From Thermoanaerobaculia bacterium (GTDB lineage Bacteria > Acidobacteriota > Thermoanaerobaculia > Multivoradales > JAHEKO01), in contig JBFGCA010000008.1 in NCBI GenBank assembly GCA_041567315.1, positions 2,990-66,989 of the forward strand: 64,000 bases of DNA. Direction: 5' to 3'. Positions 1-64,000 of the stretch are shown here, piece after piece (position 1 is the first letter of the stretch; every line of letters begins with the position of its first letter). The translations under genes were made by a program, and so were the position numbers. A model generated the notes under the pieces. The model was not told where the DNA came from and did no database searches. It saw only the letters and a program-made list of their open reading frames with translations.

Positions 1-1005
1 GCCCGAGGCCAGCAGCAGCCCCAGGTTGCCGGGGTCGTCGTCGTAGGGCTCCAGCAGGGCCGCGCCCCGGCTGCCCAGCGCCCCGTCGGCGTAGAGCTTG
101 ATCCCCCGCAGCGTCAGCCGTGCCTCGGGGTCGAGCGCCGGCCCGCGCTCGAGCCAACGCGCCACCAGCTCGGGCTGATCGCCGTCCAGGAACAGCGCCA
201 CCCGCAGCGGCAACCGGTCCGCCGCGCGCAGGGCCTCGTAGGCCTGCCAGCCCTCCTGCGCGATCCCCATCTCGGTGACCGTGGTCAGGCCCCGGGCCAG
301 ACAGTGCTCCGCCCCGGTCTCGATCTGGCGCCGCCGCTCGGCCGCCGAGGGCCCCGGCAGCCGCCCGCCCGCGACCCCCATGGCGGCGTCCACCAGCACC
401 CCGGTGGGCTGCCCCACCGCGTTGCGCAGGAAGCGCCCACCGGGCGGATCGGCCGTCGCCGCGTCGATCCCCAGCAGCTCGAGCGCCCGGGCGTTGAGCA
501 GCGCCGCGTGGCCGTCGATCCGGGTCAGCCAGACCGGGTGATCCGGCACCGCGGCGCTCAGCGGCCCGTGCTCGGGAAAGCCCTTCTCCGCCCAGTCGTT
601 CTGGTCCCACCCCCGCCCCCGCACCCATTCGCCCGCCGGCAGCCCGGCCGCCGCCGCCCGCACCCGCTCGACGACCTCCGCGTAGCTGCCGGTCCCCACC
701 AGGTCGAGCCGCTCGAGCGCCGCCCCCAGGCTCTCCAGGTGCGAGTGGGCGTCGATCAGCCCCGGCGTGACCACCCGCCCGTCCAGCTCGATCACCCGGG
801 TCTCGGGGCCGCGCCACTTCGCAGCCCCGGCGTCGTCCCCCAGGTAGACGATCCGCCCGTCGTTGACCGCAAGGCTGCCCTCGACCCGGCCCGGTTCGGC
901 CACCGTGTAGAACACCCCCCCGCTCAACAGCAGGTCGGCAACGTCCGCGGCGTGTGACGGCGCGGCGGGCACGAGCAGCAGGCCAAGGGCGATGAGAAGG
1001 CGCAT
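1..1005 (-). CDS. Secreted amidohydrolase (YtcJ/amidohydrolase-3-like), 3' end beyond the window edge
   Basis: Manual translation from ATG 1005: MRLLIALGLLLVPAAPSHAADVADLLLSGGVFYT...VTPGLIDAHSHL (signal peptide plus HxH metal motif), later GRGWDQN, RIDGHAALLN and GIKLYADGALGSRGA. Absent from the ORF track because it is truncated. Confidence 0.88.
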   Translation of the reverse strand, partial: MRLLIALGLLLVPAAPSHAADVADLLLSGGVFYTVAEPGRVEGSLAVNDGRIVYLGDDAGAAKWRGPETRVIELDGRVVTPGLIDAHSHLESLGAALERLDLVGTGSYAEVVERVRAAAAGLPAGEWVRGRGWDQNDWAEKGFPEHGPLSAAVPDHPVWLTRIDGHAALLNARALELLGIDAATADPPGGRFLRNAVGQPTGVLVDAAMGVAGGRLPGPSAAERRRQIETGAEHCLARGLTTVTEMGIAQEGWQAYEALRAADRLPLRVALFLDGDQPELVARWLERGPALDPEARLTLRGIKLYADGALGSRGAALLEPYDDDPGNLGLLLASG

Positions 1006-1049
1006 GGTCGGCAGTGGCGTGGATGGCCACCTATTCTGCGGTGGTGGGC

Positions 1050-1065
1050 TGCAAATGCCAAGCCA
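1050..1065 (-). promoter_or_regulatory. Possible sigma54 (-24/-12) promoter upstream of the amidohydrolase
   Basis: Minus strand TGGCTTGGCATTTGCA has the GG-N10-GC spacing, 45 nt upstream of the ATG. The -24 element is imperfect. Confidence 0.3.
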
Positions 1066-1503
1066 GGGGGCGAAACTGCCGGGCGGGGGGGCGGCAGGGT
1101 GTGGTGAGGGGTGGTTGGAGGGCCGAGGGCGGCGGGTCAGCTTGGAGGGTCGGTGCGAGGGGCCGGCCGGGGCGGGGCCCGCCTGGGACCGGAGCCGGCC
1201 CTGAGGAACTCCGCGGGGGAGGGCCGGCTCCTCCTGTCCGCCTTAGCGCTGCACGGTCGGTTGATCCTCGATCGCCTGCGCAAGCGCTTGGCTCCAGGCC
1301 CCTGTCGCACCCCGCCCCGGCCGGCCCACACCAGGGGTCGCGGCTGACCCGCCGTCCTCGGCGGGCGCCCTGCGCCCGCCCAGCGAGAGGGAGAACAGAA
1401 AGCACCCGCGCCGCCGGCGCCACGCCAACCGTGCCGCGACCCTCGCGGACCGCCGGGCCGGCCGGAAGCGTCGCCACGCTCCTACTGCCCGGCTGGGGAG
1501 GCT

Positions 1504-4500
1504 TTACGGAATCGTGACCAGGCCGACCTGGACGCCGTTGGCCGGGTCGATCAGGAAGACCCGGCGCAGGCCGTCGGAGAGCCGGATGCCGAGCACCGCC
1601 AGCTCGCCGGCCGGCGTGCCGCCGAAGTTGGGCGCGATCTCGAGGTCGAGCGGCTGGAAGGCGGCGGGGAACAGCCGCCCGGCGATGAAGGAGCCGTCCG
1701 AGGCGTCCTTGATCGAGACCCGCACGTCACCGTCGGCCGGCCGCCAGCGCAGCACCGCCAGCTCGTCGGCCACCGGGCCGGCGTAGTGGCCGAGGGTCTC
1801 GAGATCGAGCGGCAGCCAGGCGAGCGGATGGCCGTAGAGCAGCTGGAGCGCGCCACTGGTGGCGTTGCGCACGAACACCCGCACCGCCCCGTCGCTGCCG
1901 CGCCGCCCGAGGATCGCCATCCGCGGCCCGCCGCCGTCGAAGTCGGGCACCACGGCCAGACCGCGCGGCTGGAAGGTGTGGGCGTTGTGGTACTGGGCCG
2001 CGGTGCCGCCGGTGGCGGCGTCCTTGGCGGAAACCAGCACCGCCCGGTCGGTGGCCCGCCGGCCGATCATCGCCAGCTCCTGTGACGGTCCCTGACCGAC
2101 GTCCGGCTGCGCCACCAGCCCGAGCGGGAAGAAGTCCTTCGGGTAGTTGAAGGCGGCCACGGTGGTGCCGGTGCTGCCCTCGACCACCTGCACCCGCGGC
2201 CGGCGGTCGGAGCTCCGCCAGCCCAGCACCGCCAGCTCGGCGGCCGCGGTCTCGGTGAAGCTGTCAACGACCGCCAGGTGCAACGGCCGGAAGTCGGGGT
2301 TGAACGGATGGCTGCGCAACAGCATCCCCGACAGCGCGTCGCGCACGAACACCCGGACCGCGCCGTCGGATGGCCGCACCGCCAGGATGGCGAGCTCGGA
2401 CGCCGGGGTGCCGGCGAAGTTGGGCATCACCGCCAGCGCCACCGCCTTGAAGTCGGGCTGGAAGGTAAGGGCGCGAATCAGGTCGCCGGTCTGGCCGTCG
2501 CGGACGACGATTCCCAGCGAGCCCGACTCCAGCACCGCCACCTCGGGGCTGCCGTTGCCGTTGACGTCGGGCACCATCTCGAGATCGACCAGCGCCAGGA
2601 TCTGGGTGTCTTCGCTCGCCGCGTTGTTGGCGCCGTCGGGGTCGGGGGTGGCCGCCGAGACGCTGCCCTGGTTGGTGATCGTGCCGGCGACGGCCGGGTC
2701 CACGTAGACGTCGAAGCGGACCGGCAGCGAGCCGCCGGGCTGGATGTCCTCGAGCTCGCAGGTGAGCATCCCGCCCGTCTCGATGCACATCGGCGATCCC
2801 GGCTCGACCGACACGAAGAACACTCCCGCCGGGAGCGTGTCCTCGAGCACGACGTCGACTGCCACGCCGGGACCGTTGTTGGTGACGGTCAGCACGTAGG
2901 TCTGCGGCTGGCCGGCCATCAGCGGATCGAAGACGTCGGTCTTGACCAGCTCGAGGTCGGCCTCGGCGACGATCTCGACCGCGTAGTCCTCGACCTCGCC
3001 GTCGGCCGCGAAGCCGGTGAAGCCGAGCCCGCCGCCGGTGTCGAATCGGAAGCGCGCGAAGGTGGTCCCCGGCGGGACGTCGGCCGGCACCGCGACGCTC
3101 AGCGAGTTGACGCCGGCCGCCAGCGCCTGGTCGGTGAACACCTGGTCGCCCGCGTCGCCCCAGTCGCCGTTGGCGTTCCAGTCGATCCAGGCGTTGAGCA
3201 GACCCGCCACCGAGGCGGTCACCTCGACGGTCGCCGTCGTGCCGGTGGTCAGCGGATCGACGAAGGCGACCCCGTCCTCGTCGTCGAGGTCGGCCAGGTC
3301 GTCGCCGTCGGCGGCCGGGGTCGGCTGGCCGTCGATCTCGGCGTCGATGAGGGCACCGAGGTGCACCCCGCCGACGTCCACGTGCCGCGCCCCGTCGTCG
3401 GCAAACAGCGTCGGGTAGTCGGGCAGCGGCGCGTCGCCGAAGTCGAGGGTGAGCGGCGTGGTGTCGGTGCCCTGGTTGTCGGCCGGGTTCGGATCGGCGC
3501 CGTTGGCGCCGTCGTCGGCCACCGAAGCGGTGTTGGTGATCTCGAAGACCCCCGGCGTCACCGGGTTGTCCACCGTCACCGCGAAGGTCACCGAGGCGGT
3601 GCCGGCGCCGCCGCCCGCCAGCTCGCCCGGCACCATGTGCACGCAGACCGTCCCCGCCGGCGCGCCGTCGGCGCAGGACCAGACGCCGGCGCCGCCCGAG
3701 GCCGCCTCGTTGAAGGTGGTCTCGGCCGGCACTTCGTCGCTGATCTCGACGCCGGTGGCGCCCTGGCTGCCGTTGTTGACCACCTCGAGCGCGTAGGCGA
3801 CGACGCCGCCCGGGAAGCTGGTGACGCCGCCGTCGTCCTTGGTGATGGCGAGGTCGGGCGCGGCCGCGACGTTGGTCGTCTCGCTAGTCGAGTCGTCGCC
3901 GGTGTTGACCAGCGGCGTGGTGGCGGTAACGCTCGCCTGGTTGACGATCGAGTCCACTCCGCCGGCCAGCACGGCGTCCACCGTCACCGTCACCGTGAAC
4001 TGCCCGGTCGCGCCGGCGACGACCGTTCCCAGCGTGCAGGTCGGCACCCCGATGGGGTCCTCCGCGCAACCCGAGGTCGAATCGAGCGTCACCTCGGCCG
4101 GCAGGGTGTCGCTGACCACCACGCCCTGGGCGTCCGACGGCCCGAGGTTCTGCACCGCAACGGTGTAGACCAGGGTGCCGCCGGCGACCACCGGGTCGAC
4201 GTCGTCGGACTTGGTGATCACCAGGTCGGCCTCCGCCAGCACCGTCGTGCCTTGGGTCGTCGAGTTGTTGGCCGAGTTGGGGTCGATCGTCGACGAAGCG
4301 ACGCTCGCCTGGTTGGTGATGACCCCCAGCGTCCCCGAGTCGACGGTCACGTTGATGGCGTACTGGACCGGCACGCCCACCGCGACGTTCCCCAGGTTGC
4401 AGGCCGGCACCCCGGCCGGGTCGTTCATGCAGCCGACGGTCGAGACGAAGGTGACGCCCGCCGGCAGCGTGTCGGTCACCACCACGTTCTGCGCCGGTGA

Positions 4501-7209
4501 CGGCCCGGCGTTCATCACCGTCACCGTGTAGCTCAGGGCGGTGCCGGCGATCACCGGGTCGGGCGAGTCGCTCTTGGCGATCGACAGATCGGCCGCCGGC
4601 TGGACGGCCGGCGTCGGGTAGTCCTCCACCTCGCCGTCGAGCGCCCGGCCGGTGGGCGCCAGCCCGCCGCCCGAGTCGAGGCGGAAACGCGCGAACGTCG
4701 TGCTGGTGACCGCGGTGGCCGGCACCGTGAAGTTCACCGTCTGCGCGCCGGCGACCACCGCCAGATCGGTGGCGATCTGCTCGGCCGGGCTCTCCCAGAC
4801 GCCGTTCAAGTTCCAGTCGATCCAGGCGTTCAAGAGGCCCGCCGCCGCGGCGGTCACCTCCACCGTCGCCGGCTGCCCCAGCACCAGGGCGCTGGTGAAG
4901 ACGACGCCGTTCTCGTCGTCGTTGCCGTCGACGTCGTCGCCGTCCGCCGTCGCCGCAGGCTGGCCGTCGGCCTCGACGTCGGGCTCGTCGCCAACCGGAC
5001 CGAGGAAGAGCGTCGCGCCGCCCGCCGGCACGACGTGCCGCGCGCCGTCGTTGGCCAGCAGCGTCGGGTACTCGCCCGGGGTGGCCACCAGCGGGTCGGG
5101 GGCGTCGCCGTAGTCGGCGCTCTTGTAGTCGATCCCCTGGCTGGCCTGGTTGTCGGTCAGGTCCGGGTCGGTCTGGTCGAGGGCCGTGACCTCGGCGGTG
5201 TTGGTGATGAAGCCGTCGTAGCGGAGGACCTCCGAAGCAACTCCGAGGCTGGTGACGTAGAGGTTTCCGTCGGGGCCGAACCACAGGTAGTTCGGATTGG
5301 ACAGCCCGCCACTGGCAGCGGGAACGAATGCGTCGATGAAGGCACCCGTGGATCCGTCGTAGCGCAAGACCTCCAAGGTCAGGAAGCTGGCCACGTAGAG
5401 ATTGTCGTCTGGGCCGAAGTACAGGCCGACCGGGATGTCCAGCCCACCGCTGCCGGCGGCAACGAAAGCGTCGATGAACGCTCCCGTGGTGCCGTCGTAT
5501 CGCAACACCTGGTCGGTGGCCTGACTGGTCACATAGAGGTGGCCGTCGAGGCCGAACGCCGGGTCGCCGGGTTGGCTGAGACCCCCGCTGCCGGTGCTCA
5601 CGAAGGCGTCGATGAAGGCACCCGTCGCGCCGTCGTAGCGCAACACCTCGTCCGTGCCGATGCTGGCGAGGTAGAGATGCCGGTCGGGACCGAAGGTCAG
5701 ACCTTCGGGGGTGATCAGCCCGCCGCTGCCAGCGGAGACGAAGGCGTCGATAAACGCCCCCGTCGTGCCGTCGTAGCGCAACACCTCGTTCGTGGACCGG
5801 CTGGAGACGTAGAGGTTACCGTCAGGGCCGAACACGAGGTCCCGCGGCCGATCCAGGCCGCCGCTGGCGGCGCTCACGAACACGTCGATGAACGCCCCGG
5901 TCGTGCCGTCGTAGCGCAGCACCTGGTCGGTGCCGTCGCTGGCGACGTAGAGATTGCCGTCGGGACCAAATGTCAGGCCTTCGGGGGTGGTCAACCCGCC
6001 GCTTCCCGCGCTCACGAAGTCGTCGATGAACGCCCCCGTGCCGCCCGGATCCCCCACCCCGGGATTGACCGTCGCGGTGATCTCGAGCGTCGCCATCGCG
6101 CCGACCGCCAGCGTCGTCATCCCGAAGTCCCAGACCCCGGTCAGGTCGTCGTAGGTCCCCTGGCTGGGGTTGTCGGAGACGTAGTCGAGGCCGGAGGGCA
6201 GCAGGTCGGTGATCTCGACGCCGGTGGCCGGCGACGGGCCGTCGTTGGTCACCTTGACGGTGAAGGTGACGGTCTCGCCGATGATCGGCATGAGCTGGTC
6301 GACCGACTTCTCGACCACCAGATCCGAGTCGGTGAGCACCGGCGTGGTGTCGTTGGCGGTGTTGTCGGCCGGGTTGGCCTCCTCGCCGGAGACGTCGGCG
6401 ATCGTCGCCGTGTTGTCGAGCTCGGTCTGCCCGGCCGGGAAGGGATCGTCGACGTCGACCGCGAAGTCGACCGTCAGGCCGCCCACCCCGACGCCGATCG
6501 CGCCGGCCGCGTGGGTGCAGACCGTGCCGCCCGGGGCGCCGTCGGCGCACGACCAGACGCCCGCCCCGCCGCTCGCCGCCTCGTTGAAGGTCGAGCCGAT
6601 GGGGACCGTCTCGGTGATGGTCACCGCGCCGGCGTCCTGGGTGGCGCCAGCGCCGTCGTTGCCGAAGGTGACCGTGTAGGTCACGGTGTCGCCCGGCATG
6701 GCGACGAAGCCGCCGTCGTCCTTGGCGATCGTGAGGTCGGGCGAGGCCGTGACGTCGGTCACCGTCGGATCGGCGCCGCCGCCGACGTCCGGGTCGTCGG
6801 TCAGCACGGTCGTGAAGTTGCCGGCCACCGAGCCCTGGTTGAAGACCTGCTCCACGCCGGCCGCCACCGGGCTGTCCACCGTCGCCTGGAAGGTGATCGT
6901 CAGCGTCTTGCCGGGCGGCAGCTCGCCGACGTTGAGCGAGACGTCCTGGGCCCGGAGACCGGCGGCGCCGGCGGCGGCCAGCGCCAGGACGACGAGCAGT
7001 AGCTTGCCGGTGCTAGCAGCCCGTGGTGCAAGTCCACCGGCCCGTCTGGCGGCGGGGCGAGGCCGTCTGCGGCGTTGCCGCTCCTCGACAATGGCTCGGC
7101 ATTGCCTGCGTCGCGGCGCCTGGCATCCGGCCCCGCCGCGCTCGCCAGCCCACCCAGCGGACTTACACCACGGGCTGCTAGGGGCTTTGGCGTGGTCCCG
7201 GCGGGTCAT
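1504..7209 (-). CDS. Giant secreted surface protein (~1901 aa): several DUF11-like Ig domains, six-bladed NHL-like propeller, two GEVED domains, C-terminal FG-GAP-like repeats
   Basis: In-frame ATG 7209 (MTRRDHAKAP...) with hydrophobic LLLVVLALAAAGAAGLRA/QD; repeated DLxIxKxD...VTNxGPS DUF11 motifs; two GEVEDY motifs. The ORF-track extension to 8079 overlaps real genes and is ignored. Confidence 0.85.
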   Translation of the reverse strand: MTRRDHAKAPSSPWCKSAGWAGERGGAGCQAPRRRQCRAIVEERQRRRRPRPAARRAGGLAPRAASTGKLLLVVLALAAAGAAGLRAQDVSLNVGELPPGKTLTITFQATVDSPVAAGVEQVFNQGSVAGNFTTVLTDDPDVGGGADPTVTDVTASPDLTIAKDDGGFVAMPGDTVTYTVTFGNDGAGATQDAGAVTITETVPIGSTFNEAASGGAGVWSCADGAPGGTVCTHAAGAIGVGVGGLTVDFAVDVDDPFPAGQTELDNTATIADVSGEEANPADNTANDTTPVLTDSDLVVEKSVDQLMPIIGETVTFTVKVTNDGPSPATGVEITDLLPSGLDYVSDNPSQGTYDDLTGVWDFGMTTLAVGAMATLEITATVNPGVGDPGGTGAFIDDFVSAGSGGLTTPEGLTFGPDGNLYVASDGTDQVLRYDGTTGAFIDVFVSAASGGLDRPRDLVFGPDGNLYVSSRSTNEVLRYDGTTGAFIDAFVSAGSGGLITPEGLTFGPDRHLYLASIGTDEVLRYDGATGAFIDAFVSTGSGGLSQPGDPAFGLDGHLYVTSQATDQVLRYDGTTGAFIDAFVAAGSGGLDIPVGLYFGPDDNLYVASFLTLEVLRYDGSTGAFIDAFVPAASGGLSNPNYLWFGPDGNLYVTSLGVASEVLRYDGFITNTAEVTALDQTDPDLTDNQASQGIDYKSADYGDAPDPLVATPGEYPTLLANDGARHVVPAGGATLFLGPVGDEPDVEADGQPAATADGDDVDGNDDENGVVFTSALVLGQPATVEVTAAAAGLLNAWIDWNLNGVWESPAEQIATDLAVVAGAQTVNFTVPATAVTSTTFARFRLDSGGGLAPTGRALDGEVEDYPTPAVQPAADLSIAKSDSPDPVIAGTALSYTVTVMNAGPSPAQNVVVTDTLPAGVTFVSTVGCMNDPAGVPACNLGNVAVGVPVQYAINVTVDSGTLGVITNQASVASSTIDPNSANNSTTQGTTVLAEADLVITKSDDVDPVVAGGTLVYTVAVQNLGPSDAQGVVVSDTLPAEVTLDSTSGCAEDPIGVPTCTLGTVVAGATGQFTVTVTVDAVLAGGVDSIVNQASVTATTPLVNTGDDSTSETTNVAAAPDLAITKDDGGVTSFPGGVVAYALEVVNNGSQGATGVEISDEVPAETTFNEAASGGAGVWSCADGAPAGTVCVHMVPGELAGGGAGTASVTFAVTVDNPVTPGVFEITNTASVADDGANGADPNPADNQGTDTTPLTLDFGDAPLPDYPTLFADDGARHVDVGGVHLGALIDAEIDGQPTPAADGDDLADLDDEDGVAFVDPLTTGTTATVEVTASVAGLLNAWIDWNANGDWGDAGDQVFTDQALAAGVNSLSVAVPADVPPGTTFARFRFDTGGGLGFTGFAADGEVEDYAVEIVAEADLELVKTDVFDPLMAGQPQTYVLTVTNNGPGVAVDVVLEDTLPAGVFFVSVEPGSPMCIETGGMLTCELEDIQPGGSLPVRFDVYVDPAVAGTITNQGSVSAATPDPDGANNAASEDTQILALVDLEMVPDVNGNGSPEVAVLESGSLGIVVRDGQTGDLIRALTFQPDFKAVALAVMPNFAGTPASELAILAVRPSDGAVRVFVRDALSGMLLRSHPFNPDFRPLHLAVVDSFTETAAAELAVLGWRSSDRRPRVQVVEGSTGTTVAAFNYPKDFFPLGLVAQPDVGQGPSQELAMIGRRATDRAVLVSAKDAATGGTAAQYHNAHTFQPRGLAVVPDFDGGGPRMAILGRRGSDGAVRVFVRNATSGALQLLYGHPLAWLPLDLETLGHYAGPVADELAVLRWRPADGDVRVSIKDASDGSFIAGRLFPAAFQPLDLEIAPNFGGTPAGELAVLGIRLSDGLRRVFLIDPANGVQVGLVTIP
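1510..2590 (-). repeat. About 6-7 coding repeats of ~56 aa (P.F.G.P..ELAVL..R.SDG.VRV...D..SG), FG-GAP-like propeller
   Basis: Recurring ELAVL/ELAIL...RxSD motif in the translated C-terminus. Confidence 0.65.
5212..6036 (-). repeat. Six tandem 138-nt (46-aa) coding repeats GAFIDxFVSAGSGGLxxPxGLxFGPDGNLYVxSxxTxxVLRYDGTT
   Basis: The gtcgat(g/a)aa motif recurs every 138 nt; six near-identical peptide units. Confidence 0.92.
7013..7181. mobile_element. MITE/REP-like element, 23-bp terminal inverted repeats, bounded by CTAG on both sides
   Basis: ctagcagcccgtggtgcaagtcc (7013-7035) and ggacttacaccacgggctgctag (7159-7181) are reverse complements with 1 mismatch; partial copies lie at 22060-22106 and 28403-28456. 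Confidence 0.8.
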
Positions 7210-7358
7210 GGCACGGACGACAGGCCCCCCGCGGGGGTCGCGTAGGGTCGCCCGCCAGGCACCTGCCCCGGCCGCCCCGTCAGGCCTGTTTGCGGCTTTG
7301 CCGACGCCGCGGATCCTACCCGGGCCGCGGCCCCCGCCGCAAGCGCGCTGCAGGCGCG

Positions 7359-7628
7359 CTACAGCCGTACGAAGAGCCGCCGGTACCAGGGCACGCCCTG
7401 CTCCCTGAGGTGGGCGCGCACCTCGCGCAGGTGCTCCTTGTCGTGCTGGCGGGCCAGCTTCTGGAGGAAGGCGGTGCCCTCGCTCTCGTGGCAGACCTTG
7501 TACTTCTTGCCGCTGCCGCACGGGCAGGGCTCGTTGCGACCCACCTTGGCGACGTGACGCGGCGCCGGCGCCCCCGAAAAGCCGGGCCAGACCACCTTCG
7601 AGTACATCTTGCGTCCGCGCGTCGCCAT
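7359..7628 (-). CDS. Small SEC-C motif (zinc-binding) protein, 89 aa
   Basis: [20 protein letters not shown]; ATG 7628 preceded by AGGAGAGGAGG. Confidence 0.85.
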
Positions 7629-7764
7629 CGAGCCGCCTCCTCTCCTGAGGACCCGATTGTACCGCCGCGGCGGCCTGCACCGGGCCGACCTGCGCGCCCC
7701 CGTCTTGACCGGCCGCGGGCGGCGAGAGAAGATCGCCACCGTGCCGCCGGCGCCTCGCGAGCCG

Positions 7765-8067
7765 ATGCCCTCCGCAGACGATCTCAGGCTCGAGACCTTC
7801 CAGCCCCATCTCGGCGAGACCTTCCGCCTGCGGCTCGAGGGCCTCCAGCCGCTCGCCCTCGAGCTGGTCGAGGCGCGGGGCGAGGGCGGGGACTCCGACA
7901 GCCGCGAGCCGTTCTCGCTGCTCTTCCTCGGACCGCCCGAGCCGGTGCTCGACCAGATGATCCGGCGGCTCGATCACGACCGGTTGGGCACGCTCCATCT
8001 CTTCCTCGTCCCGCTGGGGCCCGACCGCGAGCGGCAGGGCGTCCTCTACGAAGCGGTCTTCAGCTAG
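7765..8067 (+). CDS. DUF6916-like protein (usual neighbour of tail-collar genes)
   Basis: [22 protein letters not shown]...[11 protein letters not shown]...LFLVPLGP...YEAVFS. Confidence 0.75.
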
Positions 8068-8576
8068 CTGGGGCGCCACTCCATCAGGTAGTAGATCCCC
8101 TGCTCCTCGAGCGGCTCGAAGCCGAGGCGCGCGTAGAGGCGCAGGGCCGGGTTGTTCCTCTCGACGTGGATGCGCAGCGGCTTGCCGGCCGCCCCGGCCT
8201 CCTCCTGGAGGTCGCGCAGGATGGCGCCTCCGATGCCGGCGCCCCGGGAGCCGGGAACCAGCGCGATGTCGATCAACCGGTGCTCGTCCGGCCGGCGGTC
8301 CAGGTAGAGCCGCCCGATCGGCCGCTCCCGCCGCTCGATCACCAGGTAGTCGGCGTCGGGAAAATGCTCCTGGTAGTAGCGGTGCTGGGCGTCGAACTGG
8401 AAGCGCAGGAACGACTCCTTCTGCTCGTCGCTCCAGGGCACCGGCGCCAGCTCCTCCTCGCGGGTCGAGGCATAGAGCCGGTAGAGGAACTCCAGGTCGC
8501 CGGCGGCCAGCGGCCGGAAGCTGACGGCGGTCGCCGGTGGCGCCGTGGTATCGATCACCCGCACCGTCCTGGGCAC
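8064..8576 (-). CDS. GNAT family N-acetyltransferase
   Basis: IDIALVPGSRGAGIGGAIL acetyl-CoA motif; NPALRLYARLGF. Confidence 0.88.
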   Translation of the reverse strand: MPRTVRVIDTTAPPATAVSFRPLAAGDLEFLYRLYASTREEELAPVPWSDEQKESFLRFQFDAQHRYYQEHFPDADYLVIERRERPIGRLYLDRRPDEHRLIDIALVPGSRGAGIGGAILRDLQEEAGAAGKPLRIHVERNNPALRLYARLGFEPLEEQGIYYLMEWRPS

Positions 8577-8618
8577 CGCATCGAGCTCGCGCTCGCTTGC
8601 GCCACGCGCCCCGTCAAC

Positions 8619-9137
8619 CTAGCTCCGCGACGGGTAGAGCCCGACCAGGGCGATGATGAAGTTCATCACCAGGAAGGGCTGCACGTTGTTGTGGGCCTGG
8701 GTGCCGCCGGCGTTGGTCACCATCTGCGGCGACATGTCGACCAGCGACTGCGAGGTCAGATACGGGTTCGCTCCCACCGTCCGGGCGAAGGTGTTGCTGG
8801 CGGGCCCGGACGAGTTGCCCGGCAGCGGCAGGCAGCGCAGCGTGTGCGTGTGGTTGGCCATCTGCGCCTCGGTCAGCGTCACGGTTTCGGTACCGCCCTT
8901 CTGTCCCAGCCGGCGCGCGGTGAGGCCCGGGCCGCGGCCCGGGTGCATCGGCGCCCGGCCCTTGAGGTTGGGCAGCGCGGTGGTGGTCCGTCCGTCCCCG
9001 CCGTAGGTCGTGCCGATCAGCGAGAAGAGGGCCGTGTTCTGCGCGATGGGCAGCAGCTGGCCGTTGCAGAAGGCCCAGCCGCGCGGCGCGAAGTTGCCCG
9101 CGAAGATCCGGATCTCGGCAAGAAAAGGCTCTGACAT
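8619..9137 (-). CDS. Phage tail-collar domain protein (microcystin-dependent protein-like), copy 3
   Basis: MSEPFLAEIRIFAGNFAPRGWAFCNGQLLPI...GTTYGGDGRTT.ALPNL.GR...AHNNVQP...IIAL.GLYPSR. Confidence 0.92.
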   Translation of the reverse strand: MSEPFLAEIRIFAGNFAPRGWAFCNGQLLPIAQNTALFSLIGTTYGGDGRTTTALPNLKGRAPMHPGRGPGLTARRLGQKGGTETVTLTEAQMANHTHTLRCLPLPGNSSGPASNTFARTVGANPYLTSQSLVDMSPQMVTNAGGTQAHNNVQPFLVMNFIIALVGLYPSRS

Positions 9138-9150
9138 GGCGACTCCCCCT

Positions 9151-9669
9151 CTACTGCCGACTCGGGTAGATCCCGACCAGCGCGATGATGAAGTTGACGC
9201 AGAGAAACGGCATCAGATTGATGTGCGACTGGCTGCCCCCGACCTTTCCGATCGCATCGGTCGACATGTCCTGGGCCGGGGCGCCGGTCTGGTAGAGGTC
9301 GAAGAGCGACGACTCGGCGGTCACCCGGTTGGCCGGGGCCGCCTTGTTGGCGACGCTGGTCGAGGCCTTGACGTCGTGGTCGTGGCTCGGCAGCTGGTTG
9401 ACCGTGATCGTCTCCTCCTCGGTGCCGAACTTGGCGCCCAGGCGGCGCGGCGACAGCCCCGGCCCGGTCCCGGCGTGGATCGGAATCCGCCCGCGCATGT
9501 CGGGGAGTCCGAAGGTGGTGCGGCCGTCGCCGCCGTAGATCGTGCCCAGGAGTGAGAACAACGCGTCGTTCTGCGACACGGCGAGGAGCTGCCCGTCACA
9601 GAAGGCCCAGCCGCGCGGCGCGAAGTTGCCCGCGAACATCCGGATCTCGCCTACGAAAGGTTCCGACAT
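9151..9669 (-). CDS. Phage tail-collar domain protein, copy 2
   Basis: Same motifs as its neighbours; RBS AGGAGG. Confidence 0.92.
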   Translation of the reverse strand: MSEPFVGEIRMFAGNFAPRGWAFCDGQLLAVSQNDALFSLLGTIYGGDGRTTFGLPDMRGRIPIHAGTGPGLSPRRLGAKFGTEEETITVNQLPSHDHDVKASTSVANKAAPANRVTAESSLFDLYQTGAPAQDMSTDAIGKVGGSQSHINLMPFLCVNFIIALVGIYPSRQ

Positions 9670-9681
9670 CGTTCGCCTCCT

Positions 9682-10194
9682 CTAGTTCCGCGACGGGAAG
9701 AGCCCCTGGAGGGCGATGCAGAAGTTGACGACCAGGGTGGGCTGCATGTTGTTGTGCGCCTGCCCGCCGCCGACGTTGAGCAGCTCCCCGGAGTTCATGT
9801 CGACCAGGTTGGCCGGATCGACGTAGACCTGGTTCACCGAGTCGGCCAGCACGTTGCCCGCCGGGACCGGGATGGTGCCCGGGGCCGAAGAGGCCTTGGC
9901 CGGGTGGGTGTGCTGCGGCATCTCGGCCGCCGACAGAGTGTGGGTCTCCTCGCCGCCCTTCTGACCCAGGAGGTGGATGCTGCCGTTCGAGGAGCCGACG
10001 TGGATCGGCGTCCGGCCCCGCAGGTCGGGCAGCGCGAAGCTGGTTCGCCCGTCGCCGCCGTAGGTGGTGCCAAGCAGCGAGTAGAGGGACTGGTTCTGGC
10101 TGATGGGCAGGATCTGCCCATCGCAGAAGGCCCAGCCCCGCGGGGCGAAATTGAAGCCCACGATGCGGACTTCGGCCAGGAAAGGCTCTGACAT
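9682..10194 (-). CDS. Phage tail-collar domain protein, copy 1
   Basis: MSEPFLAEVRIVGFNFAPRGWAFCDGQ...; ATG 10194 with RBS GAGGAG. Confidence 0.92.
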   Translation of the reverse strand: MSEPFLAEVRIVGFNFAPRGWAFCDGQILPISQNQSLYSLLGTTYGGDGRTSFALPDLRGRTPIHVGSSNGSIHLLGQKGGEETHTLSAAEMPQHTHPAKASSAPGTIPVPAGNVLADSVNQVYVDPANLVDMNSGELLNVGGGQAHNNMQPTLVVNFCIALQGLFPSRN

Positions 10195-10253
10195 CAACTC
10201 CCTCCTCTCTGGGTTGGTTTATCGCTCTCGTCGCCGAGTCGGGAACGGCGGGT

Positions 10254-13200
10254 CTAGGGCACCAGACACGCCGAGCCGCCGGCGGTGAAGGTGCCGGTGG
10301 CGAAGACGTTCTGGGCGGACATTGCCCCCGGCGTGGAGATCACGTTCTGGCCGTCGATGAAGCTCTCGACGGCCGCGGTGCCGCCGCCGCCGAAGTTGGG
10401 CAGGGTGAAGGTCGCCGCGCCCCCGCCGCTGGCGGACTGCTGGACGGTGACGCCGGCGAAGACGAAGAACGCCGTCAGCTCCTCGTTGACGATGGTGTTC
10501 GGCTCCAGGCCGGGGCTGCCGGGGCCACCGATGTCGGCGCACAGGTTGAGCGTCTCGCCGGCGGTGGCGGTCGCCGCCACGAAGACGCCGATCGAGTCCT
10601 CGAAGTTGAGGTCGTTGTCGCTCAGCGTCAGGTCGAGCGACGCCACGCCGTCGCGCGCCTGGGCGTCGATGCCGCCGTTGGTCACGCCGTGGACGACGTT
10701 CTCTTCGATCAGCACCCGCATGGCGGTGTTGCCCTGCGAGATGACGCGCACGGCGTTGCCGTTGGGGGTGCCCGAGTTGGAGACGCCCATGGTGCCGATC
10801 CGGTTGTTCCTCACCGTGGCGTGGAAGGTCGAGCCGGCGGTCGCCGAGGTCGCGGTGAAGAGATTGATCACCTGGCCGGCGCCCGAGCTGCCGTGGCCGG
10901 TCATGTCGTTGTTCTCGATCAGCGCCACGACGTCGCCGCTGAAGTTGTTGGTGAGATTCAGCGCCACGTTGTTGCTGGTAAAGGTGTTGACGTCGCCGGC
11001 GTTGGGGCCGCCGATGGTGATGTTGTGGGTGGTGTTGCGCTCGGCGTCGATCTGGATGGCGGTGGCGCGGATGTCCTGGAAGGTGTTGCCGCGGATGTCG
11101 AAGGTGATGTTCTTCGACACCGTGCCCCGCGAGGCGTAGTTGATGGCGTTGTTGCCGGGGGACGACGCGTTGTTGATCGCGAACAGGTTGCCGGTGACGG
11201 TGACGGTCGAGGTCGTCGCGTTGGTGTCGTTCAGCACCTCGACGTGGTCCTCGACGTTGCCCTGGAAGTGGCTATTGGTGAGGTTGACCGCGCCCGACAG
11301 CTCGCGGCCGCGCAGACCCTGCTCGCCGGCGGCGTCGCCGTGGTTGGTGAGCCGCGAGTTGTCGAAGGTGAAGCCGGCGACGTTGTCCAGGGCGATCCCG
11401 TGCGAGCCGCTGCCGTCGATCTGCATCGCCGCCAGCCGCACGTCCCGGGCGGCGTCGACGTCCACCCCCACCCCCGTCTTGGCCGAGATCGTGCCACCCG
11501 AGCAGTTGGCGGCGTTGCCCTTGCAGTCGCCGCCCGAGCCGGTCACCGAGAAGAAGCTGCCGGTGATGGTGCCGGTGCTGTTGAGCCGGATGCCGGGGCT
11601 CGCCCCGCCGCTGGAGGAGACCCTGAGGAAGGTCGCGCCGCTGGCGCCGATGTTGGTGTTCTGGATGTCGACGCCGCTGCCGGTGCCGGCGGTGACCGCC
11701 GCGTTGCCGGTGACGTTCAGCGTGCCGCCGCCGTCGGCCTGGAAACCGATGCCGGTCGTGCTGTTGATCGTGTTGGTGCCGCCCGAGACGTCGAGGTCGA
11801 TGCCGCCCGAGACGTCGATGCCGTTGCCGCTGGTGGTGTCGACGTCGAGGCCACCGTTGGTGAAGGCCAGGGAGTGACCGCTGCTGCCGCTGATGGTGAC
11901 CGCGTTGCCGGCGCCGGTGTTGACGATCTTGCTGCTGCCGCTCAGCGTCGTGCTGCCCCCGGTGTTGCCGGAGAGGCTGATGCCGGTGCCGGTGTCGTTG
12001 ACGTTTCCCGACAGGACGATCGCGTCGCCGCTGCGCCCGCTGACCTCGACCGACCGCGCCGCCGTGTTGGTGATCGAGCCGGCGTAGGTGACGTTGCCGC
12101 TGCCGCCGGCGACGTCGAAGGCGTTGCCGGTGGCGTTCGTGATCGAGCCGCCGGTGGCGGTGAAGCCGCCGGTCACGGTGTCGAGGTTGATCCCCTTGCC
12201 CGGGCTGCCGGCCGAGGTGAGGGTCGTGAAGGTGCCAGCGTTGAGCGTCGTGCCGGTGAGGTCCAGCGCCGCGCCGCCGTTGGCGGTGAGGCTGTTGGTC
12301 GAGCCGCCGACGTTTAGGGTGCTGGCTCCCGAGCGCAGGCCGAAGCCGCCGTCGGTGGTCACCGACAGGCTGTCGAAGGTGAAGCTGGCACCCGTGTTGC
12401 CCGTCAGCAGGTCGATGCCGTTGGCCGTGTTGCCGGCGCCCACCATGGTGTCGGTCACGGTCGTCGGGCCGAAGTCGAAGGCGGTCGAGGCGGAGCCCTG
12501 CACCAGGATGCCGGTGGTGTCCGGGTTCTGCACCACCGTCGCGCTGTCGACCGTGATCGGGTCGGAGATCGTGTCCAGCCGGATGCCTTCGGTCGGGCTG
12601 GTGCTGGAGGTGAGGCTCGAGAAGGTCCAGCCGGTGCCGAGGTCGGTGTTGGTGACGTCGAGCGCCGGGCCGCCGGTGGCGGTGATGGTGTTGGTCGAGC
12701 CGCCGATGTTGACGGTGCCGCTGCCGTTGCCCACCAGGCCGGCGCCGTTCTCGGTGGTCGACGACAGGCTGCTGAAAGTGAACGTCGCGGCGCCGCTCGA
12801 CGCCAGGTCGATCCCGGCGTCGGCGCCGCCGGCGTCGCCGGCGTTGGTGATCGTGGTGGCGCCGAAGTCGAAGCTGGCGCCGGCCGAGGTCGCGACCCGG
12901 ATGCCGGTGTCGGTGGGGTCGTCCAGGTTGGTCGTCGTCGCGGTGAGCGAGCCGCCGACGTTGCGCAGATGGATGCCGTGGCCCGAGCTGGACAGCGAGT
13001 CGAGGGTGCCGAAGGTCATCGCCAGGGTGCCGCCGTCGACGTCGAGGGCGGCGCCGCCCGAGTCGGTGACGTCCACCTCGTCGACGGTGACCGTGCCGAC
13101 GCCGGTGCCGAAGAGCGCCGCGCCGCTCGACCCGGCGATGTTCAGGCCGCGGATCGTGTTCTCGGAGGCCAGGTCGATGCCGTTGCCGGCGACGTGGGTC

Positions 13201-14699
13201 ATCACCGGACGGCTGGTGGCGGTCTCGATGGTCTGGCCGCCCACCACCAGGTCGACGCCCGAGCCGATCAGGTGCTGGCCGTCCTTCTTGATCAGGCCCT
13301 GGTCGTTGTTGAGCGTGGTGCCGTCGCCCTCGCGCAGGCGGATGAAGTGGCCGGCCGAGGAGGCCGTCTCGGCCTGCTTGAGCGAGCTGAAGGGGTCGGC
13401 GAAGGTGCCCGAGCCGCAGGGGTGCGGCGAGCAGGCGTCGTTCTCGACGAACCAGACGATGGCGTCGAGGGTGATCACCACCGCGGCGCTGTCGGTCTCG
13501 GCCTCGTCGTCGGCCACCGAATAGCTGAAGCCGTCTACGCCCTGGAAGCCCGGCGGCGGCGCGTAGGTGAAGGAGCCGTCGGCGGCGAGGGTCGCGGTCC
13601 CGCCCTGGGCGGTCGGGATCGCCCCCGTCGTGGTGACCACCAAGGAGCTGGGGCCCAGGTCGTCGAGGTCGACGTCGTTGCCCAGCACGCCCGGCGCCGC
13701 CACCGTGATGTCGACGTTGCCGACGCCCGAGAAGGCGTCGTTGCGCGCCAGCGGCGAAGTCTTGACCGAGCCGGGGACGATGGTGACGTTGGCGTCCAGG
13801 GTCTCGTTGAACGTCACCCCCTCGCCCTGGCCGCCGGTGTTCTGCACGGTCGCCTCGAAGGTGATGGTGTCGCCGGGAGCGGCCGGCGTGCCCGGCTGAT
13901 CGGCCTGCAGCGCGACGATCGTCGGCGCGGCGGTGTCGAGGTTGCCCGCCGAGAAGGAGAGCGCCGAGCCGGCGTTGACGCCCGAGCCGCGCACCAGCAG
14001 GCTGATCGCCCCGACGTCGGTGAAGTCGGCGCCGCTACCCCCGGGGTCGGCCACGAAGCCGCCGAACGGGAAGAAGAAGTCGGTCGCCGCGCCGACCGAC
14101 GGCAGGACCTGTGCCGAGGTCGAGAAGTCGGTGGCGTTGGTGTAGACGGTGAGGACGAGCTCGAGGCCGGCGTCGGCGCTGTCGACCGTGAAGCGCAGGG
14201 TGCTCTGGGTGCCCCCGGCGGTGAGGTCCGCGTTGCCGAGGCCGCCCGCGTCCAGGTTGTTCGGGTCGCTGTCCGCGTCCCAGGTGACCAGCACCCTGGC
14301 ATCCGAGTCCGCCGCCGTGTCGAACAGCAGCGAGCCGCCGGTGACCTCGGTCGACACCGGCCCCGTCCCCCCGGCGATCCAGGTCAGGAACAGGTCGCGC
14401 GTGCCGCCGATCATCCCGGCGCCGGCCTGGCTCGAGCCGTCGGTGTCGCCCGGGCTGTCGGGCGGGTCCTGCAGCTGGAGCTGCGCCTGCGCCTCGCTGA
14501 AGTCGTCGATGAGGACCTGGGCGTGGGCCGGACCGACGGCCCCGGCGGCGAGCAGGCAAGCCAGCACGAGACCGGCCGCGGCACGCCGTAACGCCGGGGA
14601 CTGGGCTTCGCGACCCAGGGCCTCTCTACCCCGGGCCTCTCCACCCCAGCGAGCGCGGCTCCGCATCGACCTGCTTTCTCCGGTGCCCTTACCCGTCAA
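10254..14699 (-). CDS. Giant secreted adhesin-like protein (signal peptide, cadherin/Big-like Ig domain, long Gly/Thr/Ser/Asn-rich beta-helix)
   Basis: Signal AGLVLACLLAAGAVGPAHA/Q; PLARNDAF...DGSFTYAPPPGFQGVDGFSYSV; repetitive beta-solenoid-like sequence. Start is TTG 14699 (GGAGG upstream) or ATG 14666. Confidence 0.8.
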   Translation of the reverse strand: MTGKGTGESRSMRSRARWGGEARGREALGREAQSPALRRAAAGLVLACLLAAGAVGPAHAQVLIDDFSEAQAQLQLQDPPDSPGDTDGSSQAGAGMIGGTRDLFLTWIAGGTGPVSTEVTGGSLLFDTAADSDARVLVTWDADSDPNNLDAGGLGNADLTAGGTQSTLRFTVDSADAGLELVLTVYTNATDFSTSAQVLPSVGAATDFFFPFGGFVADPGGSGADFTDVGAISLLVRGSGVNAGSALSFSAGNLDTAAPTIVALQADQPGTPAAPGDTITFEATVQNTGGQGEGVTFNETLDANVTIVPGSVKTSPLARNDAFSGVGNVDITVAAPGVLGNDVDLDDLGPSSLVVTTTGAIPTAQGGTATLAADGSFTYAPPPGFQGVDGFSYSVADDEAETDSAAVVITLDAIVWFVENDACSPHPCGSGTFADPFSSLKQAETASSAGHFIRLREGDGTTLNNDQGLIKKDGQHLIGSGVDLVVGGQTIETATSRPVMTHVAGNGIDLASENTIRGLNIAGSSGAALFGTGVGTVTVDEVDVTDSGGAALDVDGGTLAMTFGTLDSLSSSGHGIHLRNVGGSLTATTTNLDDPTDTGIRVATSAGASFDFGATTITNAGDAGGADAGIDLASSGAATFTFSSLSSTTENGAGLVGNGSGTVNIGGSTNTITATGGPALDVTNTDLGTGWTFSSLTSSTSPTEGIRLDTISDPITVDSATVVQNPDTTGILVQGSASTAFDFGPTTVTDTMVGAGNTANGIDLLTGNTGASFTFDSLSVTTDGGFGLRSGASTLNVGGSTNSLTANGGAALDLTGTTLNAGTFTTLTSAGSPGKGINLDTVTGGFTATGGSITNATGNAFDVAGGSGNVTYAGSITNTAARSVEVSGRSGDAIVLSGNVNDTGTGISLSGNTGGSTTLSGSSKIVNTGAGNAVTISGSSGHSLAFTNGGLDVDTTSGNGIDVSGGIDLDVSGGTNTINSTTGIGFQADGGGTLNVTGNAAVTAGTGSGVDIQNTNIGASGATFLRVSSSGGASPGIRLNSTGTITGSFFSVTGSGGDCKGNAANCSGGTISAKTGVGVDVDAARDVRLAAMQIDGSGSHGIALDNVAGFTFDNSRLTNHGDAAGEQGLRGRELSGAVNLTNSHFQGNVEDHVEVLNDTNATTSTVTVTGNLFAINNASSPGNNAINYASRGTVSKNITFDIRGNTFQDIRATAIQIDAERNTTHNITIGGPNAGDVNTFTSNNVALNLTNNFSGDVVALIENNDMTGHGSSGAGQVINLFTATSATAGSTFHATVRNNRIGTMGVSNSGTPNGNAVRVISQGNTAMRVLIEENVVHGVTNGGIDAQARDGVASLDLTLSDNDLNFEDSIGVFVAATATAGETLNLCADIGGPGSPGLEPNTIVNEELTAFFVFAGVTVQQSASGGGAATFTLPNFGGGGTAAVESFIDGQNVISTPGAMSAQNVFATGTFTAGGSACLVP

Positions 14700-14899
14700 A
14701 GCCCCAGCCTCCCATCACCGACGCCCTCTCGGGCTTCCCCGCTTGCAGCGAGCACGACCCGTTCCCCCCCGCCCGCACCGGAAACCCTCTCCTGTCCCCG
14801 CCGCCGCTGCACCCTGGCCGTCCCTGCGTGGCGGGGAAGATAGCACAGCCCGGCCGGGCGGCCGCAACACCGGCGGCCCTGCCGCTACAATCCACACCC

Positions 14900-16273
14900 G
14901 TGCGGGTCTTCTTCTCCAACCTCGGCTGCAAGCTCAACCAGGCCGAGCTCGAATCGCTGGCCCGCCGCTTCGTGGCCGCCGGCCACGCCATCGCTCCCTC
15001 ACTGGCCGAGGCCGAGCTGCACGTGGTCAACACCTGCACGGTGACCCACCTGGCGGCCCGCGACTCGCGCAAGCTGGCGCGCCGCGGACGGCGGCTGGAC
15101 CCGGGGCTCCGCACCGTGCTGACCGGCTGCTACGCCACCGCCGAAGCCGCCGCGGCGGCGGCGCTCGAGGGCGTCGACCTGGTGGTGCCCAACGAGGAGA
15201 AGGAGCGACTCCTGGACCGCGTCCACGAGGCCTTCCCCGAGGCGCTGCCCGCGCCACCAGGGGGCGAAGGGCCGGTGCCGGTACCCCACCTGCCAGTGCC
15301 CTACGTGCCGCTCGAGTTCGGCAACGCCCGCGCCCTGGTCAAGGCCGAGGACGGCTGCAACATGCGCTGCGCCTTCTGCATCATCCCGCTGACCCGCGGG
15401 CGGCAGAGAAGCCGGCGGCTGCCCGAGGTGGTGGCCGAAGTCCGGGCGCTGGCCGCCGGCGGCTTCGCCGAGGTGGTGGTCACCGGGGTCCAGATCTCGG
15501 CCTACCGCTGGCGCGGCGCCGGGCTCTTCGAGCTGGTCGCCGCGCTGCTCGACCAGACGCCCGTCCGGCGCCTGCGGCTCACCTCGATCGCCCCCTGGCA
15601 GTTCGATCGGCGGCTGCTGGGGCTGTTCGCGGGCGGCCGGCTGTGCCGCCACTTCCACTTCTCGCTCCAGAGCGGCGCCGACGCCGTGCTGCGCCGGATG
15701 CGGCGGCCCTACGCCCGGCGGCAGTACGCCGCTCTGCTGGACGAGGTGCGGCGGGCGGTCCCGGGGGTGGCGATCACCACCGACCTGATCGTCGGCTTCC
15801 CCGGCGAGACCGAGGCCGAGTTCGAGGACGGCCTCGCCTTCGTCGAGGAGATGGCCTTCGCCAAGGTCCACGCCTTCCCCTACTCGCCGCGCGAGGGCAC
15901 CGAGGCGGCGGCGATGCCCGGCCAGGTGCCGCCGCCGGTCCGCCGGGAGCGCATGGACCGCGCCCTCCAGGTCGCCCGCACCGCCGAGCACGACTTCGCG
16001 CGCTCGCAGCTCGGCGCCACCCTCGAAGTGCTGTGGGAGCGCCGGAGCAGGGACCGCTGGCTGGGCACCACCGACAACTACCTGCGGGTCTGGGTCGGCG
16101 CCGACGAGGACCTCGCCGGCCGGCTGACGCCGGCACGACTGATCGCCTTCGGGGCCGACGGCGTGCGCACCCGGCTGGCTTTCGACGCGGCGGCGGCCGG
16201 CGACCGGGCCGCGGAGCCGGGCAGCCGGCCGGTGAGCGATTCCGCCGCCGCCGGTCTCGCCGGCCGGCGCTGA
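14900..16273 (+). CDS. mtaB: Radical SAM tRNA methylthiotransferase (MtaB/MiaB family)
   Basis: LGCKLNQAE, VVNTCTVT, LTGCYA, EDGCNMRCAFCIIP (CxxxCxxC), DLIVGFPGETE, AFPYSPREGT; GTG 14900 chosen as start. Confidence 0.82.
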   Translation: MRVFFSNLGCKLNQAELESLARRFVAAGHAIAPSLAEAELHVVNTCTVTHLAARDSRKLARRGRRLDPGLRTVLTGCYATAEAAAAAALEGVDLVVPNEEKERLLDRVHEAFPEALPAPPGGEGPVPVPHLPVPYVPLEFGNARALVKAEDGCNMRCAFCIIPLTRGRQRSRRLPEVVAEVRALAAGGFAEVVVTGVQISAYRWRGAGLFELVAALLDQTPVRRLRLTSIAPWQFDRRLLGLFAGGRLCRHFHFSLQSGADAVLRRMRRPYARRQYAALLDEVRRAVPGVAITTDLIVGFPGETEAEFEDGLAFVEEMAFAKVHAFPYSPREGTEAAAMPGQVPPPVRRERMDRALQVARTAEHDFARSQLGATLEVLWERRSRDRWLGTTDNYLRVWVGADEDLAGRLTPARLIAFGADGVRTRLAFDAAAAGDRAAEPGSRPVSDSAAAGLAGRR

Positions 16274-16283
16274 GGAGCGCGCC

Positions 16284-17624
16284 ATCCCCACCGCCGCAGC
16301 CAGCCGCCAGGAGCTCCTCGCACCCGAGGAGATCGCCGACCGCCTGGAGCGGCTGCTCGAGCGTTCGACCGCCGACGAGACCGAGCTGGTCTGGCTGGAG
16401 GCGGGCCGCCGCCGGGCGCTCGCCCAGGGCCGGCGGACCGATTTCGCCGAGACCCGCGAGCGCACGATCCTGGTGCGGGTCATCGACCACGGCCGGGTCG
16501 GCAGCCACCGCACCGGCACCGCCGAGCCCGGCGAGCTGGAGAGCGCCGTGCGGCTGGCGGTGGCCCAGTCGCGCAGCCGCGAGCCGCTGCCCGGCCTGCG
16601 CCACATCCCGGCCGACGAGACGCCGCTGGTGGTCCCCGGCCAGCTCTACGACCGGCGGCTCACGCGGCTCGGCCGCCGGCGCTCGGCCGAGCTGCTGGGC
16701 GGCCTGCGCCGCCGCCGCGAGCGGCTCGAGCTCACCTGGCACGACGCCCGGGTGGCGGTCTTCAACAGCCGCGGCGTGCGACGCCAGATCGAGGTCACCG
16801 CCGCGGCGCTCGGGGCCCGCTGCGGCCGCCGGCCGGGGGCGGGGCGCGCCGTGGGCGCCGCCCGCCGGCTGCGCGACCTGGAACCCGAGGCCATCGTCGC
16901 CCGCGCCCAGGCCCGGCACGCCACGGGGACGGCGGCCGAGCCGCCGGCCGGACCGCTGCCGGTGGTGCTCTCGCCCGAGGCCACCGCTCAGCTCTTCGAC
17001 CTGCTCAATCGCGTCGCCTTCTCGGCGGTGGCCTACTACGAGGGCAGCTCGTTCCTGCGCGAGCACCTCGGGGTCCAGGTCTTCGACCGTGCCGTCGGCC
17101 TGCGCGACGACGGCACCGACGCGGCGGGTCTGCCGTTCCCCTTCGACCTCGAAGGCACCGCCAAGCGGCCCGTCGAGCTGATCGCGAAGGGCACCCCGAA
17201 GACGCCGGCGCTCGACCAGCGGCAGGCGGCGGTGGCCGGCCTGCCGCCCACCGCCCACGCCATCGCCGGCGCCGACGCCCGCGCCCTCAACCTGTTCGTC
17301 GAGGCCGGCGAGCTGGGCGACGAGGAGCTGATGGCGGCGGCAGACGGCGGACTGTGGATCGGCTGGCTGGACCACCTCGAATGCTTCGAGCCCGGCCGGG
17401 CGCAGATCCGCGCCCGCGCCGGCGGGGTGCGCCGGATCGCCGGCGGCCGCCTGGCGGCCGGGGTCCCGGACCTGGTCTGGGAGGACAGCCTCCTGCGGGC
17501 CTTCTCGAGCCTGCTGGGAGTGAGCCGGGAGACCCTCCTGGTGCCGGCCGGCGACGGCTACCTGGGCGCCGTCCGCGCCCCGGGGCTGGCCATCTCGGGC
17601 GCCGAGCTGGTGGTGGCGGGCTAG
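16284..17624 (+). CDS. TldD/PmbA family protein, PmbA-like (no HExxGH)
   Basis: PVVLSPEA, LRDDG...PFDLEG, NLFVEAGE motifs. The frame is open from 16236; the start is uncertain (ATC 16284 after GAGGAG; first GTG at 16473). Confidence 0.72.
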   Translation: MPTAAASRQELLAPEEIADRLERLLERSTADETELVWLEAGRRRALAQGRRTDFAETRERTILVRVIDHGRVGSHRTGTAEPGELESAVRLAVAQSRSREPLPGLRHIPADETPLVVPGQLYDRRLTRLGRRRSAELLGGLRRRRERLELTWHDARVAVFNSRGVRRQIEVTAAALGARCGRRPGAGRAVGAARRLRDLEPEAIVARAQARHATGTAAEPPAGPLPVVLSPEATAQLFDLLNRVAFSAVAYYEGSSFLREHLGVQVFDRAVGLRDDGTDAAGLPFPFDLEGTAKRPVELIAKGTPKTPALDQRQAAVAGLPPTAHAIAGADARALNLFVEAGELGDEELMAAADGGLWIGWLDHLECFEPGRAQIRARAGGVRRIAGGRLAAGVPDLVWEDSLLRAFSSLLGVSRETLLVPAGDGYLGAVRAPGLAISGAELVVAG

Positions 17625-17637
17625 CCGGCGCCGCCGC

Positions 17638-19281
17638 TCAACCCTGCCGCCGCAGGAGCACCAGCGTCTGGTCGTCGGCCTGGCTGCGGCCGCAGGCAAA
17701 GCCGGTGACGGCGCGCTCGACGGTCTCGACGACCTCGCCCAGGGGACGCTCCGCCGCCGCGCCAAGCCGCTCTTTCAAGCGGCCGACCCCGAACTCCTCG
17801 CCGTCCGGCGAGACGCACTCGGTGATGCCGTCGCTGTACATGCACAGCAGGTCGCCCGGCGCCAGCGCCACCGACCCCGCCTGGTAGGCGCTGCCGGCGA
17901 AGATCCCCAGCGGCAGTCCGCCCACCGGCAGCTCCTCGACCGCGCCGCCGGCGCGCAGCAGCAGGCCGGGGTTGTGACCGGCGTTGACGAAGCGCAGCTC
18001 GGCCCGCGCCGGGTCCAACTCGGCGGCCAGCAGGGTGACGAACTTGTTGGGGGCGGTGGCCTCGGCGAGGTGCTGGTTGAGCCGGCCCGCCAGCTCGGGC
18101 CCGAGCGGTGCGCGGTCGGCCAGCAGCCGGATGCCGGCGTGCACCGTCGACACCATCAGGGCGGCGGGCAGGCCCTTGCCGGCGACGTCGGCGAGCACCG
18201 TCAGCACCCGGCCCTCCGGCGACCGGAGCAGGTCGTAGTAGTCGCCGCCGACGTGCTGGGCCGGGCGGCTCCACCCGGCCAGCTCGAACCCCTCGACCAC
18301 CGGCGGCCGTTCCGGCAGCAGCCGTCGCTGGATCTCGGCGGCCAGCTCCAGCTCGCGCTCGAGGCGCTCCTTCTCCAGCGCCTCGCTGTGCAGGCGGGCG
18401 TTCTCCAGCGCGATCGCCGCCTGGTTGGCGAGCAGCGACAGGGTGCGGCGGTCGGCGCTGCCGAACGGCCCGACGCCGGTGCGGCTTTCCTTGTCGCCGA
18501 CCACCAGCAGGCCGCGAGGCCGGCCGTCGGCCTCGATCGCCACCTGGAGCACGTGACCGGCGCCGGGCAGCAGCAGCCGATCCGGCTCGCGGGTTTCCGC
18601 GGCCGGGCTCGCCCCATCGCCGACCTCGCTGCCGCCGGGCCCGCTGGCGCCGGGCTCGCCGTCGCCGGCCGGCGTGCCCAGCAGCTCACCGGGATCCAGC
18701 CGCGCCGGCGCCGCGCCGCCGAAAGTCTCCTGCAGCACGTACTCGCCGTCCCGCAGCAGGTAGAGCGCGCCGCGACGAGCGTCGAGCAGCGAGACGGCGC
18801 GCAGCAGGATCTCCTCGCCCAGCCGCTCGGGATCGAGGGTCGAGGCGATGGCCAGCCCGACGTCGTACAGCGCCTGCAGCTCGACGCCGCGGTAACTGGC
18901 CTCGAAGCTGCGCCGCCGCAGCCGGCCGTGGAGCGTCGCCGCGCGCTGGGCGGCGGCCAGCGCCAGCAGCAGGCTGCCGCCGGGCGGCGGACCGCCGCCC
19001 GCCTCGTAGAGCAGGCGGCCGCCCGGCAGCGCCAGGCTCTCGAACCTGGTGGGCTGCCGTCGCCCCAGCGTCGCCGGAAAGCTCGCGGCGCCGACCGCCG
19101 CCTGCAGCTCCAGCCGCTTGCCGGCCCGCCCGTAGACCGCCGCCGCCGCCAGGTCGAACTGGCGGGTCAGCAGCTCCAGCACCCGCAGCAGCAGCAGGCG
19201 ATCGCCGCCGCGCCCGGCGGCCGCCGTCAGGATCTCGTCGACGGCCGTGGGCTCGGCGACCGGCGGCCGGGAGAGGCTCAC
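17638..19281 (-). CDS. GAF plus PP2C/SpoIIE serine phosphatase (RsbU-like)
   Basis: ANQAAIALENARL, VGGDYYD, LADVAGKG, NAGHNP, YSDGITE, DDQT. Confidence 0.92.
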   Translation of the reverse strand: MSLSRPPVAEPTAVDEILTAAAGRGGDRLLLLRVLELLTRQFDLAAAAVYGRAGKRLELQAAVGAASFPATLGRRQPTRFESLALPGGRLLYEAGGGPPPGGSLLLALAAAQRAATLHGRLRRRSFEASYRGVELQALYDVGLAIASTLDPERLGEEILLRAVSLLDARRGALYLLRDGEYVLQETFGGAAPARLDPGELLGTPAGDGEPGASGPGGSEVGDGASPAAETREPDRLLLPGAGHVLQVAIEADGRPRGLLVVGDKESRTGVGPFGSADRRTLSLLANQAAIALENARLHSEALEKERLERELELAAEIQRRLLPERPPVVEGFELAGWSRPAQHVGGDYYDLLRSPEGRVLTVLADVAGKGLPAALMVSTVHAGIRLLADRAPLGPELAGRLNQHLAEATAPNKFVTLLAAELDPARAELRFVNAGHNPGLLLRAGGAVEELPVGGLPLGIFAGSAYQAGSVALAPGDLLCMYSDGITECVSPDGEEFGVGRLKERLGAAAERPLGEVVETVERAVTGFACGRSQADDQTLVLLRRQG

Positions 19282-19289
19282 GGCGGCGC

Positions 19290-19640
19290 TCAGTCGGTCA
19301 GGGCACCGACCGCTTCGTCGAGGTCCTTGAAGATCCGCGCGTACTGCGCCAGACCCATGATGTGGAAGGTCTTCTCGATGGTCGGCGTCAAACAGCAGAA
19401 GGCGAGCGTGCCGTCGATCTCGAGCATCTTCTCGATGATCTCGATGAGGATCGAGATGCCGATCGAGTTGACCAGCTTGGTGCCGTGCAGGTTGAGGACC
19501 AGGGCCTTGTGGCCGGCGCCGATCAGCTCGTCGGCGGCGCGAGCGATCTCCTCGCCCCCCTGGTTGTTGATGTAGCCCTCGGTGTAGATCACCGCCAGGC
19601 GGTCCTGGCGGTCGACGGTCAGCTTCAAGGTCTCGCTCAT
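19290..19640 (-). CDS. STAS-domain anti-sigma factor antagonist (RsbV-like)
   Basis: LVLNL...VNSIGISIL (phospho-Ser motif), FHIMGL. Confidence 0.9.
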   Translation of the reverse strand: MSETLKLTVDRQDRLAVIYTEGYINNQGGEEIARAADELIGAGHKALVLNLHGTKLVNSIGISILIEIIEKMLEIDGTLAFCCLTPTIEKTFHIMGLAQYARIFKDLDEAVGALTD

Positions 19641-19650
19641 CGCTTCTCCG

Positions 19651-20085
19651 TCAGCGGAGCTTTCGCATCACCACGGTCGTGCCGTTACGACCGGAGTGAA
19701 TCTCCACCTCGTCCATCAGCCCCCGGATGATCTTGAGTCCCCAGCCGCGCTTGCGGGCTGCCCACAGCTTCTCTTCGATACGCGGCTCTTCGACGTCGTC
19801 GGGCGAGAAGCCGACGCCGCTGTCGCGGATGGTGATCTCGAGCTTTTCGGGCTCCTCCGAGCCCAGCACGGCGAAGTTGAGGTGGACCTTGTGGTCGGCG
19901 GCGTGGCTGTGCTCGAAGCTGTTGATGCAAGCCTCCACCACCGCCATTCGCACCTCGTCTATCTTATCGGAGCTCATCTCCATGAACTCGGCCAGCGCGG
20001 TCGCGGTCTTGCCGGCCGCGATCTCCATGTCCGGCACCATGGGGAGGACCAGACTGACCTCCCGAAGGATGGCGTCGCTCGCCAT
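19651..20085 (-). CDS. Anti-sigma factor/Ser kinase (RsbW-like, HATPase)
   Basis: AVVEACINSFEH, IRDSGVGF, RGWGLKIIRGLMDEV. Confidence 0.9.
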   Translation of the reverse strand: MASDAILREVSLVLPMVPDMEIAAGKTATALAEFMEMSSDKIDEVRMAVVEACINSFEHSHAADHKVHLNFAVLGSEEPEKLEITIRDSGVGFSPDDVEEPRIEEKLWAARKRGWGLKIIRGLMDEVEIHSGRNGTTVVMRKLR

Positions 20086-20115
20086 GACTCGGCCCGGCGC
20101 AGCTGCCGGCCCGGC

Positions 20116-20271
20116 CTAGAAGGCCAGGTAGAGCTGCAGCAGGTAGATCACGATAGGCTGGATGAGGTCGTTCGCCAAGAGCCAGCCGAAAGCTAGCACG
20201 GAGACCGCCGTCGCCAGGGCCTCGACCGGCACCTGGGGGACGGAGATCGCTTTGCGAATCGCCTGCAGCAT
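20116..20271 (-). CDS. Small hydrophobic membrane protein, 51 aa (not in ORF track)
   Basis: MLQAIRKAISVPQVPVEALATAVSVLAFGWLLANDLIQPIVIYLLQLYLAF*; RBS GGGAG; first ORF after the sigma54 promoter. Confidence 0.72.
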   Translation of the reverse strand: MLQAIRKAISVPQVPVEALATAVSVLAFGWLLANDLIQPIVIYLLQLYLAF

Positions 20272-20300
20272 GAAGGTCTCCCTGGTTGCCAGTAGCAGGG

Positions 20301-20316
20301 AGCAAGCCCGCTGCCA
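20301..20316 (-). promoter_or_regulatory. sigma54 (-24/-12) promoter
   Basis: Minus strand TGGCAGCGGGCTTGCT matches TGGCAC-N5-TTGCW; 30 nt upstream of the ATG; activator gene is adjacent. Confidence 0.8.
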
Positions 20317-20356
20317 GCCGCCGACGACGCCGGCCGGGGCCGGCCAACCCGTTTGG

Positions 20357-20369
20357 TATCAGCAGCTTG
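20357..20369 (+). promoter_or_regulatory. Putative IHF site
   Basis: TATCAGCAGCTTG versus WATCAANNNNTTR (1 mismatch), between the candidate enhancer and the sigma54 promoter. Confidence 0.45.
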
Positions 20370-20491
20370 GGGCCGGGAGGCCGTTCCTGGAGTGCCCTTC
20401 CGAAGATGCGACGTCTTGCCGCATCTCCAGGCTTCCTGCTCCCGAGCAGCAACGACAAACGGCCAGGAAGGCTTGATTTACCGTGAACCGG

Positions 20492-20524
20492 GGCAATTTG
20501 CCGCAGAAGGCGGCAAATTGCCGC
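20492..20524. promoter_or_regulatory. Palindromic candidate enhancer (UAS) sites for the sigma54 activator
   Basis: ggcaatttgccgc-agaag-gcggcaaattgcc(gc): perfect 13-bp inverted repeat; related palindrome gatgcgacgtcttgccgcatc at 20405-20425. It could also act as a terminator hairpin. Confidence 0.55.
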
Positions 20525-20529
20525 AGCTC

Positions 20530-22005
<1,476 letters not shown>

Positions 22006-22059
22006 CGGGGGCCCCGTTGCGGAGAAACCGGCGCCCACGATAACCGATCCCGCCGTCGC

Positions 22060-22102
22060 GCCGCGCTCGCCAGCCGACCCGACCGACTTCCACCACGGAC
22101 TG

Positions 22103-22106
<4 letters not shown>
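22060..22106. repeat. Partial (one-end) copy of the CTAG-bounded MITE, overlapping the uvrA stop codon
   Basis: gccgcgctcgccagccgacccgaccgacttccaccacggactgctag aligns with 7135-7181. Confidence 0.72.
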
Positions 22107-24931
<2,825 letters not shown>

Positions 24932-25024
24932 CGCAGCGCGCCAATCTAGCAAAGCCGATTCGCGCCACGGGCCAGGCGGGGGCGCCGGCCGGCGCCGCCG
25001 CTGCGACCGCGCAGGGAAGGCCCC

Positions 25025-26470
25025 TTATCGCCCGGACGGGCGCACCGTGGTGACGCGCACCACCTTGGTGCGGAGCGTCGCCGGCGGACGGACGATCGCC
25101 CGGCCGCCGCGGTTGGCGGCCAGCCGCGCCGCCCGCCTGAGCTGGCGCGGCCCCGGGATGCGGAGCGCCTTGCGCAGGTTGCGCCAGGCCCGGCGGCTGA
25201 AGACGAAGGGCTCGCCGGCGACCGGTACGCCCACGCCGGTGCCCGGCAGCCGGCCCTCGTCGCCGAAGACGAAGCGGCCGAGGTCGACCGGCTGGATGGC
25301 GGCGCCGAAGGTGCGGTTGATCTCCTCGATGAAGGCGTTGGCCACGATGGCGTAGCCGAGCGGCGCCGGGTGGACGCCGTCGTAGGAGAACAGCCCGCCG
25401 GTCAGGAAGTCGGCGCCGTAGCCGATGCCGCCCAGCTGGAAGCCGTCGGCCACGATGGCGGCGAAGATGGCGTTGGCGTCGACCAGCCCCGCCCCGGCCA
25501 GGTCGGCGACTGCTCGGATGTGCTCGTTGTATGCCCCCACCCGCTCGCCGATGACCTCCGCCTCGTCGGCGTCGAGGACCACGCCGTTGGGCAGCGGCTG
25601 GCCGTTGCCGCCCAGCGCCGCCGGGATCCCGAAGCCCTGGGCCAGCAGAGGGGAGGCGGTGAGCAGCACGAAGTCGTCGGGCCCGAGCGGACCCGCCGTG
25701 CCGTCGCCGCGGGTGCCGAGCAGGAAGACCGGCTGGCCGTCGATCACCACCGGCTGGCCGGTGCCGGGATCGACCACCACCGGCGGGATGGTGGTGACGA
25801 ACGGGATCGAAGTGACGCTGGGAACGGTCGCCGCCGCCCACTGGACGCCGAAGCCGGAAAGGACCCCGGCGATCCGCGAGAAGTCGGCCCGGAAGTCGGC
25901 CAACGGGGTCAGCGTCACGCCGTCGAGCACGATGCCGGTGGTGGCGGCGCCCAGCGCGTCGTTGTTGCCGATCCACAGCGTGGCGAAGGTCGGCTGCAGG
26001 AACACCGCCTGCTCGAGCTGGGTGCCCAGCCCACGCAGCACCAGGTCGATGATCGGGTTGCCGGTCACGGTCTCGATCACGTCGGCGACCCGGAAGCCCG
26101 GCACCGCCAGGTTGTCGTAGGGGCGCTGCAGCAGCAGGTTGAGCGGATCGCCGGTGCCCGGCTCGGGGCCGATCACCAGCGGCGCCAGGCTGCGCAGTAC
26201 CAGCACCCCGGGGGCGCCGGGGTGGCCCACCAGTGGCTGCTCGAAGCCGGCGGCGCGGCCGTTGACCTGCTGATAGACGAGCGACGGGTAGCTGTTGCGC
26301 TGCGCCTCCCGGATCAGCGATCCGCTCATGAAGCCGGCGGTGAGGCTGTCGCCCAGCGCCACGTAGCGGCTGAAGTCGGCGGCGCCGGTGTCGACCTGGG
26401 CGCCGCCGGCGGCCGGCAGCAGCAGCGCCAGGGCGAGGACGGCGAGCGGTCGGATCGTGGTTCGGGCCAT
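25025..26470 (-). CDS. Secreted SGNH/GDSL lipase-esterase
   Basis: Signal peptide; [24 protein letters not shown]. Confidence 0.88.
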
Positions 26471-26480
26471 CGGGGGCCTC

Positions 26481-27776
26481 CTACCAGTTGAGCGTGAAGC
26501 CCAGCAGCCAGGCGGTGGTGTTGTAGGTGCCGTTGAAGCCGTCGCGGTTGACCCGCGTGGTGCGCTCGTCGAAGGGCAGGTACATCAGCGCCAGGTCCCA
26601 GCCCAGCCGAGCGCCGGTGCGGCCGTAGCCCACTGTCAGCCCGTTGCGGTCGGCGTCGGGCAGCAGCGGGCCGACCCCGGAGTCCGGCTGCGGCGACTCG
26701 TCGTAGACGTAGCCGAAGCGCCACTCGGAGCGGGGCCCGGTGGTCCAGCGCAGCCCCAGCCGGTAGTGCTGGGAGTCGTCCCAATCCTGAGGCAGCGTCT
26801 GGTCCGGCAGGTCGTCGGCGGTGAAGTCGATGACCACCACCTCGAAGCTGCTCCAGCCGATCCAGTTGACGTCGACCTCGACCAGCAGGCTGCGGGTCAC
26901 CGCCAGGGCGAAGCCGAGGCTGGCGGCGTCGGGGAACTCGATCGAGGTCTCGATCGGCAGCGCCTGCCCGAACGGCAGCGAGGCGCCGATGATGGCGTCG
27001 AGCTGCGGGTTGTCGGTGAGGATCTGGGTCAGCCTTCCGTCGCCGGCGTAATCGATCTCCATCGCGCTGCGGTAGGAGAAGCCCCAGGAAAAACTATTGT
27101 TAAGTTTGTGCAGGAAGCCCACCTGCCAGCCGAAGCCGGTGTCGAAGTCGCTCTCCAGCACCACCTGGGCGACGTCGACCGGCAGCCCGCTGAACGGGTC
27201 GATGGCCGGCGCCCGCCGGTTGAGCTCGATCTCGGAAACCCGCACGATGACGCCGAAGCCGATGCCGAACCTGTCCGAGAGCCGCAGACCGAGGTTGGGG
27301 TTGATGTCGAGCTCGGTGAGCGTCGCCTTGGTGCTGATGAACCGGCCGGCAAAATTGTCCTGGTCGCTCCACTCGTTGCCCAGACCGAACGGCGCGTTGA
27401 CCCCCAGCCCGAAGTTCCAGCGCCGGTTGATCGGCTTGACCCAGTAGAAGTGGGGCGGCGCCTCGGACAGGGTCTCCATCTCCGCCCGCGCCTCGGGGCC
27501 GGGAAAGGGCGTGGTGCCCTCGAAGTCGGCCTCGCTCTGGGTGATGTAGGTGAAACCCAGCGAGAACTTCTGCTCGTCGAAAAAAGCCAGACCACCGACG
27601 TTGTGGAACATCGCCGAGGGGTCGTCGGCCTGGGCGGTGAAGGCCCCGGCCATGCCCATCGCCTTGGTGCCCTGCTCGAAGATGCTGAAGCCCGCCCCCA
27701 AGACCGGCGCCGCGCTGCCGAGGACGACGAGCGACAGCACCCGGAGCGCGCGCACACTGCGGCCGGTGCTTGCCAT
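26481..27776 (-). CDS. FadL/OmpP1 outer-membrane long-chain fatty acid transporter
   Basis: AGFSIFEQGTKAMGMAGAFTAQADDPSAMFHNVGGL, APFGL, PDADR, C-terminal aromatic residue. Confidence 0.9.
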   Translation of the reverse strand: MASTGRSVRALRVLSLVVLGSAAPVLGAGFSIFEQGTKAMGMAGAFTAQADDPSAMFHNVGGLAFFDEQKFSLGFTYITQSEADFEGTTPFPGPEARAEMETLSEAPPHFYWVKPINRRWNFGLGVNAPFGLGNEWSDQDNFAGRFISTKATLTELDINPNLGLRLSDRFGIGFGVIVRVSEIELNRRAPAIDPFSGLPVDVAQVVLESDFDTGFGWQVGFLHKLNNSFSWGFSYRSAMEIDYAGDGRLTQILTDNPQLDAIIGASLPFGQALPIETSIEFPDAASLGFALAVTRSLLVEVDVNWIGWSSFEVVVIDFTADDLPDQTLPQDWDDSQHYRLGLRWTTGPRSEWRFGYVYDESPQPDSGVGPLLPDADRNGLTVGYGRTGARLGWDLALMYLPFDERTTRVNRDGFNGTYNTTAWLLGFTLNW

Positions 27777-27857
27777 GACGGAGACTCCTCGTGCAAGAAA
27801 AAAGTTAAGAATCTGGCGGGGAAGAGGCCGGCGGTCGGGTCTCCGCGCGACCGCCGG

Positions 27858-27886
27858 ACGTTAGAGGATTCGCCCCAGGCTGTCAA
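27858..27886 (-). promoter_or_regulatory. sigma70-type promoter for the FadL-lipase pair
   Basis: Minus strand TTGACA-17 nt-TAACGT. Confidence 0.6.
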
Positions 27887-27926
27887 ACTTAACGGGCGCT
27901 GTTAGAGTACCGTTCGGAGGCCCGCG

Positions 27927-28406
27927 ATGCAGTTCAAGCACGCCCAGCACGAAGAGGTCCACCGCCAGGTCGAGCGCTATCTCGACGAGCTGTTCGACGA
28001 CCCCTACGAGGACCCCGAAAACGGCCACTTCTACGTCGGCTACGGCTCGACCCTGCTGGAGGTCTCGGTCGAGCCCTACGGCCCCGAGGAGGTGCTGGTG
28101 CTGATCACCGCCTACTGCGTCCAGGGGGTGCGCACCGACGAGCAGCTGCTGCTCGGGCTGCTGGAGCTCAACCACGAGATGCCGGTGGGCGCCTTCTCGC
28201 TGGTCGGCGACGACATCTTCTTCGCCCAGACCCTGTTCGGCCGCAACCTCCAGAGCCGCGACCTGCTGGGCGCCATCGCCGCCGTCGCCAACGTCTCCGA
28301 CGAGTACGACGAGCGCATCGTCGCCAAGTACGGCGGTCAGACCGCCCTCGACCGCATCCGCGACACCGGCGGCCGCCGCCAGCGCAAACAGGCGCCGCCC
28401 GCCTAG
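27927..28406 (+). CDS. YbjN / T3SS-chaperone-like domain protein
   Basis: Acidic 159 aa; LLELNHEMPVGAFSL...ADE/SDEYDERIVAKYGG pattern. Confidence 0.72.
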   Translation: MQFKHAQHEEVHRQVERYLDELFDDPYEDPENGHFYVGYGSTLLEVSVEPYGPEEVLVLITAYCVQGVRTDEQLLLGLLELNHEMPVGAFSLVGDDIFFAQTLFGRNLQSRDLLGAIAAVANVSDEYDERIVAKYGGQTALDRIRDTGGRRQRKQAPPA

Positions 28407-28456
28407 CCCGTGGTGGAAGTCCGCCTGCCCGTCTGGCGGCGGGGCGGAGCTGCTAG
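28403..28456. repeat. Internally deleted MITE copy between two convergent stop codons
   Basis: ctagcccgtggtggaagtccgcctgcccgtctggcggcggggcg...gctgctag matches 7013-7059 and the distal end of the element. Confidence 0.72.
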
Positions 28457-28923
28457 CGACGCCGCGGACCCAGCGCCTCGCGGGCCTCGCGGTCGAGGAT
28501 ACGGGCGCGGGCGTCGGCGCGCTTGTCGTAGAGCTTCTTGCCGCGGGCCAGCGCGATCTCCACCTTGACGTGGCGGCCCTTGAGATAGACCGCCAGCGGC
28601 ACGCAGGTCTGGCCGTGGATCGTGGTGCGCCCGAAGATGCGGTCGATCTCGCGGCGCTCGAGCAGCAGCTTGCGGTCGCGCACCGGATCGTGGTTCAGCC
28701 GGTTGCCGTGGCTGTAGGGGCTGATGTGGGCGCCCACCAGCCAGGCCTCGCCGTTGCGCACCTCGACGAAGGCCTCCTTGAGCTGCACCCGCCCCTCGCG
28801 CGCCGACTTGACCTCGGTGCCGGTGAGCACGATCCCCGCCTCGAATCGCTCGAGCAGGTGGTAGTCGTGCGCCGCCCGCCGGTTGGCGGCCAGCGGCCGC
28901 GTCTTGTCGCCCGTCTTCCCCAT
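28453..28923 (-). CDS. smpB: SsrA-binding protein
   Basis: NRRAAHDY...EAGIVLTGTEVKSAR...HISPY...RKLLL...ARGKKLYDKR; ATG 28923. Confidence 0.96.
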   Translation of the reverse strand: MGKTGDKTRPLAANRRAAHDYHLLERFEAGIVLTGTEVKSAREGRVQLKEAFVEVRNGEAWLVGAHISPYSHGNRLNHDPVRDRKLLLERREIDRIFGRTTIHGQTCVPLAVYLKGRHVKVEIALARGKKLYDKRADARARILDREAREALGPRRR

Positions 28924-28974
28924 CACCGACAGAATACCTCCGACCCCGGTGCCGGCTGCTATGCTGCCGTCCCG

Positions 28975-29517
28975 ATGGGGCCCAGCGGGGTCGTCCCCCT
29001 CGTCGCCTTCCTCTTCGCTGCGCAGCCCGACGTCAAGCCCCGAGTGTCGGAGCTTCAGGTCGCGCTCGACGGCCGCCGGGTCGATCTCGGCTTCGCCCTC
29101 GAGAACGCCTTCACCGACGACCTGTTCGAGCGCATCCAGAGCGGGCTGGCGAGCGGCTTCACCTTCCGCTTCGTCCTGTTCCGCGACCACAAGCGGTGGT
29201 TCGACAAGACGCTCGACGACACCGCGCTGCAGGTGGTGGCGATGTACAACGCCGTCGAGCGCGAGTACCTGGTCAACTACAAACAGGACGGGCGCCTGAT
29301 CGAAAGCCGGGTGGTCCAGGACCGGGCCGAGTTGGAGCGCGCCATGACCCGCTTCGAGGACTTCCACGCCTTCACCCTGGGCGACCTCGACCCCGAGCGG
29401 CGGCTGCTGATCCGCGCCCGCGCCGAGCTGGGCTCGCGCACCATCTTCAAGCTCATTCCCACCCGGGTGACCACCGAGTGGGTGCGGTCGCGCAAGTTCC
29501 GGCCGCCGGCCGCCTGA
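28975..29517 (+). CDS. DUF4390-like periplasmic protein
   Basis: Position directly upstream of an NtrY-like kinase; ERIQSGL...F.F.L.R...WFD pattern. Confidence 0.68.
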   Translation: MGPSGVVPLVAFLFAAQPDVKPRVSELQVALDGRRVDLGFALENAFTDDLFERIQSGLASGFTFRFVLFRDHKRWFDKTLDDTALQVVAMYNAVEREYLVNYKQDGRLIESRVVQDRAELERAMTRFEDFHAFTLGDLDPERRLLIRARAELGSRTIFKLIPTRVTTEWVRSRKFRPPAA

Positions 29518-29527
29518 CCGCCCGACC

Positions 29528-31738
29528 GTGATGGACCTCCGCGAACAGATTCGCCGGCGGCACAAGGACAGCCGCTTCATCATCGGCGGGCTGTCGCTGC
29601 TGCTGGTCCTGCTGACCCTGGTCTACGCCTTCATCCAGCGCAGCCGCGACCTGCCCTCGGACCTGGTCACCAACAAGGTCCTGCTCTTCGTCCTCTGGTA
29701 CGCCAACGTCGTCCTCATCCTCACCATCGTCTTCGTGCTGCTGCGCAACCTGCTCAAGCTGCTGGTCGAGCGCCATCACCGCATCCTGGGGTCGAAGTTC
29801 AAGACCAAGCTGCTGGCCACCTACATCGGGCTGTCGCTGCTGCCCGGGCTGCTGCTCTTCGCCTACGGCAGCCGCCTGCTCCAGGGCTGGATCGACCGCT
29901 GGTTCGACGAGCCGGCGGTCACCCAGGTGGCGGCCCAGGGGCACGCCGTGGCCCTCGCCCTCGACCGCCACATCGAAGCCACCCGGCTGCGCGACTCGGC
30001 GCGGGTGCTGCGCGAGATCGAGGACGTCGACCTCGCCAACGCCCGCCGCCGCCCGCAGCTCGACCGGCGGCTGCGCCGGCTGCTGGCCGAGCTGGAGCTC
30101 GACTATCTGGCGGTCTACGAGCGCACCGACTTCGTGCAGGCGCTGCTCAACCCGCAGGCCGGACTCACCGACCTGCCCGAGCTCGACCCGCGCTTCCTGC
30201 TGGAGGCGCTCAAGAAGGGCGAGGCGGTGCGCATCGTCAGCCCGTCGGCCGGCGAGGAGCGGCTGATCCTCACCGCGGTCGCCGCCGCCGAGACCGCCGG
30301 CAACCCGCGGCCGGTGGTGATCGGCGGGCAGCTGCTCGACGCCGAGCTGGCCAGCAAGAGCCGCCAGCTGGTCCAGGCCTTCCAGGGCTACCGCCAGCTC
30401 GAGCTGCGCAAGAGCGAGATCGAGGCCGGCTACGTGCTGACCTTCATGATGGTCACCCTGCTCATCCTGCTGGCCTCGTCCTGGGTCGGGCTCTACCTGG
30501 CGCGGCGGGTGACGGTGCCGATCCAGGCGCTGGCCGAGGGCACCCGGCGGATCTCCGAGGGCGACCTCGACTACCGGGTCGAGGTCGACGCCGGCGACGA
30601 GCTGGCGGTGCTGGTCGAGTCGTTCAACCGGATGACCGCCGAGCTGGCCCGCAACAAGGAGCTGCTCGAGGAGGGCAACGTCGAGCTGGTCGCCGCCAAC
30701 CGCCGGCTGGCCGAGGAGCGGGCGGTGATCGCCGCGGTGCTGGAGAACGTCGCCGCCGGCGTCATTTCGGTCGGCGAGGACGCCCGCATCCTGACCTGCA
30801 ACGGCGCCGCCCTCGCCATGCTGGGTCAGAGCGAGGAGCAGGTGGTGGGCCGCCCGGCGCGCGAGGCGTGGAGCGACGGCGAGCGCGGCAAGCTGGCCGA
30901 GCTGTTCGAGGGCGAGCCGCGCGAGGCGGGCCGCACCGTGCAGGACGTGCGGCTGCTGCTGGGCGGCGAGTGGAAGAGCTTCGAGGCCAAGGTCACCACC
31001 ATGCGCGACCCTCGCGGCGAGGTCGGCGGCCGGGTGATGGTGCTCGAGGAGCTGACCGAGCTGGTCAAGGCCCAGCAGATGGCGGCCTGGAGCGAGGCCG
31101 CCCGCCGCATCGCCCACGAGATCAAGAACCCGCTGACCCCGATCAAGCTGTCGGCCGAGCGGCTGCTCCGCAAATGGCGCCAGCAGGACCCCGACCTGGG
31201 AAGCGCCCTCGAGGAAGCGGTGGAGCTCATCTCCAACGAGGTGCGGGCGATGAAGGGCATGGTCGACGAGTTCTCGCGCTTCGCCCGCATGCCGCGCCCG
31301 CGACCGGCCGAGGTCGACCTCCGCAAGCTGGTCGACGAGACCCTGAACCTCTACGCGGGGCTCAAGCCCGGGGTCGAGGTGCGCGGCCAGGTCGAGCCCG
31401 CCGCCCAGACCGCCTGGCTCGACGGTGAGCAGCTCAAGCGGGCGCTGATCAACCTGCTCGACAACGCCCTCGCCGCCACCGACGCCCCGGGCGAGGTCAA
31501 GGTCTCGGTCCACCGCCAGGACGGGCATCTGGAGATCGACGTCGCCGACAGCGGCAGCGGCATCCCGGCCGACGCCAAGGACAAGCTGTTCCTGCCCCAC
31601 TTCTCGACCAAGGGCCGCGGCACCGGCCTCGGCCTGTCGATCGTCCACCGCATCGTCGCCGAGCACCACGGCACTATCCGCGCCGAGGAGAACAAGCCCC
31701 GCGGCACGGTGTTCCGGATCCGGCTGCCCCAGCAGTAA
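29528..31738 (+). CDS. NtrY-like sensor histidine kinase (TM-HAMP-PAS-HisKA-HATPase)
   Basis: AWSEAARRIAHEIKNPLTPIKLSAERL, NLLDNA, DSGSGI, FSTKGRGTGLGL. Confidence 0.92.
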   Translation: MMDLREQIRRRHKDSRFIIGGLSLLLVLLTLVYAFIQRSRDLPSDLVTNKVLLFVLWYANVVLILTIVFVLLRNLLKLLVERHHRILGSKFKTKLLATYIGLSLLPGLLLFAYGSRLLQGWIDRWFDEPAVTQVAAQGHAVALALDRHIEATRLRDSARVLREIEDVDLANARRRPQLDRRLRRLLAELELDYLAVYERTDFVQALLNPQAGLTDLPELDPRFLLEALKKGEAVRIVSPSAGEERLILTAVAAAETAGNPRPVVIGGQLLDAELASKSRQLVQAFQGYRQLELRKSEIEAGYVLTFMMVTLLILLASSWVGLYLARRVTVPIQALAEGTRRISEGDLDYRVEVDAGDELAVLVESFNRMTAELARNKELLEEGNVELVAANRRLAEERAVIAAVLENVAAGVISVGEDARILTCNGAALAMLGQSEEQVVGRPAREAWSDGERGKLAELFEGEPREAGRTVQDVRLLLGGEWKSFEAKVTTMRDPRGEVGGRVMVLEELTELVKAQQMAAWSEAARRIAHEIKNPLTPIKLSAERLLRKWRQQDPDLGSALEEAVELISNEVRAMKGMVDEFSRFARMPRPRPAEVDLRKLVDETLNLYAGLKPGVEVRGQVEPAAQTAWLDGEQLKRALINLLDNALAATDAPGEVKVSVHRQDGHLEIDVADSGSGIPADAKDKLFLPHFSTKGRGTGLGLSIVHRIVAEHHGTIRAEENKPRGTVFRIRLPQQ

Positions 31739-31770
31739 GACGCCGCGCCCGGAGAGGGTAGACTCCCGGT

Positions 31771-32226
31771 ATGACGACGCCGCGGGAGCGCATCGAGGGG
31801 GATCTGAAGGCCGCCCTCAAGGCCGGCGAGAAGGAGCGGGTGTCGACGCTCCGGCTGCTGATCGCGGCGATCGACAACGAGCGCATCCGGACCGGCGAGA
31901 CGGTCGACGAGGACGCCTTCCTCAAGCTGGTCCAGAAGGCCATCAGGCAGCGCCGCGAGTCGGTCGAGCAGTACCGCAAGGGCGGGCGCGAGGAGCTGGC
32001 CGCCCGCGAGGAGCGCGAGGCCGAGATCCTCGAGGCCTATCTGCCGCCACCGGCCGACGAGGCCGAGATCGAGGCCGCGATCCGCGAGCTGGTAGCGGCG
32101 CAGGGTCTGTCGGGGCCGGCCGGCATCGGGCCGGTGATGAAGGAGATGCTGGCCCGGTTCAGCGGCCGCGCCGACGGCGGCACCATCAACCAGATCGCCC
32201 GGCGGGTGCTGGCCGGCGGCGACTAG
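31771..32226 (+). CDS. GatB/YqeY domain protein
   Basis: [18 protein letters not shown]...[17 protein letters not shown]...YLP...GPVMK. Confidence 0.92.
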
Positions 32227-32261
32227 CCGCCCGCCCGCGACCCGCGCTCCGCGCTCGAGCG

Positions 32262-34202
32262 ATGCCCTCCGCCGCCCAGCCGGCCGCGGCACGCCGGGTC
32301 ATCGTCGGCACCGCCGGCCACATCGACCACGGCAAGACCCGGCTCATCGAGGCGCTGACCGGGATCGATTGCGACCGCTGGGCCGAGGAGAAGCGCCGCG
32401 GCATCACCATCGACATCGGCTTCGCCCACCTCGAGGACGGCGACCTGCAGGTCGGCTTCGTGGACGTGCCGGGGCACGAGCGGTTCCTCCACAACGCGCT
32501 GGCCGGGCTCGGCGGCATCCGGGTGATGCTGCTGGTGGTGGCGGCCGACGAGGGGGTCAAGCCGCAGACCCGCGAGCACCTGGCGATCTGCGAGCTGCTG
32601 GGCATCCCGGCCGGCCTGGTGGCGCTGACCAAGACCGACCTGGTGGCCGCCGACCTGCGCGAGCTGGCCGCCATGGAGGTCGAGGAGCTGCTGCAGACGA
32701 CCGCCTTCGCCGGCGCCCGGGTGCTGCCGGTCTCGGCGGTCACCGGCGAGGGGGTCCCCGAGCTCAAGGCGGCGCTGCTCGAGCTGGCCGCCCGCCACGC
32801 CGCCACGCCCGACCCCGAGCGGCCGCTGCGGCTGCCGGTCGACCGCGCCTTCCACCTCAAGGGCCTGGGCGTGGTGGTCACCGGCACCCTGGTGAGCGGC
32901 GCGGTGCGCCCCGGCGACGCCCTCGAGCTGCTGCCGGCCGGCGGCCAGGCGCGGGTGCGGAGCGTCCAGGTCCACGGCGCACCACGCGAGATGGCCGAGG
33001 CCGGCGAGCGGACGGCGCTTCAGCTCACCGGCCCCGACCTCGCCGATCTCGAGCGCGGCGTCCAGCTGGTCAGCGCCGCCGCCTTCCGGACCTCCACCTC
33101 GCTGCTCGCCCGGTGCAACCTGCTCGCCGAGGCGCCGCGCCCGGTCAAGGGCTCGACCCCGGTGCGCTTCCACCTGCTGACCAGCGAGACCGTGGGGCGG
33201 ATGCGGCCGCTGCAGGGTCCCCTCGAGCCGGGCGGCACCGGCCTGGTAGAGATCCGGCTGGCGCGCCCGGTGGTGGCCGCCCGCGGCGACCGCTTCGTGG
33301 TGCGGCGCCCCTCGCCGCAGACCACCCTCGGCGGCGGCGAGCTGCTCGACCCGCGCTGGCACCGGCGCCGCGGACGCGACCTCGAGCACGCCCTCGAGGC
33401 GCTGGCCGGCGGCCGCCGCGAGGCGCTCCGGCTGTGGGTCGAGGAGGCCGGTGAGGCGGGGACCGGCAGCGCCGAGCTGGCCGCCCGGCTGGGCCGCCGC
33501 GAAGAGCCGGTGGCGGCCGAGCTGGCGGCGCTCCAGAGGGAGCAGCAGGCGCTCGAGGTGCCGGCCGGCCAGGCCCGGCCGCGGCGCTGGCTCGCCCCCG
33601 GCGCCTATCGCCGCGTCGAGGAGCGCGCCCGCCGCGTCCTGGGCGCCTACTTCGGCCAGCAGCGGCTGGCCCGCGGCATGCCCAAGGCCGAGGCCGTCGA
33701 GCGCATCCTGCCGGGCCGCGCCGCCGAGCTGGCCGACGTCTACCTCGCCTGGCTCGAGCGCCAGGGCGTCCTGGCGGTCGACGGCAACCTGGTCCAGGAG
33801 CCCGGCCGCGAGACCCGCCTCACCGGCGAGGAGTCGCGACTCGCCCGCGAGCTGACCGCCCGCTACGAGAAGGCCGGCCTCCAGCCCCCAGCCCCCACGG
33901 CGCTCGCCACCGAGCTCGGCGCCAAGCCGCAGATCGTCGAGGGCGTCGTCCGCTACCTGATCGAGGGCGGCAAGCTGGCGCGCCTTCCCGGCGGCCTGCT
34001 GATCTCGCGCGCCGCCGTCCGCAAGCTGGCCGAAGACCTGCGCGCCAGCGGCTGGGAGCGCTTCAAGGTGCCGGCCTTCAAGGACCGCTACGGCCTCACC
34101 CGCAAGTGGGCCATCCCCATCCTCGAGCACCTCGACTCGATCGGCGTCACCCGGCGACTGGGCGACGACCGGCTGGTGGTCCGGAGCGGACCCGCCGGCT
34201 GA
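32262..34202 (+). CDS. selB: Selenocysteine-specific elongation factor
   Basis: [33 protein letters not shown]-terminal [13 protein letters not shown] winged helix. Confidence 0.95.
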
Positions 34203-34250
34203 GCCTCGGGACCGCACCAACCGGCGAAACAGCGCTACGATCGGCACCCT

Positions 34251-34643
34251 ATGTCCAAGGAGATCATGCCCCGGCAGACCATCGCCGTCGTCGGCGCCTC
34301 CCGCGACCGCTCCAAGTTCGGCAACAAGTGCGTCCGCGCCTATGTCGAGGCCGGCTGGGAGGTCTACCCGGTCAACCCCCGCGAACAGGAGATCGAGGGT
34401 CGCAAGACCTACCCTGTCCTGGCCGACGTCCCCGCCGACCTCGACCGCGTCAGCGTCTACCTGCCGCCGCCGCTCACCCGCAAGCTGATCCCCGAGCTGG
34501 TCGCCAAGGCGCCGGACGAGGTCTGGCTCAACCCCGGCGCGGCCGACGACGAGACCATCGCCGCGGCCCGCCAAGCCGGGCTCGAGGTGCGGTCCGCCTG
34601 CTCCATCGTCGCCCTCGGTATGTCTCCCAAGCAGTTCCCCTGA
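34251..34643 (+). CDS. CoA-binding protein
   Basis: IAVVGASRDRSKFGNK...YPVNP...VWLNPGA. Confidence 0.88.
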   Translation: MSKEIMPRQTIAVVGASRDRSKFGNKCVRAYVEAGWEVYPVNPREQEIEGRKTYPVLADVPADLDRVSVYLPPPLTRKLIPELVAKAPDEVWLNPGAADDETIAAARQAGLEVRSACSIVALGMSPKQFP

Positions 34644-34672
34644 GCCGAGGCCCCTTTCGGGACGCCGCCGCG

Positions 34673-35260
34673 ATGGCCCGCGCCAGGAAAAGCCGCCTCG
34701 ACTACGAGCCGCTCACCCCCGACACCTGGGCCGACTTCGAGACCCTGTTCGGCGAGCGCGGCGCCTGCGGCGGCTGCTGGTGCATGTGGTGGCGCCAGAC
34801 CCAGAAACAGTTCGACGCCAGGAAAGGCCCCGCCAACAAGCGGGCCATGCGCCGCCTGGTCGACGCCGGCCACGTCCCCGGCCTCCTGGCCTACGAGGAC
34901 GGCCGCCCGGTCGGCTGGTGCTCGGTGGCCCCCCGCGAGACCTTCTCCCGCCTCGGCCGCTCCCGGATCCTCGAGCCCGTCGACGACCAGCCCGTCTGGT
35001 CCGTCGTCTGCTTCTTCGTCGACCGCCGGCACCGCGCGACCGGCCTGAGCGCCGGCCTCCTCGAAGCCGCCGCCGACCACGTCCACCGCCAGGGCGGCCG
35101 CCTCCTCGAGGGCTACCCCGTCGAGCCCCGCCAGGACAAGATGCCCGACCTCTTCGCCTACACCGGCCTCGCCAGCGCCTTCCGCCGCGCCGGCTTCCAG
35201 GAGGTCGCCCGCCGCTCCGCCACCCGCCCCATCATGCGCCGCCGGCTCGCGGCCCGCTGA
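34673..35260 (+). CDS. GNAT family acetyltransferase (GCWC type)
   Basis: LFGERGACGGCWCMWWR, VGWCSVAPR, WSVVCFFV, LEGYP; ATG 34673. Confidence 0.85.
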   Translation: MARARKSRLDYEPLTPDTWADFETLFGERGACGGCWCMWWRQTQKQFDARKGPANKRAMRRLVDAGHVPGLLAYEDGRPVGWCSVAPRETFSRLGRSRILEPVDDQPVWSVVCFFVDRRHRATGLSAGLLEAAADHVHRQGGRLLEGYPVEPRQDKMPDLFAYTGLASAFRRAGFQEVARRSATRPIMRRRLAAR

Positions 35261-35354
35261 TCCCCCGCTCCTCCGCAACCGCCAGCCAAGCACTGCGCGC
35301 CTTCGCGACCTCCGCCAGCGCCTGCTCCGGCGTGTCCCCGAACGCCGAGTCGTA
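35259..35354 (-). pseudogene. HicB-type antitoxin fragment
   Basis: Startless frame YDSAFGDTPEQALAEVAKARSAWLAVAEERGI resembles the HicB G.T.EEA...W motif. Confidence 0.55.
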
Positions 35355-35356
35355 CG

Positions 35357-35638
35357 TCAGCGTAGCTCGACGCTGACCTTCTTGCCGAGCACCTTGGCGG
35401 CCCGCTCGATGGTCAGCAAGGTCACCGAAGGCACGCCAGGATCGAGCAGGCGATCGAGAGCGGCACGGCTAGTCCCCATCGCCCGCGCCATCGCCGTCTT
35501 GGTCAACCCCTGCTCTTTCATCGCCTCGGCGATCTGCCAGGCCAGGACCCTCTTGGTCGCCACGGCCTGAGCACGTTCTAGGAGGCCCCCTTCCTCCAGG
35601 AACTCGTCGAACCCAGAGCCGATGTGCTTTGCCCTCAT
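35357..35638 (-). CDS. XRE/HTH antitoxin-like regulator
   Basis: HIGSGFDEFLEE...KRVLAWQI...TKTAMARAMGTSRAALDRLLDP; RBS GGAGG. Confidence 0.85.
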   Translation of the reverse strand: MRAKHIGSGFDEFLEEGGLLERAQAVATKRVLAWQIAEAMKEQGLTKTAMARAMGTSRAALDRLLDPGVPSVTLLTIERAAKVLGKKVSVELR

Positions 35639-35673
35639 CGTCGACCTCCCAAGGGGTGCAGTGCACGGTTCAT

Positions 35674-35691
35674 CGTATCACTATTGATACG
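35674..35691. promoter_or_regulatory. Palindromic operator upstream of the HTH gene
   Basis: cgtatca-ctat-tgatacg, a perfect 7-bp inverted repeat. Confidence 0.55.
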
Positions 35692-35832
35692 TCCCCCAAT
35701 CCCCTCTACCTGATTCTCTGGACTCTCGACTCTCCTGCCGGCCACACCAAAGGAGACGGCATCGGCGCCTGCCTTCCTTGCACTCCGGGTGCAGCGAAAA
35801 GGCCGAGCGAGGGATGAGGATCCAGCAGTCGG

Positions 35833-36219
35833 CTACGACCGAGCGGAAGGAACCTCGTCGAGGAACCGCTTGCCCCAGTGCTCCATGCGCGCTTCGAGCT
35901 TGGCGGTGCAGTCGCAGGTAGAGCAGGCCCAGGGCTCGGCGCCGGTCTCGTCGCGGCACTTCTGGCGGCTGTGGGCGTCCTGGACGCGGGTGAGGTCGAA
36001 ATACTCCTCCCAGTAGGGGCGCTCCTCCTCGAGCGGGGTGGGGCAGTAGCAGACCTCGACCCAGCGGACGCGGCCGTCCTCGAGGCGCCGGGCCCGGCGC
36101 ATGTTGCGCAGGTACTCGCCCTCGGCCACCGAGCCGTGGCCCAGCAAGCCGTCGGCGACGGCCGCCCTCAGCACCGACTCGCGGCCGGGCTTGAGCCGCG
36201 CCGTCACCAGGTAGCGCAC
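35833..36219 (-). CDS. Hypothetical Cys-rich protein
   Basis: Coding-like sequence; motifs CYC...C...CSTCDC. Confidence 0.72.
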   Translation of the reverse strand: MRYLVTARLKPGRESVLRAAVADGLLGHGSVAEGEYLRNMRRARRLEDGRVRWVEVCYCPTPLEEERPYWEEYFDLTRVQDAHSRQKCRDETGAEPWACSTCDCTAKLEARMEHWGKRFLDEVPSARS

Positions 36220-36350
36220 GGCGAGATCCTACTCGAACCGGTTCTCCACCCAACCATCCGGCCGGCTTCCAACGCCAGATCAATCTCCACGTCTTTCGTG
36301 CGGGTGGAGAGCGCCCCGCGCACCCCCGGCGACCGATTCACACCCACTGA

Positions 36351-36797
36351 TCAAACCGGATAGCGTGGGTCGATCACCTCGAGCTCTTCGAAGACGGCGA
36401 AATCGTCGGGATTGCAGGTCACGAGGCTTCTCACGCCGTGCTGTAGAAGGGCGGCGGCGAAAAGGGTATCGGCGATCCGCTTGCGGCCCAGGTGGTGACG
36501 CTCCAGCAGCTCAAACGCCAGGCTCACCGTGGCCTCCTCGAGCGGCGCAGGCTCGACGTTGCTCCGGTGCAGGTACGGGCGGGCGATCGCCAGGGCTTCG
36601 GCCATAGTCACCGGGGGATCGAACCGCCGCGGGTCCGTCACGACGTGGACGAACTCGTGAAGCACAAGTGCCGTCAACACCAGCACGGTGTTCGGCGTGG
36701 AAAGCTGATCGCGCAGAAAAGAACGGACCCGCCGATGCCCCTCCAGGATCGGCAGGTGAGCGTAGACGAGAACGTTGGTGTCGAGGCCCCGCTTCAC
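36351..36797 (-). CDS. PIN-domain toxin (VapC-like)
   Basis: LDTNVLVY, E, IADTL, VTCNPDDF. Confidence 0.9.
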   Translation of the reverse strand: MKRGLDTNVLVYAHLPILEGHRRVRSFLRDQLSTPNTVLVLTALVLHEFVHVVTDPRRFDPPVTMAEALAIARPYLHRSNVEPAPLEEATVSLAFELLERHHLGRKRIADTLFAAALLQHGVRSLVTCNPDDFAVFEELEVIDPRYPV

Positions 36798-37045
36798 GAC
36801 CCCGGGGTCCAGCGCTCACCGAACATCTCCGCGTAGACCTCGGCCCGCGAAGGAAGTTGCCCGATCAGTCGATGGCCCGGCAGCGTGGGGATCTCCGTCA
36901 GCGGGGTCCGGGCCTCCAACCGCTCGGCGCGGTAGACCGACATCGCCTCGCGGATGAGCTGGGCGATGGGCCGCTCCTGTGCCCGTGCAGCTTGCCGAAA
37001 GACCTCGTAGTCGGCTTCCGATACGGCCACCGATATCGTCTTCAT
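36794..37045 (-). CDS. Ribbon-helix-helix antitoxin (VapB/CopG-like)
   Basis: MKTISVAVSEADY...IAQLIREAM; 4-nt overlap with the PIN gene. Confidence 0.8.
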   Translation of the reverse strand: MKTISVAVSEADYEVFRQAARAQERPIAQLIREAMSVYRAERLEARTPLTEIPTLPGHRLIGQLPSRAEVYAEMFGERWTPGS

Positions 37046-37122
37046 ATCGAATGCACTATAGCAGAGGGACTAATCACAGGCAAGGCAGACCAAGACGGAA
37101 TTCCCTGGAGAAGATTGGGAGA

Positions 37123-38076
37123 TCAGCCGCCGGTGCCCGACCAGGCGGTGGTGTCGCCGGACTCGAAGCCGTCGGCGAAGATGAGGCCGGGGTCGGCGCC
37201 GAAGGGGGTGTCGGCGGACCACAGCGGGCCGGCGGGGTCGCCGCCGAAGCGGCGCTGGCCGTGGCTGGGGCCGCCGGCGGCGCCGGAGACGTCGGCGACC
37301 AGGTCCCCCCCACCCTCGTCCAGGTGGTAGAGGGCGGCGGTGGCGCCGTCGGGGACGAAGGGCGCGGCGGGGGGCGTGAAGTCGCCGTCGTAGCGGAGGA
37401 CGGTCGACAGCCGCAGCTCGTCGAGCCAGCCGCTGTAGGAGGGGAACTGCGGGCCGGCGTCGTGCTTCTCGGCGCCGAGGACCAGGAAGGGGTCCTTCTC
37501 GAAGGGGGTGGAGCGGCCGTCGCGGTAGGTCATGTCGGCCACCGGGCCGGTGGGGACCGCGCCGTCGAGCTGGCCGTCGACATAGACCTGGAGCCGCCCG
37601 TCGCTGCCGCGGCGGGTGACGGCGAGGTGGTGCCAGAGGCCGTCGGCGACCACGGTCGAGCCGCAGATGCCCTCGCCCCAGGAGCCGACGGCGACCCCGA
37701 AGGCGATCTCGCCACCGCGCAGCGACACCCCCCAGTCGCCCCAGTCGCCGGAGCCGAAGACGTCGCGGTCGAGGAGGATGTTGCCGTAGATCCAGTTGTC
37801 GGCGCCGGCCTCGCAGGCCGGGGCGTCGTTGTCGGCCAGCGCCGCCTTCATCCACCACTCGACGGTGAAGTCGCCGAGGCCGACGTCGACCGGCCGGTGC
37901 GGGTCGTCGAGCGGGATCTCGACCCGGTCGAGGCCGGGGGCGTCGACGCCGTTGCCGAAGAAGCGCAGCGAGAAGCCGTCGGCGGCGACGGGCGCGGCGG
38001 CCAGGTAGAGGGCCAACACGCAGAGCCAGGCGCAGCGACTCCACCAGCGGGCGGCGATCGTCGGTCGGTGGTGCAT
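37123..38076 (-). CDS. Secreted LamG/concanavalin-like domain protein with C-terminal IFADGFESGD tag
   Basis: Signal peptide, DFTVEWW, DGLWHHLAVTR, YVDGQ, GWLDELRLS, LIFADGFESGDTTAWS. Confidence 0.85.
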   Translation of the reverse strand: MHHRPTIAARWWSRCAWLCVLALYLAAAPVAADGFSLRFFGNGVDAPGLDRVEIPLDDPHRPVDVGLGDFTVEWWMKAALADNDAPACEAGADNWIYGNILLDRDVFGSGDWGDWGVSLRGGEIAFGVAVGSWGEGICGSTVVADGLWHHLAVTRRGSDGRLQVYVDGQLDGAVPTGPVADMTYRDGRSTPFEKDPFLVLGAEKHDAGPQFPSYSGWLDELRLSTVLRYDGDFTPPAAPFVPDGATAALYHLDEGGGDLVADVSGAAGGPSHGQRRFGGDPAGPLWSADTPFGADPGLIFADGFESGDTTAWSGTGG

Positions 38077-38197
38077 CAGGCGAGATCGTCCAGGAAAGAC
38101 CCGACACGGGTCAATGGCGACTTCCACACGCAGGGGACCCCCGCACCGCTCCGATGGATGGGGCCTCCGACACCGGCGACGCGTAGCCCGCGGCTCC

Positions 38198-40849
38198 TCA
38201 GACCTTGGCGTCGTACCAGGTGGGGCCGTGGCCGAGGTCGACCACCAGCGGCACCTCGAGGCGCTCGACCCGCTCCATCTCGCGGCGGACCAGCTCGCCG
38301 ACGGCTTCGGTCTCGCCCTCGGGAACCTCGAGCACCAGCTCGTCGTGGACGGTGAGCAGCAGCCGCGCCTCCGGGTGCTCGGCGCGCAGCCGGCGATCGG
38401 CGGCGATCATCGCCTTCTTGAGGAGGTCGGCGGCGGTGCCCTGGATGCGGGCGTTGATCGCCATCCGGCGGGCGTTCTCGCGCAGGTTCCAGTTGCGGCT
38501 CTTGATCTCGGGCAGCCAGCGGACGCGGCCGTAGAGGGTCTCGACCTTGCCCTCCTCGCGGGCCTGCTCGACGGTCTCCTCGACGTAGCGCTTGACCCCG
38601 GCGTACTGCTCCAGATAGGCCTCGATGATGCGCTTGGCGTCGGCCTGCGGGATGCCCAGGTTCTGGGCCAGGCCGAAGGGGCTGATGCCGTAGATGATCC
38701 CGAAGTTGATGGTCTTGGCGGCGCGCCGCTGCTCGGCGGTGACCAGCGCGGCGGCCACGCCGAAGACGCTGGCGGCGGTGGTGCGGTGGATGTCCTCGCC
38801 GGCCTCGAAGGCCTCGATCAGCGCCGGCTCCCCGGCGATGTGGGCCAGCACCCTGAGCTCGATCTGGTTGTAGTCGGCGACCAGCAGGTGCCGCCCCGCG
38901 GCGGCGATGAAGGCCTTGCGGATCTGCTGGCCCTGCTCGGTGCGGACCGGGATGTTCTGCAGGTTGGGGTTGGCCGAAGACAGCCGGCCGGTGGCGGCCA
39001 CCGCCTGCTGGTAGCGGGTGTGGAGCCGCCCGTCGTCGCCCACCAGCGCCGGCAGCGCGTCGACGTAGGTCGACTTGAGCTTGGCCAGCTCGCGGAAGCG
39101 CAGCAGCCGCTCGGGCAGGTCGTAGCCCTTGAGCGACAGCTCCTGCAGGGTCTCGGCGCTGGTCGAGTAGCTCTTGGTCTTGCGGGTCTTCTTGAGCACC
39201 GGGTAGCCCAGCTTCTCGAACAGCACCACCCCGAGCTGCTGGGGGGAGTTGATGTTGAAGCGCTCGCCGGCCAGCTCGTAGATCTCCGCCTCGAGGCCGT
39301 CCAGCTCGGCGCCCAGCCGCTTCGAGGTCGCGGCCAGGAACTCGACGTCGAGGAGCACCCCGTGCTCCTCCATCCCCACCAGCACCGGCACCAGCGGCGC
39401 CTCGATCTCGCGGTAGACGGCGGCCAGCGGCCCGTCGCCCAGCTCGCGCTCCATGGCGGCGGCGAGCCGCCGGGGCAGTTCCACCCGCTCGCCGGCCAGC
39501 GCCAGCAGCGGCCCGTGGCCGGGGACGGGCGCGGCCTCCTTCTCCCACCCCGCCTCCTTGAGGCTCACCGCCTTGTAGCCCAGCCGGTCGAGCGCCACCT
39601 CTTCGAGCGAGTGGGCGCGGAGCGCCGGCCGCAGCAGGTAGGAGACCAGCATGGTGTCGAACAGGGCGGCCCCGGTCGAGCGACCGTCCGGGACCAGCCG
39701 GAGCACCTCTTTCAGGTCGTGCCCGGCCAGCTCCTCGCAGCCGCCGGGGGCGAGCCAGGCGGCAACGGTCTCGCGGGCGGCCTCGGCCAGGCCCGCCCGG
39801 CGGAAGTCGGCGAAGACCACCGGGGCGGGCTCGCCGTCCTCCGCGGGGGCGCCGCCGACCGCCAGTCCCACCGGCTCGGGCTCGCCGACCACGGCGGCGA
39901 AGATCCGGCCCTCGAGACCGCCCACCGCCTCGCGCCAGGCCGCGGCGTCGGCCGCTTCGACCGCCGCCGGCGCCGGCTCGTCCCCCGGCCCGGTCTCCAG
40001 CTCCTCGAGCAGCGAGAAGAACTCCAGCTCGCGGAACAGCTCCTTCAAGGCGGCGGGATCGGGCGGCTCGTGCGCCAGATCCTGGGGGTCGAACTCCAGC
40101 GGCAGATCGGTGTGGATGGTGACCAGCCGCCGCGACTTGAGCGCGTCCTCCTGGTGGTTCCGGAGGTTCTCGCCCCGCTTGCCCGGCACCTGATCGGCGT
40201 TTTCGAGTAGCCGGTCCAGCGACCCGTGGCCGCGAAGCAGCTGGACCGCCGTTTTCGGCCCGATCAGGGGGACGCCAGGTACGTTGTCCGAGGTGTCGCC
40301 GATCAGAGCCAGGTAGTCCACGATCTGGTCCGGACGGACTCCGTAGTCGGCCTCCACCTCGGCGGGTCCGTACATTTTCTCCCGGCGCGTGTGCCACAGC
40401 GACACCTTGTCGTCGAGAAGCTGGAGCATGTCCTTGTCGGCGGTCACCAACACCACGTCGTAGCCGGCCGCGGCGGCCTTGCGCGCCAGGGTGCCCATCA
40501 CGTCATCAGCTTCGTAGCGCTCCTGTTCGAGGATGGGGATGCGATAGGCCTCGATCGCCCGCCGGATCCACGGGATCTGGAGCCGGAGCTCGTCGGGCAT
40601 CGGCGCCCGATTAGCCTTGTAGTCCTCGAACTCCTCCCTGCGGAGCGTGGTCTCGTCCGCGACGTCGAGCGCCACGCCCACCAGCTCCGGCTGCTCCTCG
40701 CGGAGCAGCTTGCGGAGCATCTGCAAGAAGCCGTAGACGGCGTTCGTGGGCTCGCCCCGCGAGTTGGACAGATCGCGAAGTGCGTGGAAGGCGCGGTAGA
40801 TGTTGGAGTAGCCGTCGATCAGGTAGAGACGACGGCCGGCCGCGGGCAT
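38198..40849 (-). CDS. polA: DNA polymerase I
   Basis: 5'-3' exonuclease LIDG..YRAFHA and YEADD; polymerase TGRLSSANPNLQNIP, ADYNQIELR, KTINFGIIYG, VHDEL. Confidence 0.98.
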   Translation of the reverse strand: MPAAGRRLYLIDGYSNIYRAFHALRDLSNSRGEPTNAVYGFLQMLRKLLREEQPELVGVALDVADETTLRREEFEDYKANRAPMPDELRLQIPWIRRAIEAYRIPILEQERYEADDVMGTLARKAAAAGYDVVLVTADKDMLQLLDDKVSLWHTRREKMYGPAEVEADYGVRPDQIVDYLALIGDTSDNVPGVPLIGPKTAVQLLRGHGSLDRLLENADQVPGKRGENLRNHQEDALKSRRLVTIHTDLPLEFDPQDLAHEPPDPAALKELFRELEFFSLLEELETGPGDEPAPAAVEAADAAAWREAVGGLEGRIFAAVVGEPEPVGLAVGGAPAEDGEPAPVVFADFRRAGLAEAARETVAAWLAPGGCEELAGHDLKEVLRLVPDGRSTGAALFDTMLVSYLLRPALRAHSLEEVALDRLGYKAVSLKEAGWEKEAAPVPGHGPLLALAGERVELPRRLAAAMERELGDGPLAAVYREIEAPLVPVLVGMEEHGVLLDVEFLAATSKRLGAELDGLEAEIYELAGERFNINSPQQLGVVLFEKLGYPVLKKTRKTKSYSTSAETLQELSLKGYDLPERLLRFRELAKLKSTYVDALPALVGDDGRLHTRYQQAVAATGRLSSANPNLQNIPVRTEQGQQIRKAFIAAAGRHLLVADYNQIELRVLAHIAGEPALIEAFEAGEDIHRTTAASVFGVAAALVTAEQRRAAKTINFGIIYGISPFGLAQNLGIPQADAKRIIEAYLEQYAGVKRYVEETVEQAREEGKVETLYGRVRWLPEIKSRNWNLRENARRMAINARIQGTAADLLKKAMIAADRRLRAEHPEARLLLTVHDELVLEVPEGETEAVGELVRREMERVERLEVPLVVDLGHGPTWYDAKV

Positions 40850-41073
40850 GTCGGGATCTTATCCCCGGGCCGACGAGGGCCCGTGGGTTTCCAGGGTCGG
40901 TCCAGACGCCGCCGCAACGGCCAGCTCGGCCTCTGCAGCCGGTCTTCCCTACCCAGCTTCCGGACCGTCGCGCTCAGCCACCTCGACGTCGGCGGCCACT
41001 GCACGGGCGTCTGCAATAATCCGGGCGTCTCTTTTCCGACGACGACGCGACTCTCGGCCAAGGAGGGCACGAC

Positions 41074-41337
41074 ATGGGAGTGATGGGCCTTTTCTCGTGG
41101 ATCCTGATGGGGCTGCTGGCCGGCGCGCTGGCCAAGTTCTTCATGCCGGGCAAGGACCCCGGCGGCTGTCTGATGACCATCGTCATCGGCATCGTCGGCG
41201 CCCTGGCCGGCGGCTTCCTGGCCACCCAGCTCGGCTACGGGGGGATCTCGGGCTTCGACCTGCGCAGCCTGCTGATCGCCACCGGCGGCGCCTTCCTGCT
41301 GCTGCTGGTCTTGAGAGTCGTCAGGGGCCGGCGGTAG
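41074..41337 (+). CDS. GlsB/YeaQ/YmgE (transglycosylase-associated) membrane protein
   Basis: WILMGLLAGALAKFFMPGKDPGG...GIVGALAGG. Confidence 0.9.
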   Translation: MGVMGLFSWILMGLLAGALAKFFMPGKDPGGCLMTIVIGIVGALAGGFLATQLGYGGISGFDLRSLLIATGGAFLLLLVLRVVRGRR

Positions 41338-41349
41338 CCAGGCCAGGCG

Positions 41350-41856
41350 CTACCTCCGCGCCTGGCCGAGCAGGTGGCCGGCCTCGGGGAGGATCAGCCG
41401 CTCCATCGCCAGCTCGACCGCCTTGGGCGAGCCGGGAAGCACGAAGACCGCCTGGCGCCCGACCAGCCCGGCGACCGCCCGGCTGAGCATCGCCGCCGCC
41501 CCCACCTGCTCGAAGGAGAGCATCCGGAACAGCTCGCCGAAGCCGTCGACGCGGCGCTCGAGCAGCGGCGCGACCGCCTCGCAGGTGACGTCGCGCGGCG
41601 CGAAACCGGTGCCGCCGCTGGCCACCAGCAGATCGACCCCGTCGGCAGCGAGCAGCTCGCGGACCGCGGCTCGGACCGCCGCCTGCTCGTCGGGGACGAT
41701 CCGCGAGACCACCACCCGGTGGCCGGCCGCCGCCGCCAGCCGGCGGATCGCGTCGCCGCTGCCGTCGGTCTCCGGGGTGCGGCTGTCGCTCACCGTGAGG
41801 ACCGCGAAGCCCAGCCGGCCCGGCGCGTAACCGCGGTGCTGCTCGACGGCATCCAC
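41350..41856 (-). CDS. moaB: Molybdenum cofactor biosynthesis protein MoaB/MogA family
   Basis: LTVSDSR...DGSG, IVPDE, SGGTGFAPRDVT.EA, AMLSRA, LPGSP. Confidence 0.88.
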   Translation of the reverse strand: MDAVEQHRGYAPGRLGFAVLTVSDSRTPETDGSGDAIRRLAAAAGHRVVVSRIVPDEQAAVRAAVRELLAADGVDLLVASGGTGFAPRDVTCEAVAPLLERRVDGFGELFRMLSFEQVGAAAMLSRAVAGLVGRQAVFVLPGSPKAVELAMERLILPEAGHLLGQARR

Positions 41857-41982
41857 CGGGAATCAAGCTACCACGCCGGTCCCGACGTGGCGCCGCCGGC
41901 CACCTCCGGCAGCGGCATGCGTCCTCCGGCGCCCGACACTCGCCGCCGGCGGCGGCCGGTCGCTGCCAACCCTGAAGACGAA

Positions 41983-42011
41983 ACGGCCACCCGCACCCGG
42001 CGGGTGGCCGT
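41983..42011 (-). terminator. Hairpin, probable intrinsic terminator of the cytochrome cluster
   Basis: acggccacccg-N7-cgggtggccgt (11-bp stem) 28 nt past the stop codon; short U tract. Confidence 0.55.
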
Positions 42012-42039
42012 CTTCGATCGCCCTCGGTCGGGCGCGGCG

Positions 42040-42612
42040 TCAGTCGTGGTTGTACTTGAGCGGGTACTTCTCGTGCGTGCCCTCGTCCTTCATGGTCTCG
42101 AAGTCGAAGCTGTAGTCGGGGATGGGCACGTTCTCGTTGTGGCACTGGGCGCACTGCTCGGGGCCGACCTTCTCGACCATGCCGACGGCCACCAGGTCGG
42201 CCCGCTTGTACTCCTTGTTGTCGAGCGTCATGTAGCCGTCCTGGATGTAGGTGCCGCCGGCACCGTGGCAGGACTCGCAGCCCACCCCGGCCAGCTCCGG
42301 GGTGTCGGCCTCGCTGGTGAAACCGCCGGTCTTGCCGTAGCCGGTGACGTGGCAGGAGACGCACTCGGCGTCGGTGGTGTAGTCGGCCTGGGGATCGAGA
42401 CCGAGCTCCTGCTTGACCTCGGCGTCGACGCCTGGCTTGAGAGTCTCGAAGGCCTGGGCCATCTTGGTCTGCTCCCAGGACTTGAACTCCTTGAGGTGGC
42501 ACTTCTTGCAGCTCTTGGAACCGACGAAGGCGTGGTCGTCGGCCATGGCCGGGGCGCTCACGACCGCCAGCGCCACCGCGGCCAGCATCCAGATTCGCAA
42601 CAGGGATCTCAT
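42040..42612 (-). CDS. Tetraheme cytochrome c554-like periplasmic protein
   Basis: Signal peptide; FVGSKSCKKCH, CVSCHVTGYG..GGF, VGCESCHG.G, CAQCH. Confidence 0.85.
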   Translation of the reverse strand: MRSLLRIWMLAAVALAVVSAPAMADDHAFVGSKSCKKCHLKEFKSWEQTKMAQAFETLKPGVDAEVKQELGLDPQADYTTDAECVSCHVTGYGKTGGFTSEADTPELAGVGCESCHGAGGTYIQDGYMTLDNKEYKRADLVAVGMVEKVGPEQCAQCHNENVPIPDYSFDFETMKDEGTHEKYPLKYNHD

Positions 42613-42890
42613 CGATGGGGTCTCCTCATGATTCCTGGTTTTCTCCGGCGACCCGCTCGGCGCGACCGCCGCCCTCGTCCGTTTCCCTAGCAAGCACCGT
42701 TCCAAGCACCGGCCGGGCTCGGCCGAATCGCGCTGCCGCCCGCCGGGCGCCGAGATCGGCGAGCATACGCTAGCGGCCGCGCCGCGGCGCCGCGAACACC
42801 CGTCGGCGCGGGCCGGACCCCGGCCGGCCCCCTCCTTCCGGGTAGTCTCCGCGAACCGCGCTGCGCCGTTGTACGCGTCCTCGAATTCGG

Positions 42891-44021
42891 TCAGGCCGCT
42901 TCCGGCCCGGTCGCGGGATGGCGCAGCACCTCGCGCACCATGTAGCCGACCACGGCGAGCCCGGCGATCAGCAGCAGGGCGAAGAGCACGACGTTGCCCC
43001 ACTGGGGCGCGCTCGCCAGCTCGACGCCCGAGGTCACCGGCTCGAGGTAGAGCGCCCGCACCTGCTGGCGGGTGATCGACATGACGGCGATGGTCAGCAG
43101 CATGGCGGCGAGCACGCCGGTAACCGTCCCGGGCTCCTCGACCGGCCGGCGGACCCGCGAGATCATCATCAGCAGACCCAGGCCGAGCACGATGGCGGCG
43201 CCGAGCGGCAGCAAGGTGGCCAAACCGCCCCGCATCAGCCCCAGCAGTACTTCCCGGGGAAGGACGAAGAGCAGCACGAAGCCGTCGGCGACCTGCAGCA
43301 ACGTCGTCCACAGCACCCAGCGCCAGGCCCAGCCGGCGATCTCGCCGTTGAGCTCGGGCTCGCGCCCGGCCCGCGCCTGGCGCACCGCCCACCAGGCGGC
43401 CACCAGGGCGCTGAAGCCGAGCGACGCGAACAGGAAGTGCAGCAGCCGCGGCCAGTAGACGCGGTCGGCCAGGATCGACCACGGGTTGGCCGCCAGCGCC
43501 GCCCATTTGCCGGGCTGGGCGTGGATCAGGTTGACGGCGACGTGGACCATGGCGATCAGCAGGAAGAGCACCGCCGCCAGCGCCAGCCAGCCGGCGCCGC
43601 CCCCTCGGCCGCGCCCCGGGCGGGCGGCCGGGGCGCCGCGGAACTTGTAGGCGTAGGCGGCGTAGTAGCCCACCAGCAGCATCCCCAGGAAGGCCAGCCA
43701 GACCCCGCCGATCAGGATGGTCGCCGAGTAGAAGAACTGCTGGTAGAGGAGCTGGACGAACAGCAGCGGCGCGATGCCGGTGGTGATGGTCAGCGAGATG
43801 CCGTAGGTGTTGATCCCCATGAGCCGCGAGGCCAGGGTCGAGCGGTAGTCCCCCACCCCTCCCGCGCGCGCCTGGGCCACCGCCGCCAGCAGGGTGCCGC
43901 CCAGGGTCAGGTTCATGAAGACGACGTGGAGGAAGAACGTCAGCACCAGCAGCACCTGGAACAGCCAGGGCGGTCCCGGCAGCGGGATCGGGTCGAGGCG
44001 GGGGACGAGATCCGGGCTCAC
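42891..44021 (-). CDS. Polytopic membrane protein, divergent CydA-like second subunit
   Basis: GTG 44021 overlaps the upstream stop; FFLHVVFMN, GIAPLLFVQ, WPRLLHF, R..VR motifs; many TM segments. Confidence 0.7.
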   Translation of the reverse strand: MSPDLVPRLDPIPLPGPPWLFQVLLVLTFFLHVVFMNLTLGGTLLAAVAQARAGGVGDYRSTLASRLMGINTYGISLTITTGIAPLLFVQLLYQQFFYSATILIGGVWLAFLGMLLVGYYAAYAYKFRGAPAARPGRGRGGGAGWLALAAVLFLLIAMVHVAVNLIHAQPGKWAALAANPWSILADRVYWPRLLHFLFASLGFSALVAAWWAVRQARAGREPELNGEIAGWAWRWVLWTTLLQVADGFVLLFVLPREVLLGLMRGGLATLLPLGAAIVLGLGLLMMISRVRRPVEEPGTVTGVLAAMLLTIAVMSITRQQVRALYLEPVTSGVELASAPQWGNVVLFALLLIAGLAVVGYMVREVLRHPATGPEAA

Positions 44022-45364
44022 GGGCCCCCTCCCGCCACCGTCGGCGGCGCCGGCACCGCCAGCGAGGAGAGGTAGCCGGCGAGCGCCGCCAGCTCGTCCT
44101 CGGTGCCGACGAAGGGCGGCATGAACGGGTAGTCGAGCTTGGCCTTGTCGACCGGCTCGCCGGGGACGTACTCCCCGCCCTGTTCCCACAGGGCGTACAG
44201 GTTGGCCTCGATGAAGTCGGGGTCGATCAGCGGCCGGAGGGCCTGATAGCCGTCGAGAGTATGGCAGCTCGCGCACTGGGCGCGGAAGATGGCGCGGCCC
44301 GCGCCCGCCGGGTCCTCGGCGGCGGCGTGCGCCGCCCAGCCGGCTCGCGACAGGATCCCCTCTTCATTGAGCCTGGCGATCTCGCTCACCAGGATGCCGT
44401 TGGAGAACATGTAGTCGTGGATCAGGAACGGCTTGCGGACCCCCTCGCGCAGCCGCTCGTAGCCGCCAAAGAAGGCGAAGCCCGCCACCATCAGCAGCGC
44501 CGCGGTCGGCCGCCGCAGGGCGCGCGGCGCGGCCACCAGCACCAGGAGCCCGAGGCCCAGCACCGCGGTCAGCGCCCAGAGCAGGAAGCTGCGGGTGTCG
44601 GCCAGCGCCGTCAGGCCCGGACGCTCGCCGAGGAAGAGCGCCCGCGTGCTCTCCGGCAGCGCCGCCTCCCACCAGCGGTAGCCGGCGTAGGCCAGCGCCA
44701 CCCCGGCCAGCAGCCAGCCCCCCAGCCAGCGGGCCAGCCGCGGGCGCGCCGCCGGCGACGCCCGGAGGGCCGGAAAGACCATGAAGGAGACGGCCATCAC
44801 CAGCACGATCCCGGTCCGCAGCACCAGGGCGGGCCAGTAGGTGGGGTTGAAGAAGCCGTCCCAGAAGGCCCCGGTCTCGAGCCACCGGCCCGGGGTCAGC
44901 ATGAAGGTGACGATGCCGTTGATCACCACCAGCGACAGGTAGGCGGCCACGAAGTAGATCCAGCCGATCATCACGTGGGTGCGCCGGGCGATGCGGTCCC
45001 AGGTCGCGTAGTAGACCAGCGCCGCCACGATCTCGACGATGAAGAAGGTCCACTCGATGGCCCACCCCCAGACGTAGGTGTGGATCAGCGCCGAGATGGT
45101 GGCCGGCGAGATGAGACCCGCCACCACCCAGATCCCCACCCCGGAGATGGCCCCGAAGACGGTCGACACCAGGATCAGCATCAGCGACGAGCGCTTGGCT
45201 AGCTCGCGCAGCTCGCGGTCGCCGCGGCGGGCGGCCAGGGTCTCGCTGGCGGCGATCACCAGGCCGCCGCCGATCGCGAAGTGGGCGACGATGACGTGGG
45301 TGATGGCCACCATCCCCATCAGCACGCCGCCGCCGATGCCGACGTCGAAGATCGGATAGTCCAT
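44018..45364 (-). CDS. Cytochrome bd subunit I-like protein fused to a C-terminal cytochrome c
   Basis: ITHVIVAHFAIGGG, FGAISGVG, WAIEWTFFIVE, FMLTPG, FFNP, E..RE.VRKPF; CASCH and MPPF. Confidence 0.82.
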   Translation of the reverse strand: MDYPIFDVGIGGGVLMGMVAITHVIVAHFAIGGGLVIAASETLAARRGDRELRELAKRSSLMLILVSTVFGAISGVGIWVVAGLISPATISALIHTYVWGWAIEWTFFIVEIVAALVYYATWDRIARRTHVMIGWIYFVAAYLSLVVINGIVTFMLTPGRWLETGAFWDGFFNPTYWPALVLRTGIVLVMAVSFMVFPALRASPAARPRLARWLGGWLLAGVALAYAGYRWWEAALPESTRALFLGERPGLTALADTRSFLLWALTAVLGLGLLVLVAAPRALRRPTAALLMVAGFAFFGGYERLREGVRKPFLIHDYMFSNGILVSEIARLNEEGILSRAGWAAHAAAEDPAGAGRAIFRAQCASCHTLDGYQALRPLIDPDFIEANLYALWEQGGEYVPGEPVDKAKLDYPFMPPFVGTEDELAALAGYLSSLAVPAPPTVAGGGP

Positions 45365-45394
45365 GGCGAGGGGCCGGGAAGGCGCCCGGCGCGG

Positions 45395-46153
45395 CTAGGC
45401 GGCCGGGCGGAGCGACCGGATCATGGCGCGGAACGCCTCTTTCTGCGGCCGCACGGTGGCTTCCGGTCCGGTGAGCTTGAAAAACCAGTTGGCATCGAGG
45501 CCGGCGGCGATGGCGCCCAGCAGCATGTAGCCGGTGCGCTCCGGCTGGGGCGCGCCGGTCATCGTCATGCCGCCGCCGTAGGTGCCGGTGACCTCGGCCA
45601 GCAGGACGTCGACGCCCGCGACCTCGAGCCGCTCGGTCTCGAGGACCTCCCGCGACGAGCCGCCACCGGGTTGGAGGAACTCGTCGGCCCAGCGCCGGGC
45701 GTTGGCCTCGGCGTCGCCGCCCTGCCCGGGGCCGAAGTAGAAGACCACGCACTCGCCGTCGCCGCCCGGCCCGGGGATCCGGTACTGCGCGCGGCGCATC
45801 GCCGAGGACGGCGTCTCCTCGATCCAGCCGGCGGGCGCCTCCCAGGTCAGGCCGGCGGTCCCGGTGCCGCTGCCCGGCGGCGGTGGCGCGATCCGGCCCT
45901 CGGGCGTGGCCGGCGTGAGCGGCGGGTGGCCGGGCGGCAGACCGGCGTCGGTCGCCGGCCCGGGCTCCGCGGCCGCCGGCGGGGCGGCGTCGGTCGATGG
46001 CGCGCCGTCCCCGCCGCAGGCCGCCAGCAGCAGGGTCGGCACCAGCAGCGCGGCGGCGATCCCGGCCCGCCGGACGTGCCTCGTCGTCTTGTGGCGCTTT
46101 TCGGTCACCTGTGGAGTTCGGCAGCCTGCCGCGGGCGCGGGCCGCGGGCTCAT
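45395..46153 (-). CDS. Lipoprotein of unknown function with LPPGHPP motif
   Basis: Lipobox LAAC; LPPGHPP; W..P.GW....SSAMR; ANARRW; WFFKLTGP. ATGA overlap with the upstream gene (alternative GTG 46108). Confidence 0.72.
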   Translation of the reverse strand: MSPRPAPAAGCRTPQVTEKRHKTTRHVRRAGIAAALLVPTLLLAACGGDGAPSTDAAPPAAAEPGPATDAGLPPGHPPLTPATPEGRIAPPPPGSGTGTAGLTWEAPAGWIEETPSSAMRRAQYRIPGPGGDGECVVFYFGPGQGGDAEANARRWADEFLQPGGGSSREVLETERLEVAGVDVLLAEVTGTYGGGMTMTGAPQPERTGYMLLGAIAAGLDANWFFKLTGPEATVRPQKEAFRAMIRSLRPAA

Positions 46154-47325
46154 TGTACCGCCGGAGCCGCCGAGCGCTGGAGGTAGGCCAGCAGGTCCCG
46201 CAGGTCGTCGCCGCTCAGCTCCGGCCACGGCTTGCCCTCGCCCAGGATCGCCTCCTTCATGAACGGGGCGTGGCTCCACATCGCCGCCACGAAGGCCGCC
46301 GGCGAGTCGGCCGCACCGGTCTCCACCAGATCTGGGCCGGCGTGGGAGGCGGTGTCGACCGCCTCGTGGCACTCGGCACAGGAGCGCACGGCGAAGACCG
46401 CCTCGCCGCGGGCCGCGTCGCCGGGCGGGTCGCCGAACGGCAGGAAGTAGAGGAAGGCGATCAGGTCGGCCAGCTCGGGGGTGGTGAAGCGCGGCCAGCC
46501 GAGCCCCCGCTGCCGCATCAGGTCGTTCATCTCGGCGGCGTGGTTCCACATCAACCCGGCGATGGTCTCGGCCGGCTGGTGGAGGTCGCTCCGGGTCAGG
46601 TCGGGACCGCCGCCGGCGCTGCCGTCGGCCTCAGGGCCGTGGCACAGCGCGCAGCCGCGAGTCCGGAACAGCTCGCCCCCCCGGTTGGGATTGCCGGGCG
46701 CCAGCAGCATGGTCTCCTGCGGTCCGGCCTGCGCCGTCTGCCGGATGTAGGCCGCGAGATCGGCCAGATCCCCCTCGCCGAAGCTCGGCCGCCGCATGCC
46801 GGCGGCGCGCATGGTCTCGAACATGGCCGGGCCGTGGTTCCAGATCGCCTGGGCGATGAACAGCGGCGACGCGAAACGGTCGAGGCCACCCAGGTCGGGC
46901 CCGCGGCCGGCCCGCCCCACACCGTGGCACTCGCCGCAGCCCTTCGAGCGGTAGACCACACGACCCCGGGTCGCGTCGCCCGGACGTCCGAGGTAGTCGA
47001 TGAAGTAGAGGAACGCGGTCAGCTCGGCGGCCTCGCGCTCGGTCAGCGCCGGCCAGCCCAGCTCGGCTTCCTCAAGGCTGACGCTCATCCCCGGCACGTG
47101 GTTCCAGAGCGCGGCGCCGAGATCGAGGAAGCTGCCCGAGAAGGCGCCGCGACCGAGATCGGGGCCGACGCTCGGGGTGGCGCCGGTGATGCCGTGGCAG
47201 AGCACGCAGCTCCTGCTCTCGAAGAGCAGACGACCATGGAGCGGGTTGTCGGGCAGCGGCGGACCCTGGCGGCCCGCCCCGACCAGCGCCGCCGCGCACG
47301 CCAGCACCGCCAGCCGCGCCCTCAT
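46150..47325 (-). CDS. Tetraheme cytochrome c built from four class-I-like repeats
   Basis: CVLCH, CGECH, CALCH and CAECH, each followed by GPDL...W(N/S)H..xM; ATG 47325. Confidence 0.88.
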   Translation of the reverse strand: MRARLAVLACAAALVGAGRQGPPLPDNPLHGRLLFESRSCVLCHGITGATPSVGPDLGRGAFSGSFLDLGAALWNHVPGMSVSLEEAELGWPALTEREAAELTAFLYFIDYLGRPGDATRGRVVYRSKGCGECHGVGRAGRGPDLGGLDRFASPLFIAQAIWNHGPAMFETMRAAGMRRPSFGEGDLADLAAYIRQTAQAGPQETMLLAPGNPNRGGELFRTRGCALCHGPEADGSAGGGPDLTRSDLHQPAETIAGLMWNHAAEMNDLMRQRGLGWPRFTTPELADLIAFLYFLPFGDPPGDAARGEAVFAVRSCAECHEAVDTASHAGPDLVETGAADSPAAFVAAMWSHAPFMKEAILGEGKPWPELSGDDLRDLLAYLQRSAAPAVQ

Positions 47326-47594
47326 TCCGCACCCCCCTCCGCCCCGTCCGCCAGCTCCTCGGCGCCGCGGCGCAGTCCCAGGAAGACGTAGGTCAGGACC
47401 GCGGCCCCGGTCAGGAAGACCGGGATGGCGACGATCGAGATGGCGACCGAGGCCGACGGCACGTCGTGGAGCCGGTGCGACAGACGCAGCAGATGGACGA
47501 TCCAGTAGCTGATGCCCAGCACGAAGACCCAGATCAGCGATACCGAGGCCACCTGCAGTAGCGAGATCCACCGGGGGGTCGAGGTCCGTTTCAC
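47322..47594 (-). CDS. Small two-TM membrane protein
   Basis: Two hydrophobic stretches; tightly packed between the NrfD-like and cytochrome genes. Confidence 0.72.
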   Translation of the reverse strand: MKRTSTPRWISLLQVASVSLIWVFVLGISYWIVHLLRLSHRLHDVPSASVAISIVAIPVFLTGAAVLTYVFLGLRRGAEELADGAEGGAE

Positions 47595-47595
47595 G

Positions 47596-48945
47596 TCAGC
47601 CTCCGTCGGCCGCCGGGGCAGGGTCGGGCAGGTAGCTCTCCACCCGCTCGACGGTCTCCGGCACCGCCTCCTCCAGCCCCTCCCTCAGCTCCCAGACCGA
47701 GATCAGGGGGAAGAAGCGGGCGAAGAGCACGAACCCCAGGATAAAGGTGGCGATGCCGCCGGCGAACATCCCCCACTCGACCAGGCTGGGCACGTAGAAG
47801 CCGCTCGGCAGGGCCAGCCGCGGATTGGCCAGCGACGGCACCACGATGTTCAGCCGCTCGAGCCACATGCCCACAACCACCGCCGTCGAGGCGATGAAGA
47901 TCCCCGGCACCCGCCGCGTGCGGCGGAAGCTCAAGATCGCCACCGGGATCAGGAAGTTGCACGCCACCATCCCCCAGAAGGGCAAGGCGTAGGGTCCGGT
48001 GAGTTTGTAGAAGAAGACCCGCATCTCGGACGGCTCGTTGCCGAAGAACGCCGTCAGATATTCCGAGAAGGTGAAGTAGAACCACAGCAGCGACATGATG
48101 AGCAGCAGCTTCGCCAGGTGGGAGAAATGGATCTCCTTGAGATAGCGCTCCAGGTGGAAGACCCGGCGGAGGATGATCATCACCATCAACAGCGCCGCGA
48201 TCCCCGAGAAGATCGCCCCGACCACGAAGTAGGGCCCGAAGATGGTCGAGTGCCAGCCGGGCTGCAGGGTCATGGCGAAGATGTAGGAAATGACCGTGTG
48301 GACCGAAACCGCGATCGGAATGACCAGCACCATCATCACGTTGACCGCCCGGTCGAGCACCTTGCGCTGGCGCGGGGTCCCCTGCCAGCCCCAGGCGAGA
48401 AAGGCGTAGAGCCAGCGCGGCCGCGCCCCGCGGTCGCGCAGCAGCGCGATGTCGGGGATCATCGGGATGTAGAGGTAGACCGTCGAGGCCATGAAGTAGG
48501 CGGTGATCGAGCTGACGTCCCACAGGAGCGGCGACTGCAGCCGCCCGGCCGAGAAGATGTTGAGCATGCGGTCGGGCCGCCCGAGGTCGAGCACCGGGTG
48601 GAAGCCGCCGATCGCCAGCACCACGACGGTGATGACCTCCGCCATGCGGGTGATCGGCCGCCGCCACTCGGCGTGGGAGAGCCGCAGGATGGCCGAGATC
48701 AGGGTGCCGGCGTGGCTGATGCCGATGAAGAAGACGAAGTTGACGATGTAGAAACCCCAGGCCACCGGCTGGTTGAGCCCGGTGACGCCGAGGCCGTAGA
48801 GGATCTGGCGGCCGAACAGCACCCAGGCCGAGAGGATCACCAGCCCCAACAGGGTGGTCGCCACCCGGAACCCCAGGCCGGGCTCCTCCACCGAGCGCAG
48901 CAGGTCGCCGACGTCCAGCTCGGCCGCGGTCCGCTTCCGGCTCAT
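47596..48945 (-). CDS. NrfD/PsrC-family quinol-interacting membrane subunit (ActC/QrcD-like)
   Basis: WGFYIVNFVFFIGISHAGTLISAIL, RPITRMAE, DLGRP, SPLLWD, SVHTVIS, GWHSTIFGPYFV.GAIFSG. Confidence 0.92.
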   Translation of the reverse strand: MSRKRTAAELDVGDLLRSVEEPGLGFRVATTLLGLVILSAWVLFGRQILYGLGVTGLNQPVAWGFYIVNFVFFIGISHAGTLISAILRLSHAEWRRPITRMAEVITVVVLAIGGFHPVLDLGRPDRMLNIFSAGRLQSPLLWDVSSITAYFMASTVYLYIPMIPDIALLRDRGARPRWLYAFLAWGWQGTPRQRKVLDRAVNVMMVLVIPIAVSVHTVISYIFAMTLQPGWHSTIFGPYFVVGAIFSGIAALLMVMIILRRVFHLERYLKEIHFSHLAKLLLIMSLLWFYFTFSEYLTAFFGNEPSEMRVFFYKLTGPYALPFWGMVACNFLIPVAILSFRRTRRVPGIFIASTAVVVGMWLERLNIVVPSLANPRLALPSGFYVPSLVEWGMFAGGIATFILGFVLFARFFPLISVWELREGLEEAVPETVERVESYLPDPAPAADGG

Positions 48946-49625
48946 TCCTTCTCCGCCAGATAGATCACCTTGGGCCGGGTGCCGAGGTCTTCGTGGGGCC
49001 GGTAGGCGCGCGGGCTGCGCGCCAGCTCGCTCACCCGGCTGTGCGGATCGTCGAGATCGCCGAACTCGATCGCCCGGGCCGGACAGCTCTCGGCGCAGGC
49101 GGTGGTGACCTCGCCGTCGCGGATCTCGCGGTCCTCGAAGCGCGCCTGCTCGCGGGCGTGGTTGATCCGGTGGTGGCAGAAGGTGCACTTCTCCACCACC
49201 CCCTTGGGCCGCAGCGAGACGTCGGGGTTGGCCTTCTTGCGCAGCTCCCCCGGCCACTCGGGCTCGAACCAGTTGAACACCTTGGCGTTGTAGGGGCAGG
49301 CGGCCATGCAGTAGCGGCAGCCGATGCAGCGCGAGTAGACCTGGCCGACGATCCCCTCGTCGCTCAGATAAGTGGCGTGCACGGGGCAGACCCGGACGCA
49401 CGGCGGGTTGTCGCACTGCACGCACAGCACCGGCTTGTAGCGCACCTCGGCGTGGGTGGCGGTGCCCGACACCTCGCGCAGCAGGCGGATCCAGTGGAAG
49501 GCGCGGCTCTCCCTGGTCTGCTCCCGTCCGACCGCGGTCAGGTTGTTCTCCTGATGGCAGGCGGCCATGCAGTTGCCGCAGCCGGTGCAGCGGTCGAGGT
49601 CGATGGTCATGCCCCAGCGGGCCAT
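48942..49625 (-). CDS. 4Fe-4S ferredoxin subunit (NrfC/DmsB/QrcC-like)
   Basis: CTGCGNCMAAC, CVQCDNPPCVRVCP, CIGCRYCMAACPY, KCTFC, ACAESCP; ATG 49625. Confidence 0.93.
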   Translation of the reverse strand: MARWGMTIDLDRCTGCGNCMAACHQENNLTAVGREQTRESRAFHWIRLLREVSGTATHAEVRYKPVLCVQCDNPPCVRVCPVHATYLSDEGIVGQVYSRCIGCRYCMAACPYNAKVFNWFEPEWPGELRKKANPDVSLRPKGVVEKCTFCHHRINHAREQARFEDREIRDGEVTTACAESCPARAIEFGDLDDPHSRVSELARSPRAYRPHEDLGTRPKVIYLAEKE

Positions 49626-52024
49626 CAGCCGTGCCCTCCGGCCAGCGGCCGCGGTCCGCCCCGCCGCCGGCGCTCGACCAGCCGCACCCTCACCGGGGTG
49701 CCGCCGGTCGCCAGCCGGCCGGAGATCGGGTCGGAGCCCGCTGCAGCCAGGGCCACCGGGTTGGCGCCGACCCCGTCGGCGGCGCCGCCGGGCTGGCGCC
49801 GGCCGAGCCCGAGCGGCACGTGAACTGCGCCGGGCGTGGCGCCCGGCTCGATGGAGACCACGGCCTCGAGCCGACCGCGCGTCGACTCCAGCTCGACCCG
49901 GTCGCCCTCGTGGAGGCCCAGTTCGTGCGCCGTCTCCGGCGCCAGCTCGGCCCAGGTCTGCCACCCGGACAGCACCACGTGGCCGTACATCTCGAGCACC
50001 ATCGGCGAGCTGACCCCCAGGGTCCCGCGGCCGGTGATCGGGCGGAACGGGACCAGCGTCAGCTCTCCCGGCGCCGTCGCCGGCGGTGGCTCGAAGTGCG
50101 GCAGGAAGGCCTCGTCGCCGGCCGGCGTCGCCGCCGCGTCCGCCCCGGCGCGCTCGCCCAGCCGGCGCTCCAGCTCGAGCGAGAAGAACTCGAAGCGGCC
50201 GCTGCGGGTGGGGAACAGGCGCTCCCAGTCGCCGCCCGCGCGCACCGGGTTCCACCAGCCGCCCTCGGTGGTCAGATCGCTCCAGAAGGCGTCGCGGTCG
50301 CCGCGCTCGAGGAACCGCCAGCCGCGCTCCTCGAGGAAGTGCACCCAGGTCTCCTCGAACGAGCCCGAGATCACCGACCCCTGACCCGACACCAGCAGCC
50401 CCTCCAGCCGCTGCTCGAGATAGCCCCGGTAGTCCTTCCAGGGCAGCGCCGCCGCGGCCGGCCCGCCGGCGCGGCGCGCCAGCTCGAGCAGCACGTCGCC
50501 CGGGTGGCGGCTGTCGAAGAGCGGCTCCACGACCGGACGGGTGACCCCCAGTACGCTGAAAGCGACGCCGGGCGGGGTGGTCGACTCCTGCCAGGTCTCG
50601 AAGAACAGCGGAGTCGGCAGCACCAGGTCGGCGCAGGCGGCGGTCTCGTCCAGGAACGGGCTGCAGGCCACCACCAGGGGAACGCCGCGCAGGGCCGCGG
50701 CCAGCTCGTCGCCGGCCGGGCTGTCGTGGACCGGGTTGGCCCCGACCAGGAAGACCACCTCGAGGTCCCTGGCGGCCGCCAGGGCGGCGATCGGATCGCT
50801 TCCCGGCGCCGCTCCGGCTCCGTTCGGCGCGAAGATGCCCGGGCCGGCCGGTTCCGGCAGCGGCGCCAGCGGCGTGAACGGGATCGGCGGCGGCAGCACC
50901 ACCCCGCCCGGCCGGTCGAAGGCGCCGAGCAGCGCGTTGAGGGCGTGGACGGCGAGACCGGTCGAGGCGGCGTTCGGCCCGGTGGCCGCCTCGCCACCCC
51001 ACACCACCACCGGTGACGCGGCCCGCGCCAGCCGCCGCGCGGCGCGGATGATCTGCCCGGCATCGCAGCCGCTCAACTGCGCCGCCCGATCGGGGTAGTA
51101 GCGCTCCAGCAGCAGCCGGCGGAAGCCCAGCCGCGGCCGGCCGGCGTCGTCGGTCCAGTCTTCGAAGCCGAAGGTGTGCTCGCTGACGAAGCGGCGGTCG
51201 TAGCGCCCCTCCCTGACCAGCACGTGGGCGATGCCCAGGGCTACCGCGGCGTGCGTCCCGGGCCGCACCGCCAGGTGCTCGTCGGCCTTGGTGGCGGTGG
51301 GCGACAGCCGCGAGCCGACGTGGATCAGCCGGCCGCGCTCGGCCCGGGCTCGCCAGCCCACCATGGCGGAGACCACGTGGATCGGCGCCGCCCCGTCCTC
51401 GAACAGGTCGAGGCCCACCGACAGCACCAGGTCGCTGTGAGCGAGGTCGAAGCCGGGCACCCGGTCCAGGCCCTGCGACAGCAGATAGGGCAGCGCCGCC
51501 GCCTCCTCGGGCCGCGCCACGTTGGGCGAGCCGAGGGCGTGGACGAAGCGCGTGGCCAGCTCGTCGAAAAGCCGGCCCGGCTCACCGCTCAGCAGGGCCA
51601 CCCGGCGCCCTTGGCCGCCGGCGACCAGCGAGGCCACTCGATCGGCGATCTCGCCCAGCGCCTCCTCCCAGCCCACCGCCTCGAAGTCGCCGTCGGCCCG
51701 ACGCCGCCGCGGGCCCTGCAACCGGTCGGGGGCGTAGAGCACCTCGAGTCCCGCCTGTCCCACCGGACACAGGCCGCCCCGGTTCAGGGGATGCCGCGGG
51801 TTGCCCTTGAGCCCGACCGGCAGACCGTCGACCAGCCGCACCGTGAGCCCGCACCCGCCCTCGCAGAGACCGCACAGGGTGTGGTGGTGGCTCTCGATCC
51901 CCGGGCCGCGCAGGGCGGCCTCCACCAGCCGGTCGGGCACCAGGAAGCGACCGCACCCGCCCAGCGCCGCGGCGCCGGCGGCGCCCCCCAGCAGTTTCAG
52001 GAATTCGCGGCGCTCGAGGATCAC
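49625..52024 (-). CDS. Tat-exported molybdopterin-oxidoreductase-fold subunit (QrcB/ActB-like)
   Basis: RREFLK plus LGGC lipobox; CGLCEGGC...LCPVG Fe-S motif; PDRL..P; ADLVLP...E; C-terminal molydopterin-binding-like domain. Confidence 0.88.
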   Translation of the reverse strand: MILERREFLKLLGGAAGAAALGGCGRFLVPDRLVEAALRGPGIESHHHTLCGLCEGGCGLTVRLVDGLPVGLKGNPRHPLNRGGLCPVGQAGLEVLYAPDRLQGPRRRRADGDFEAVGWEEALGEIADRVASLVAGGQGRRVALLSGEPGRLFDELATRFVHALGSPNVARPEEAAALPYLLSQGLDRVPGFDLAHSDLVLSVGLDLFEDGAAPIHVVSAMVGWRARAERGRLIHVGSRLSPTATKADEHLAVRPGTHAAVALGIAHVLVREGRYDRRFVSEHTFGFEDWTDDAGRPRLGFRRLLLERYYPDRAAQLSGCDAGQIIRAARRLARAASPVVVWGGEAATGPNAASTGLAVHALNALLGAFDRPGGVVLPPPIPFTPLAPLPEPAGPGIFAPNGAGAAPGSDPIAALAAARDLEVVFLVGANPVHDSPAGDELAAALRGVPLVVACSPFLDETAACADLVLPTPLFFETWQESTTPPGVAFSVLGVTRPVVEPLFDSRHPGDVLLELARRAGGPAAAALPWKDYRGYLEQRLEGLLVSGQGSVISGSFEETWVHFLEERGWRFLERGDRDAFWSDLTTEGGWWNPVRAGGDWERLFPTRSGRFEFFSLELERRLGERAGADAAATPAGDEAFLPHFEPPPATAPGELTLVPFRPITGRGTLGVSSPMVLEMYGHVVLSGWQTWAELAPETAHELGLHEGDRVELESTRGRLEAVVSIEPGATPGAVHVPLGLGRRQPGGAADGVGANPVALAAAGSDPISGRLATGGTPVRVRLVERRRRGGPRPLAGGHG

Positions 52025-52033
52025 CGGGACTCC

Positions 52034-52540
52034 TCAGTGGTGGCAGTGGATGCAGTCGTTCGACGCACCCGATTGGTCGTGGCACTCCATGCAGTCGTTC
52101 ATCGTCGGTCGCCGGTGCGGTCGGGTGACCGGCTCGGTGCGCTCGCCCACCTGGCCGTGGCAGACCTCGCACTCCAGGCCGGCGATCGCGGTGTGCCGGC
52201 GATGCGAGAAGTAGACGTGGGCCGGCACCCGGTAGACCTTCTGCCAGGGGATGGGCTGGCCCGTCGTCACGTACTCGACCACCTGCGCCTCTTCGGCTGA
52301 CTCGCCCTGAACCTCCTCGTGACAGTCGACGCAGACCTCGACGTTGGGGATGGTGGCGCGGACGCCGCTCAGGGCCCAGCGGTGGCAGTCGGCGCACTCG
52401 GCGCCCACCTCCTCGACGTGGAGGTTGTGGTTGAAGGCCACGGGCTGGGTGACCCGCCAGGGCCTGTAGGGCAGAAAAGGCGCGGCCGTGCCGAGCACTA
52501 CCGTGAGCAACGTCAGGGTTCGGGCCGGAGCGGCGATCAA
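52034..52540 (-). CDS. Membrane-anchored pentaheme cytochrome c (ActA/QrcA-like)
   Basis: QPVAFNH..H, CADCH, CVDCH, HVYFSHRRH, CEVCH, CMECH, CIHCH. Start uncertain (TTG 52540 chosen). Confidence 0.85.
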   Translation of the reverse strand: MIAAPARTLTLLTVVLGTAAPFLPYRPWRVTQPVAFNHNLHVEEVGAECADCHRWALSGVRATIPNVEVCVDCHEEVQGESAEEAQVVEYVTTGQPIPWQKVYRVPAHVYFSHRRHTAIAGLECEVCHGQVGERTEPVTRPHRRPTMNDCMECHDQSGASNDCIHCHH

Positions 52541-52792
52541 GGACGCCTCGCTAACGCCGATGGTAGACTCGCGCCAAAGGAACTTCGCTCCCTCGCTGGA
52601 CGACGCCGAGAAGCTACCGGTGGTCTCGCCGGGAGCGAACACCCCTAGGGATGGCTGGCGGCCTCCCTCCAGGCGGGAAGCGGGCCACCCGCTCGGGTAG
52701 TTGGCCTCGGGCCCGCCGGCTACGAGGCCGCCACGGATCACCAGGCGTCCGGCGCGCGGTGGGGGACCGCCCCGTGGTTAGAATCCCGCGCG

Positions 52793-55700
52793 ATGAGACG
52801 GACCCTGCACGGCTTCGCCTTTTGTGCTCTGGCCGCCGCCACGCTGGCCGCGGCGCCCTCGGAGGAGGCGCTCGAGCTCCGCAACCTGGGGCTCGCCGAG
52901 CTCGAGAACGAACAGCCCGGCAACGCCGAGGAGCTCTTCCGCCGGCTGGTGGCGATGGTGCCGGACGACCCGCTGCCGGCCGCCAACCTGGCGATCGCCG
53001 CGCTCCGCCAGCAGAAGTTCGAGGAGGCGAGCGAGTGGGTCGGCCGGGCGCTGGCCAAGAGCCCGGGCGACCCACGGCTGCTGGCCATCGAGGCCGAGAT
53101 CCACCTGTGGAGCGGTCAGCCGCAGCAGGCGCTCGCCGTCTACCGGCAGGCGGCCGCCGGTGCCCCGCGGGACCCCGAGATCCAGTACGCGCTGCTCCGC
53201 CAGGCCGCCAACTTCCCCGGCGACGAGGCGACGGTGGCGGCCGGCGAGGCGCTGGGGCGACTCATGAAGCTGCGGCCCGACAACCTGGTGGTGATGCTCC
53301 AGGTCGGCCAGCAGGCGGTCGCTGCCGGCGACCGGGCGGCGGCCACCGCCGCCTACCTGCGGATCCGCGAGCTGCTGTGGCAGGCCCCGGGGCCGGCCGA
53401 GCGGCTGCTCGAGGAGATCCTCGGCAAGCTGGAGGCCGGCGAGCCGGCGGCGGCGCGGGTGCCGGCGCAGCGCCTGGAGAACGTCCTCAAGGTGACGCCG
53501 ATGTTCCGCGAGACCCAGCGCGAGCTGGCGACCGGCATCCAGGGGGTGCCGCTGGTGCGCTTCCGCGACGAGCCGGAGCCGGTGGTCTTCGGCGAGCCTC
53601 TGGAGGTGCGCTTCCGTGGTGCGCGGCTGGCCGAGGGGCCGGCGGCGGCGCCGGTGGCGGCCGACTTCGACGGCGACCGCCGAACGGACCTCGCCTGGCT
53701 GGCGGGCGGGCAGCTCGTCGTGCGGCTGGCGACCGCCGGCGGGGGGCCGCCGGCGCGGCTGCCCGCGGCCGGGATCGCCGGGCTGCTGGCCGCCGACCTC
53801 GACAACGACGGCAAGCTCGACCTCGTCGGCTGGGGCACCGAGCGGTTCGAGCTGTGGAAGGGAGACGGGGCGGGCGGCTTCACCGCTGCCTCCGACTCCG
53901 GGCTCGCCGGCGGCGCCGCGGCGGCGGCGGTGATCGACTTCGACATCGAGGGCGATCTCGACCTGGCGGCGGTCGGCGGCAAGCGCGGGCTCGAGCTCTA
54001 CCGCAACGCGCTCGCCGGTCCGCTCGAGGCGGTGGGCGAGCGCACCCTGCCGCGCCCGGCGCCCGAGGACGGCACCGCGCTCATCGTCTCCGACCTCGAC
54101 CGCGACGGCGACCTCGACCTGCTGGTCGCGCACCGCGGCGGCCTGGCCTGGCTCGACAACCTGCGCCAGGGCACCTTCGTCGACCGCACCCACGAGTCGG
54201 GGCTGGCGGCGGCCGGCGCGGCCAGGGCGATGGCCAGCGCCGACCTCGACAACGACGGGCTGCCCGACCTGGTGACCGCCGGCCGCGGCGTCAAGCTCTA
54301 CCGCAACCTGGGCGGGCGCTTCGGCCCCTGGGCGCTGGGCGACAAGCTCCGGACCAGCGCCGAGTTCAGCTCGGTCGAGACCTTCGACGCCGACAACGAT
54401 GGCCGGCTGGACCTGGCGGTCGGCGGGCCGGGCGGGCTGGCGGTGCTGGCGCGGCGCCAGGGCCGTTTCGAGTTCCTGCCGCTGGAGGAGGCGCCCTCCC
54501 GGGTGGCGGCGGTCCTCGCCGCCGACCTCGACCAGGACTGCGACCTCGACCTGGTGACCGCCGGCCCCGAGGGCGTGCACCGCCTCGAAAACCTCGGCGG
54601 CGACGCCAACCGCTGTCTCCAGGTCAGGCTCCAGGGTCTCGACAAGGGCAGCAGCAAGAACAACTTCTTCGGGCTCGGCGCCACCCTCGAGCTGCGCGCC
54701 GGCCGCGCCTACCAGTTCCGCGAGGCGACCGGCGACGTCACCCACTTCGGGATCGGCCGCTTCGCCGAGGTCGACCTGCTGAGGGTGGTGTGGACCAACG
54801 GCGTGCCCCAGAACCGGCTCGCTCCCGGGGCCGAGCCGCGGATCGTCGAGGAGCAGCTCCTCAAGGGGAGCTGCCCGTTCCTTTACGCCTGGGACGGCGA
54901 GCGGGTGCGGTTCGTGACCGACCTGCTGTGGGGCGCGCCGGCCGGGCTGCCGGTGGCGCCCGGGGTGTGGGCCGGCGCCGACCCCTCGGAGCTGGTGCGG
55001 GTCGACGGCGCGGCGCCGCGCGGCGGGGTCTGGGACCTGCGGATCACCGAGGAGCTGTGGGAGGCGGCGTACTTCGACCTGGTGCGGCTGTGGGTGGTCG
55101 ACCACCCGGAGGACGTCGAGGTCGCCAGCAGCCTCAAGGTGGTGCCGGGTGCGCAGGTGCCCGACCGGGTGCACGGCACCCGCGGGCTGCGGCCGGTGGC
55201 GGCGGCCGTCGACGCCGCCGGGAACGACGCCACCGCCCGGGTCGCCGCCCGCGACGAGATCTACGCCGACGGCTGGCGGGCGAGCGCCTACCAGGGGGTT
55301 GCGGCCAAGCCCTGGAGCTTCACCTTCGACCTCGGCGAGGCGCCCGCCGGACCGGTGCGGCTCCACCTCGACGGCTGGATCTTCCCCGCCGACGCCAGCC
55401 TCAACCTGGCGGTGGCCCAACGCCAGGGCGGGCCGGCTCCCCTGCCGCCGCGCCTCGAGGTCGAGACCGCCGCCGGCTGGCGCACCCTCCTGCCGTCCAT
55501 GGGCTTCCCGGCCGGCAAGACCAAGACCATGGTGGTCGACACCCCGCCGCTGCCCGCCGGCGCCCGGCGGCTGCGGATCGTCTCCGGGCAGTGGCTCTCC
55601 TGGGACCGCGTCGCCTGGTCGGAGCGGCCTGCCGACGCCGAGCCCGTGGTCCGCACCCGGCTCGCCCCGGCGCGGGCCGACCTCGCCTACCGCGGCTTCT

Positions 55701-56227
55701 CGGCGCCGGTCCGTGAGAGCCCCAACGGCCCACACCTCTTCGACTACGCGCGGATAACTAGTGAGTCCCCCTGGCTCCCCTTCCCCGGCCACTACACCCG
55801 CTACGGCGACGTCCGCGAGCTGCTCGCGACGGCCGACGACCGCTCGGTGATCCTCGGCCCCGGCGACGAACTGCGGCTCGCCTTCGACGGCGCCGGCCTC
55901 GAGCCGCCGCCCCCCGGCTGGCGCCGCACGGTCTTCCTCGAAAGCCACGGCTGGGACAAGGACGCCGACCGCAACACCTGGGAGGCCAAACAGCTCGAGC
56001 CGCTCCCCTTCCGGGCGATGAGCGGCTACCCCTACGGCCCCGGCGAGAGCTACCCCGACACCCCGCTCCACCGCCGCTACCGGGAGGAGTGGCTGACCCG
56101 GGTGGTGACCGGCACCGGTTCGATCCGGCCCACCGCCGCAGCGGCGGACACGGATGGAGCCGCTGCGAGCGAGCCCGCGGACGGGTCGGTCCGTGCCGGC
56201 CCGGCCGGGGCCACCACCCGGCGCTGA
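52793..56227 (+). CDS. Secreted TPR + FG-GAP + ASPIC/UnbV domain protein
   Basis: Signal peptide, TPR-like helices, repeated DxDxDGxxDL, HFGIG...VVWTNG, then KGSCPFLYAWDG and a C-terminal domain. Confidence 0.85.
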   Translation: MRRTLHGFAFCALAAATLAAAPSEEALELRNLGLAELENEQPGNAEELFRRLVAMVPDDPLPAANLAIAALRQQKFEEASEWVGRALAKSPGDPRLLAIEAEIHLWSGQPQQALAVYRQAAAGAPRDPEIQYALLRQAANFPGDEATVAAGEALGRLMKLRPDNLVVMLQVGQQAVAAGDRAAATAAYLRIRELLWQAPGPAERLLEEILGKLEAGEPAAARVPAQRLENVLKVTPMFRETQRELATGIQGVPLVRFRDEPEPVVFGEPLEVRFRGARLAEGPAAAPVAADFDGDRRTDLAWLAGGQLVVRLATAGGGPPARLPAAGIAGLLAADLDNDGKLDLVGWGTERFELWKGDGAGGFTAASDSGLAGGAAAAAVIDFDIEGDLDLAAVGGKRGLELYRNALAGPLEAVGERTLPRPAPEDGTALIVSDLDRDGDLDLLVAHRGGLAWLDNLRQGTFVDRTHESGLAAAGAARAMASADLDNDGLPDLVTAGRGVKLYRNLGGRFGPWALGDKLRTSAEFSSVETFDADNDGRLDLAVGGPGGLAVLARRQGRFEFLPLEEAPSRVAAVLAADLDQDCDLDLVTAGPEGVHRLENLGGDANRCLQVRLQGLDKGSSKNNFFGLGATLELRAGRAYQFREATGDVTHFGIGRFAEVDLLRVVWTNGVPQNRLAPGAEPRIVEEQLLKGSCPFLYAWDGERVRFVTDLLWGAPAGLPVAPGVWAGADPSELVRVDGAAPRGGVWDLRITEELWEAAYFDLVRLWVVDHPEDVEVASSLKVVPGAQVPDRVHGTRGLRPVAAAVDAAGNDATARVAARDEIYADGWRASAYQGVAAKPWSFTFDLGEAPAGPVRLHLDGWIFPADASLNLAVAQRQGGPAPLPPRLEVETAAGWRTLLPSMGFPAGKTKTMVVDTPPLPAGARRLRIVSGQWLSWDRVAWSERPADAEPVVRTRLAPARADLAYRGFSAPVRESPNGPHLFDYARITSESPWLPFPGHYTRYGDVRELLATADDRSVILGPGDELRLAFDGAGLEPPPPGWRRTVFLESHGWDKDADRNTWEAKQLEPLPFRAMSGYPYGPGESYPDTPLHRRYREEWLTRVVTGTGSIRPTAAAADTDGAAASEPADGSVRAGPAGATTRR

Positions 56228-56258
56228 GCGCCTCCCTGACCTGGACAGCGCCGCGACC

Positions 56259-57140
56259 GTGGACCCCCGCCGGCAGCCTCCATCCGCCAGTCGCCCCCCG
56301 GTCGGCCCCGGCCCCCGGTGGCCGCGGCATCTGTGGCTCGGCCTGGCGCTGATCGCCTTCTCCTGGCCCGCCACCTGGCACCTGCCGGGGCTGCGCTCGC
56401 ACTACCTGTTCTTCCCCCTCTGGCTGGGGTACGTCTTCACCGTCGACGCGCTGGTCCTGCGCCGCAGCGGCAGCTCGCTGCTCACGCGCGCGCCCCGCGA
56501 CCTGGCGCGCCTGCTCGCCGCCTCGGTCCCCACCTGGTGGCTCTTCGAGGTCCTCAACTGGCGGCTCGGCAACTGGGTCTACCTGGGCCGCGACGAGGTC
56601 GGCGACCTCGAGTACGTCCTCTTCGCCTCGCTCGCCTTCTCCACCGTGCTGCCGGCGGTCTTCGAGAGCGCCGAGCTGCTGGGCACCTTCGGCTGGGTCG
56701 AGCGGCTGCGGGGGCGAAGAGCCCTCGATCCGAGCCCCGGGCTCCTGGCCGGCAGCTTCGCCCTCGGCGCCCTGATGCTCGTCCTGTTGCTCGCCTGGCC
56801 GCGGATCTTCTTCCCGCTGACCTGGCTGGCACTGCTCTTCCTGCTCGACCCGGTGGTCTACCGGCTGGGTCGCCCGTCGCTGCTGGCCCGGCTCGAGCGC
56901 GGCGACCGCCGGCTGCTGGTCGCGCTACCGCTGGCCGCTTTGCTCTGCGGCTTCTTCTGGGAGCTGTGGAACCTCCACGCCTACCCCAAGTGGGTCTACG
57001 AGATCCCCGTCCCCTGGCTCGACGTCGCCCACCTCTTCGAGATGCCGCTCCCCGGCTACCTCGGCTATCTGCCCTTCGGTCTCGAGCTCTACCCCCTCAC
57101 CCACCTGCTGCTGCGCCGCCCACCGGCCCTGCGGCCGTAG
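56259..57140 (+). CDS. Hypothetical polytopic membrane protein
   Basis: About 7 hydrophobic segments; WWLFEVLN..L.NW.Y and GFFWELWN...KW.Y...LFEMPL.GYLGYLPF. Confidence 0.8.
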   Translation: MDPRRQPPSASRPPVGPGPRWPRHLWLGLALIAFSWPATWHLPGLRSHYLFFPLWLGYVFTVDALVLRRSGSSLLTRAPRDLARLLAASVPTWWLFEVLNWRLGNWVYLGRDEVGDLEYVLFASLAFSTVLPAVFESAELLGTFGWVERLRGRRALDPSPGLLAGSFALGALMLVLLLAWPRIFFPLTWLALLFLLDPVVYRLGRPSLLARLERGDRRLLVALPLAALLCGFFWELWNLHAYPKWVYEIPVPWLDVAHLFEMPLPGYLGYLPFGLELYPLTHLLLRRPPALRP

Positions 57141-57152
57141 GCGGAATCCGCT

Positions 57153-57545
57153 TCAGCAGGCGCCCGGCGTGCCGCCGGTGCCGGTCTCGAGGATCTCGAG
57201 GCGGTCGGGAGCGTTGGGCACCATGCACAGGAACTCGAAGGGGCCCTCGACCACCTCGTACGAGTGCGGGGCGCCGGCCGGGATGTAGAGCACGTCGTCG
57301 GGCCCCACCTCGTGGACCCGCTCGCCGATGGTCACCCGGGCGCGGCCGCGGAGCACGTACTGCTCGTGCTCGACGGCGTTGGTGTGCCGCGGCATGCCGC
57401 CGCCCTCGCCCATCCGGAAGCGCCGCATCGCGAAGTTCGGCGCCCCGTCGTCGGGGCCCAGCAGCACCTGGGTCTCGGTGGCGCGCCCCGCGGGCACCCC
57501 TCGGGCGGGAACCTCGTCCGCGCGTTTGACCACCGGGCGACTCAT
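57153..57545 (-). CDS. Cupin domain protein
   Basis: PNFAMRRF, PRHTNAVEHEQYVLRG, IPAGAPHSY. Confidence 0.88.
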   Translation of the reverse strand: MSRPVVKRADEVPARGVPAGRATETQVLLGPDDGAPNFAMRRFRMGEGGGMPRHTNAVEHEQYVLRGRARVTIGERVHEVGPDDVLYIPAGAPHSYEVVEGPFEFLCMVPNAPDRLEILETGTGGTPGAC

Positions 57546-57914
57546 TGAAGCCCAGCATATGTCAAGAGTGGAAGCTGCCGAGGCGGTGCACGAGTGGCCG
57601 CTCTTCCGACAAGCCAGGGAGGAGAGCTGGGTAAGAAGGGGCTCGCGGGCCGTCGCGTCGTCTGTGGCATGGCCGTGCACGCCGGGCTGGCGGCCACCGG
57701 ACGTCTCGCTCCACTTGAACGCCGGAGATTGTCCGGTCGGCTCAGCGCCGTCGGTACCTGCGGTCCTCGGCTTAGCCGCTGCTTCGAGCGCATTGCCCGC
57801 GGGAATGGGTATCCTGTCACCGTGTTGCAGCGCGAGCCGTGATGGTTTCGTGAGAAATCGGAGCTACGCTGAAGTCTCGCAGTTGATCTCACCTGGATTC
57901 GAGGAGGCGGTACG

Positions 57915-59090
57915 GTGATCTCGAAAAGCTTCGGAAAAGCGCTGGGCGTAGTCCTCCTGGGGGGCTTTGTCGCGGTCGCGCTGGCCGGGCTGGGACCGGC
58001 GCCGGCGGAGGCGGCCGACGGGGCGGTGTACGTGATGACCAACGCGCGGTCGGACAACCGGATCGTGATCTACGACCGCGCCGCGAACGGGATGCTGACC
58101 ATGCGCGGCTCGGTGTCGACCGGCGGCCGGGGGAGCGGCGGGACCATCGATCCGCTGGCGTCGCAGGGGTCGCTGGTGCTGAGCGAGGACCAGCAGTGGC
58201 TCTACGCGGTCAACGCCGGCAGCGGCCAGATCTCGGTCCTCGAGGTCACCGGCGACGGGCTGGAGCTGGTGCAGGTCCTCCGCAGCCGCGGCACCTTCCC
58301 GGTCAGCCTCAGCGCGGTGGGCAACCGGCTCTACGTCCTCAACGCCATGGGCCGCACCCACGTCCAGGGGTTCCGAATCCGGGAGGACGGGACCCTCAAG
58401 CGGCTCGTCCGCTCGCGGCGCCTCGTGACCAGCGAGGTCACCGCCGACGGGAGGCCGCTGCACCCGGCCCAGGTCCAGATCAGCCCGCTGGGCGACTGGC
58501 TGGTGGTCGACGACGTGGCCACCAGCGAGATCCACGTCTGGGCACTCGACGGCCGCGGGCGGCCGAGCGTCGAGGCGACCGTCAATCCGTCGGCCGGCGG
58601 CGGCCCCTTCGGCTTCACCTTCTCGCGCAAGAAGTACCTGGTGGTCGGCGAGCTGTTCGGCGTCATGCCGCCCGGCACCGCCGGCGCCGGGGCGGTCTCC
58701 TCGTACAGCATCGCCGACGACGGCACGCTCGAGCCGATCAGCGCCTCGGTCCAGAACCGCCAGTCGGGGGTCTGCTGGATGGTCAGCGACGGCGGCCGCT
58801 TCGTCTACACCACCAACACCAACAGCGGCACCATGACCGCCTACCGGGTGCGCAAGAACGGCCGCCTCAACCAGCTGGCCGGCAACGGCATCTCCTTCCG
58901 CTTCCCGCGCCCGCCCAACGCCCTGCCCATCGACGTCGCCTCGGCCGACGGCTTCATCTACACCCTCAACACCGGCACCGGCACGGTCGGCATCTTCTCC
59001 CGCAGCCGCGGCTCCGGCCAGCTCACCTTCCTCGGCGAAGCCGGCGGCCTCCCGCCCCTCGCCGGGCTGCAGGGCATCGCGGCGCGGTAG
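57915..59090 (+). CDS. Secreted lactonase-family seven-bladed beta-propeller protein
   Basis: Signal peptide; AVYVMTN, TGGRG, LYAVNAGS, GPFGFTF, VYTTNTNSG. Confidence 0.82.
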   Translation: MISKSFGKALGVVLLGGFVAVALAGLGPAPAEAADGAVYVMTNARSDNRIVIYDRAANGMLTMRGSVSTGGRGSGGTIDPLASQGSLVLSEDQQWLYAVNAGSGQISVLEVTGDGLELVQVLRSRGTFPVSLSAVGNRLYVLNAMGRTHVQGFRIREDGTLKRLVRSRRLVTSEVTADGRPLHPAQVQISPLGDWLVVDDVATSEIHVWALDGRGRPSVEATVNPSAGGGPFGFTFSRKKYLVVGELFGVMPPGTAGAGAVSSYSIADDGTLEPISASVQNRQSGVCWMVSDGGRFVYTTNTNSGTMTAYRVRKNGRLNQLAGNGISFRFPRPPNALPIDVASADGFIYTLNTGTGTVGIFSRSRGSGQLTFLGEAGGLPPLAGLQGIAAR

Positions 59091-59192
59091 TTCGTCGGAG
59101 CCGGCGGGTGGGGGCCACGGGTCTGCTACAGTGGCCAAAGGCCAGGTGTTGCAGACTGCTCAGGTGAGACCCGCTTGCGGCCGGCGCGGGTG

Positions 59193-59628
59193 GATGGTGG
59201 CGCTGGTGATTGCGGGCTGCGGGCTGGCCTGTGGTGAAACCGCTGAGCCGGAATCGCGCGAGGAGCCGCCCGGCGAGGAGACAGGAGCCGGAGTGACCGA
59301 CGACACCGTCAACGTGGCATTCATCCTCAAGGGGGAGGCGCGGTCGGCGGGGGCCAAGCAGGAGGTCGAGTCGATCGCCCGCGGGCTGGGGATGGAGCCC
59401 ACCCGCGCCGGGGCGGCGACGATGACGCTCAAGGTTTCCAGGCAGCGGTTCGAGGAGTTGTTCGGCGGCCGGCCGCAGGAGGTGCCGGCGCTGCCGGCCA
59501 GCGCGCGCGACGCCGGGTCCCCGGCGGGCCACCGTTACGAGGAGGAGATCCCGGTGCCCGACGCGCTCTTGCGGTACGTCGAGTCGATCTCGGTCGAGCC
59601 CCCCGCCCGCCGGCTGGACGAGCCCTGA
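59193..59628 (+). CDS. Stand-alone protease-prodomain-like protein, possible lipoprotein
   Basis: LGMEPTRAGAATMTLKVSRQRFEELFG resembles the prodomain of the downstream subtilase. Start is ATG 59193 (LAC lipobox) or GTG 59293. Confidence 0.62.
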
Positions 59629-59685
59629 GGTCCGACCATGACTCTCGACTCCCCGGAACCTTGAACCCGTAGAGGAGGTGCCAAG

Positions 59686-61227
59686 ATGCCGGCCAGGAAG
59701 AAGAAGGCGCGAAGCAGACGGCGGCCCGCCGCGCGGAAGAGCGTCCGCAAGAAGAGCGCGGCCGCCGCCAAGCCGCCGTCGACGCTGTCGATCGCGGTCA
59801 CCCTGCCGAGCCCCAAGCACGGCGTCGGGCCGACCAAGTTCGCCGCCCGGATGACCGCCTCGCTGGCCGAGGAGTTCAAGCCGGATCCCACCGTGCGCAG
59901 CAGCGCGCTCGCCGAGCTCCAGCGGCTGGGCTTCAAGGTCACCTCGCAGGGGCGGATGACGATCTCGGTGCGGGGCAGCCGCTCGCTGTTCGAGCGCACC
60001 TTCGGCACCAAGCTGAGCGCCTTCGTGCAACGCCGCGAGATGGCGGACGACGAGGCGTTCTTCTTCCCCGCCAAGGGCGCGCCGTGGAAGCCGCACTCGG
60101 GGCTGGCGGCGGTGATCGACGACGCCTACATCCAGTGGCCGCACATCTACATGACCGACCTGTTCAAGAGCACCGAGCCGTCGCCGATCCCGCCGCGGGT
60201 CGACTACCACCACCTGCGGGTGGCCGGCGACCTCAATTGGCTGCTCAACGTCGACAAGGTCCACCGCCAGGGCACCACCGGCCGCGGGGTGCGGGTGGCG
60301 ATGATCGACAGCGGCTTCGCCCACAAGAGCCATCCCCACTTCGGGCGCCGCGGCTACCGCACCACCACCGTGCTCGCCCCGGGCGCGACCGACGTCGACA
60401 AGGACGGCAGCAGCCACGGGACCGGCGAGTCGGCCAACCTGCTGGCGGTCGCCCCCGACGTCGAGTTCATCGGCGTCAAGCTCGACAACGAGCGCGGCGG
60501 CAAGGGCGCCAGCGTCCACGAGGGGTTCCTGGAGGCGATCCAGCACAACCCGCACGTGATCTCGGTCAGCATCGGGTTCGACATGTGCCCGAGCGACCTG
60601 TCGGGCCGGCGCACCAGCAACCAGCACCTGACCGAGCTGCCCAACAGCCTCAAGGCGCTGGAGGCCGAGATCCAGGCCGCGGTCGCCGACGGCACGGTGG
60701 TGGTCTTCTCGGCCGGCAACGGGCACGTCGCCTTCCCCGGCATGATGCCCGACGTGATCTCGGCCGGCGGCGCCTTCGTCGACGACAAGGGCGCGCTCAA
60801 GGCCTCGGACTACGCCAGCGGCTTCGTCAGCAAGATCTACGCGGGGCGGGTGGTGCCCGACTTCTGCGGGCTGGTGGGGATGCAGCCCCACGCCGACTAC
60901 ATCATGCTGCCGGTGCAGGCCAAGAGCCGCCAGGACGGCCGCGGGCACGACAAGACCGCCGACGACGACGGCTGGGGGGTGTTCAGCGGCACCTCGGCGG
61001 CGGCGCCGCAGATCGCCGGGATCTGCGCCCTGCTGCTACAGAAGAGCCCCGGCCTGTCGCCGGCCGACGTCAAGAGCGTGCTCAGCCGCACCGCGGTCGA
61101 CGTCACCACCGGCAACGCCAACCCCCTGAGCAACGAGGACAAGGGTGGAGAAAAGGCGAAGGTCGGCCCCGACGCGGCGACCGGCACGGGCCTGATCGAC
61201 GCCTTCGAGGCCTGGAAGCTGGTCTAG
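59686..61227 (+). CDS. S8 subtilisin-family serine protease
   Basis: VAMIDSG (Asp), HGT (His), FSAGN, FSGTSAAAPQIAG (Ser); RBS AGGAGG; no obvious signal peptide. Confidence 0.92.
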   Translation: MPARKKKARSRRRPAARKSVRKKSAAAAKPPSTLSIAVTLPSPKHGVGPTKFAARMTASLAEEFKPDPTVRSSALAELQRLGFKVTSQGRMTISVRGSRSLFERTFGTKLSAFVQRREMADDEAFFFPAKGAPWKPHSGLAAVIDDAYIQWPHIYMTDLFKSTEPSPIPPRVDYHHLRVAGDLNWLLNVDKVHRQGTTGRGVRVAMIDSGFAHKSHPHFGRRGYRTTTVLAPGATDVDKDGSSHGTGESANLLAVAPDVEFIGVKLDNERGGKGASVHEGFLEAIQHNPHVISVSIGFDMCPSDLSGRRTSNQHLTELPNSLKALEAEIQAAVADGTVVVFSAGNGHVAFPGMMPDVISAGGAFVDDKGALKASDYASGFVSKIYAGRVVPDFCGLVGMQPHADYIMLPVQAKSRQDGRGHDKTADDDGWGVFSGTSAAAPQIAGICALLLQKSPGLSPADVKSVLSRTAVDVTTGNANPLSNEDKGGEKAKVGPDAATGTGLIDAFEAWKLV

Positions 61228-61259
61228 CAGCTAGCCGCCCGCGAACCTGTCGCGACGCC

Positions 61260-62798
61260 CTACTGCTCGACCAGCGTCACCTCGCCGACCACCGGCTGCG
61301 CCTCCGAGGCCGGAGTCCCGACGGGGGCGATGGTCAGGCTCGGCGAGCCGCCCAGCCGGCCGTCGGCCTCGAGCTGCTTGGCGAGGTCGGTGACGTCGAA
61401 GCTGTAGTAGGCGTCGTGCGACATGTCGTCGCCGTGGGCGCCGAAGCCGAAGAAGTTGAGGGTGCCCACCAGGTGCTCGCCGCCCGCCGCCGGGTTGGTC
61501 CCGTCCGGCAGCCCGAGGTAGACGTGGTAGAGGACGCCCGGCTGGGCGTCGGTGGCGAGTCCCCGGGCCACCAGGTAGAGCCGCTTGTCCTCGAGGGCGC
61601 GGACCTGGTCGCCGAGCGGCGGCGCCGGCTGCTCGTCGAGCTCCGCAGGCGGTGGGGCGAGGGTCGCCCGCACGGCGCCGGCGGTCAGCGAGATCGGCTG
61701 CGCACGGGCCGCGGTGCGCGGCTGCACGACGACCGGCACGTCGTCCATCGGGGCGGGCGCCGGCGGGCACGGCGGCACCGGCTCGAGCCGGTCGTAGGTG
61801 TAGCCCAACGGCGCGATCGACGTGAAGTCGGCGGTCTTGCCGACCACCCGGTTGCCGTCGCGGTCGGCGAACACGAACTCCTGGTCGAGCCAGGCCGCGG
61901 TGCTGGGGTTGACCCGGCCGGCGGCGTTCCAGCTCGCCCACAGCCGGTCGATGTTGCAGTGGTGCATCCAGAAGATCGGATCGCCGGCCGCCCAGGGGAC
62001 CGAGCCCATGTTCTGACTGTCGCCCGTCAGCACGTGGATGTTGCCGTGGAGCCCGAAGTCGAGACGCCGGTTGAACCCCGGGATGACGCCCTGCTGGCTG
62101 TAGCCGCACTCCCCCAGCGCCGAGGTGCTGAGCGGATTGCCCGGCTCGCCCTGGTCGATCGCCTGTCCGGCGTTGACCCCCGAGTTGCGCTTGCCCACGA
62201 AGAGCGAGCCGAAGGTGGGGTCGCCGTCCTGGCGAAACTCGGGAGGAATGACGCCGTGGAGCGCCGGATCGGCGACCGAGTAGTCCCAGTAGGGCAGCGT
62301 GAACTCGTCGTTGCCGCTGACCTGGCGGATTATCTGCTCGAAGAAGAAGACGTACATCCGGTGCCAGGGCAGGAAGTCGTCCTCCGGCGGACCGAAGTGG
62401 GCGCGGCAGGTGTTCCACATGTCGTTGGCGAGGTCGCGGTCCGGGCTCGCCGTCGGGTAGATGCGGGCGATCTCGCCCGCCTTGGTGCGGTCGTTGCGCA
62501 CCGCGTGGGTGTACCACTGGAAGACCCAGCCCAGCGGGTCGCCCTCGGCGATCGCGGTCTTCATCTGGTTGACCGCCTGGGCGTAGATCTCGAGCATCGC
62601 CTGGCCCTCGGGGCTGCGGGTGTCGTGGCGGACGAGCGCGCCGGGTGAGGGACCGGTGCCGGTCGGCCCGGTGGGGCCTTCGCCCTCGACCCCGTTCGAC
62701 CCGTTGCCGCCTCCGCCCCCGTTGCAGCCCGGGAGCCAGAGTGAGAGGGGAATGGCGGCGGTACCGCCGAGGAATGCACGGCGGGTGAGCTTCGACAT
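61260..62798 (-). CDS. Tat-exported tyrosinase/polyphenol oxidase with C-terminal shield domain
   Basis: TRRAFL plus LPGC; CuA YTH, CRAH, FLPWHR; LPYWDY; CuB HGNIH, DPIFWMHHCNIDRLW; LGYTYD. Confidence 0.93.
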   Translation of the reverse strand: MSKLTRRAFLGGTAAIPLSLWLPGCNGGGGGNGSNGVEGEGPTGPTGTGPSPGALVRHDTRSPEGQAMLEIYAQAVNQMKTAIAEGDPLGWVFQWYTHAVRNDRTKAGEIARIYPTASPDRDLANDMWNTCRAHFGPPEDDFLPWHRMYVFFFEQIIRQVSGNDEFTLPYWDYSVADPALHGVIPPEFRQDGDPTFGSLFVGKRNSGVNAGQAIDQGEPGNPLSTSALGECGYSQQGVIPGFNRRLDFGLHGNIHVLTGDSQNMGSVPWAAGDPIFWMHHCNIDRLWASWNAAGRVNPSTAAWLDQEFVFADRDGNRVVGKTADFTSIAPLGYTYDRLEPVPPCPPAPAPMDDVPVVVQPRTAARAQPISLTAGAVRATLAPPPAELDEQPAPPLGDQVRALEDKRLYLVARGLATDAQPGVLYHVYLGLPDGTNPAAGGEHLVGTLNFFGFGAHGDDMSHDAYYSFDVTDLAKQLEADGRLGGSPSLTIAPVGTPASEAQPVVGEVTLVEQ

Positions 62799-62922
62799 CT
62801 CGGGGCTCCTTTCCCGGCCGGGTCTGCCCGCGGCCGTCGGCCGGCGCGACCTCTAGAACTGCTCGGCCGATCCCAAGCCGATCGACCGGCGCGCCAGGCG
62901 GCTGTTGAACTAAGCTGCCCGC

Positions 62923-62951
62923 AGACTAGACGAGGCGGGAGAGGCTGTCAA
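62923..62951 (-). promoter_or_regulatory. sigma70-type promoter for the tyrosinase
   Basis: Minus strand TTGACA-17 nt-TAGTCT. Confidence 0.6.
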
Positions 62952-63095
62952 CGGCCCGGTTCGACGCGAGCGCGGCGATGCCGGGGGCACGGGCGTCGAC
63001 GCCACGCGGTTCCTGTCCACTACCCAGCGGGGAGTTCGCGAGCGATGCTTTGGTGGGCTCGCCGATCGGGCCCGGCGGCAGCCTTGCCCGGGCGG

Positions 63096-63665
63096 CTACT
63101 GAACGACCAGCTCGACGCGGCCGATGACCGGGCGGGCGCCCTCCGTCGGCGAGCCGGTGGCGCGGATCGTGAGCTCGATGGCCTCCCCGATCAGACCGCG
63201 CTCACCGAGCGAGCGTACCGCCCTCGAAACCTCGAAGCTCTGCCAGTCGGCGGCCGGGCCGGGCGGCCGGGTGCCGCCGTCGACGGGGGTGGCGCCAAAG
63301 AAGTTGAGGCTGCCGACGTGCCGCGGGTCGTCGGTGGCCGGCTCGGCGCCGGCGGGCAGGCCGAGGTAGAGGTGAAAGAGCACTCCTGGCGGAGCGCTGG
63401 CGGAGAGGCCGCGCAGGACCAGGTAGAGCCGCCGATCCGGACCCAGCGCCTCGAGTTCGGCGGCGAGCGGACGGTCGCCGCTGGGTGCCAGCCGGACCCG
63501 CGACGGCAGCTCGGACAGCTCGATGGGGCCGGCGGCGACGGCGATCATCCCGTCATCTTCGGAGGCGGTGGCCACGGTGGCGCCCGGACCGGCACAGGCC
63601 AAGAAAGCCGGAGCGAGGGCGGCGACGGCAGTGAGCAGCAACCCTGGGATCCACCTCGCCTTCAT
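63096..63665 (-). CDS. Lipoprotein consisting only of a tyrosinase C-terminal-like domain
   Basis: ATG 63665, lipobox FLAC; RLYLVLRGLSASAPPGVLFHLYLGLP...HVGSLNFFG...PVIGRVELVVQ matches the tyrosinase C-terminus. Confidence 0.85.
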   Translation of the reverse strand: MKARWIPGLLLTAVAALAPAFLACAGPGATVATASEDDGMIAVAAGPIELSELPSRVRLAPSGDRPLAAELEALGPDRRLYLVLRGLSASAPPGVLFHLYLGLPAGAEPATDDPRHVGSLNFFGATPVDGGTRPPGPAADWQSFEVSRAVRSLGERGLIGEAIELTIRATGSPTEGARPVIGRVELVVQ

Positions 63666-64000
63666 CGCTGGCGCTCTGGGAAGGGGCCGGCCGGAACCGG
63701 CGCTATCCTCAGCAACCAGCCCGCCCCGGCGGAAAATTCCGCTCCGGCCTTCCGGACGGCCGGCCGCCCAAGGGCGCCGCTCGGGCTCGCCGCCCGCAAG
63801 GGTGTCTGCCAGCGCCGCACCTCCAGCGGACCGCTCGTGCATCGATGCCTTAGGCTGAGCGGGTGGACTGGCCGGGCTCGTTCCAGCGACTGGCCGAAGA
63901 GCAGATCGAGCTGGCCGCCGCGGCGCCCCGACCCTGGACGCCGCCGGCCCAGCCCTACGCGATCGGTGGCTGTTTCGTCTGTTTTCCGCGCGGCAAGCCG

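Follow-up and report, generated by a model that had tools for sequence, protein, structure and literature searches.

A string of ten genes on the minus strand (42040-52540 of the window, the 64,000-nucleotide stretch of Thermoanaerobaculia DNA analyzed here) is best explained as two self-contained respiratory modules that the lineage has placed head to tail. These are a variant of alternative complex III (ACIII), encoded by g1-g6, and a pair of bd-like oxidase subunits of the OR-C1 type, encoded by g8-g9. We lean towards a lineage-specific operon, in which quinol would deliver electrons to the ACIII-like unit, c-type cytochromes would carry them to OR-C1 and O2 would receive them, rather than a conserved supercomplex. 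We see no new type of machine in the string; both modules have already been described from sequence. GC3 frame analysis and reading of the open reading frames gave the following genes:

g1, 52034-52540, minus strand: five CxxCH motifs; 168 residues from a TTG codon, start uncertain
g2, 49625-52024, minus strand: Mo-fold protein with the Tat motif RREFLK
g3, 48942-49625, minus strand: Fe-S protein
g4, 47596-48945, minus strand: NrfD protein
g5, 47322-47594, minus strand: protein with two transmembrane helices (TM)
g6, 46150-47325, minus strand: four CxxCH motifs
g7, 45395-46153 (alternative start 46108), minus strand: lipobox LAAC
g8, 44018-45364, minus strand: CydA-like, with one CxxCH motif
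g9, 42891-44021, minus strand: second CydA-like subunit
g10, 42040-42612, minus strand: four CxxCH motifs, c554 family

The ten co-oriented genes and the total of 14 CxxCH motifs (5+4+1+4 in g1, g6, g8 and g10) that a first-pass annotation had reported were borne out by the reading of frames and the motif count. Its list of parts was also correct: the domain calls are backed by Pfam and NCBIfam for all genes except g5, g7 and g9, which have no match above a curated cut-off in either collection. Its description of the genes as overlapping or abutting holds for the tightly packed g1-g9, where every gap is 41 nt or less, and fails for g10, which follows g9 after 278 nt. Along the string, a 9-nt gap separates g1 from g2, g2 and g3 overlap by 1 nt, g3 and g4 by 4 nt, and g4 and g5 lie 1 nt apart; g5 and g6 overlap by 4 nt, as do g6 and g7 (or are 41 nt apart if g7 starts at 46108), and a 30-nt gap precedes g8, which overlaps g9 by 4 nt. 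A promoter and terminator scan found no sigma-70-like site, and its minus-strand terminator-like matches fall within coding regions, which makes the scan uninformative for this genome of 72% G+C. Rfam gave no match at E <= 0.1 across 40800-53600. A MoaB/Mog-like gene lies downstream of the string (41350-41856).

By comparison with solved ACIII structures from Rhodothermus marinus (6F0K), Flavobacterium johnsoniae (6BTM), Roseiflexus (6LOD) and Chloroflexus (8K9E), g1-g6 are predicted to encode an ACIII-like unit without ActF. The product of g1 is a predicted ActA-like pentaheme cytochrome c, which phmmer matches to the ActA chains 8k9e_A (1.7e-25), 6f0k_A (1.5e-21), 6btm_A and 6lod_A, with E-values from 1.7e-25 to 1.5e-19. 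The equivalent of ActB is present as two genes, not fused, with the Mo-fold in g2 and the four-cluster Fe-S part in g3; such split forms have been published before. Pfam recognizes Molybdopterin, Molybdop_Fe4S4 and Molydop_binding domains in g2, which retains the Fe-S cluster motif CX2CX3CX27C; the Mo-binding Cys of PsrA (C173) and ArrA is replaced (PEEAAALPY). This Mo-ligand Cys is missing in 59/59 aligned module orthologs and in a true QrcB, and is still carried by two unrelated paralogs in the same alignment. We take g2 to be a putative Tat-exported molybdopterin-fold subunit without Mo ligand, similar to ActB1 and QrcB. For g3, in which Pfam finds Fer4 families and which shares 48% identity with the Fe-S portion of a fused ActB on contig C93 of the same genome, the prediction is a four-cluster Fe-S subunit resembling ActB2 and QrcC.

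The membrane subunit g4 appears to be an NrfD protein of the ActC type with 10 TM and a predicted quinol site. Its best solved match is 6f0k_C (6e-77, residues 31-433), followed by 8k9e_C, 6lod_C and 6btm_C. It retains the residues that form the proton path in R. marinus ActC; at the quinone site two of four ActC residues are unchanged (S164 and D169) and two are replaced (H139 and D253). The first-pass annotation had seen no clear ActD, ActE or ActF. This stands for ActF: the cluster holds a single NrfD gene according to Pfam, and the only ActF-like match in the genome sits on contig C93. For the other two it has to be qualified: their positions are filled by g5 and g6, conserved with g1-g4 across phyla. 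Predicted to be a conserved small subunit of two TM in the ActD position, g5 accompanies g4 in 69 of the best 80 of 343 module loci (at least 60 aligned residues) and has 12 invariant columns in an alignment of 31 sequences; its profile retrieved no ActD among solved structures at E <= 10. The occupant of the ActE position, g6, is a predicted tetraheme cytochrome c with four class I domains (three stretches each of Cytochrom_C and Cytochrome_CBB3 in Pfam) and a probable lipoprotein. It is kept adjacent to g5 in the module loci (best 80 of 343) and gave no match to solved ActE at E <= 0.01.

Of the label Qrc/ACIII-like that this module had received at first, only the ACIII part is retained. On the NCBIfam models for QrcA, QrcB and QrcC, g1, g2 and g3 score 108.6, 310 and 280.4 bits, under the cut-offs of 180, 440 and 400, while a true Qrc reaches 484 bits (QrcB) and 445 bits (QrcC). 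No match of g4 to the QrcD model NF041784 was found at E <= 0.01, and phmmer gave E 0.93 against a true QrcD that itself scores 665 bits; because g4 does not match QrcD, we conclude that g1-g6 are not Qrc. The NrfD phylogeny that had been suggested as a check points the same way. In a quick maximum-likelihood tree, with SH-aLRT as its only support measure, g4 forms its own clade within the ActC-type group, and a split with a support of 98 sets g4-type, canonical ActC and ActF sequences apart from QrcD, DsrP and HmcC-like ones. Two Desulfobacterales genomes carry a true Qrc plus this ACIII-like module. Searching the 93.9%-complete genome that bears the string with the DsrA model TIGR02064 gave no match.

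The second module, g8-g9, matches the OR-C1a/OR-C1b bd-like pair as defined by Murali et al. 2021, an assignment drawn from sequence and predicted structure. The putative OR-C1a, g8, would combine a CydA-like membrane domain with a fused C-terminal monoheme cytochrome c (residues 353-435 by Pfam). It matches the Pfam family Cyt_bd_oxida_I with 32.9 bits (cut-off 26.2) over residues 16-194, and the match stops at model position 191 of 418. Its family profile matches the solved CydA chains 9r2g_A and 5doq_A, and the top Foldseek matches of its AF2 model (pLDDT 79) are CydA. H23, E104, E111 and H130 are invariant; the first three correspond in the alignment to Geobacillus CydA residues H21, E101 and E108 and are invariant in 31 sequences, and the position of the b558 ligand His186 is taken by an invariant Arg183. 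The heme c residues C364xxC367H368 and M415 are invariant as well. These results support the earlier view that g8 lacks quinol-side features of a canonical bd oxidase and carries a heme c domain.

The adjacent g9 is the predicted OR-C1b, a second CydA-like subunit. Comparison with the g8 family by hhalign gave a probability of 95% (E 3.6e-8), and Foldseek on its AF2 model (pLDDT 89.6) ranked CydA first, before CydB (9r2g_A, 1.4e-5; 5doq_A, TM 0.76). Its alignment contains no invariant Glu, and the protein is without heme c and without both glutamates. The reported absence of CydB held genome-wide, with no match to PF02322 in the 93.9%-complete assembly, and PF01654 matches g8 only. The pair differs from canonical CydAB in this absence and in the replacement of His186 by Arg.

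The two modules are linked in the string by g7, a lipoprotein of an unnamed family. It belongs to no Pfam or NCBIfam family and falls into unnamed lipoprotein clusters of the Atlas, with PsbP/DcrB as a weak lead only. It adjoins g8 in only two (L011 and L022) of the best 80 of 521 OR-C1 loci, and its family occurs in 24/41 relatives, mostly away from both modules. A search for g7 loci over genome contigs returned 375 pattern matches, 0 of them confirmed. At the far end of the string, g10 encodes a tetraheme c554-family cytochrome (Pfam Cytochrome_C554, 3.4e-28; Sec signal) and probably forms its own transcription unit; 78 nt before its ATG, the minus strand carries a sigma-54-like element (42690-42704, 1 mismatch). 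Homologs of c554 adjoin OR-C1 in 9/80 loci (best 80 of 521) and the ACIII-like module in 27/80 (best 80 of 343). The first-pass annotation had counted the c554 gene into the cluster, which its distance from g9 and its adjoining either module elsewhere do not support.

The joint between the modules is real. The g6/g7 junction is spanned by contigs from sequencing runs of four studies and g7/g8 by contigs from three, and the bridging contigs listed show 0 differences. Recovery of the joint in contigs from four studies rules out a chimeric assembly and indicates that the arrangement is stably kept. The same genome also encodes, on contig C93, a canonical ACIII with fused ActB and with ActF, which is among the other possible donors in this genome, together with several cytochrome b genes and two heme-copper oxidases.

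We surveyed the best 80 of 521 OR-C1 loci and the best 80 of 343 loci of the ACIII-like module. All six genes g1-g6 occur in conserved order in 54/80 module loci, spread by record title over at least eight phyla, which shows that the module is a unit. The OR-C1 pair is likewise a unit, since g9 follows g8 in 77/80 loci, which fits the published definition. Their pairing is rare, not unprecedented and not conserved. The first-pass annotation had made its proposal depend on synteny elsewhere, which proved nearly absent: the ACIII-like module lies near OR-C1 in one of 80 OR-C1 loci (L014; 1/63 if only loci whose upstream DNA extends for 8 kb or more are counted), and neither g8 nor g9 was found in any of the 80 module loci. 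Even in L014, OR-C1 is separated from the module by a CREG-like gene and by c554 in opposed orientation. In the closest relative with both modules (G006), these are split between contigs C27 and C109, and other DNA occupies the ~9 kb upstream of g7. Among 41 relatives, three have both modules, five OR-C1 alone and five the ACIII-like module alone. A sample of 301 genomes from the phylum contained 12 with relatives of both g8 and g4, on the same contig only in the genome studied here; OR-C1 was present in 12/48 carriers of a g4 relative versus 78/301 overall, hence no enrichment, and of the five genomes in the sample with g4 orthologs of at least 84% identity only our own has OR-C1.

Other neighbors recur at both modules. 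The commonest partner of the ACIII-like module elsewhere is not an oxidase but a Rieske/cytochrome b set (29/79 loci). A divergent Fur-family regulator lies just upstream of OR-C1 in 49/80 clustered loci (best 80 of 521; OR-C1 frames were present in 77 of 80 in this clustering), with ferritin near 27 of those 49; on PerR and Fur models, all scores of the regulator fell under the cut-offs. Directly after OR-C1b, 6/80 loci (best 80 of 521) encode a fusion of an 11-heme cytochrome c with a membrane cytochrome b561. The presence of such a quinone-type module beside OR-C1 in some other lineages fits the need for an upstream quinol dehydrogenase.

In the lineage-specific operon that we favor, quinol would be oxidized at g4 and the electrons would travel via the Fe-S clusters to the ActA-like hemes and to the tetraheme g6, perhaps also to c554. 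From g6 (perhaps c554) they would reach the heme c of g8 and finally O2. The periplasmic heme c of OR-C1a would act as the entry point for electrons, in a protein predicted to keep the O2-site helices and both proton-path glutamates and to carry Arg for the heme b558 histidine. The operon-like packing of g1-g9 and the described precedent of Ca. Manganitrophus TO_3 speak for this reading, and the initial proposal of a route from quinol through an ACIII-like complex and cytochrome c to a bd-like reductase remains a reasonable reading of the operon. What weakens it is that the pairing is not conserved elsewhere, that the genome holds other possible donors, heme-copper oxidases among them, that the module usually sits beside a Rieske/cytochrome b set, and that 2/4 quinone-site residues differ in g4. 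Much more tentatively, at a likelihood that we would place clearly below even, the operon may have been welded in this Thermoanaerobaculia lineage and in the near-identical populations sampled by four metagenome studies into a complete quinol-to-O2 branch without heme-copper oxidases, with g6 docking on the heme c of OR-C1a. We judge it unlikely, if still deserving attention, that the modules are neighbors by rearrangement only, so that the ACIII-like unit would serve other periplasmic acceptors via c554, multiheme cytochromes or Rieske/cytochrome b, and OR-C1 would be a low-flux scavenger of O2 or peroxide fed from the general cytochrome c pool. The independent distribution and near-constant separation of the modules, the Fur-family regulators and ferritin at OR-C1 loci, and the frequency of Rieske/cytochrome b and c554-like genes at module loci are in line with this idea; the spacing across g6-g7-g8 is typical of one transcript, and the joint kept in four studies likewise argues against mere rearrangement.

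An obligate, undescribed supercomplex of ACIII-like and bd-like units, with all ten genes belonging together, is improbable. Co-oriented packing would agree with it, and Flavobacterium johnsoniae has a known ACIII-aa3 supercomplex (entry 6BTM), but the modules are not syntenic in 79/80 OR-C1 loci (best 80 of 521) and 80/80 module loci (best 80 of 343), the linker g7 comes from a widespread lipoprotein family usually found elsewhere in the genome, and c554 stands apart. We regard as very improbable a Qrc-like direction, in which periplasmic cytochromes (c554 or multihemes) would reduce quinone through g1-g6 and OR-C1 would not be fed: the low Qrc scores of g1-g3, the lack of a QrcD-model match for g4, its grouping with ActC, the DsrA search and the oxidase that follows in the same string all count against it. 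On its side are the names QrcA, QrcB and QrcC as best NCBIfam assignments of g1-g3, the first Fe-S cluster motif kept in g2 as in the true QrcB, and the donation of electrons to the quinone pool by c554-family proteins of nitrifiers. The chance that g2 is an active molybdoenzyme, and g1-g4 an enzyme that reduces or oxidizes a compound of sulfur, arsenic or selenium, is negligible in our estimation. Although phmmer places ArrA (6e-45) and PsrA (4e-39) above ActB for g2, and the string is followed by a MoaB/Mog-like gene, neither g2 nor any of the 59 aligned module orthologs has the Mo-binding Cys, which persists in the two unrelated paralogs; we rejected g2 as a working molybdoenzyme on account of the missing ligand.

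In the literature searched, genome sequence is the sole source of knowledge on OR-C bd-like oxidases and on the ActF-less ACIII-like complex. The string is a rare clue to what feeds OR-C1, and an operon coupling the two would offer a concrete, testable donor-acceptor pair and a natural purification source. If the welded operon proves true, it would be the first natural system to name the physiological electron donor of the OR-C family. Our survey depicts each module as a movable cassette with changing partners. The ACIII-like unit is found with Rieske/cytochrome b, c554 or OR-C1, and OR-C1 with the 11-heme-cytochrome b fusion or the ACIII-like module, a pattern relevant to the assembly of branched respiratory chains in Acidobacteriota and neighboring phyla.

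OR-C1a and OR-C1b were defined from sequence by Murali, Gennis and Hemp (2021, 10.1101/2021.01.16.426971). As far as the accessible text of that study goes, g8 agrees with OR-C1a in the first four CydA helices with the O2-site residues, the short Geobacillus-type glutamate spacing, the missing quinol/b558 features, a periplasmic heme c at the C-terminus and a total of about eight helices, and g9 agrees with OR-C1b as the adjacent 'b' paralog without the glutamates, so that the proteins themselves show no difference. The upstream ACIII-like module does not appear in this text; we found no paper on an OR-C1 pair beside such a module, and the figure or supplements of Murali et al. may show one.

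The g1-g6 module resembles ActABCDEF in its pentaheme ActA-like protein, its Mo-fold without cofactor ligand plus Fe-S protein, and its ActC-type NrfD subunit with proton-path residues. It differs in the split of ActB into two genes with the first Fe-S cluster motif kept, in having no ActF, in the unrelated 2-TM protein in the ActD position, and in the tetraheme instead of monoheme cytochrome in the ActE position. By its description, the ACIII-like 'cluster 4' of MBNT15 bacterium SHF-111 has the gene content of g1-g6: it comprises ActABCD and a protein similar to ActE that bears four hemes rather than one, lies away from cytochrome c oxidase genes and was proposed to act in iron reduction (PMC9386147); unlike in our string, the sections available report no bd-like oxidase beside that cluster. 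Neutrophilic iron oxidizers encode actAB1B2CDEF, whose ActB is split as here and whose ActB1 shares CX2CX3CX27C with g2, but, according to the portion consulted, they keep ActF and a single-gene ActE (PMC4643136). QrcABCD, the menaquinone reductase of sulfate reducers (PMC6303296, PMC8076601), is described with a multiheme cytochrome, cofactor-less Mo-fold, Fe-S protein and 10-TM NrfD-like subunit like those of g1-g4, and it supplies the best NCBIfam names for g1-g3, though under the equivalog cut-offs. A precedent for clustering ACIII with bd-like oxidases is Ca. Manganitrophus noduliformans TO_3, in which two bd-like oxidase subunits are clustered with an ACIII and, in the text available, interpreted as quinol-to-O2 machinery (10.1101/2021.11.15.468770); the likeness is one of description, and TO_3 differs in its Nitrospirota host and in bd-like proteins termed 'clade V'. 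Because both halves and ACIII/bd-like clusters are already in print, the first-pass suggestion of an undescribed supercomplex was too strong.

Because the G+C of the window is about 72%, raw ORF lists were crowded, and genes were called from third-position G+C per frame together with stop-to-stop reading. This resolved ten genes, g1 to g10, on the minus strand at 42040-52540. The first-pass annotation had read ten co-oriented genes with 14 CxxCH motifs here, which the frame analysis and ORF reading bore out (5+4+1+4), and most of its parts list is backed by Pfam and NCBIfam:

Cluster genes with a family assignment
g1, minus strand: c7/c3-type pentaheme cytochrome (Pfam, NCBIfam)
g2, minus strand: molybdopterin-fold protein with Tat signal (Pfam, NCBIfam)
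g3, minus strand: ferredoxin with four clusters (Pfam, NCBIfam)
g4, minus strand: NrfD protein (Pfam, NCBIfam)
g6, minus strand: class I cytochrome c with four domains (Pfam, NCBIfam)
g8, minus strand: Cyt_bd_oxida_I (32.9 bits, cut-off 26.2; residues 16-194), then a cytochrome c domain (Pfam)
g10, minus strand: tetraheme cytochrome of the c554 family (Pfam, NCBIfam)

For g5, g7 and g9, no family scored above the curated Pfam and NCBIfam cut-offs. The genes had been described as mostly overlapping or abutting, which holds for g1-g9, where the widest gap is 30 nt (41 nt with the g7 start at 46108), and fails for g10, which is spaced 278 nt from g9; four junctions within the cluster overlap by 4 nt. 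Upstream, the cluster is flanked by a divergent FG-GAP/TPR protein, and downstream by MoaB/Mog and PolA, all unrelated to it; the remainder of the window holds no respiratory genes. A sigma-54-like element, TGGAACGGTGCTTGC (one mismatch; 42690-42704, minus strand), lies 78 nt before c554 begins; the whole window shows no enrichment of matches of this kind (33 found, 53 expected).

The pair g8-g9 (module B) had been read as a CydA-cytochrome c fusion and a second CydA-like subunit, and both readings stand. The g8 family comprises 2170 proteins at E <= 1e-10 among 8000 candidates scored, with 521 loci in species-representative genomes, and its profile matches solved CydA (9r2g_A, 2.2e-4; 5doq_A, 3.1e-4). 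All 31 aligned members share H23, H28, E104, E111, H130, M415 and the CxxCH motif; aligned with Geobacillus CydA, H23 corresponds to H21, E104/E111 to E101/E108 and H130 to H128, while the heme b558 ligand H186 falls on an invariant Arg. hhalign detects homology between g9 and the g8 family (probability 95%, E 3.6e-8); in g9 the helix-1 His is invariant and no glutamate is conserved. The predicted structures of g8 (pLDDT 79.1) and g9 (pLDDT 89.6) both have CydA as their top Foldseek match, with CydB ranking lower for g9. In the OR-C1a/OR-C1b type that Murali, Gennis and Hemp describe (bioRxiv 10.1101/2021.01.16.426971), there are eight helices, heme c is at the C terminus, the quinol site is missing, the spacing between the glutamates is short and a 'b' duplicate adjoins; the aligned residues, modelled fold and domain layout of g8-g9 all fit that description.

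For g1-g6 (module A), the "Qrc/ACIII-like" label left two identities to be weighed, a Qrc menaquinone reductase and alternative complex III (ACIII). On the Qrc side, the top NCBIfam model for g2 is QrcB, at 310 bits under a 440-bit cut-off. In solved structures its top matches are ArrA and PsrA. The Mo-binding cysteine (PsrA C173) is missing from g2, from 59/59 aligned module orthologs and from one genuine QrcB, and is retained in two unrelated paralogs within the same alignment. Because this cysteine is missing and the CX2CX3CX27C cluster motif is conserved, g2 is a non-catalytic protein of the ActB1/QrcB type. A MoaB/Mog-type molybdenum cofactor gene (41350-41856, minus strand) nevertheless lies 183 nt downstream of c554, probably by coincidence.

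The remaining evidence points to ACIII. g1 matches ActA. For g4, the ActC chain is a match in each of the four solved ACIII structures (6f0k_C at 6e-77, residues 31-433), ActF is a weak match only, and PsrC is none at E <= 0.01. Compared with R. marinus ActC (residue lists from PMC8076601), g4 retains the proton-path residues H97, T100, S103, R114, R119, E122, T125, Y270, E394 and R395; of the quinone-site residues, S164 and D169 are retained and H139 and D253 altered. The NrfD phylogeny proposed earlier to place g4 among ActC, QrcD and PsrC, here a quick maximum-likelihood tree of 37 proteins with SH-aLRT support only, puts the 16 g4-type rows in a single clade (99), nested in a group with canonical ActC (100), an intermediate set and ActF (98), and separates QrcD, DsrP and HmcC-like rows onto the opposite side (98). 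g4 does not match the NCBIfam QrcD model and reaches only E 0.93 (phmmer) against a true Desulfobacterales QrcD, and DsrA was not found in the window's genome. Because of this mismatch, the tree position and the missing DsrA, we assign module A, on sequence relationships, to the ACIII variants and not to Qrc; the Qrc half of the label falls. True QrcABCD (QrcB 484, QrcC 445 and QrcD 665 bits, each above cut-off) coexists with the ACIII-like module in two Desulfobacterales genomes (G333, L180:2323-6921; G334), so neither system substitutes for the other.

We find paired c554-family and CREG/PNPOx-like beta-barrel genes beside the ACIII-like module (L092:1-787), beside OR-C1 (L012:1622-2700) and between both modules (L014:8414-9713). 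As to the joint itself, short contigs from public runs bridge g6/g7 in four studies, one perhaps the source's own, and g7/g8 in three, with 0 differences among the bridging contigs listed; one of them comes from a study of soil unrelated to the likely source. Since contigs bridge both boundaries, the joint is no binning or assembly artefact and the arrangement recurs in nature.

The synteny survey first proposed finds the two halves rarely joined, from either side. Among the best 80 of 521 g8 loci, g9 follows g8 in 77, the other three ending at contig edges, and g1-g6 are present at only one (L014) of the 63 with at least 8 kb upstream; there, a CREG/PNPOx-like gene and an oppositely oriented c554 gene intervene between g6 and g8, so the modules are separate transcription units. 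The loci nearest the window's g8 (L022 and L011, 82% and 79% identity) share its g7-g8-g9-g10 arrangement and carry a TPR protein and multiheme cytochromes upstream, without module A. Among the best 80 of 343 g4-ortholog loci (66-89% identity), titled as Acidobacteriota, Gemmatimonadota, Ignavibacteriota, Bacteroidota, Calditrichota, Krumholzibacteriota and others, 54 hold all six module genes, ordered g1-g6 or g5-g6-g1-g4, and none holds g8 or g9.

Whole-genome counts agree. With the unpublished genome G001 counted as a non-carrier, 8/41 relatives have a g8 ortholog, 8/41 a g4 ortholog (82% identity or more) and 3/41 both, on separate contigs in G006 and G019. Of 301 evenly sampled Acidobacteriota genomes, 78 carry a g8 relative, 48 a g4 relative (E <= 1e-100; many belong to the intermediate ActC group) and 12 both, on separate contigs in 11; g4 at 84% identity or more occurs in five, of which the window's genome alone has OR-C1. 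From these surveys, the modules are independently distributed cassettes, locally joined, which argues that neither depends on the other. The g7 lipoprotein is not a dedicated subunit, since its family occurs in 24/41 relatives, mostly distant from both modules. In G006, each module has its own close c554 copy alongside; the two copies are 88% and 84% identical to g10.

Each module has other neighbours elsewhere. A c554-like gene adjoins the ACIII-like module in 27/80 loci (best 80 of 343), a histidine kinase and sigma-54 activator lie directly upstream in 12/79, and a bc-type cytochrome b lies within 10 kb in 29/79, with a Rieske protein in 18. In the cytochrome b loci (e.g. L123, L126, L136, L143, L145, L146, L153, L159 and L160), the module is ActF-less and usually co-oriented, often with a NapC-like multiheme cytochrome, so that the same gene string carries two distinct quinol-oxidising machines. 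Around OR-C1, 80 clustered loci (OR-C1 ORFs in 77) show a divergent Fur-family regulator just upstream of OR-C1a in 49 (e.g. L036:9216-9683 and L038:4329-4844, both minus strand), tyrosyl-tRNA synthetase in 40 and a nearby non-heme ferritin in 27, none an obvious electron donor. Directly after OR-C1b, 6/80 loci encode an 11-heme cytochrome c fused to a membrane cytochrome b561 (Ni_hydr_CYTB) domain:

11-heme/b561 fusions (about 650-690 aa, 11 CxxCH)
L013:12514-14592, OR-C1b strand
L015:12731-14635, OR-C1b strand
L061:12616-14607, OR-C1b strand
L064:2310-4340, OR-C1b strand
L079:2246-4210, OR-C1b strand
L083:12578-14620, OR-C1b strand

This fusion is another quinone-type module and an alternative quinol-side candidate for OR-C1.

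The window's genome also encodes a canonical ACIII (contig C93; fused ActB, ActC, ActF), two genes for heme-copper oxidase subunit I and several for cytochrome b. Neither canonical CydA nor CydB was found in it, extending the reported absence of CydB genome-wide. Elsewhere in the window, a SelB selenocysteine elongation factor gene (32262-34202, plus strand) makes it probable that the organism produces selenoproteins. A tandem array of three genes, each encoding about 172 aa with a phage tail collar domain (8619-10197, minus strand), is flanked by genes for a 1481-aa cadherin/Ig-like protein and for a GNAT acetyltransferase; beside them is a 2191-aa DUF11/GEVED repeat protein (1504-8079, minus strand).

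Having lost the b558 ligand and acquired heme c, OR-C1a would require a periplasmic c-type donor, which in turn would require a quinol:cytochrome c oxidoreductase; in the operon, the closest candidates for these roles are the ACIII-like unit and the tetraheme cytochrome it includes. That OR-C1 occasionally adjoins a different quinone-type module in other lineages is consistent with this donor logic. The direction of electron flow, O2 as acceptor and contact between the modules are inferred beyond the parts list.

Compared with textbook ACIII, module A has a split ActB, lacks ActF, includes a strongly conserved 2-TM protein (g5) with no detectable likeness to ActD, and bears four hemes on g6. 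In iron oxidisers, ActB is likewise divided into ActB1, with CX2CX3CX27C, and ActB2 (PMC4643136), and in an MBNT15 genome an ActABCD cluster includes an ActE-like protein with four hemes (PMC9386147). Operon-context figure and supplements of Murali et al. aside, we found no description in the literature of the OR-C1 type beside the ActF-less ACIII-like type. The suggestion of an undescribed supercomplex goes too far, as the modules are rarely adjacent and the parts and ACIII/bd-like clusters are already in print: in Ca. Manganitrophus, one cluster, TO_3, joins two bd-like oxidases to an ACIII, and another, TO_4, has a complex III instead (bioRxiv 10.1101/2021.11.15.468770). The joining of OR-C1 and the ACIII-like module is real and rare, not a new class of complex, and the operon is a useful lead to the electron donor of OR-C oxidases.

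Follow-up and report, generated by a model that had tools for sequence, protein, structure and literature searches.

Insect prophenoloxidase and the polyphenol oxidases (PPOs) of plants and fungi are latent phenoloxidases that are switched on by limited proteolysis, and the protease that does so is itself controlled. The locus described here contains a bacterial tyrosinase, which is a pigment-forming type of enzyme, and a subtilase encoded side by side, each accompanied by a free-standing relative of one of its own domains, and it raises the question of whether these four genes form a comparable switch. The locus lies in a stretch of 64,000 nucleotides (the window), to whose first letter all coordinates refer. 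In the following sections, we describe the four proteins, examine whether the protease and the tyrosinase belong together in other genomes, and then weigh the possible explanations.

Organization of the locus

All four open reading frames (ORFs) are present and are arranged as two convergent gene pairs, as a reading of the sequence alone (the sequence-only reading) had claimed:

59167-59628 (GTG start at 59167) or 59194-59628 (ATG start at 59194), + strand: small predicted lipoprotein, a free paralogue of the S8 prodomain-like domain, defined by its ORF and frame
59686-61227, + strand: S8 subtilase, 513 aa (PF00082, E 2.6e-25)
61260-62798, - strand: predicted latent tyrosinase, 512 aa (PF00264, E 5.4e-31; C-terminal PF25271, i.e. 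DUF7868, E 6.8e-9)
63096-63665, - strand: predicted lipoprotein consisting of a free-standing LID (DUF7868 only), 189 aa (PF25271, E 9.9e-7)

One detail of that reading has to be corrected: the start that it gave for the small protein, 59193, is one base out of frame, and the ATG is at 59194. The alternative start, the in-frame GTG at 59167, adds a basic n-region ahead of the lipobox IAGC, as judged by eye. On one strand the gene for the small lipoprotein is followed by that for the S8 subtilase, and on the other the free LID is the first gene of its pair and is followed by the tyrosinase.

The stop codons of the S8 and tyrosinase genes are 32 bases apart, and since the two pairs are convergent, they are expected to form separate transcripts rather than one. 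Our scan of 58900-64000 found no promoter-like sites and 3 terminator-like sites, where 1.7 are expected by chance, and neither type of site was found between the convergent genes. A chimeric contig at the convergent junction is ruled out because two independent contigs from two studies other than the possible source (X5, 60210-61370; X6, 60730-61529) bridge 61227-61260 without differences. An upstream lactonase-like gene, a cupin gene, and a 328-aa membrane ORF were also considered as parts of the module, but they have no counterparts in 160 related loci. Among the PADLOC models, the S8 protein is matched by the generic 'subtilase' model alone (E 4.8e-12) and the other three proteins match none of the anti-phage models, so that the locus does not fall into a known defence system.

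The tyrosinase and its lid

The second gene of the minus-strand pair encodes a member of the tyrosinase family PF00264. Six histidines (His98, 134, 146, 251, 255, and 279) are invariant in 28 homologues, and by reading they were assigned as copper ligands, three for CuA and three for CuB. The protein is divided as follows:

tyrosinase residues 1-54, - strand: predicted Tat signal, lipobox, and Gly-rich tether (N-terminus TRRAFL...LPGC, by eye)
tyrosinase residues 55-345 (62636-61764), - strand: type-3 copper core
tyrosinase residues 349-359 (61754-61722), - strand: exposed linker
tyrosinase residues 363-512 (61712-61263), - strand: LID (DUF7868) with the placeholder Phe450

DUF7868 is the "LID" of latent bacterial tyrosinases, as is evident from the family, the fold, and the aligned placeholder residue. 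The profile of the tyrosinase family matches HcTyr1 (PDB 8B74) over both the core and the LID (E 3.5e-54), and in this comparison Phe450 is the alignment partner of Phe397, the residue named as the HcTyr1 placeholder (PMC11609597, in excerpt). The structural model of the window tyrosinase has a pLDDT of 82.4, with confidence below 50 in residues 1-51, 349-359, and 456-458 only. Its top fold match, which likewise spans the whole chain, is again 8B74 (E 3.2e-20, TMt 0.78), and the next matches are latent plant PPOs. A C-terminal lid with a hydrophobic placeholder, which characterizes the lid-bearing latent tyrosinases, is thus indicated by PF25271, by the profile, by Phe450, and by the fold. From this lid architecture, we predict that the window tyrosinase is a latent enzyme of the HcTyr1/vsTyr kind.

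The free-standing lid protein

The first gene of the same pair had been described as a copy of the tyrosinase's own domain, which the alignment bears out: the free DUF7868 is 42% identical to the tyrosinase C-terminus over 144 residues (E 9e-25). By eye, the protein has its own signal and a Cys at the N-terminus, and it keeps the NFFG placeholder motif (Phe122, Phe123). The Pfam scan finds DUF7868 only and does not place the protein in the MelC1 family, so any resemblance to MelC1 can be functional only.

The combination of free lid and tyrosinase is a recurrent one. Among 80 metagenome loci containing the closest relatives of the window tyrosinase, a free lid adjoins the tyrosinase in 61, and the fraction is 57 of 66 when the count is confined to loci with at least 700 bp upstream. 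The free-lid N-termini that were printed are signal- or lipoprotein-like by eye. An aromatic residue occupies the placeholder position in 56 of 61 free lids (Tyr in 35 and Phe in 21), and Phe occupies it in 71 of 74 cis lids. The free-lid family as a whole contains 2069 representative clusters at E<=1e-3, and its members are 115-371 aa long in 145 of the best 150.

The sequence-only reading had proposed predicting the structures of the pairwise complexes, and for the tyrosinase core (residues 55-345) and the free lid (residues 30-189) the outcome is a predicted contact. Three runs all give a score of 0.92 against 0.01 for the best of 3 controls, although the high value may reflect likeness, because cis lid-core structures have already been solved. 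The mark adopted for such scores is reached by 116 of 157 solved complexes and by 2 of 215 mismatched pairs. The contacts agree by at least 95% among the runs, and the pLDDT of the partner is at least 85. In the modelled complex, lid residues 121-124 (NFFG) contact tyrosinase residues 249-257 and 133-139, around His134, His251, and His255. The model, possibly by likeness, accordingly places the free lid in trans over the copper site, with the NFF motif at the active-site face.

The subtilase and its free prodomain paralogue

The S8 protein is a member of PF00082, in which Asp208, His244, Asn345, and Ser437 are invariant in 25 homologues. It consists of the following parts:

S8 residues 1-32, + strand: K/R-rich disordered tail, without a signal peptide
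S8 residues 33-150 (59782-60135), + strand: prodomain-like domain
S8 residues 199-477 (60280-61116), + strand: catalytic domain with Asp208, His244, Asn345, and Ser437

The protease had been described as having no export signal, and we came to the same view: the N-terminus is K/R-rich and contains no hydrophobic stretch, and therefore no export signal. The possibility that this N-terminus is an unusual Tat signal was rejected by eye, since it has no hydrophobic h-region.

The prodomain-like nature of the N-domain, also proposed from the sequence, agrees with weak matches to Pro-kuma_activ (PF09286) and with the whole-chain fold of intact zymogens. The Pro-kuma_activ matches, found in 12 of 25 S8 homologues, are all below the curated cut-off (best E 2.9e-4). 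The top fold matches of the S8 model (pLDDT 73.8, pTM 0.82) are intact pro-kumamolisin 1T1E (E 3.7e-16) and the TPP1 precursor 3EDY, and residues 33-150 are modelled with the secondary structure beta-alpha-beta-beta-alpha-beta. As modelled, the S8 protein folds like intact pro-kumamolisin, that is, in a zymogen-like form with the prodomain presumably packed on the catalytic domain.

The small protein encoded upstream consists of the lipobox IAGC, an acidic Pro/Gly linker, and a core of ~105 aa, for which a Pfam scan gives no family. It too had been called a copy of its enzyme's own domain. BLAST gives a weak match between the small protein and the S8 protein (E 0.001 over 29 aa), and the relationship becomes clear when hhalign is used against the S8 family (probability 97.6%, E 3.6e-12, 94 columns), aligning small-protein residues 53-144 with S8 residues 69-161. 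In addition, a search of the window's own genome with the small-protein profile recovers the N-terminus of the S8 protein (E 3.5e-7), and weak matches to Pro-kuma_activ, below the cut-off (best E 0.01), occur in 6 of 24 small proteins. Here again, the pairing is conserved: the small protein lies beside the S8 gene in 64 of 80 loci, in 52 of which it is directly upstream on the same strand. In the window, the predicted locations of the two proteins do not match, the small protein being a predicted lipoprotein and its S8 partner non-exported.

Association of the two gene pairs across genomes

The main alternative to a joint function is that the locus contains two independent two-gene modules that are neighbours by chance, as could happen if one variable region had taken up both. 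In that case, the S8 protein and the free prodomain would be a self-contained protease-inhibitor pair with general substrates, and the free lid and the tyrosinase would work alone, with the cis lid lost by self-processing or through housekeeping proteases. We consider this explanation rather doubtful, but the genome comparison speaks on both sides of it.

The sequence-only reading had linked protease and tyrosinase and made the link depend on their co-occurrence elsewhere. This part stands when the search starts from the protease, since 6 of 80 S8-pair loci have a DUF7868 tyrosinase beside them; it is not supported when the search starts from the tyrosinase, since an orthologous S8 pair lies beside 0 of the 80 loci of its closest relatives. 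In the six positive loci, a tyrosinase-DUF7868 gene and a PpoB2 gene (PF09948, E 2e-24 to 8e-18) touch the pair, with the genes co-directional in three and divergent in three. Only 8 of 79 S8-pair genomes contain DUF7868 at all, with the tyrosinase beside the pair in 6 and elsewhere in 2; for comparison, the frequency of DUF7868 in one class is 6 of 301 genomes. That six of the eight carriers of both keep them touching, and in two different gene orders, argues against chance neighbourhood. On the other hand, the remaining 71 of the 79 genomes have no DUF7868, so this protease must have other work, which is what independent modules would predict. The same explanation is favoured by the absence of the S8 pair from the closest tyrosinase loci, by the convergent orientation, which precludes a single transcript, and by the observation that, of the S8-pair neighbours followed up, only the tyrosinase and PpoB2 recur beyond related genomes. 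It also agrees with the self-processing of HcTyr1 (PMC11609597, in excerpt).

A second observation against chance is the repeated presence of one or another protease family next to tyrosinases of a single clade. Within the clade of the window tyrosinase, 37 of 80 loci are flanked by an unrelated protease-like gene, which encodes a second S8 type in 8, a NAL1/trypsin-like protein in 13, a protein with the motif HExxHxxxxxH in 15, and M23 in 1. These families are mutually unrelated and their distribution follows clades, so that the 37 loci represent about six lineages, related loci not being independent. Note that the HExxH family is called a protease mainly from its motif, together with weak Pfam and Atlas leads, and that it has no match among PDB sequences. 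By eye, the S8 protein and the three other flanking protease types are without signal peptides, and the tyrosinase and the free lid are predicted to be exported. At the six loci with PpoB2, no signal is seen in the tyrosinase, the small protein, or the S8 protein, and these three therefore probably share the cytoplasm.

The association is far from universal. No recognised protease was found at ~11 long-flank loci of the window's tyrosinase clade. In five more DUF7868-tyrosinase loci, all from one class, the scanned ORFs include neither an S8 pair nor a dedicated endoprotease; among their neighbours are only a DLH/S9-like hydrolase and an S11 DD-carboxypeptidase.

Finally, in 36 genomes of the same family the S8 protein was not found, and the tyrosinase query gave distant, partial matches in only 2 (33-46% identity). 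Both modules therefore look like accessory genes that were placed together, and that the two pairs nevertheless abut in the window is a further point against independent modules. Taken as a whole, these comparisons of gene neighbourhoods support a functional link between the S8 protein and the tyrosinase in part.

Proposed mechanism

The reading that we prefer, with a probability of roughly 45%, is that of a latent tyrosinase under two layers of control, with the S8 pair as its candidate activator. The tyrosinase would be exported in folded form by the Tat route and then tethered as a lipoprotein, while its cis LID would plug the dicopper site with Phe450. The free LID, exported separately, would sit in trans on the same face of the core in a caddie-like manner, where it might cap the core after loss of the cis lid or hand the core over; for this protein the pairing is conserved, the binding is modelled, and the function is what we infer from them. 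The small protein would most likely be a trans inhibitor or a folding helper of the S8 protein, a role suggested by prodomain-like inhibitors in addition to the observed homology and conserved pairing. To judge from the gene neighbourhood, the S8 protein would be the likeliest enzyme to cut the linker 349-359 or to destroy the lids and so turn the tyrosinase on. A protease without a signal could meet the exported tyrosinase ahead of Tat export, through co-export, or once the cell is damaged.

A different role for the free DUF7868 is conceivable, although we consider it unlikely: it could be a copper-delivery or folding helper, or a module that binds surfaces or carbohydrates and so brings the enzyme to its substrate, rather than a cap or inhibitor. 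Caddie proteins deliver copper as well as plugging the site, and C-terminal extensions of this kind have a fold similar to that of carbohydrate-binding domains (both from excerpts of PMC10526336). A helper would also suit the result that the window's genome, which is 93.9% complete, has no match to the PpoB2-type copper chaperone (PF09948), although the control genomes gave none either. Against this role, the placeholder aromatic is kept in 56 of the 61 free lids and the modelled interface is the active-site face; moreover, helping and capping are not mutually exclusive.

A two-lock arrangement, quite unlikely in our estimate, would go further than the preferred reading. Here the cis lid, with its non-oxidisable Phe plug, would be removed by a dedicated neighbouring protease, a role filled repeatedly by unrelated enzymes (the S8 protein with its free prodomain, the second S8 type, a NAL1-like serine protease, a metzincin-like protein, and M23). 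A self-removing caddie would be provided by the exported trans lid, whose plug is usually Tyr. Since the proteases are without export signals and the tyrosinase is outside the cytoplasm, activation would follow from cell damage or lysis. If this is true, bacteria would possess an equivalent of the phenoloxidase activation that wounding triggers.

Proteins exported by the Tat route are already folded when they leave the cytoplasm, which would suit a protease acting inside the cell, and an intracellular maturation nick would be comparable to the way in which [NiFe]-hydrogenase large subunits are processed at the C-terminus. However, we regard it as the least likely possibility that the protease nicks the lid after copper loading and before Tat export, or destroys unexported tyrosinase, with the exported free lid as an outside cap: the four protease types without signal peptides, the cytoplasm shared in the six PpoB2-type loci, and the free lids' own signals are in its favour, but a tyrosinase active in the cytoplasm would be harmful, and the lid is usually explained as a protection against this (PMC11803259, in excerpt), and in the window the small protein is predicted to be exported and the S8 protein is not.

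Significance

Latent bacterial tyrosinases attract study both as biocatalysts and for their part in the carbon turnover of soils and wetlands. In the available excerpts, the natural removal of the lid is described as 'likely proteolytic' for vsTyr (PMC10526336) and as 'self-processing' for HcTyr1 (PMC11609597). The locus and its relatives name candidate natural activators, namely four or five protease families encoded next door. The widespread free-lid family and the free prodomain paralogue of the S8 protein are further candidates that can be cloned. If the links proposed in our preferred reading hold, they would make it possible to switch on recombinant tyrosinases in a controlled manner, add a second case of caddie-like capping in trans, here arisen from the enzyme's own lid, and offer a testable model of the way in which bacteria prevent a quinone-producing enzyme from doing harm before it is required. 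In a literature search that covered text other than subscription journals and supplements, no paper was found for 'DUF7868', and the HcTyr1 paper was the only one to bring together a bacterial tyrosinase, a lid domain, and a caddie.

Comparison with known systems

The insect prophenoloxidase cascade is comparable to the locus by analogy and not by homology: its proteases are not homologous to those considered here, and no cascade or recognition step is evident here.

The closest counterparts of the tyrosinase are HcTyr1 of Hahella (8B74) and vsTyr of Verrucomicrobium spinosum (8BBQ, core only), both of which join a type-3 copper core to a beta-sandwich lid whose placeholder is Phe; a Tat signal is found in vsTyr too. 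Removal of the lid activates HcTyr1 ~10-fold, and this enzyme sheds its lid slowly without any protease (PMC11609597, in excerpt). For vsTyr, the activity is 213 U/mg for the core and 0.67 U/mg for the full-length protein; trypsin was used to open the enzyme, and its cleavage in nature is described no more firmly than as 'likely' proteolytic (PMC10526336, in excerpt). Unlike for the window, with its free lid and candidate protease, no separate lid gene or cognate protease is described for either enzyme in the accessible parts of these papers. The window tyrosinase differs from HcTyr1 in being ~24% identical to 8B74 and a predicted lipoprotein.

In Streptomyces, the genes for the caddie MelC1 and the tyrosinase MelC2 likewise place a small helper gene upstream of a tyrosinase. 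MelC1 acts in trans, occupying the active site of the tyrosinase with one of its aromatic residues, Tyr98 or Tyr92 (PMC10526336, in excerpt), and most free lids have Tyr at the equivalent position. However, there is no sequence relationship between the two systems, and the window tyrosinase itself has a predicted Tat signal and a cis lid. For Tyr98 of the caddie, oxidation by the tyrosinase and subsequent release have been reported.

The ppoB operon of Marinomonas mediterranea encodes the tyrosinase PpoB1, cited as an SDS-activated, i.e. latent, enzyme (PMC2855505, in excerpt), and the membrane copper chaperone PpoB2. The six S8-pair loci described above have exactly this combination of tyrosinase and PpoB2. 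The window differs from them: none of its four genes encodes PpoB2 (PF09948), so that it does not represent a PpoB1/PpoB2 operon, and its tyrosinase, predicted to be exported, is ~26% identical to their enzymes, which have no signal.

The S8 protein has the prodomain and catalytic-domain architecture of the pro-kumamolisin and pro-subtilisin zymogens. Unlike kumamolisin, its catalytic domain is of the S8 and not the S53 type, and its subfamily has a K/R-rich tail and no signal peptide. The small protein may be likened to free propeptide-like inhibitors of the MEROPS I9 type, such as POIA1 and the Plasmodium SUB1 propeptide-like protein. Inhibition of a subtilase by a separately encoded paralogue of its prodomain is thus not without precedent (PMC6993865, in excerpt).

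Gene layout of the module

ORF calling places four genes between 59.1 and 63.7 kb, in a stretch of about 72% G+C, and they form the two convergent pairs described in the sequence-only reading. A small protein is followed, across a 57-base gap that contains GGAGG, by an S8 subtilase (together, the S8 pair); facing them are a tyrosinase and a free lid, that is, a separate predicted lipoprotein that has only the DUF7868 (lid) domain of the tyrosinase.

59194-59628, + strand: small protein (ORF; an alternative in-frame GTG start at 59167 adds a basic n-region)
59686-61227, + strand: S8 subtilase (ORF and family match)
62798-61260, - strand: tyrosinase, 512 aa (PF00264 and C-terminal DUF7868)
63665-63096, - strand: free lid, DUF7868 only, 189 aa (ORF and family match)
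63863 to ~64555 (L006:6853-7545), + strand: endonuclease V gene (PF04493, E 1.6e-29), which marks the module's right-hand boundary

The small-protein start had been put at 59193, one base out of frame; 59194 is in the correct frame. The contig ends at window coordinate 64667, 667 bases past the window. Contigs of two studies other than the possible source span the convergent junction with zero differences, and therefore the adjacency of the protease and tyrosinase pairs is real.

Read by eye, the N-terminus looks like that of a lipoprotein in three of the four proteins. That of the tyrosinase (TRRAFL...LPGC) is a predicted Tat motif with a lipobox, and that of the S8 protease is K/R-rich without a hydrophobic core, in agreement with the earlier remark that the protease lacks a clear export signal.

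Just upstream of the small protein lie a cupin-domain protein (57153-57680, -) and a signal-bearing, lactonase-type seven-bladed propeller (57915-59090, +), neither of which recurs across 160 related loci. An 1144-aa protein (52793-56227, +), which is not connected with the module, combines TPR repeats at its N-terminus with six repeats of the FG-GAP/VCBS type (PF13517, E 2.5e-40).

The tyrosinase and its free lid

The window tyrosinase is a latent, lid-bearing enzyme, a member of an already described type. In an alignment of 28 of the 120 listed homologues (47-58% identical), His 98, 134, 146, 251, 255 and 279 are invariant; the homologues have an RR motif of Tat type close to the N-terminus, and most carry DUF7868. 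The family profile matches PDB 8B74, the structure of HcTyr1, across the core and C-terminal domain (E 3.5e-54), with window Phe450 aligned to Phe397. The AlphaFold model (pLDDT 82.4) has 8B74 as its best fold match over the whole chain, followed by the latent apple, tomato and Coreopsis polyphenol oxidases. Its sole internal low-confidence segment, residues 349-359, is the core-lid linker, which in the model would be the obvious place for a cut.

The free lid is 42% identical to the tyrosinase's own lid, which bears out the claim that it is a free-standing copy. The 80 metagenome loci whose tyrosinase is closest to that of the window include 61 in which a free-lid gene adjoins it (57 of the 66 with at least 700 bp of upstream sequence), mostly on the same strand and directly upstream; the free-lid N-termini that were read by eye carry signal or lipoprotein-like sequences. 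The free lid is thus a conserved partner of the tyrosinase, not a local oddity. A profile of 28 free lids matches 2069 representative clusters (E<=1e-3); 145 of the best 150 are 115-371 aa long and five are of tyrosinase length. At the placeholder position, 71 of 74 full-length tyrosinases have Phe in the cis lid; among 61 free lids, 35 have Tyr there and 21 have Phe (alignment A4; loci L099-L178), and the window copy reads NFFG, i.e. Phe.

We built a model complex of the lid-less core (residues 55-345) and the free lid (residues 30-189) in three runs, alongside three controls. The complex scored 0.92 in three runs versus 0.01 for the best control, with at least 95% contact agreement and partner pLDDT of at least 85; of 157 solved complexes, 116 reach this mark, as do 2 of 215 mismatched pairs. 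In the model, the lid's NFFG (121-124) contacts the tyrosinase around its copper histidines, at residues 249-257 and 133-139. Note that, because cis lid-core structures exist, this result may reflect likeness rather than binding by this free copy.

The S8 protease and its free prodomain paralogue

The S8 subfamily is tight (55-75% identity across many phyla); its members lack a signal and have a K/R-rich tail that varies. All 25 homologues that were aligned, out of 120 listed, keep Asp208, His244, Asn345 and Ser437 (alignment A1). Every member starts with a K/R/S/T-rich tail, without a hydrophobic stretch, of 0 to ~80 residues; in the window this is residues 1-32 (59686-59781), disordered in the model. 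In that model (pLDDT 73.8), residues 33-150 form a beta-alpha-beta-beta-alpha-beta domain, and over the whole chain the closest folds are those of intact pro-kumamolisin (1T1E) and of the TPP1 precursor (3EDY). As modelled, the S8 protein is a zymogen-like protease. Pro-kuma_activ gives only sub-threshold matches, in 12 of 25 S8 homologues and 6 of 24 small proteins.

Comparison of the small-protein family with the S8 N-domain (hhalign probability 97.6%, E 3.6e-12) indicates at the sequence level that the two are homologous, and the proposed free copy of the prodomain is thereby upheld. Of 80 S8 loci, 64 have a separate small protein, which in 52 lies directly upstream on the same strand. Most lack a signal; the window copy and those of L023, L035, L041 and L055 have one. 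Precedents for free prodomain-like inhibitors of subtilases are described (PMC6993865). In a distant S8 group (~42% identical; L089-L093, L097-L098), a small-protein relative lies ~2 kb downstream of the S8 gene, beyond a conserved ~651-aa gene: the same parts in a different arrangement.

Association of proteases with the tyrosinase

The four-gene anatomy is confirmed, as are the two paralogies, and each of the two-gene pairs is conserved at other loci. As for co-occurrence of the pairs elsewhere, the S8 pair touches a DUF7868 tyrosinase and a PpoB2 copper chaperone in 6 of 80 S8 loci (three co-directional, three divergent), but an orthologous S8 pair stands beside none of the 80 closest tyrosinase loci. 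Whole-genome searches found DUF7868 in 8 of 79 S8-pair genomes and not in the other 71; the two are adjacent in six of the eight and non-adjacent in two. Among 301 genomes of one class, six have DUF7868, and 92% of bacterial reference genomes are reported in PMC11803259 to be without a PPO gene. Against a link, five other DUF7868-tyrosinase loci of one class show no S8 pair, PpoB2 or dedicated endoprotease among 20 ORFs scanned. In favour of one, S8 was not found in 36 same-family genomes and the tyrosinase query gave only distant matches, in two of them.

Within the window's tyrosinase clade, 37 of 80 loci have a protease-like gene as the neighbour of the free-lid/tyrosinase pair.

Protease-like genes in the 37 loci
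Second S8 type: 8 loci
NAL1/trypsin-like protein: 13 loci (Trypsin_2 best E 2.6e-4; Atlas 0.97-0.99 to serine-protease clusters)
725-aa HExxHxxxxxH-motif protein: 15 loci (e.g. L112:10023-12200, -)
M23 peptidase: 1 locus

The ~725-aa family matches no Pfam family, has a metzincin-like motif and may be an undescribed peptidase family; its gene is convergent to the tyrosinase pair in one clade and co-directional in another. A quick tree covering the window enzyme, four outgroups and 77 of the 80 tyrosinases (last 470 residues; three rows <430 aa left out) shows each protease type tracking its own tyrosinase clade. The 37 loci reduce to about six lineages, and no protease was recognised in ~11 long-flank loci of the clade. 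In nine loci (L130-L136, L138, L144) an Nramp metal transporter gene (PF01566, E 5.7e-90) follows the NAL1/trypsin-like gene (e.g. L130:2739-3770 and 4118-5416, downstream of the tyrosinase), which may hint at a metal-supply link.

Compartments weigh on both sides. The tyrosinases of the six PpoB2-type loci have no signal, which would place all partners together in the cytoplasm. Read by eye, none of the four protease types (the window S8 and the three other flanking types) has a signal, whereas tyrosinase and free lid are predicted to be exported, as is the window's small protein but not its S8. In addition, HcTyr1 is described as able to shed its lid without a protease (PMC11609597).

From gene neighbourhood and one in-silico complex, we hold it somewhat likelier than its opposite that lid-bearing tyrosinases are functionally tied to the proteases encoded beside them, and a tie in the window locus is slightly favoured (probability about 0.55). 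On the same basis, direct cleavage of lid or linker by the window S8 is possible, at somewhat less than even odds.

Comparison with known systems

As far as literature searches reach, with subscription journals and supplements outside, three features of the system are new: a free lid that is conserved, a prodomain paralogue that stands free, and proteases that recur as neighbours. In HcTyr1 of Hahella, the C-terminal domain is named LID, Phe397 is the placeholder, and loss of the LID is reported to activate ~10-fold (PMC11609597); the window enzyme matches its whole core and lid, placeholder included. vsTyr, from V. spinosum, is the other characterised case: a Tat pre-pro-enzyme whose gatekeeper is Phe453 and which was opened with trypsin in the laboratory, natural cleavage being described there only as likely (PMC10526336). 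In having Tyr at the placeholder, most free lids are reminiscent of the Streptomyces caddie, whose Tyr98 is oxidisable.
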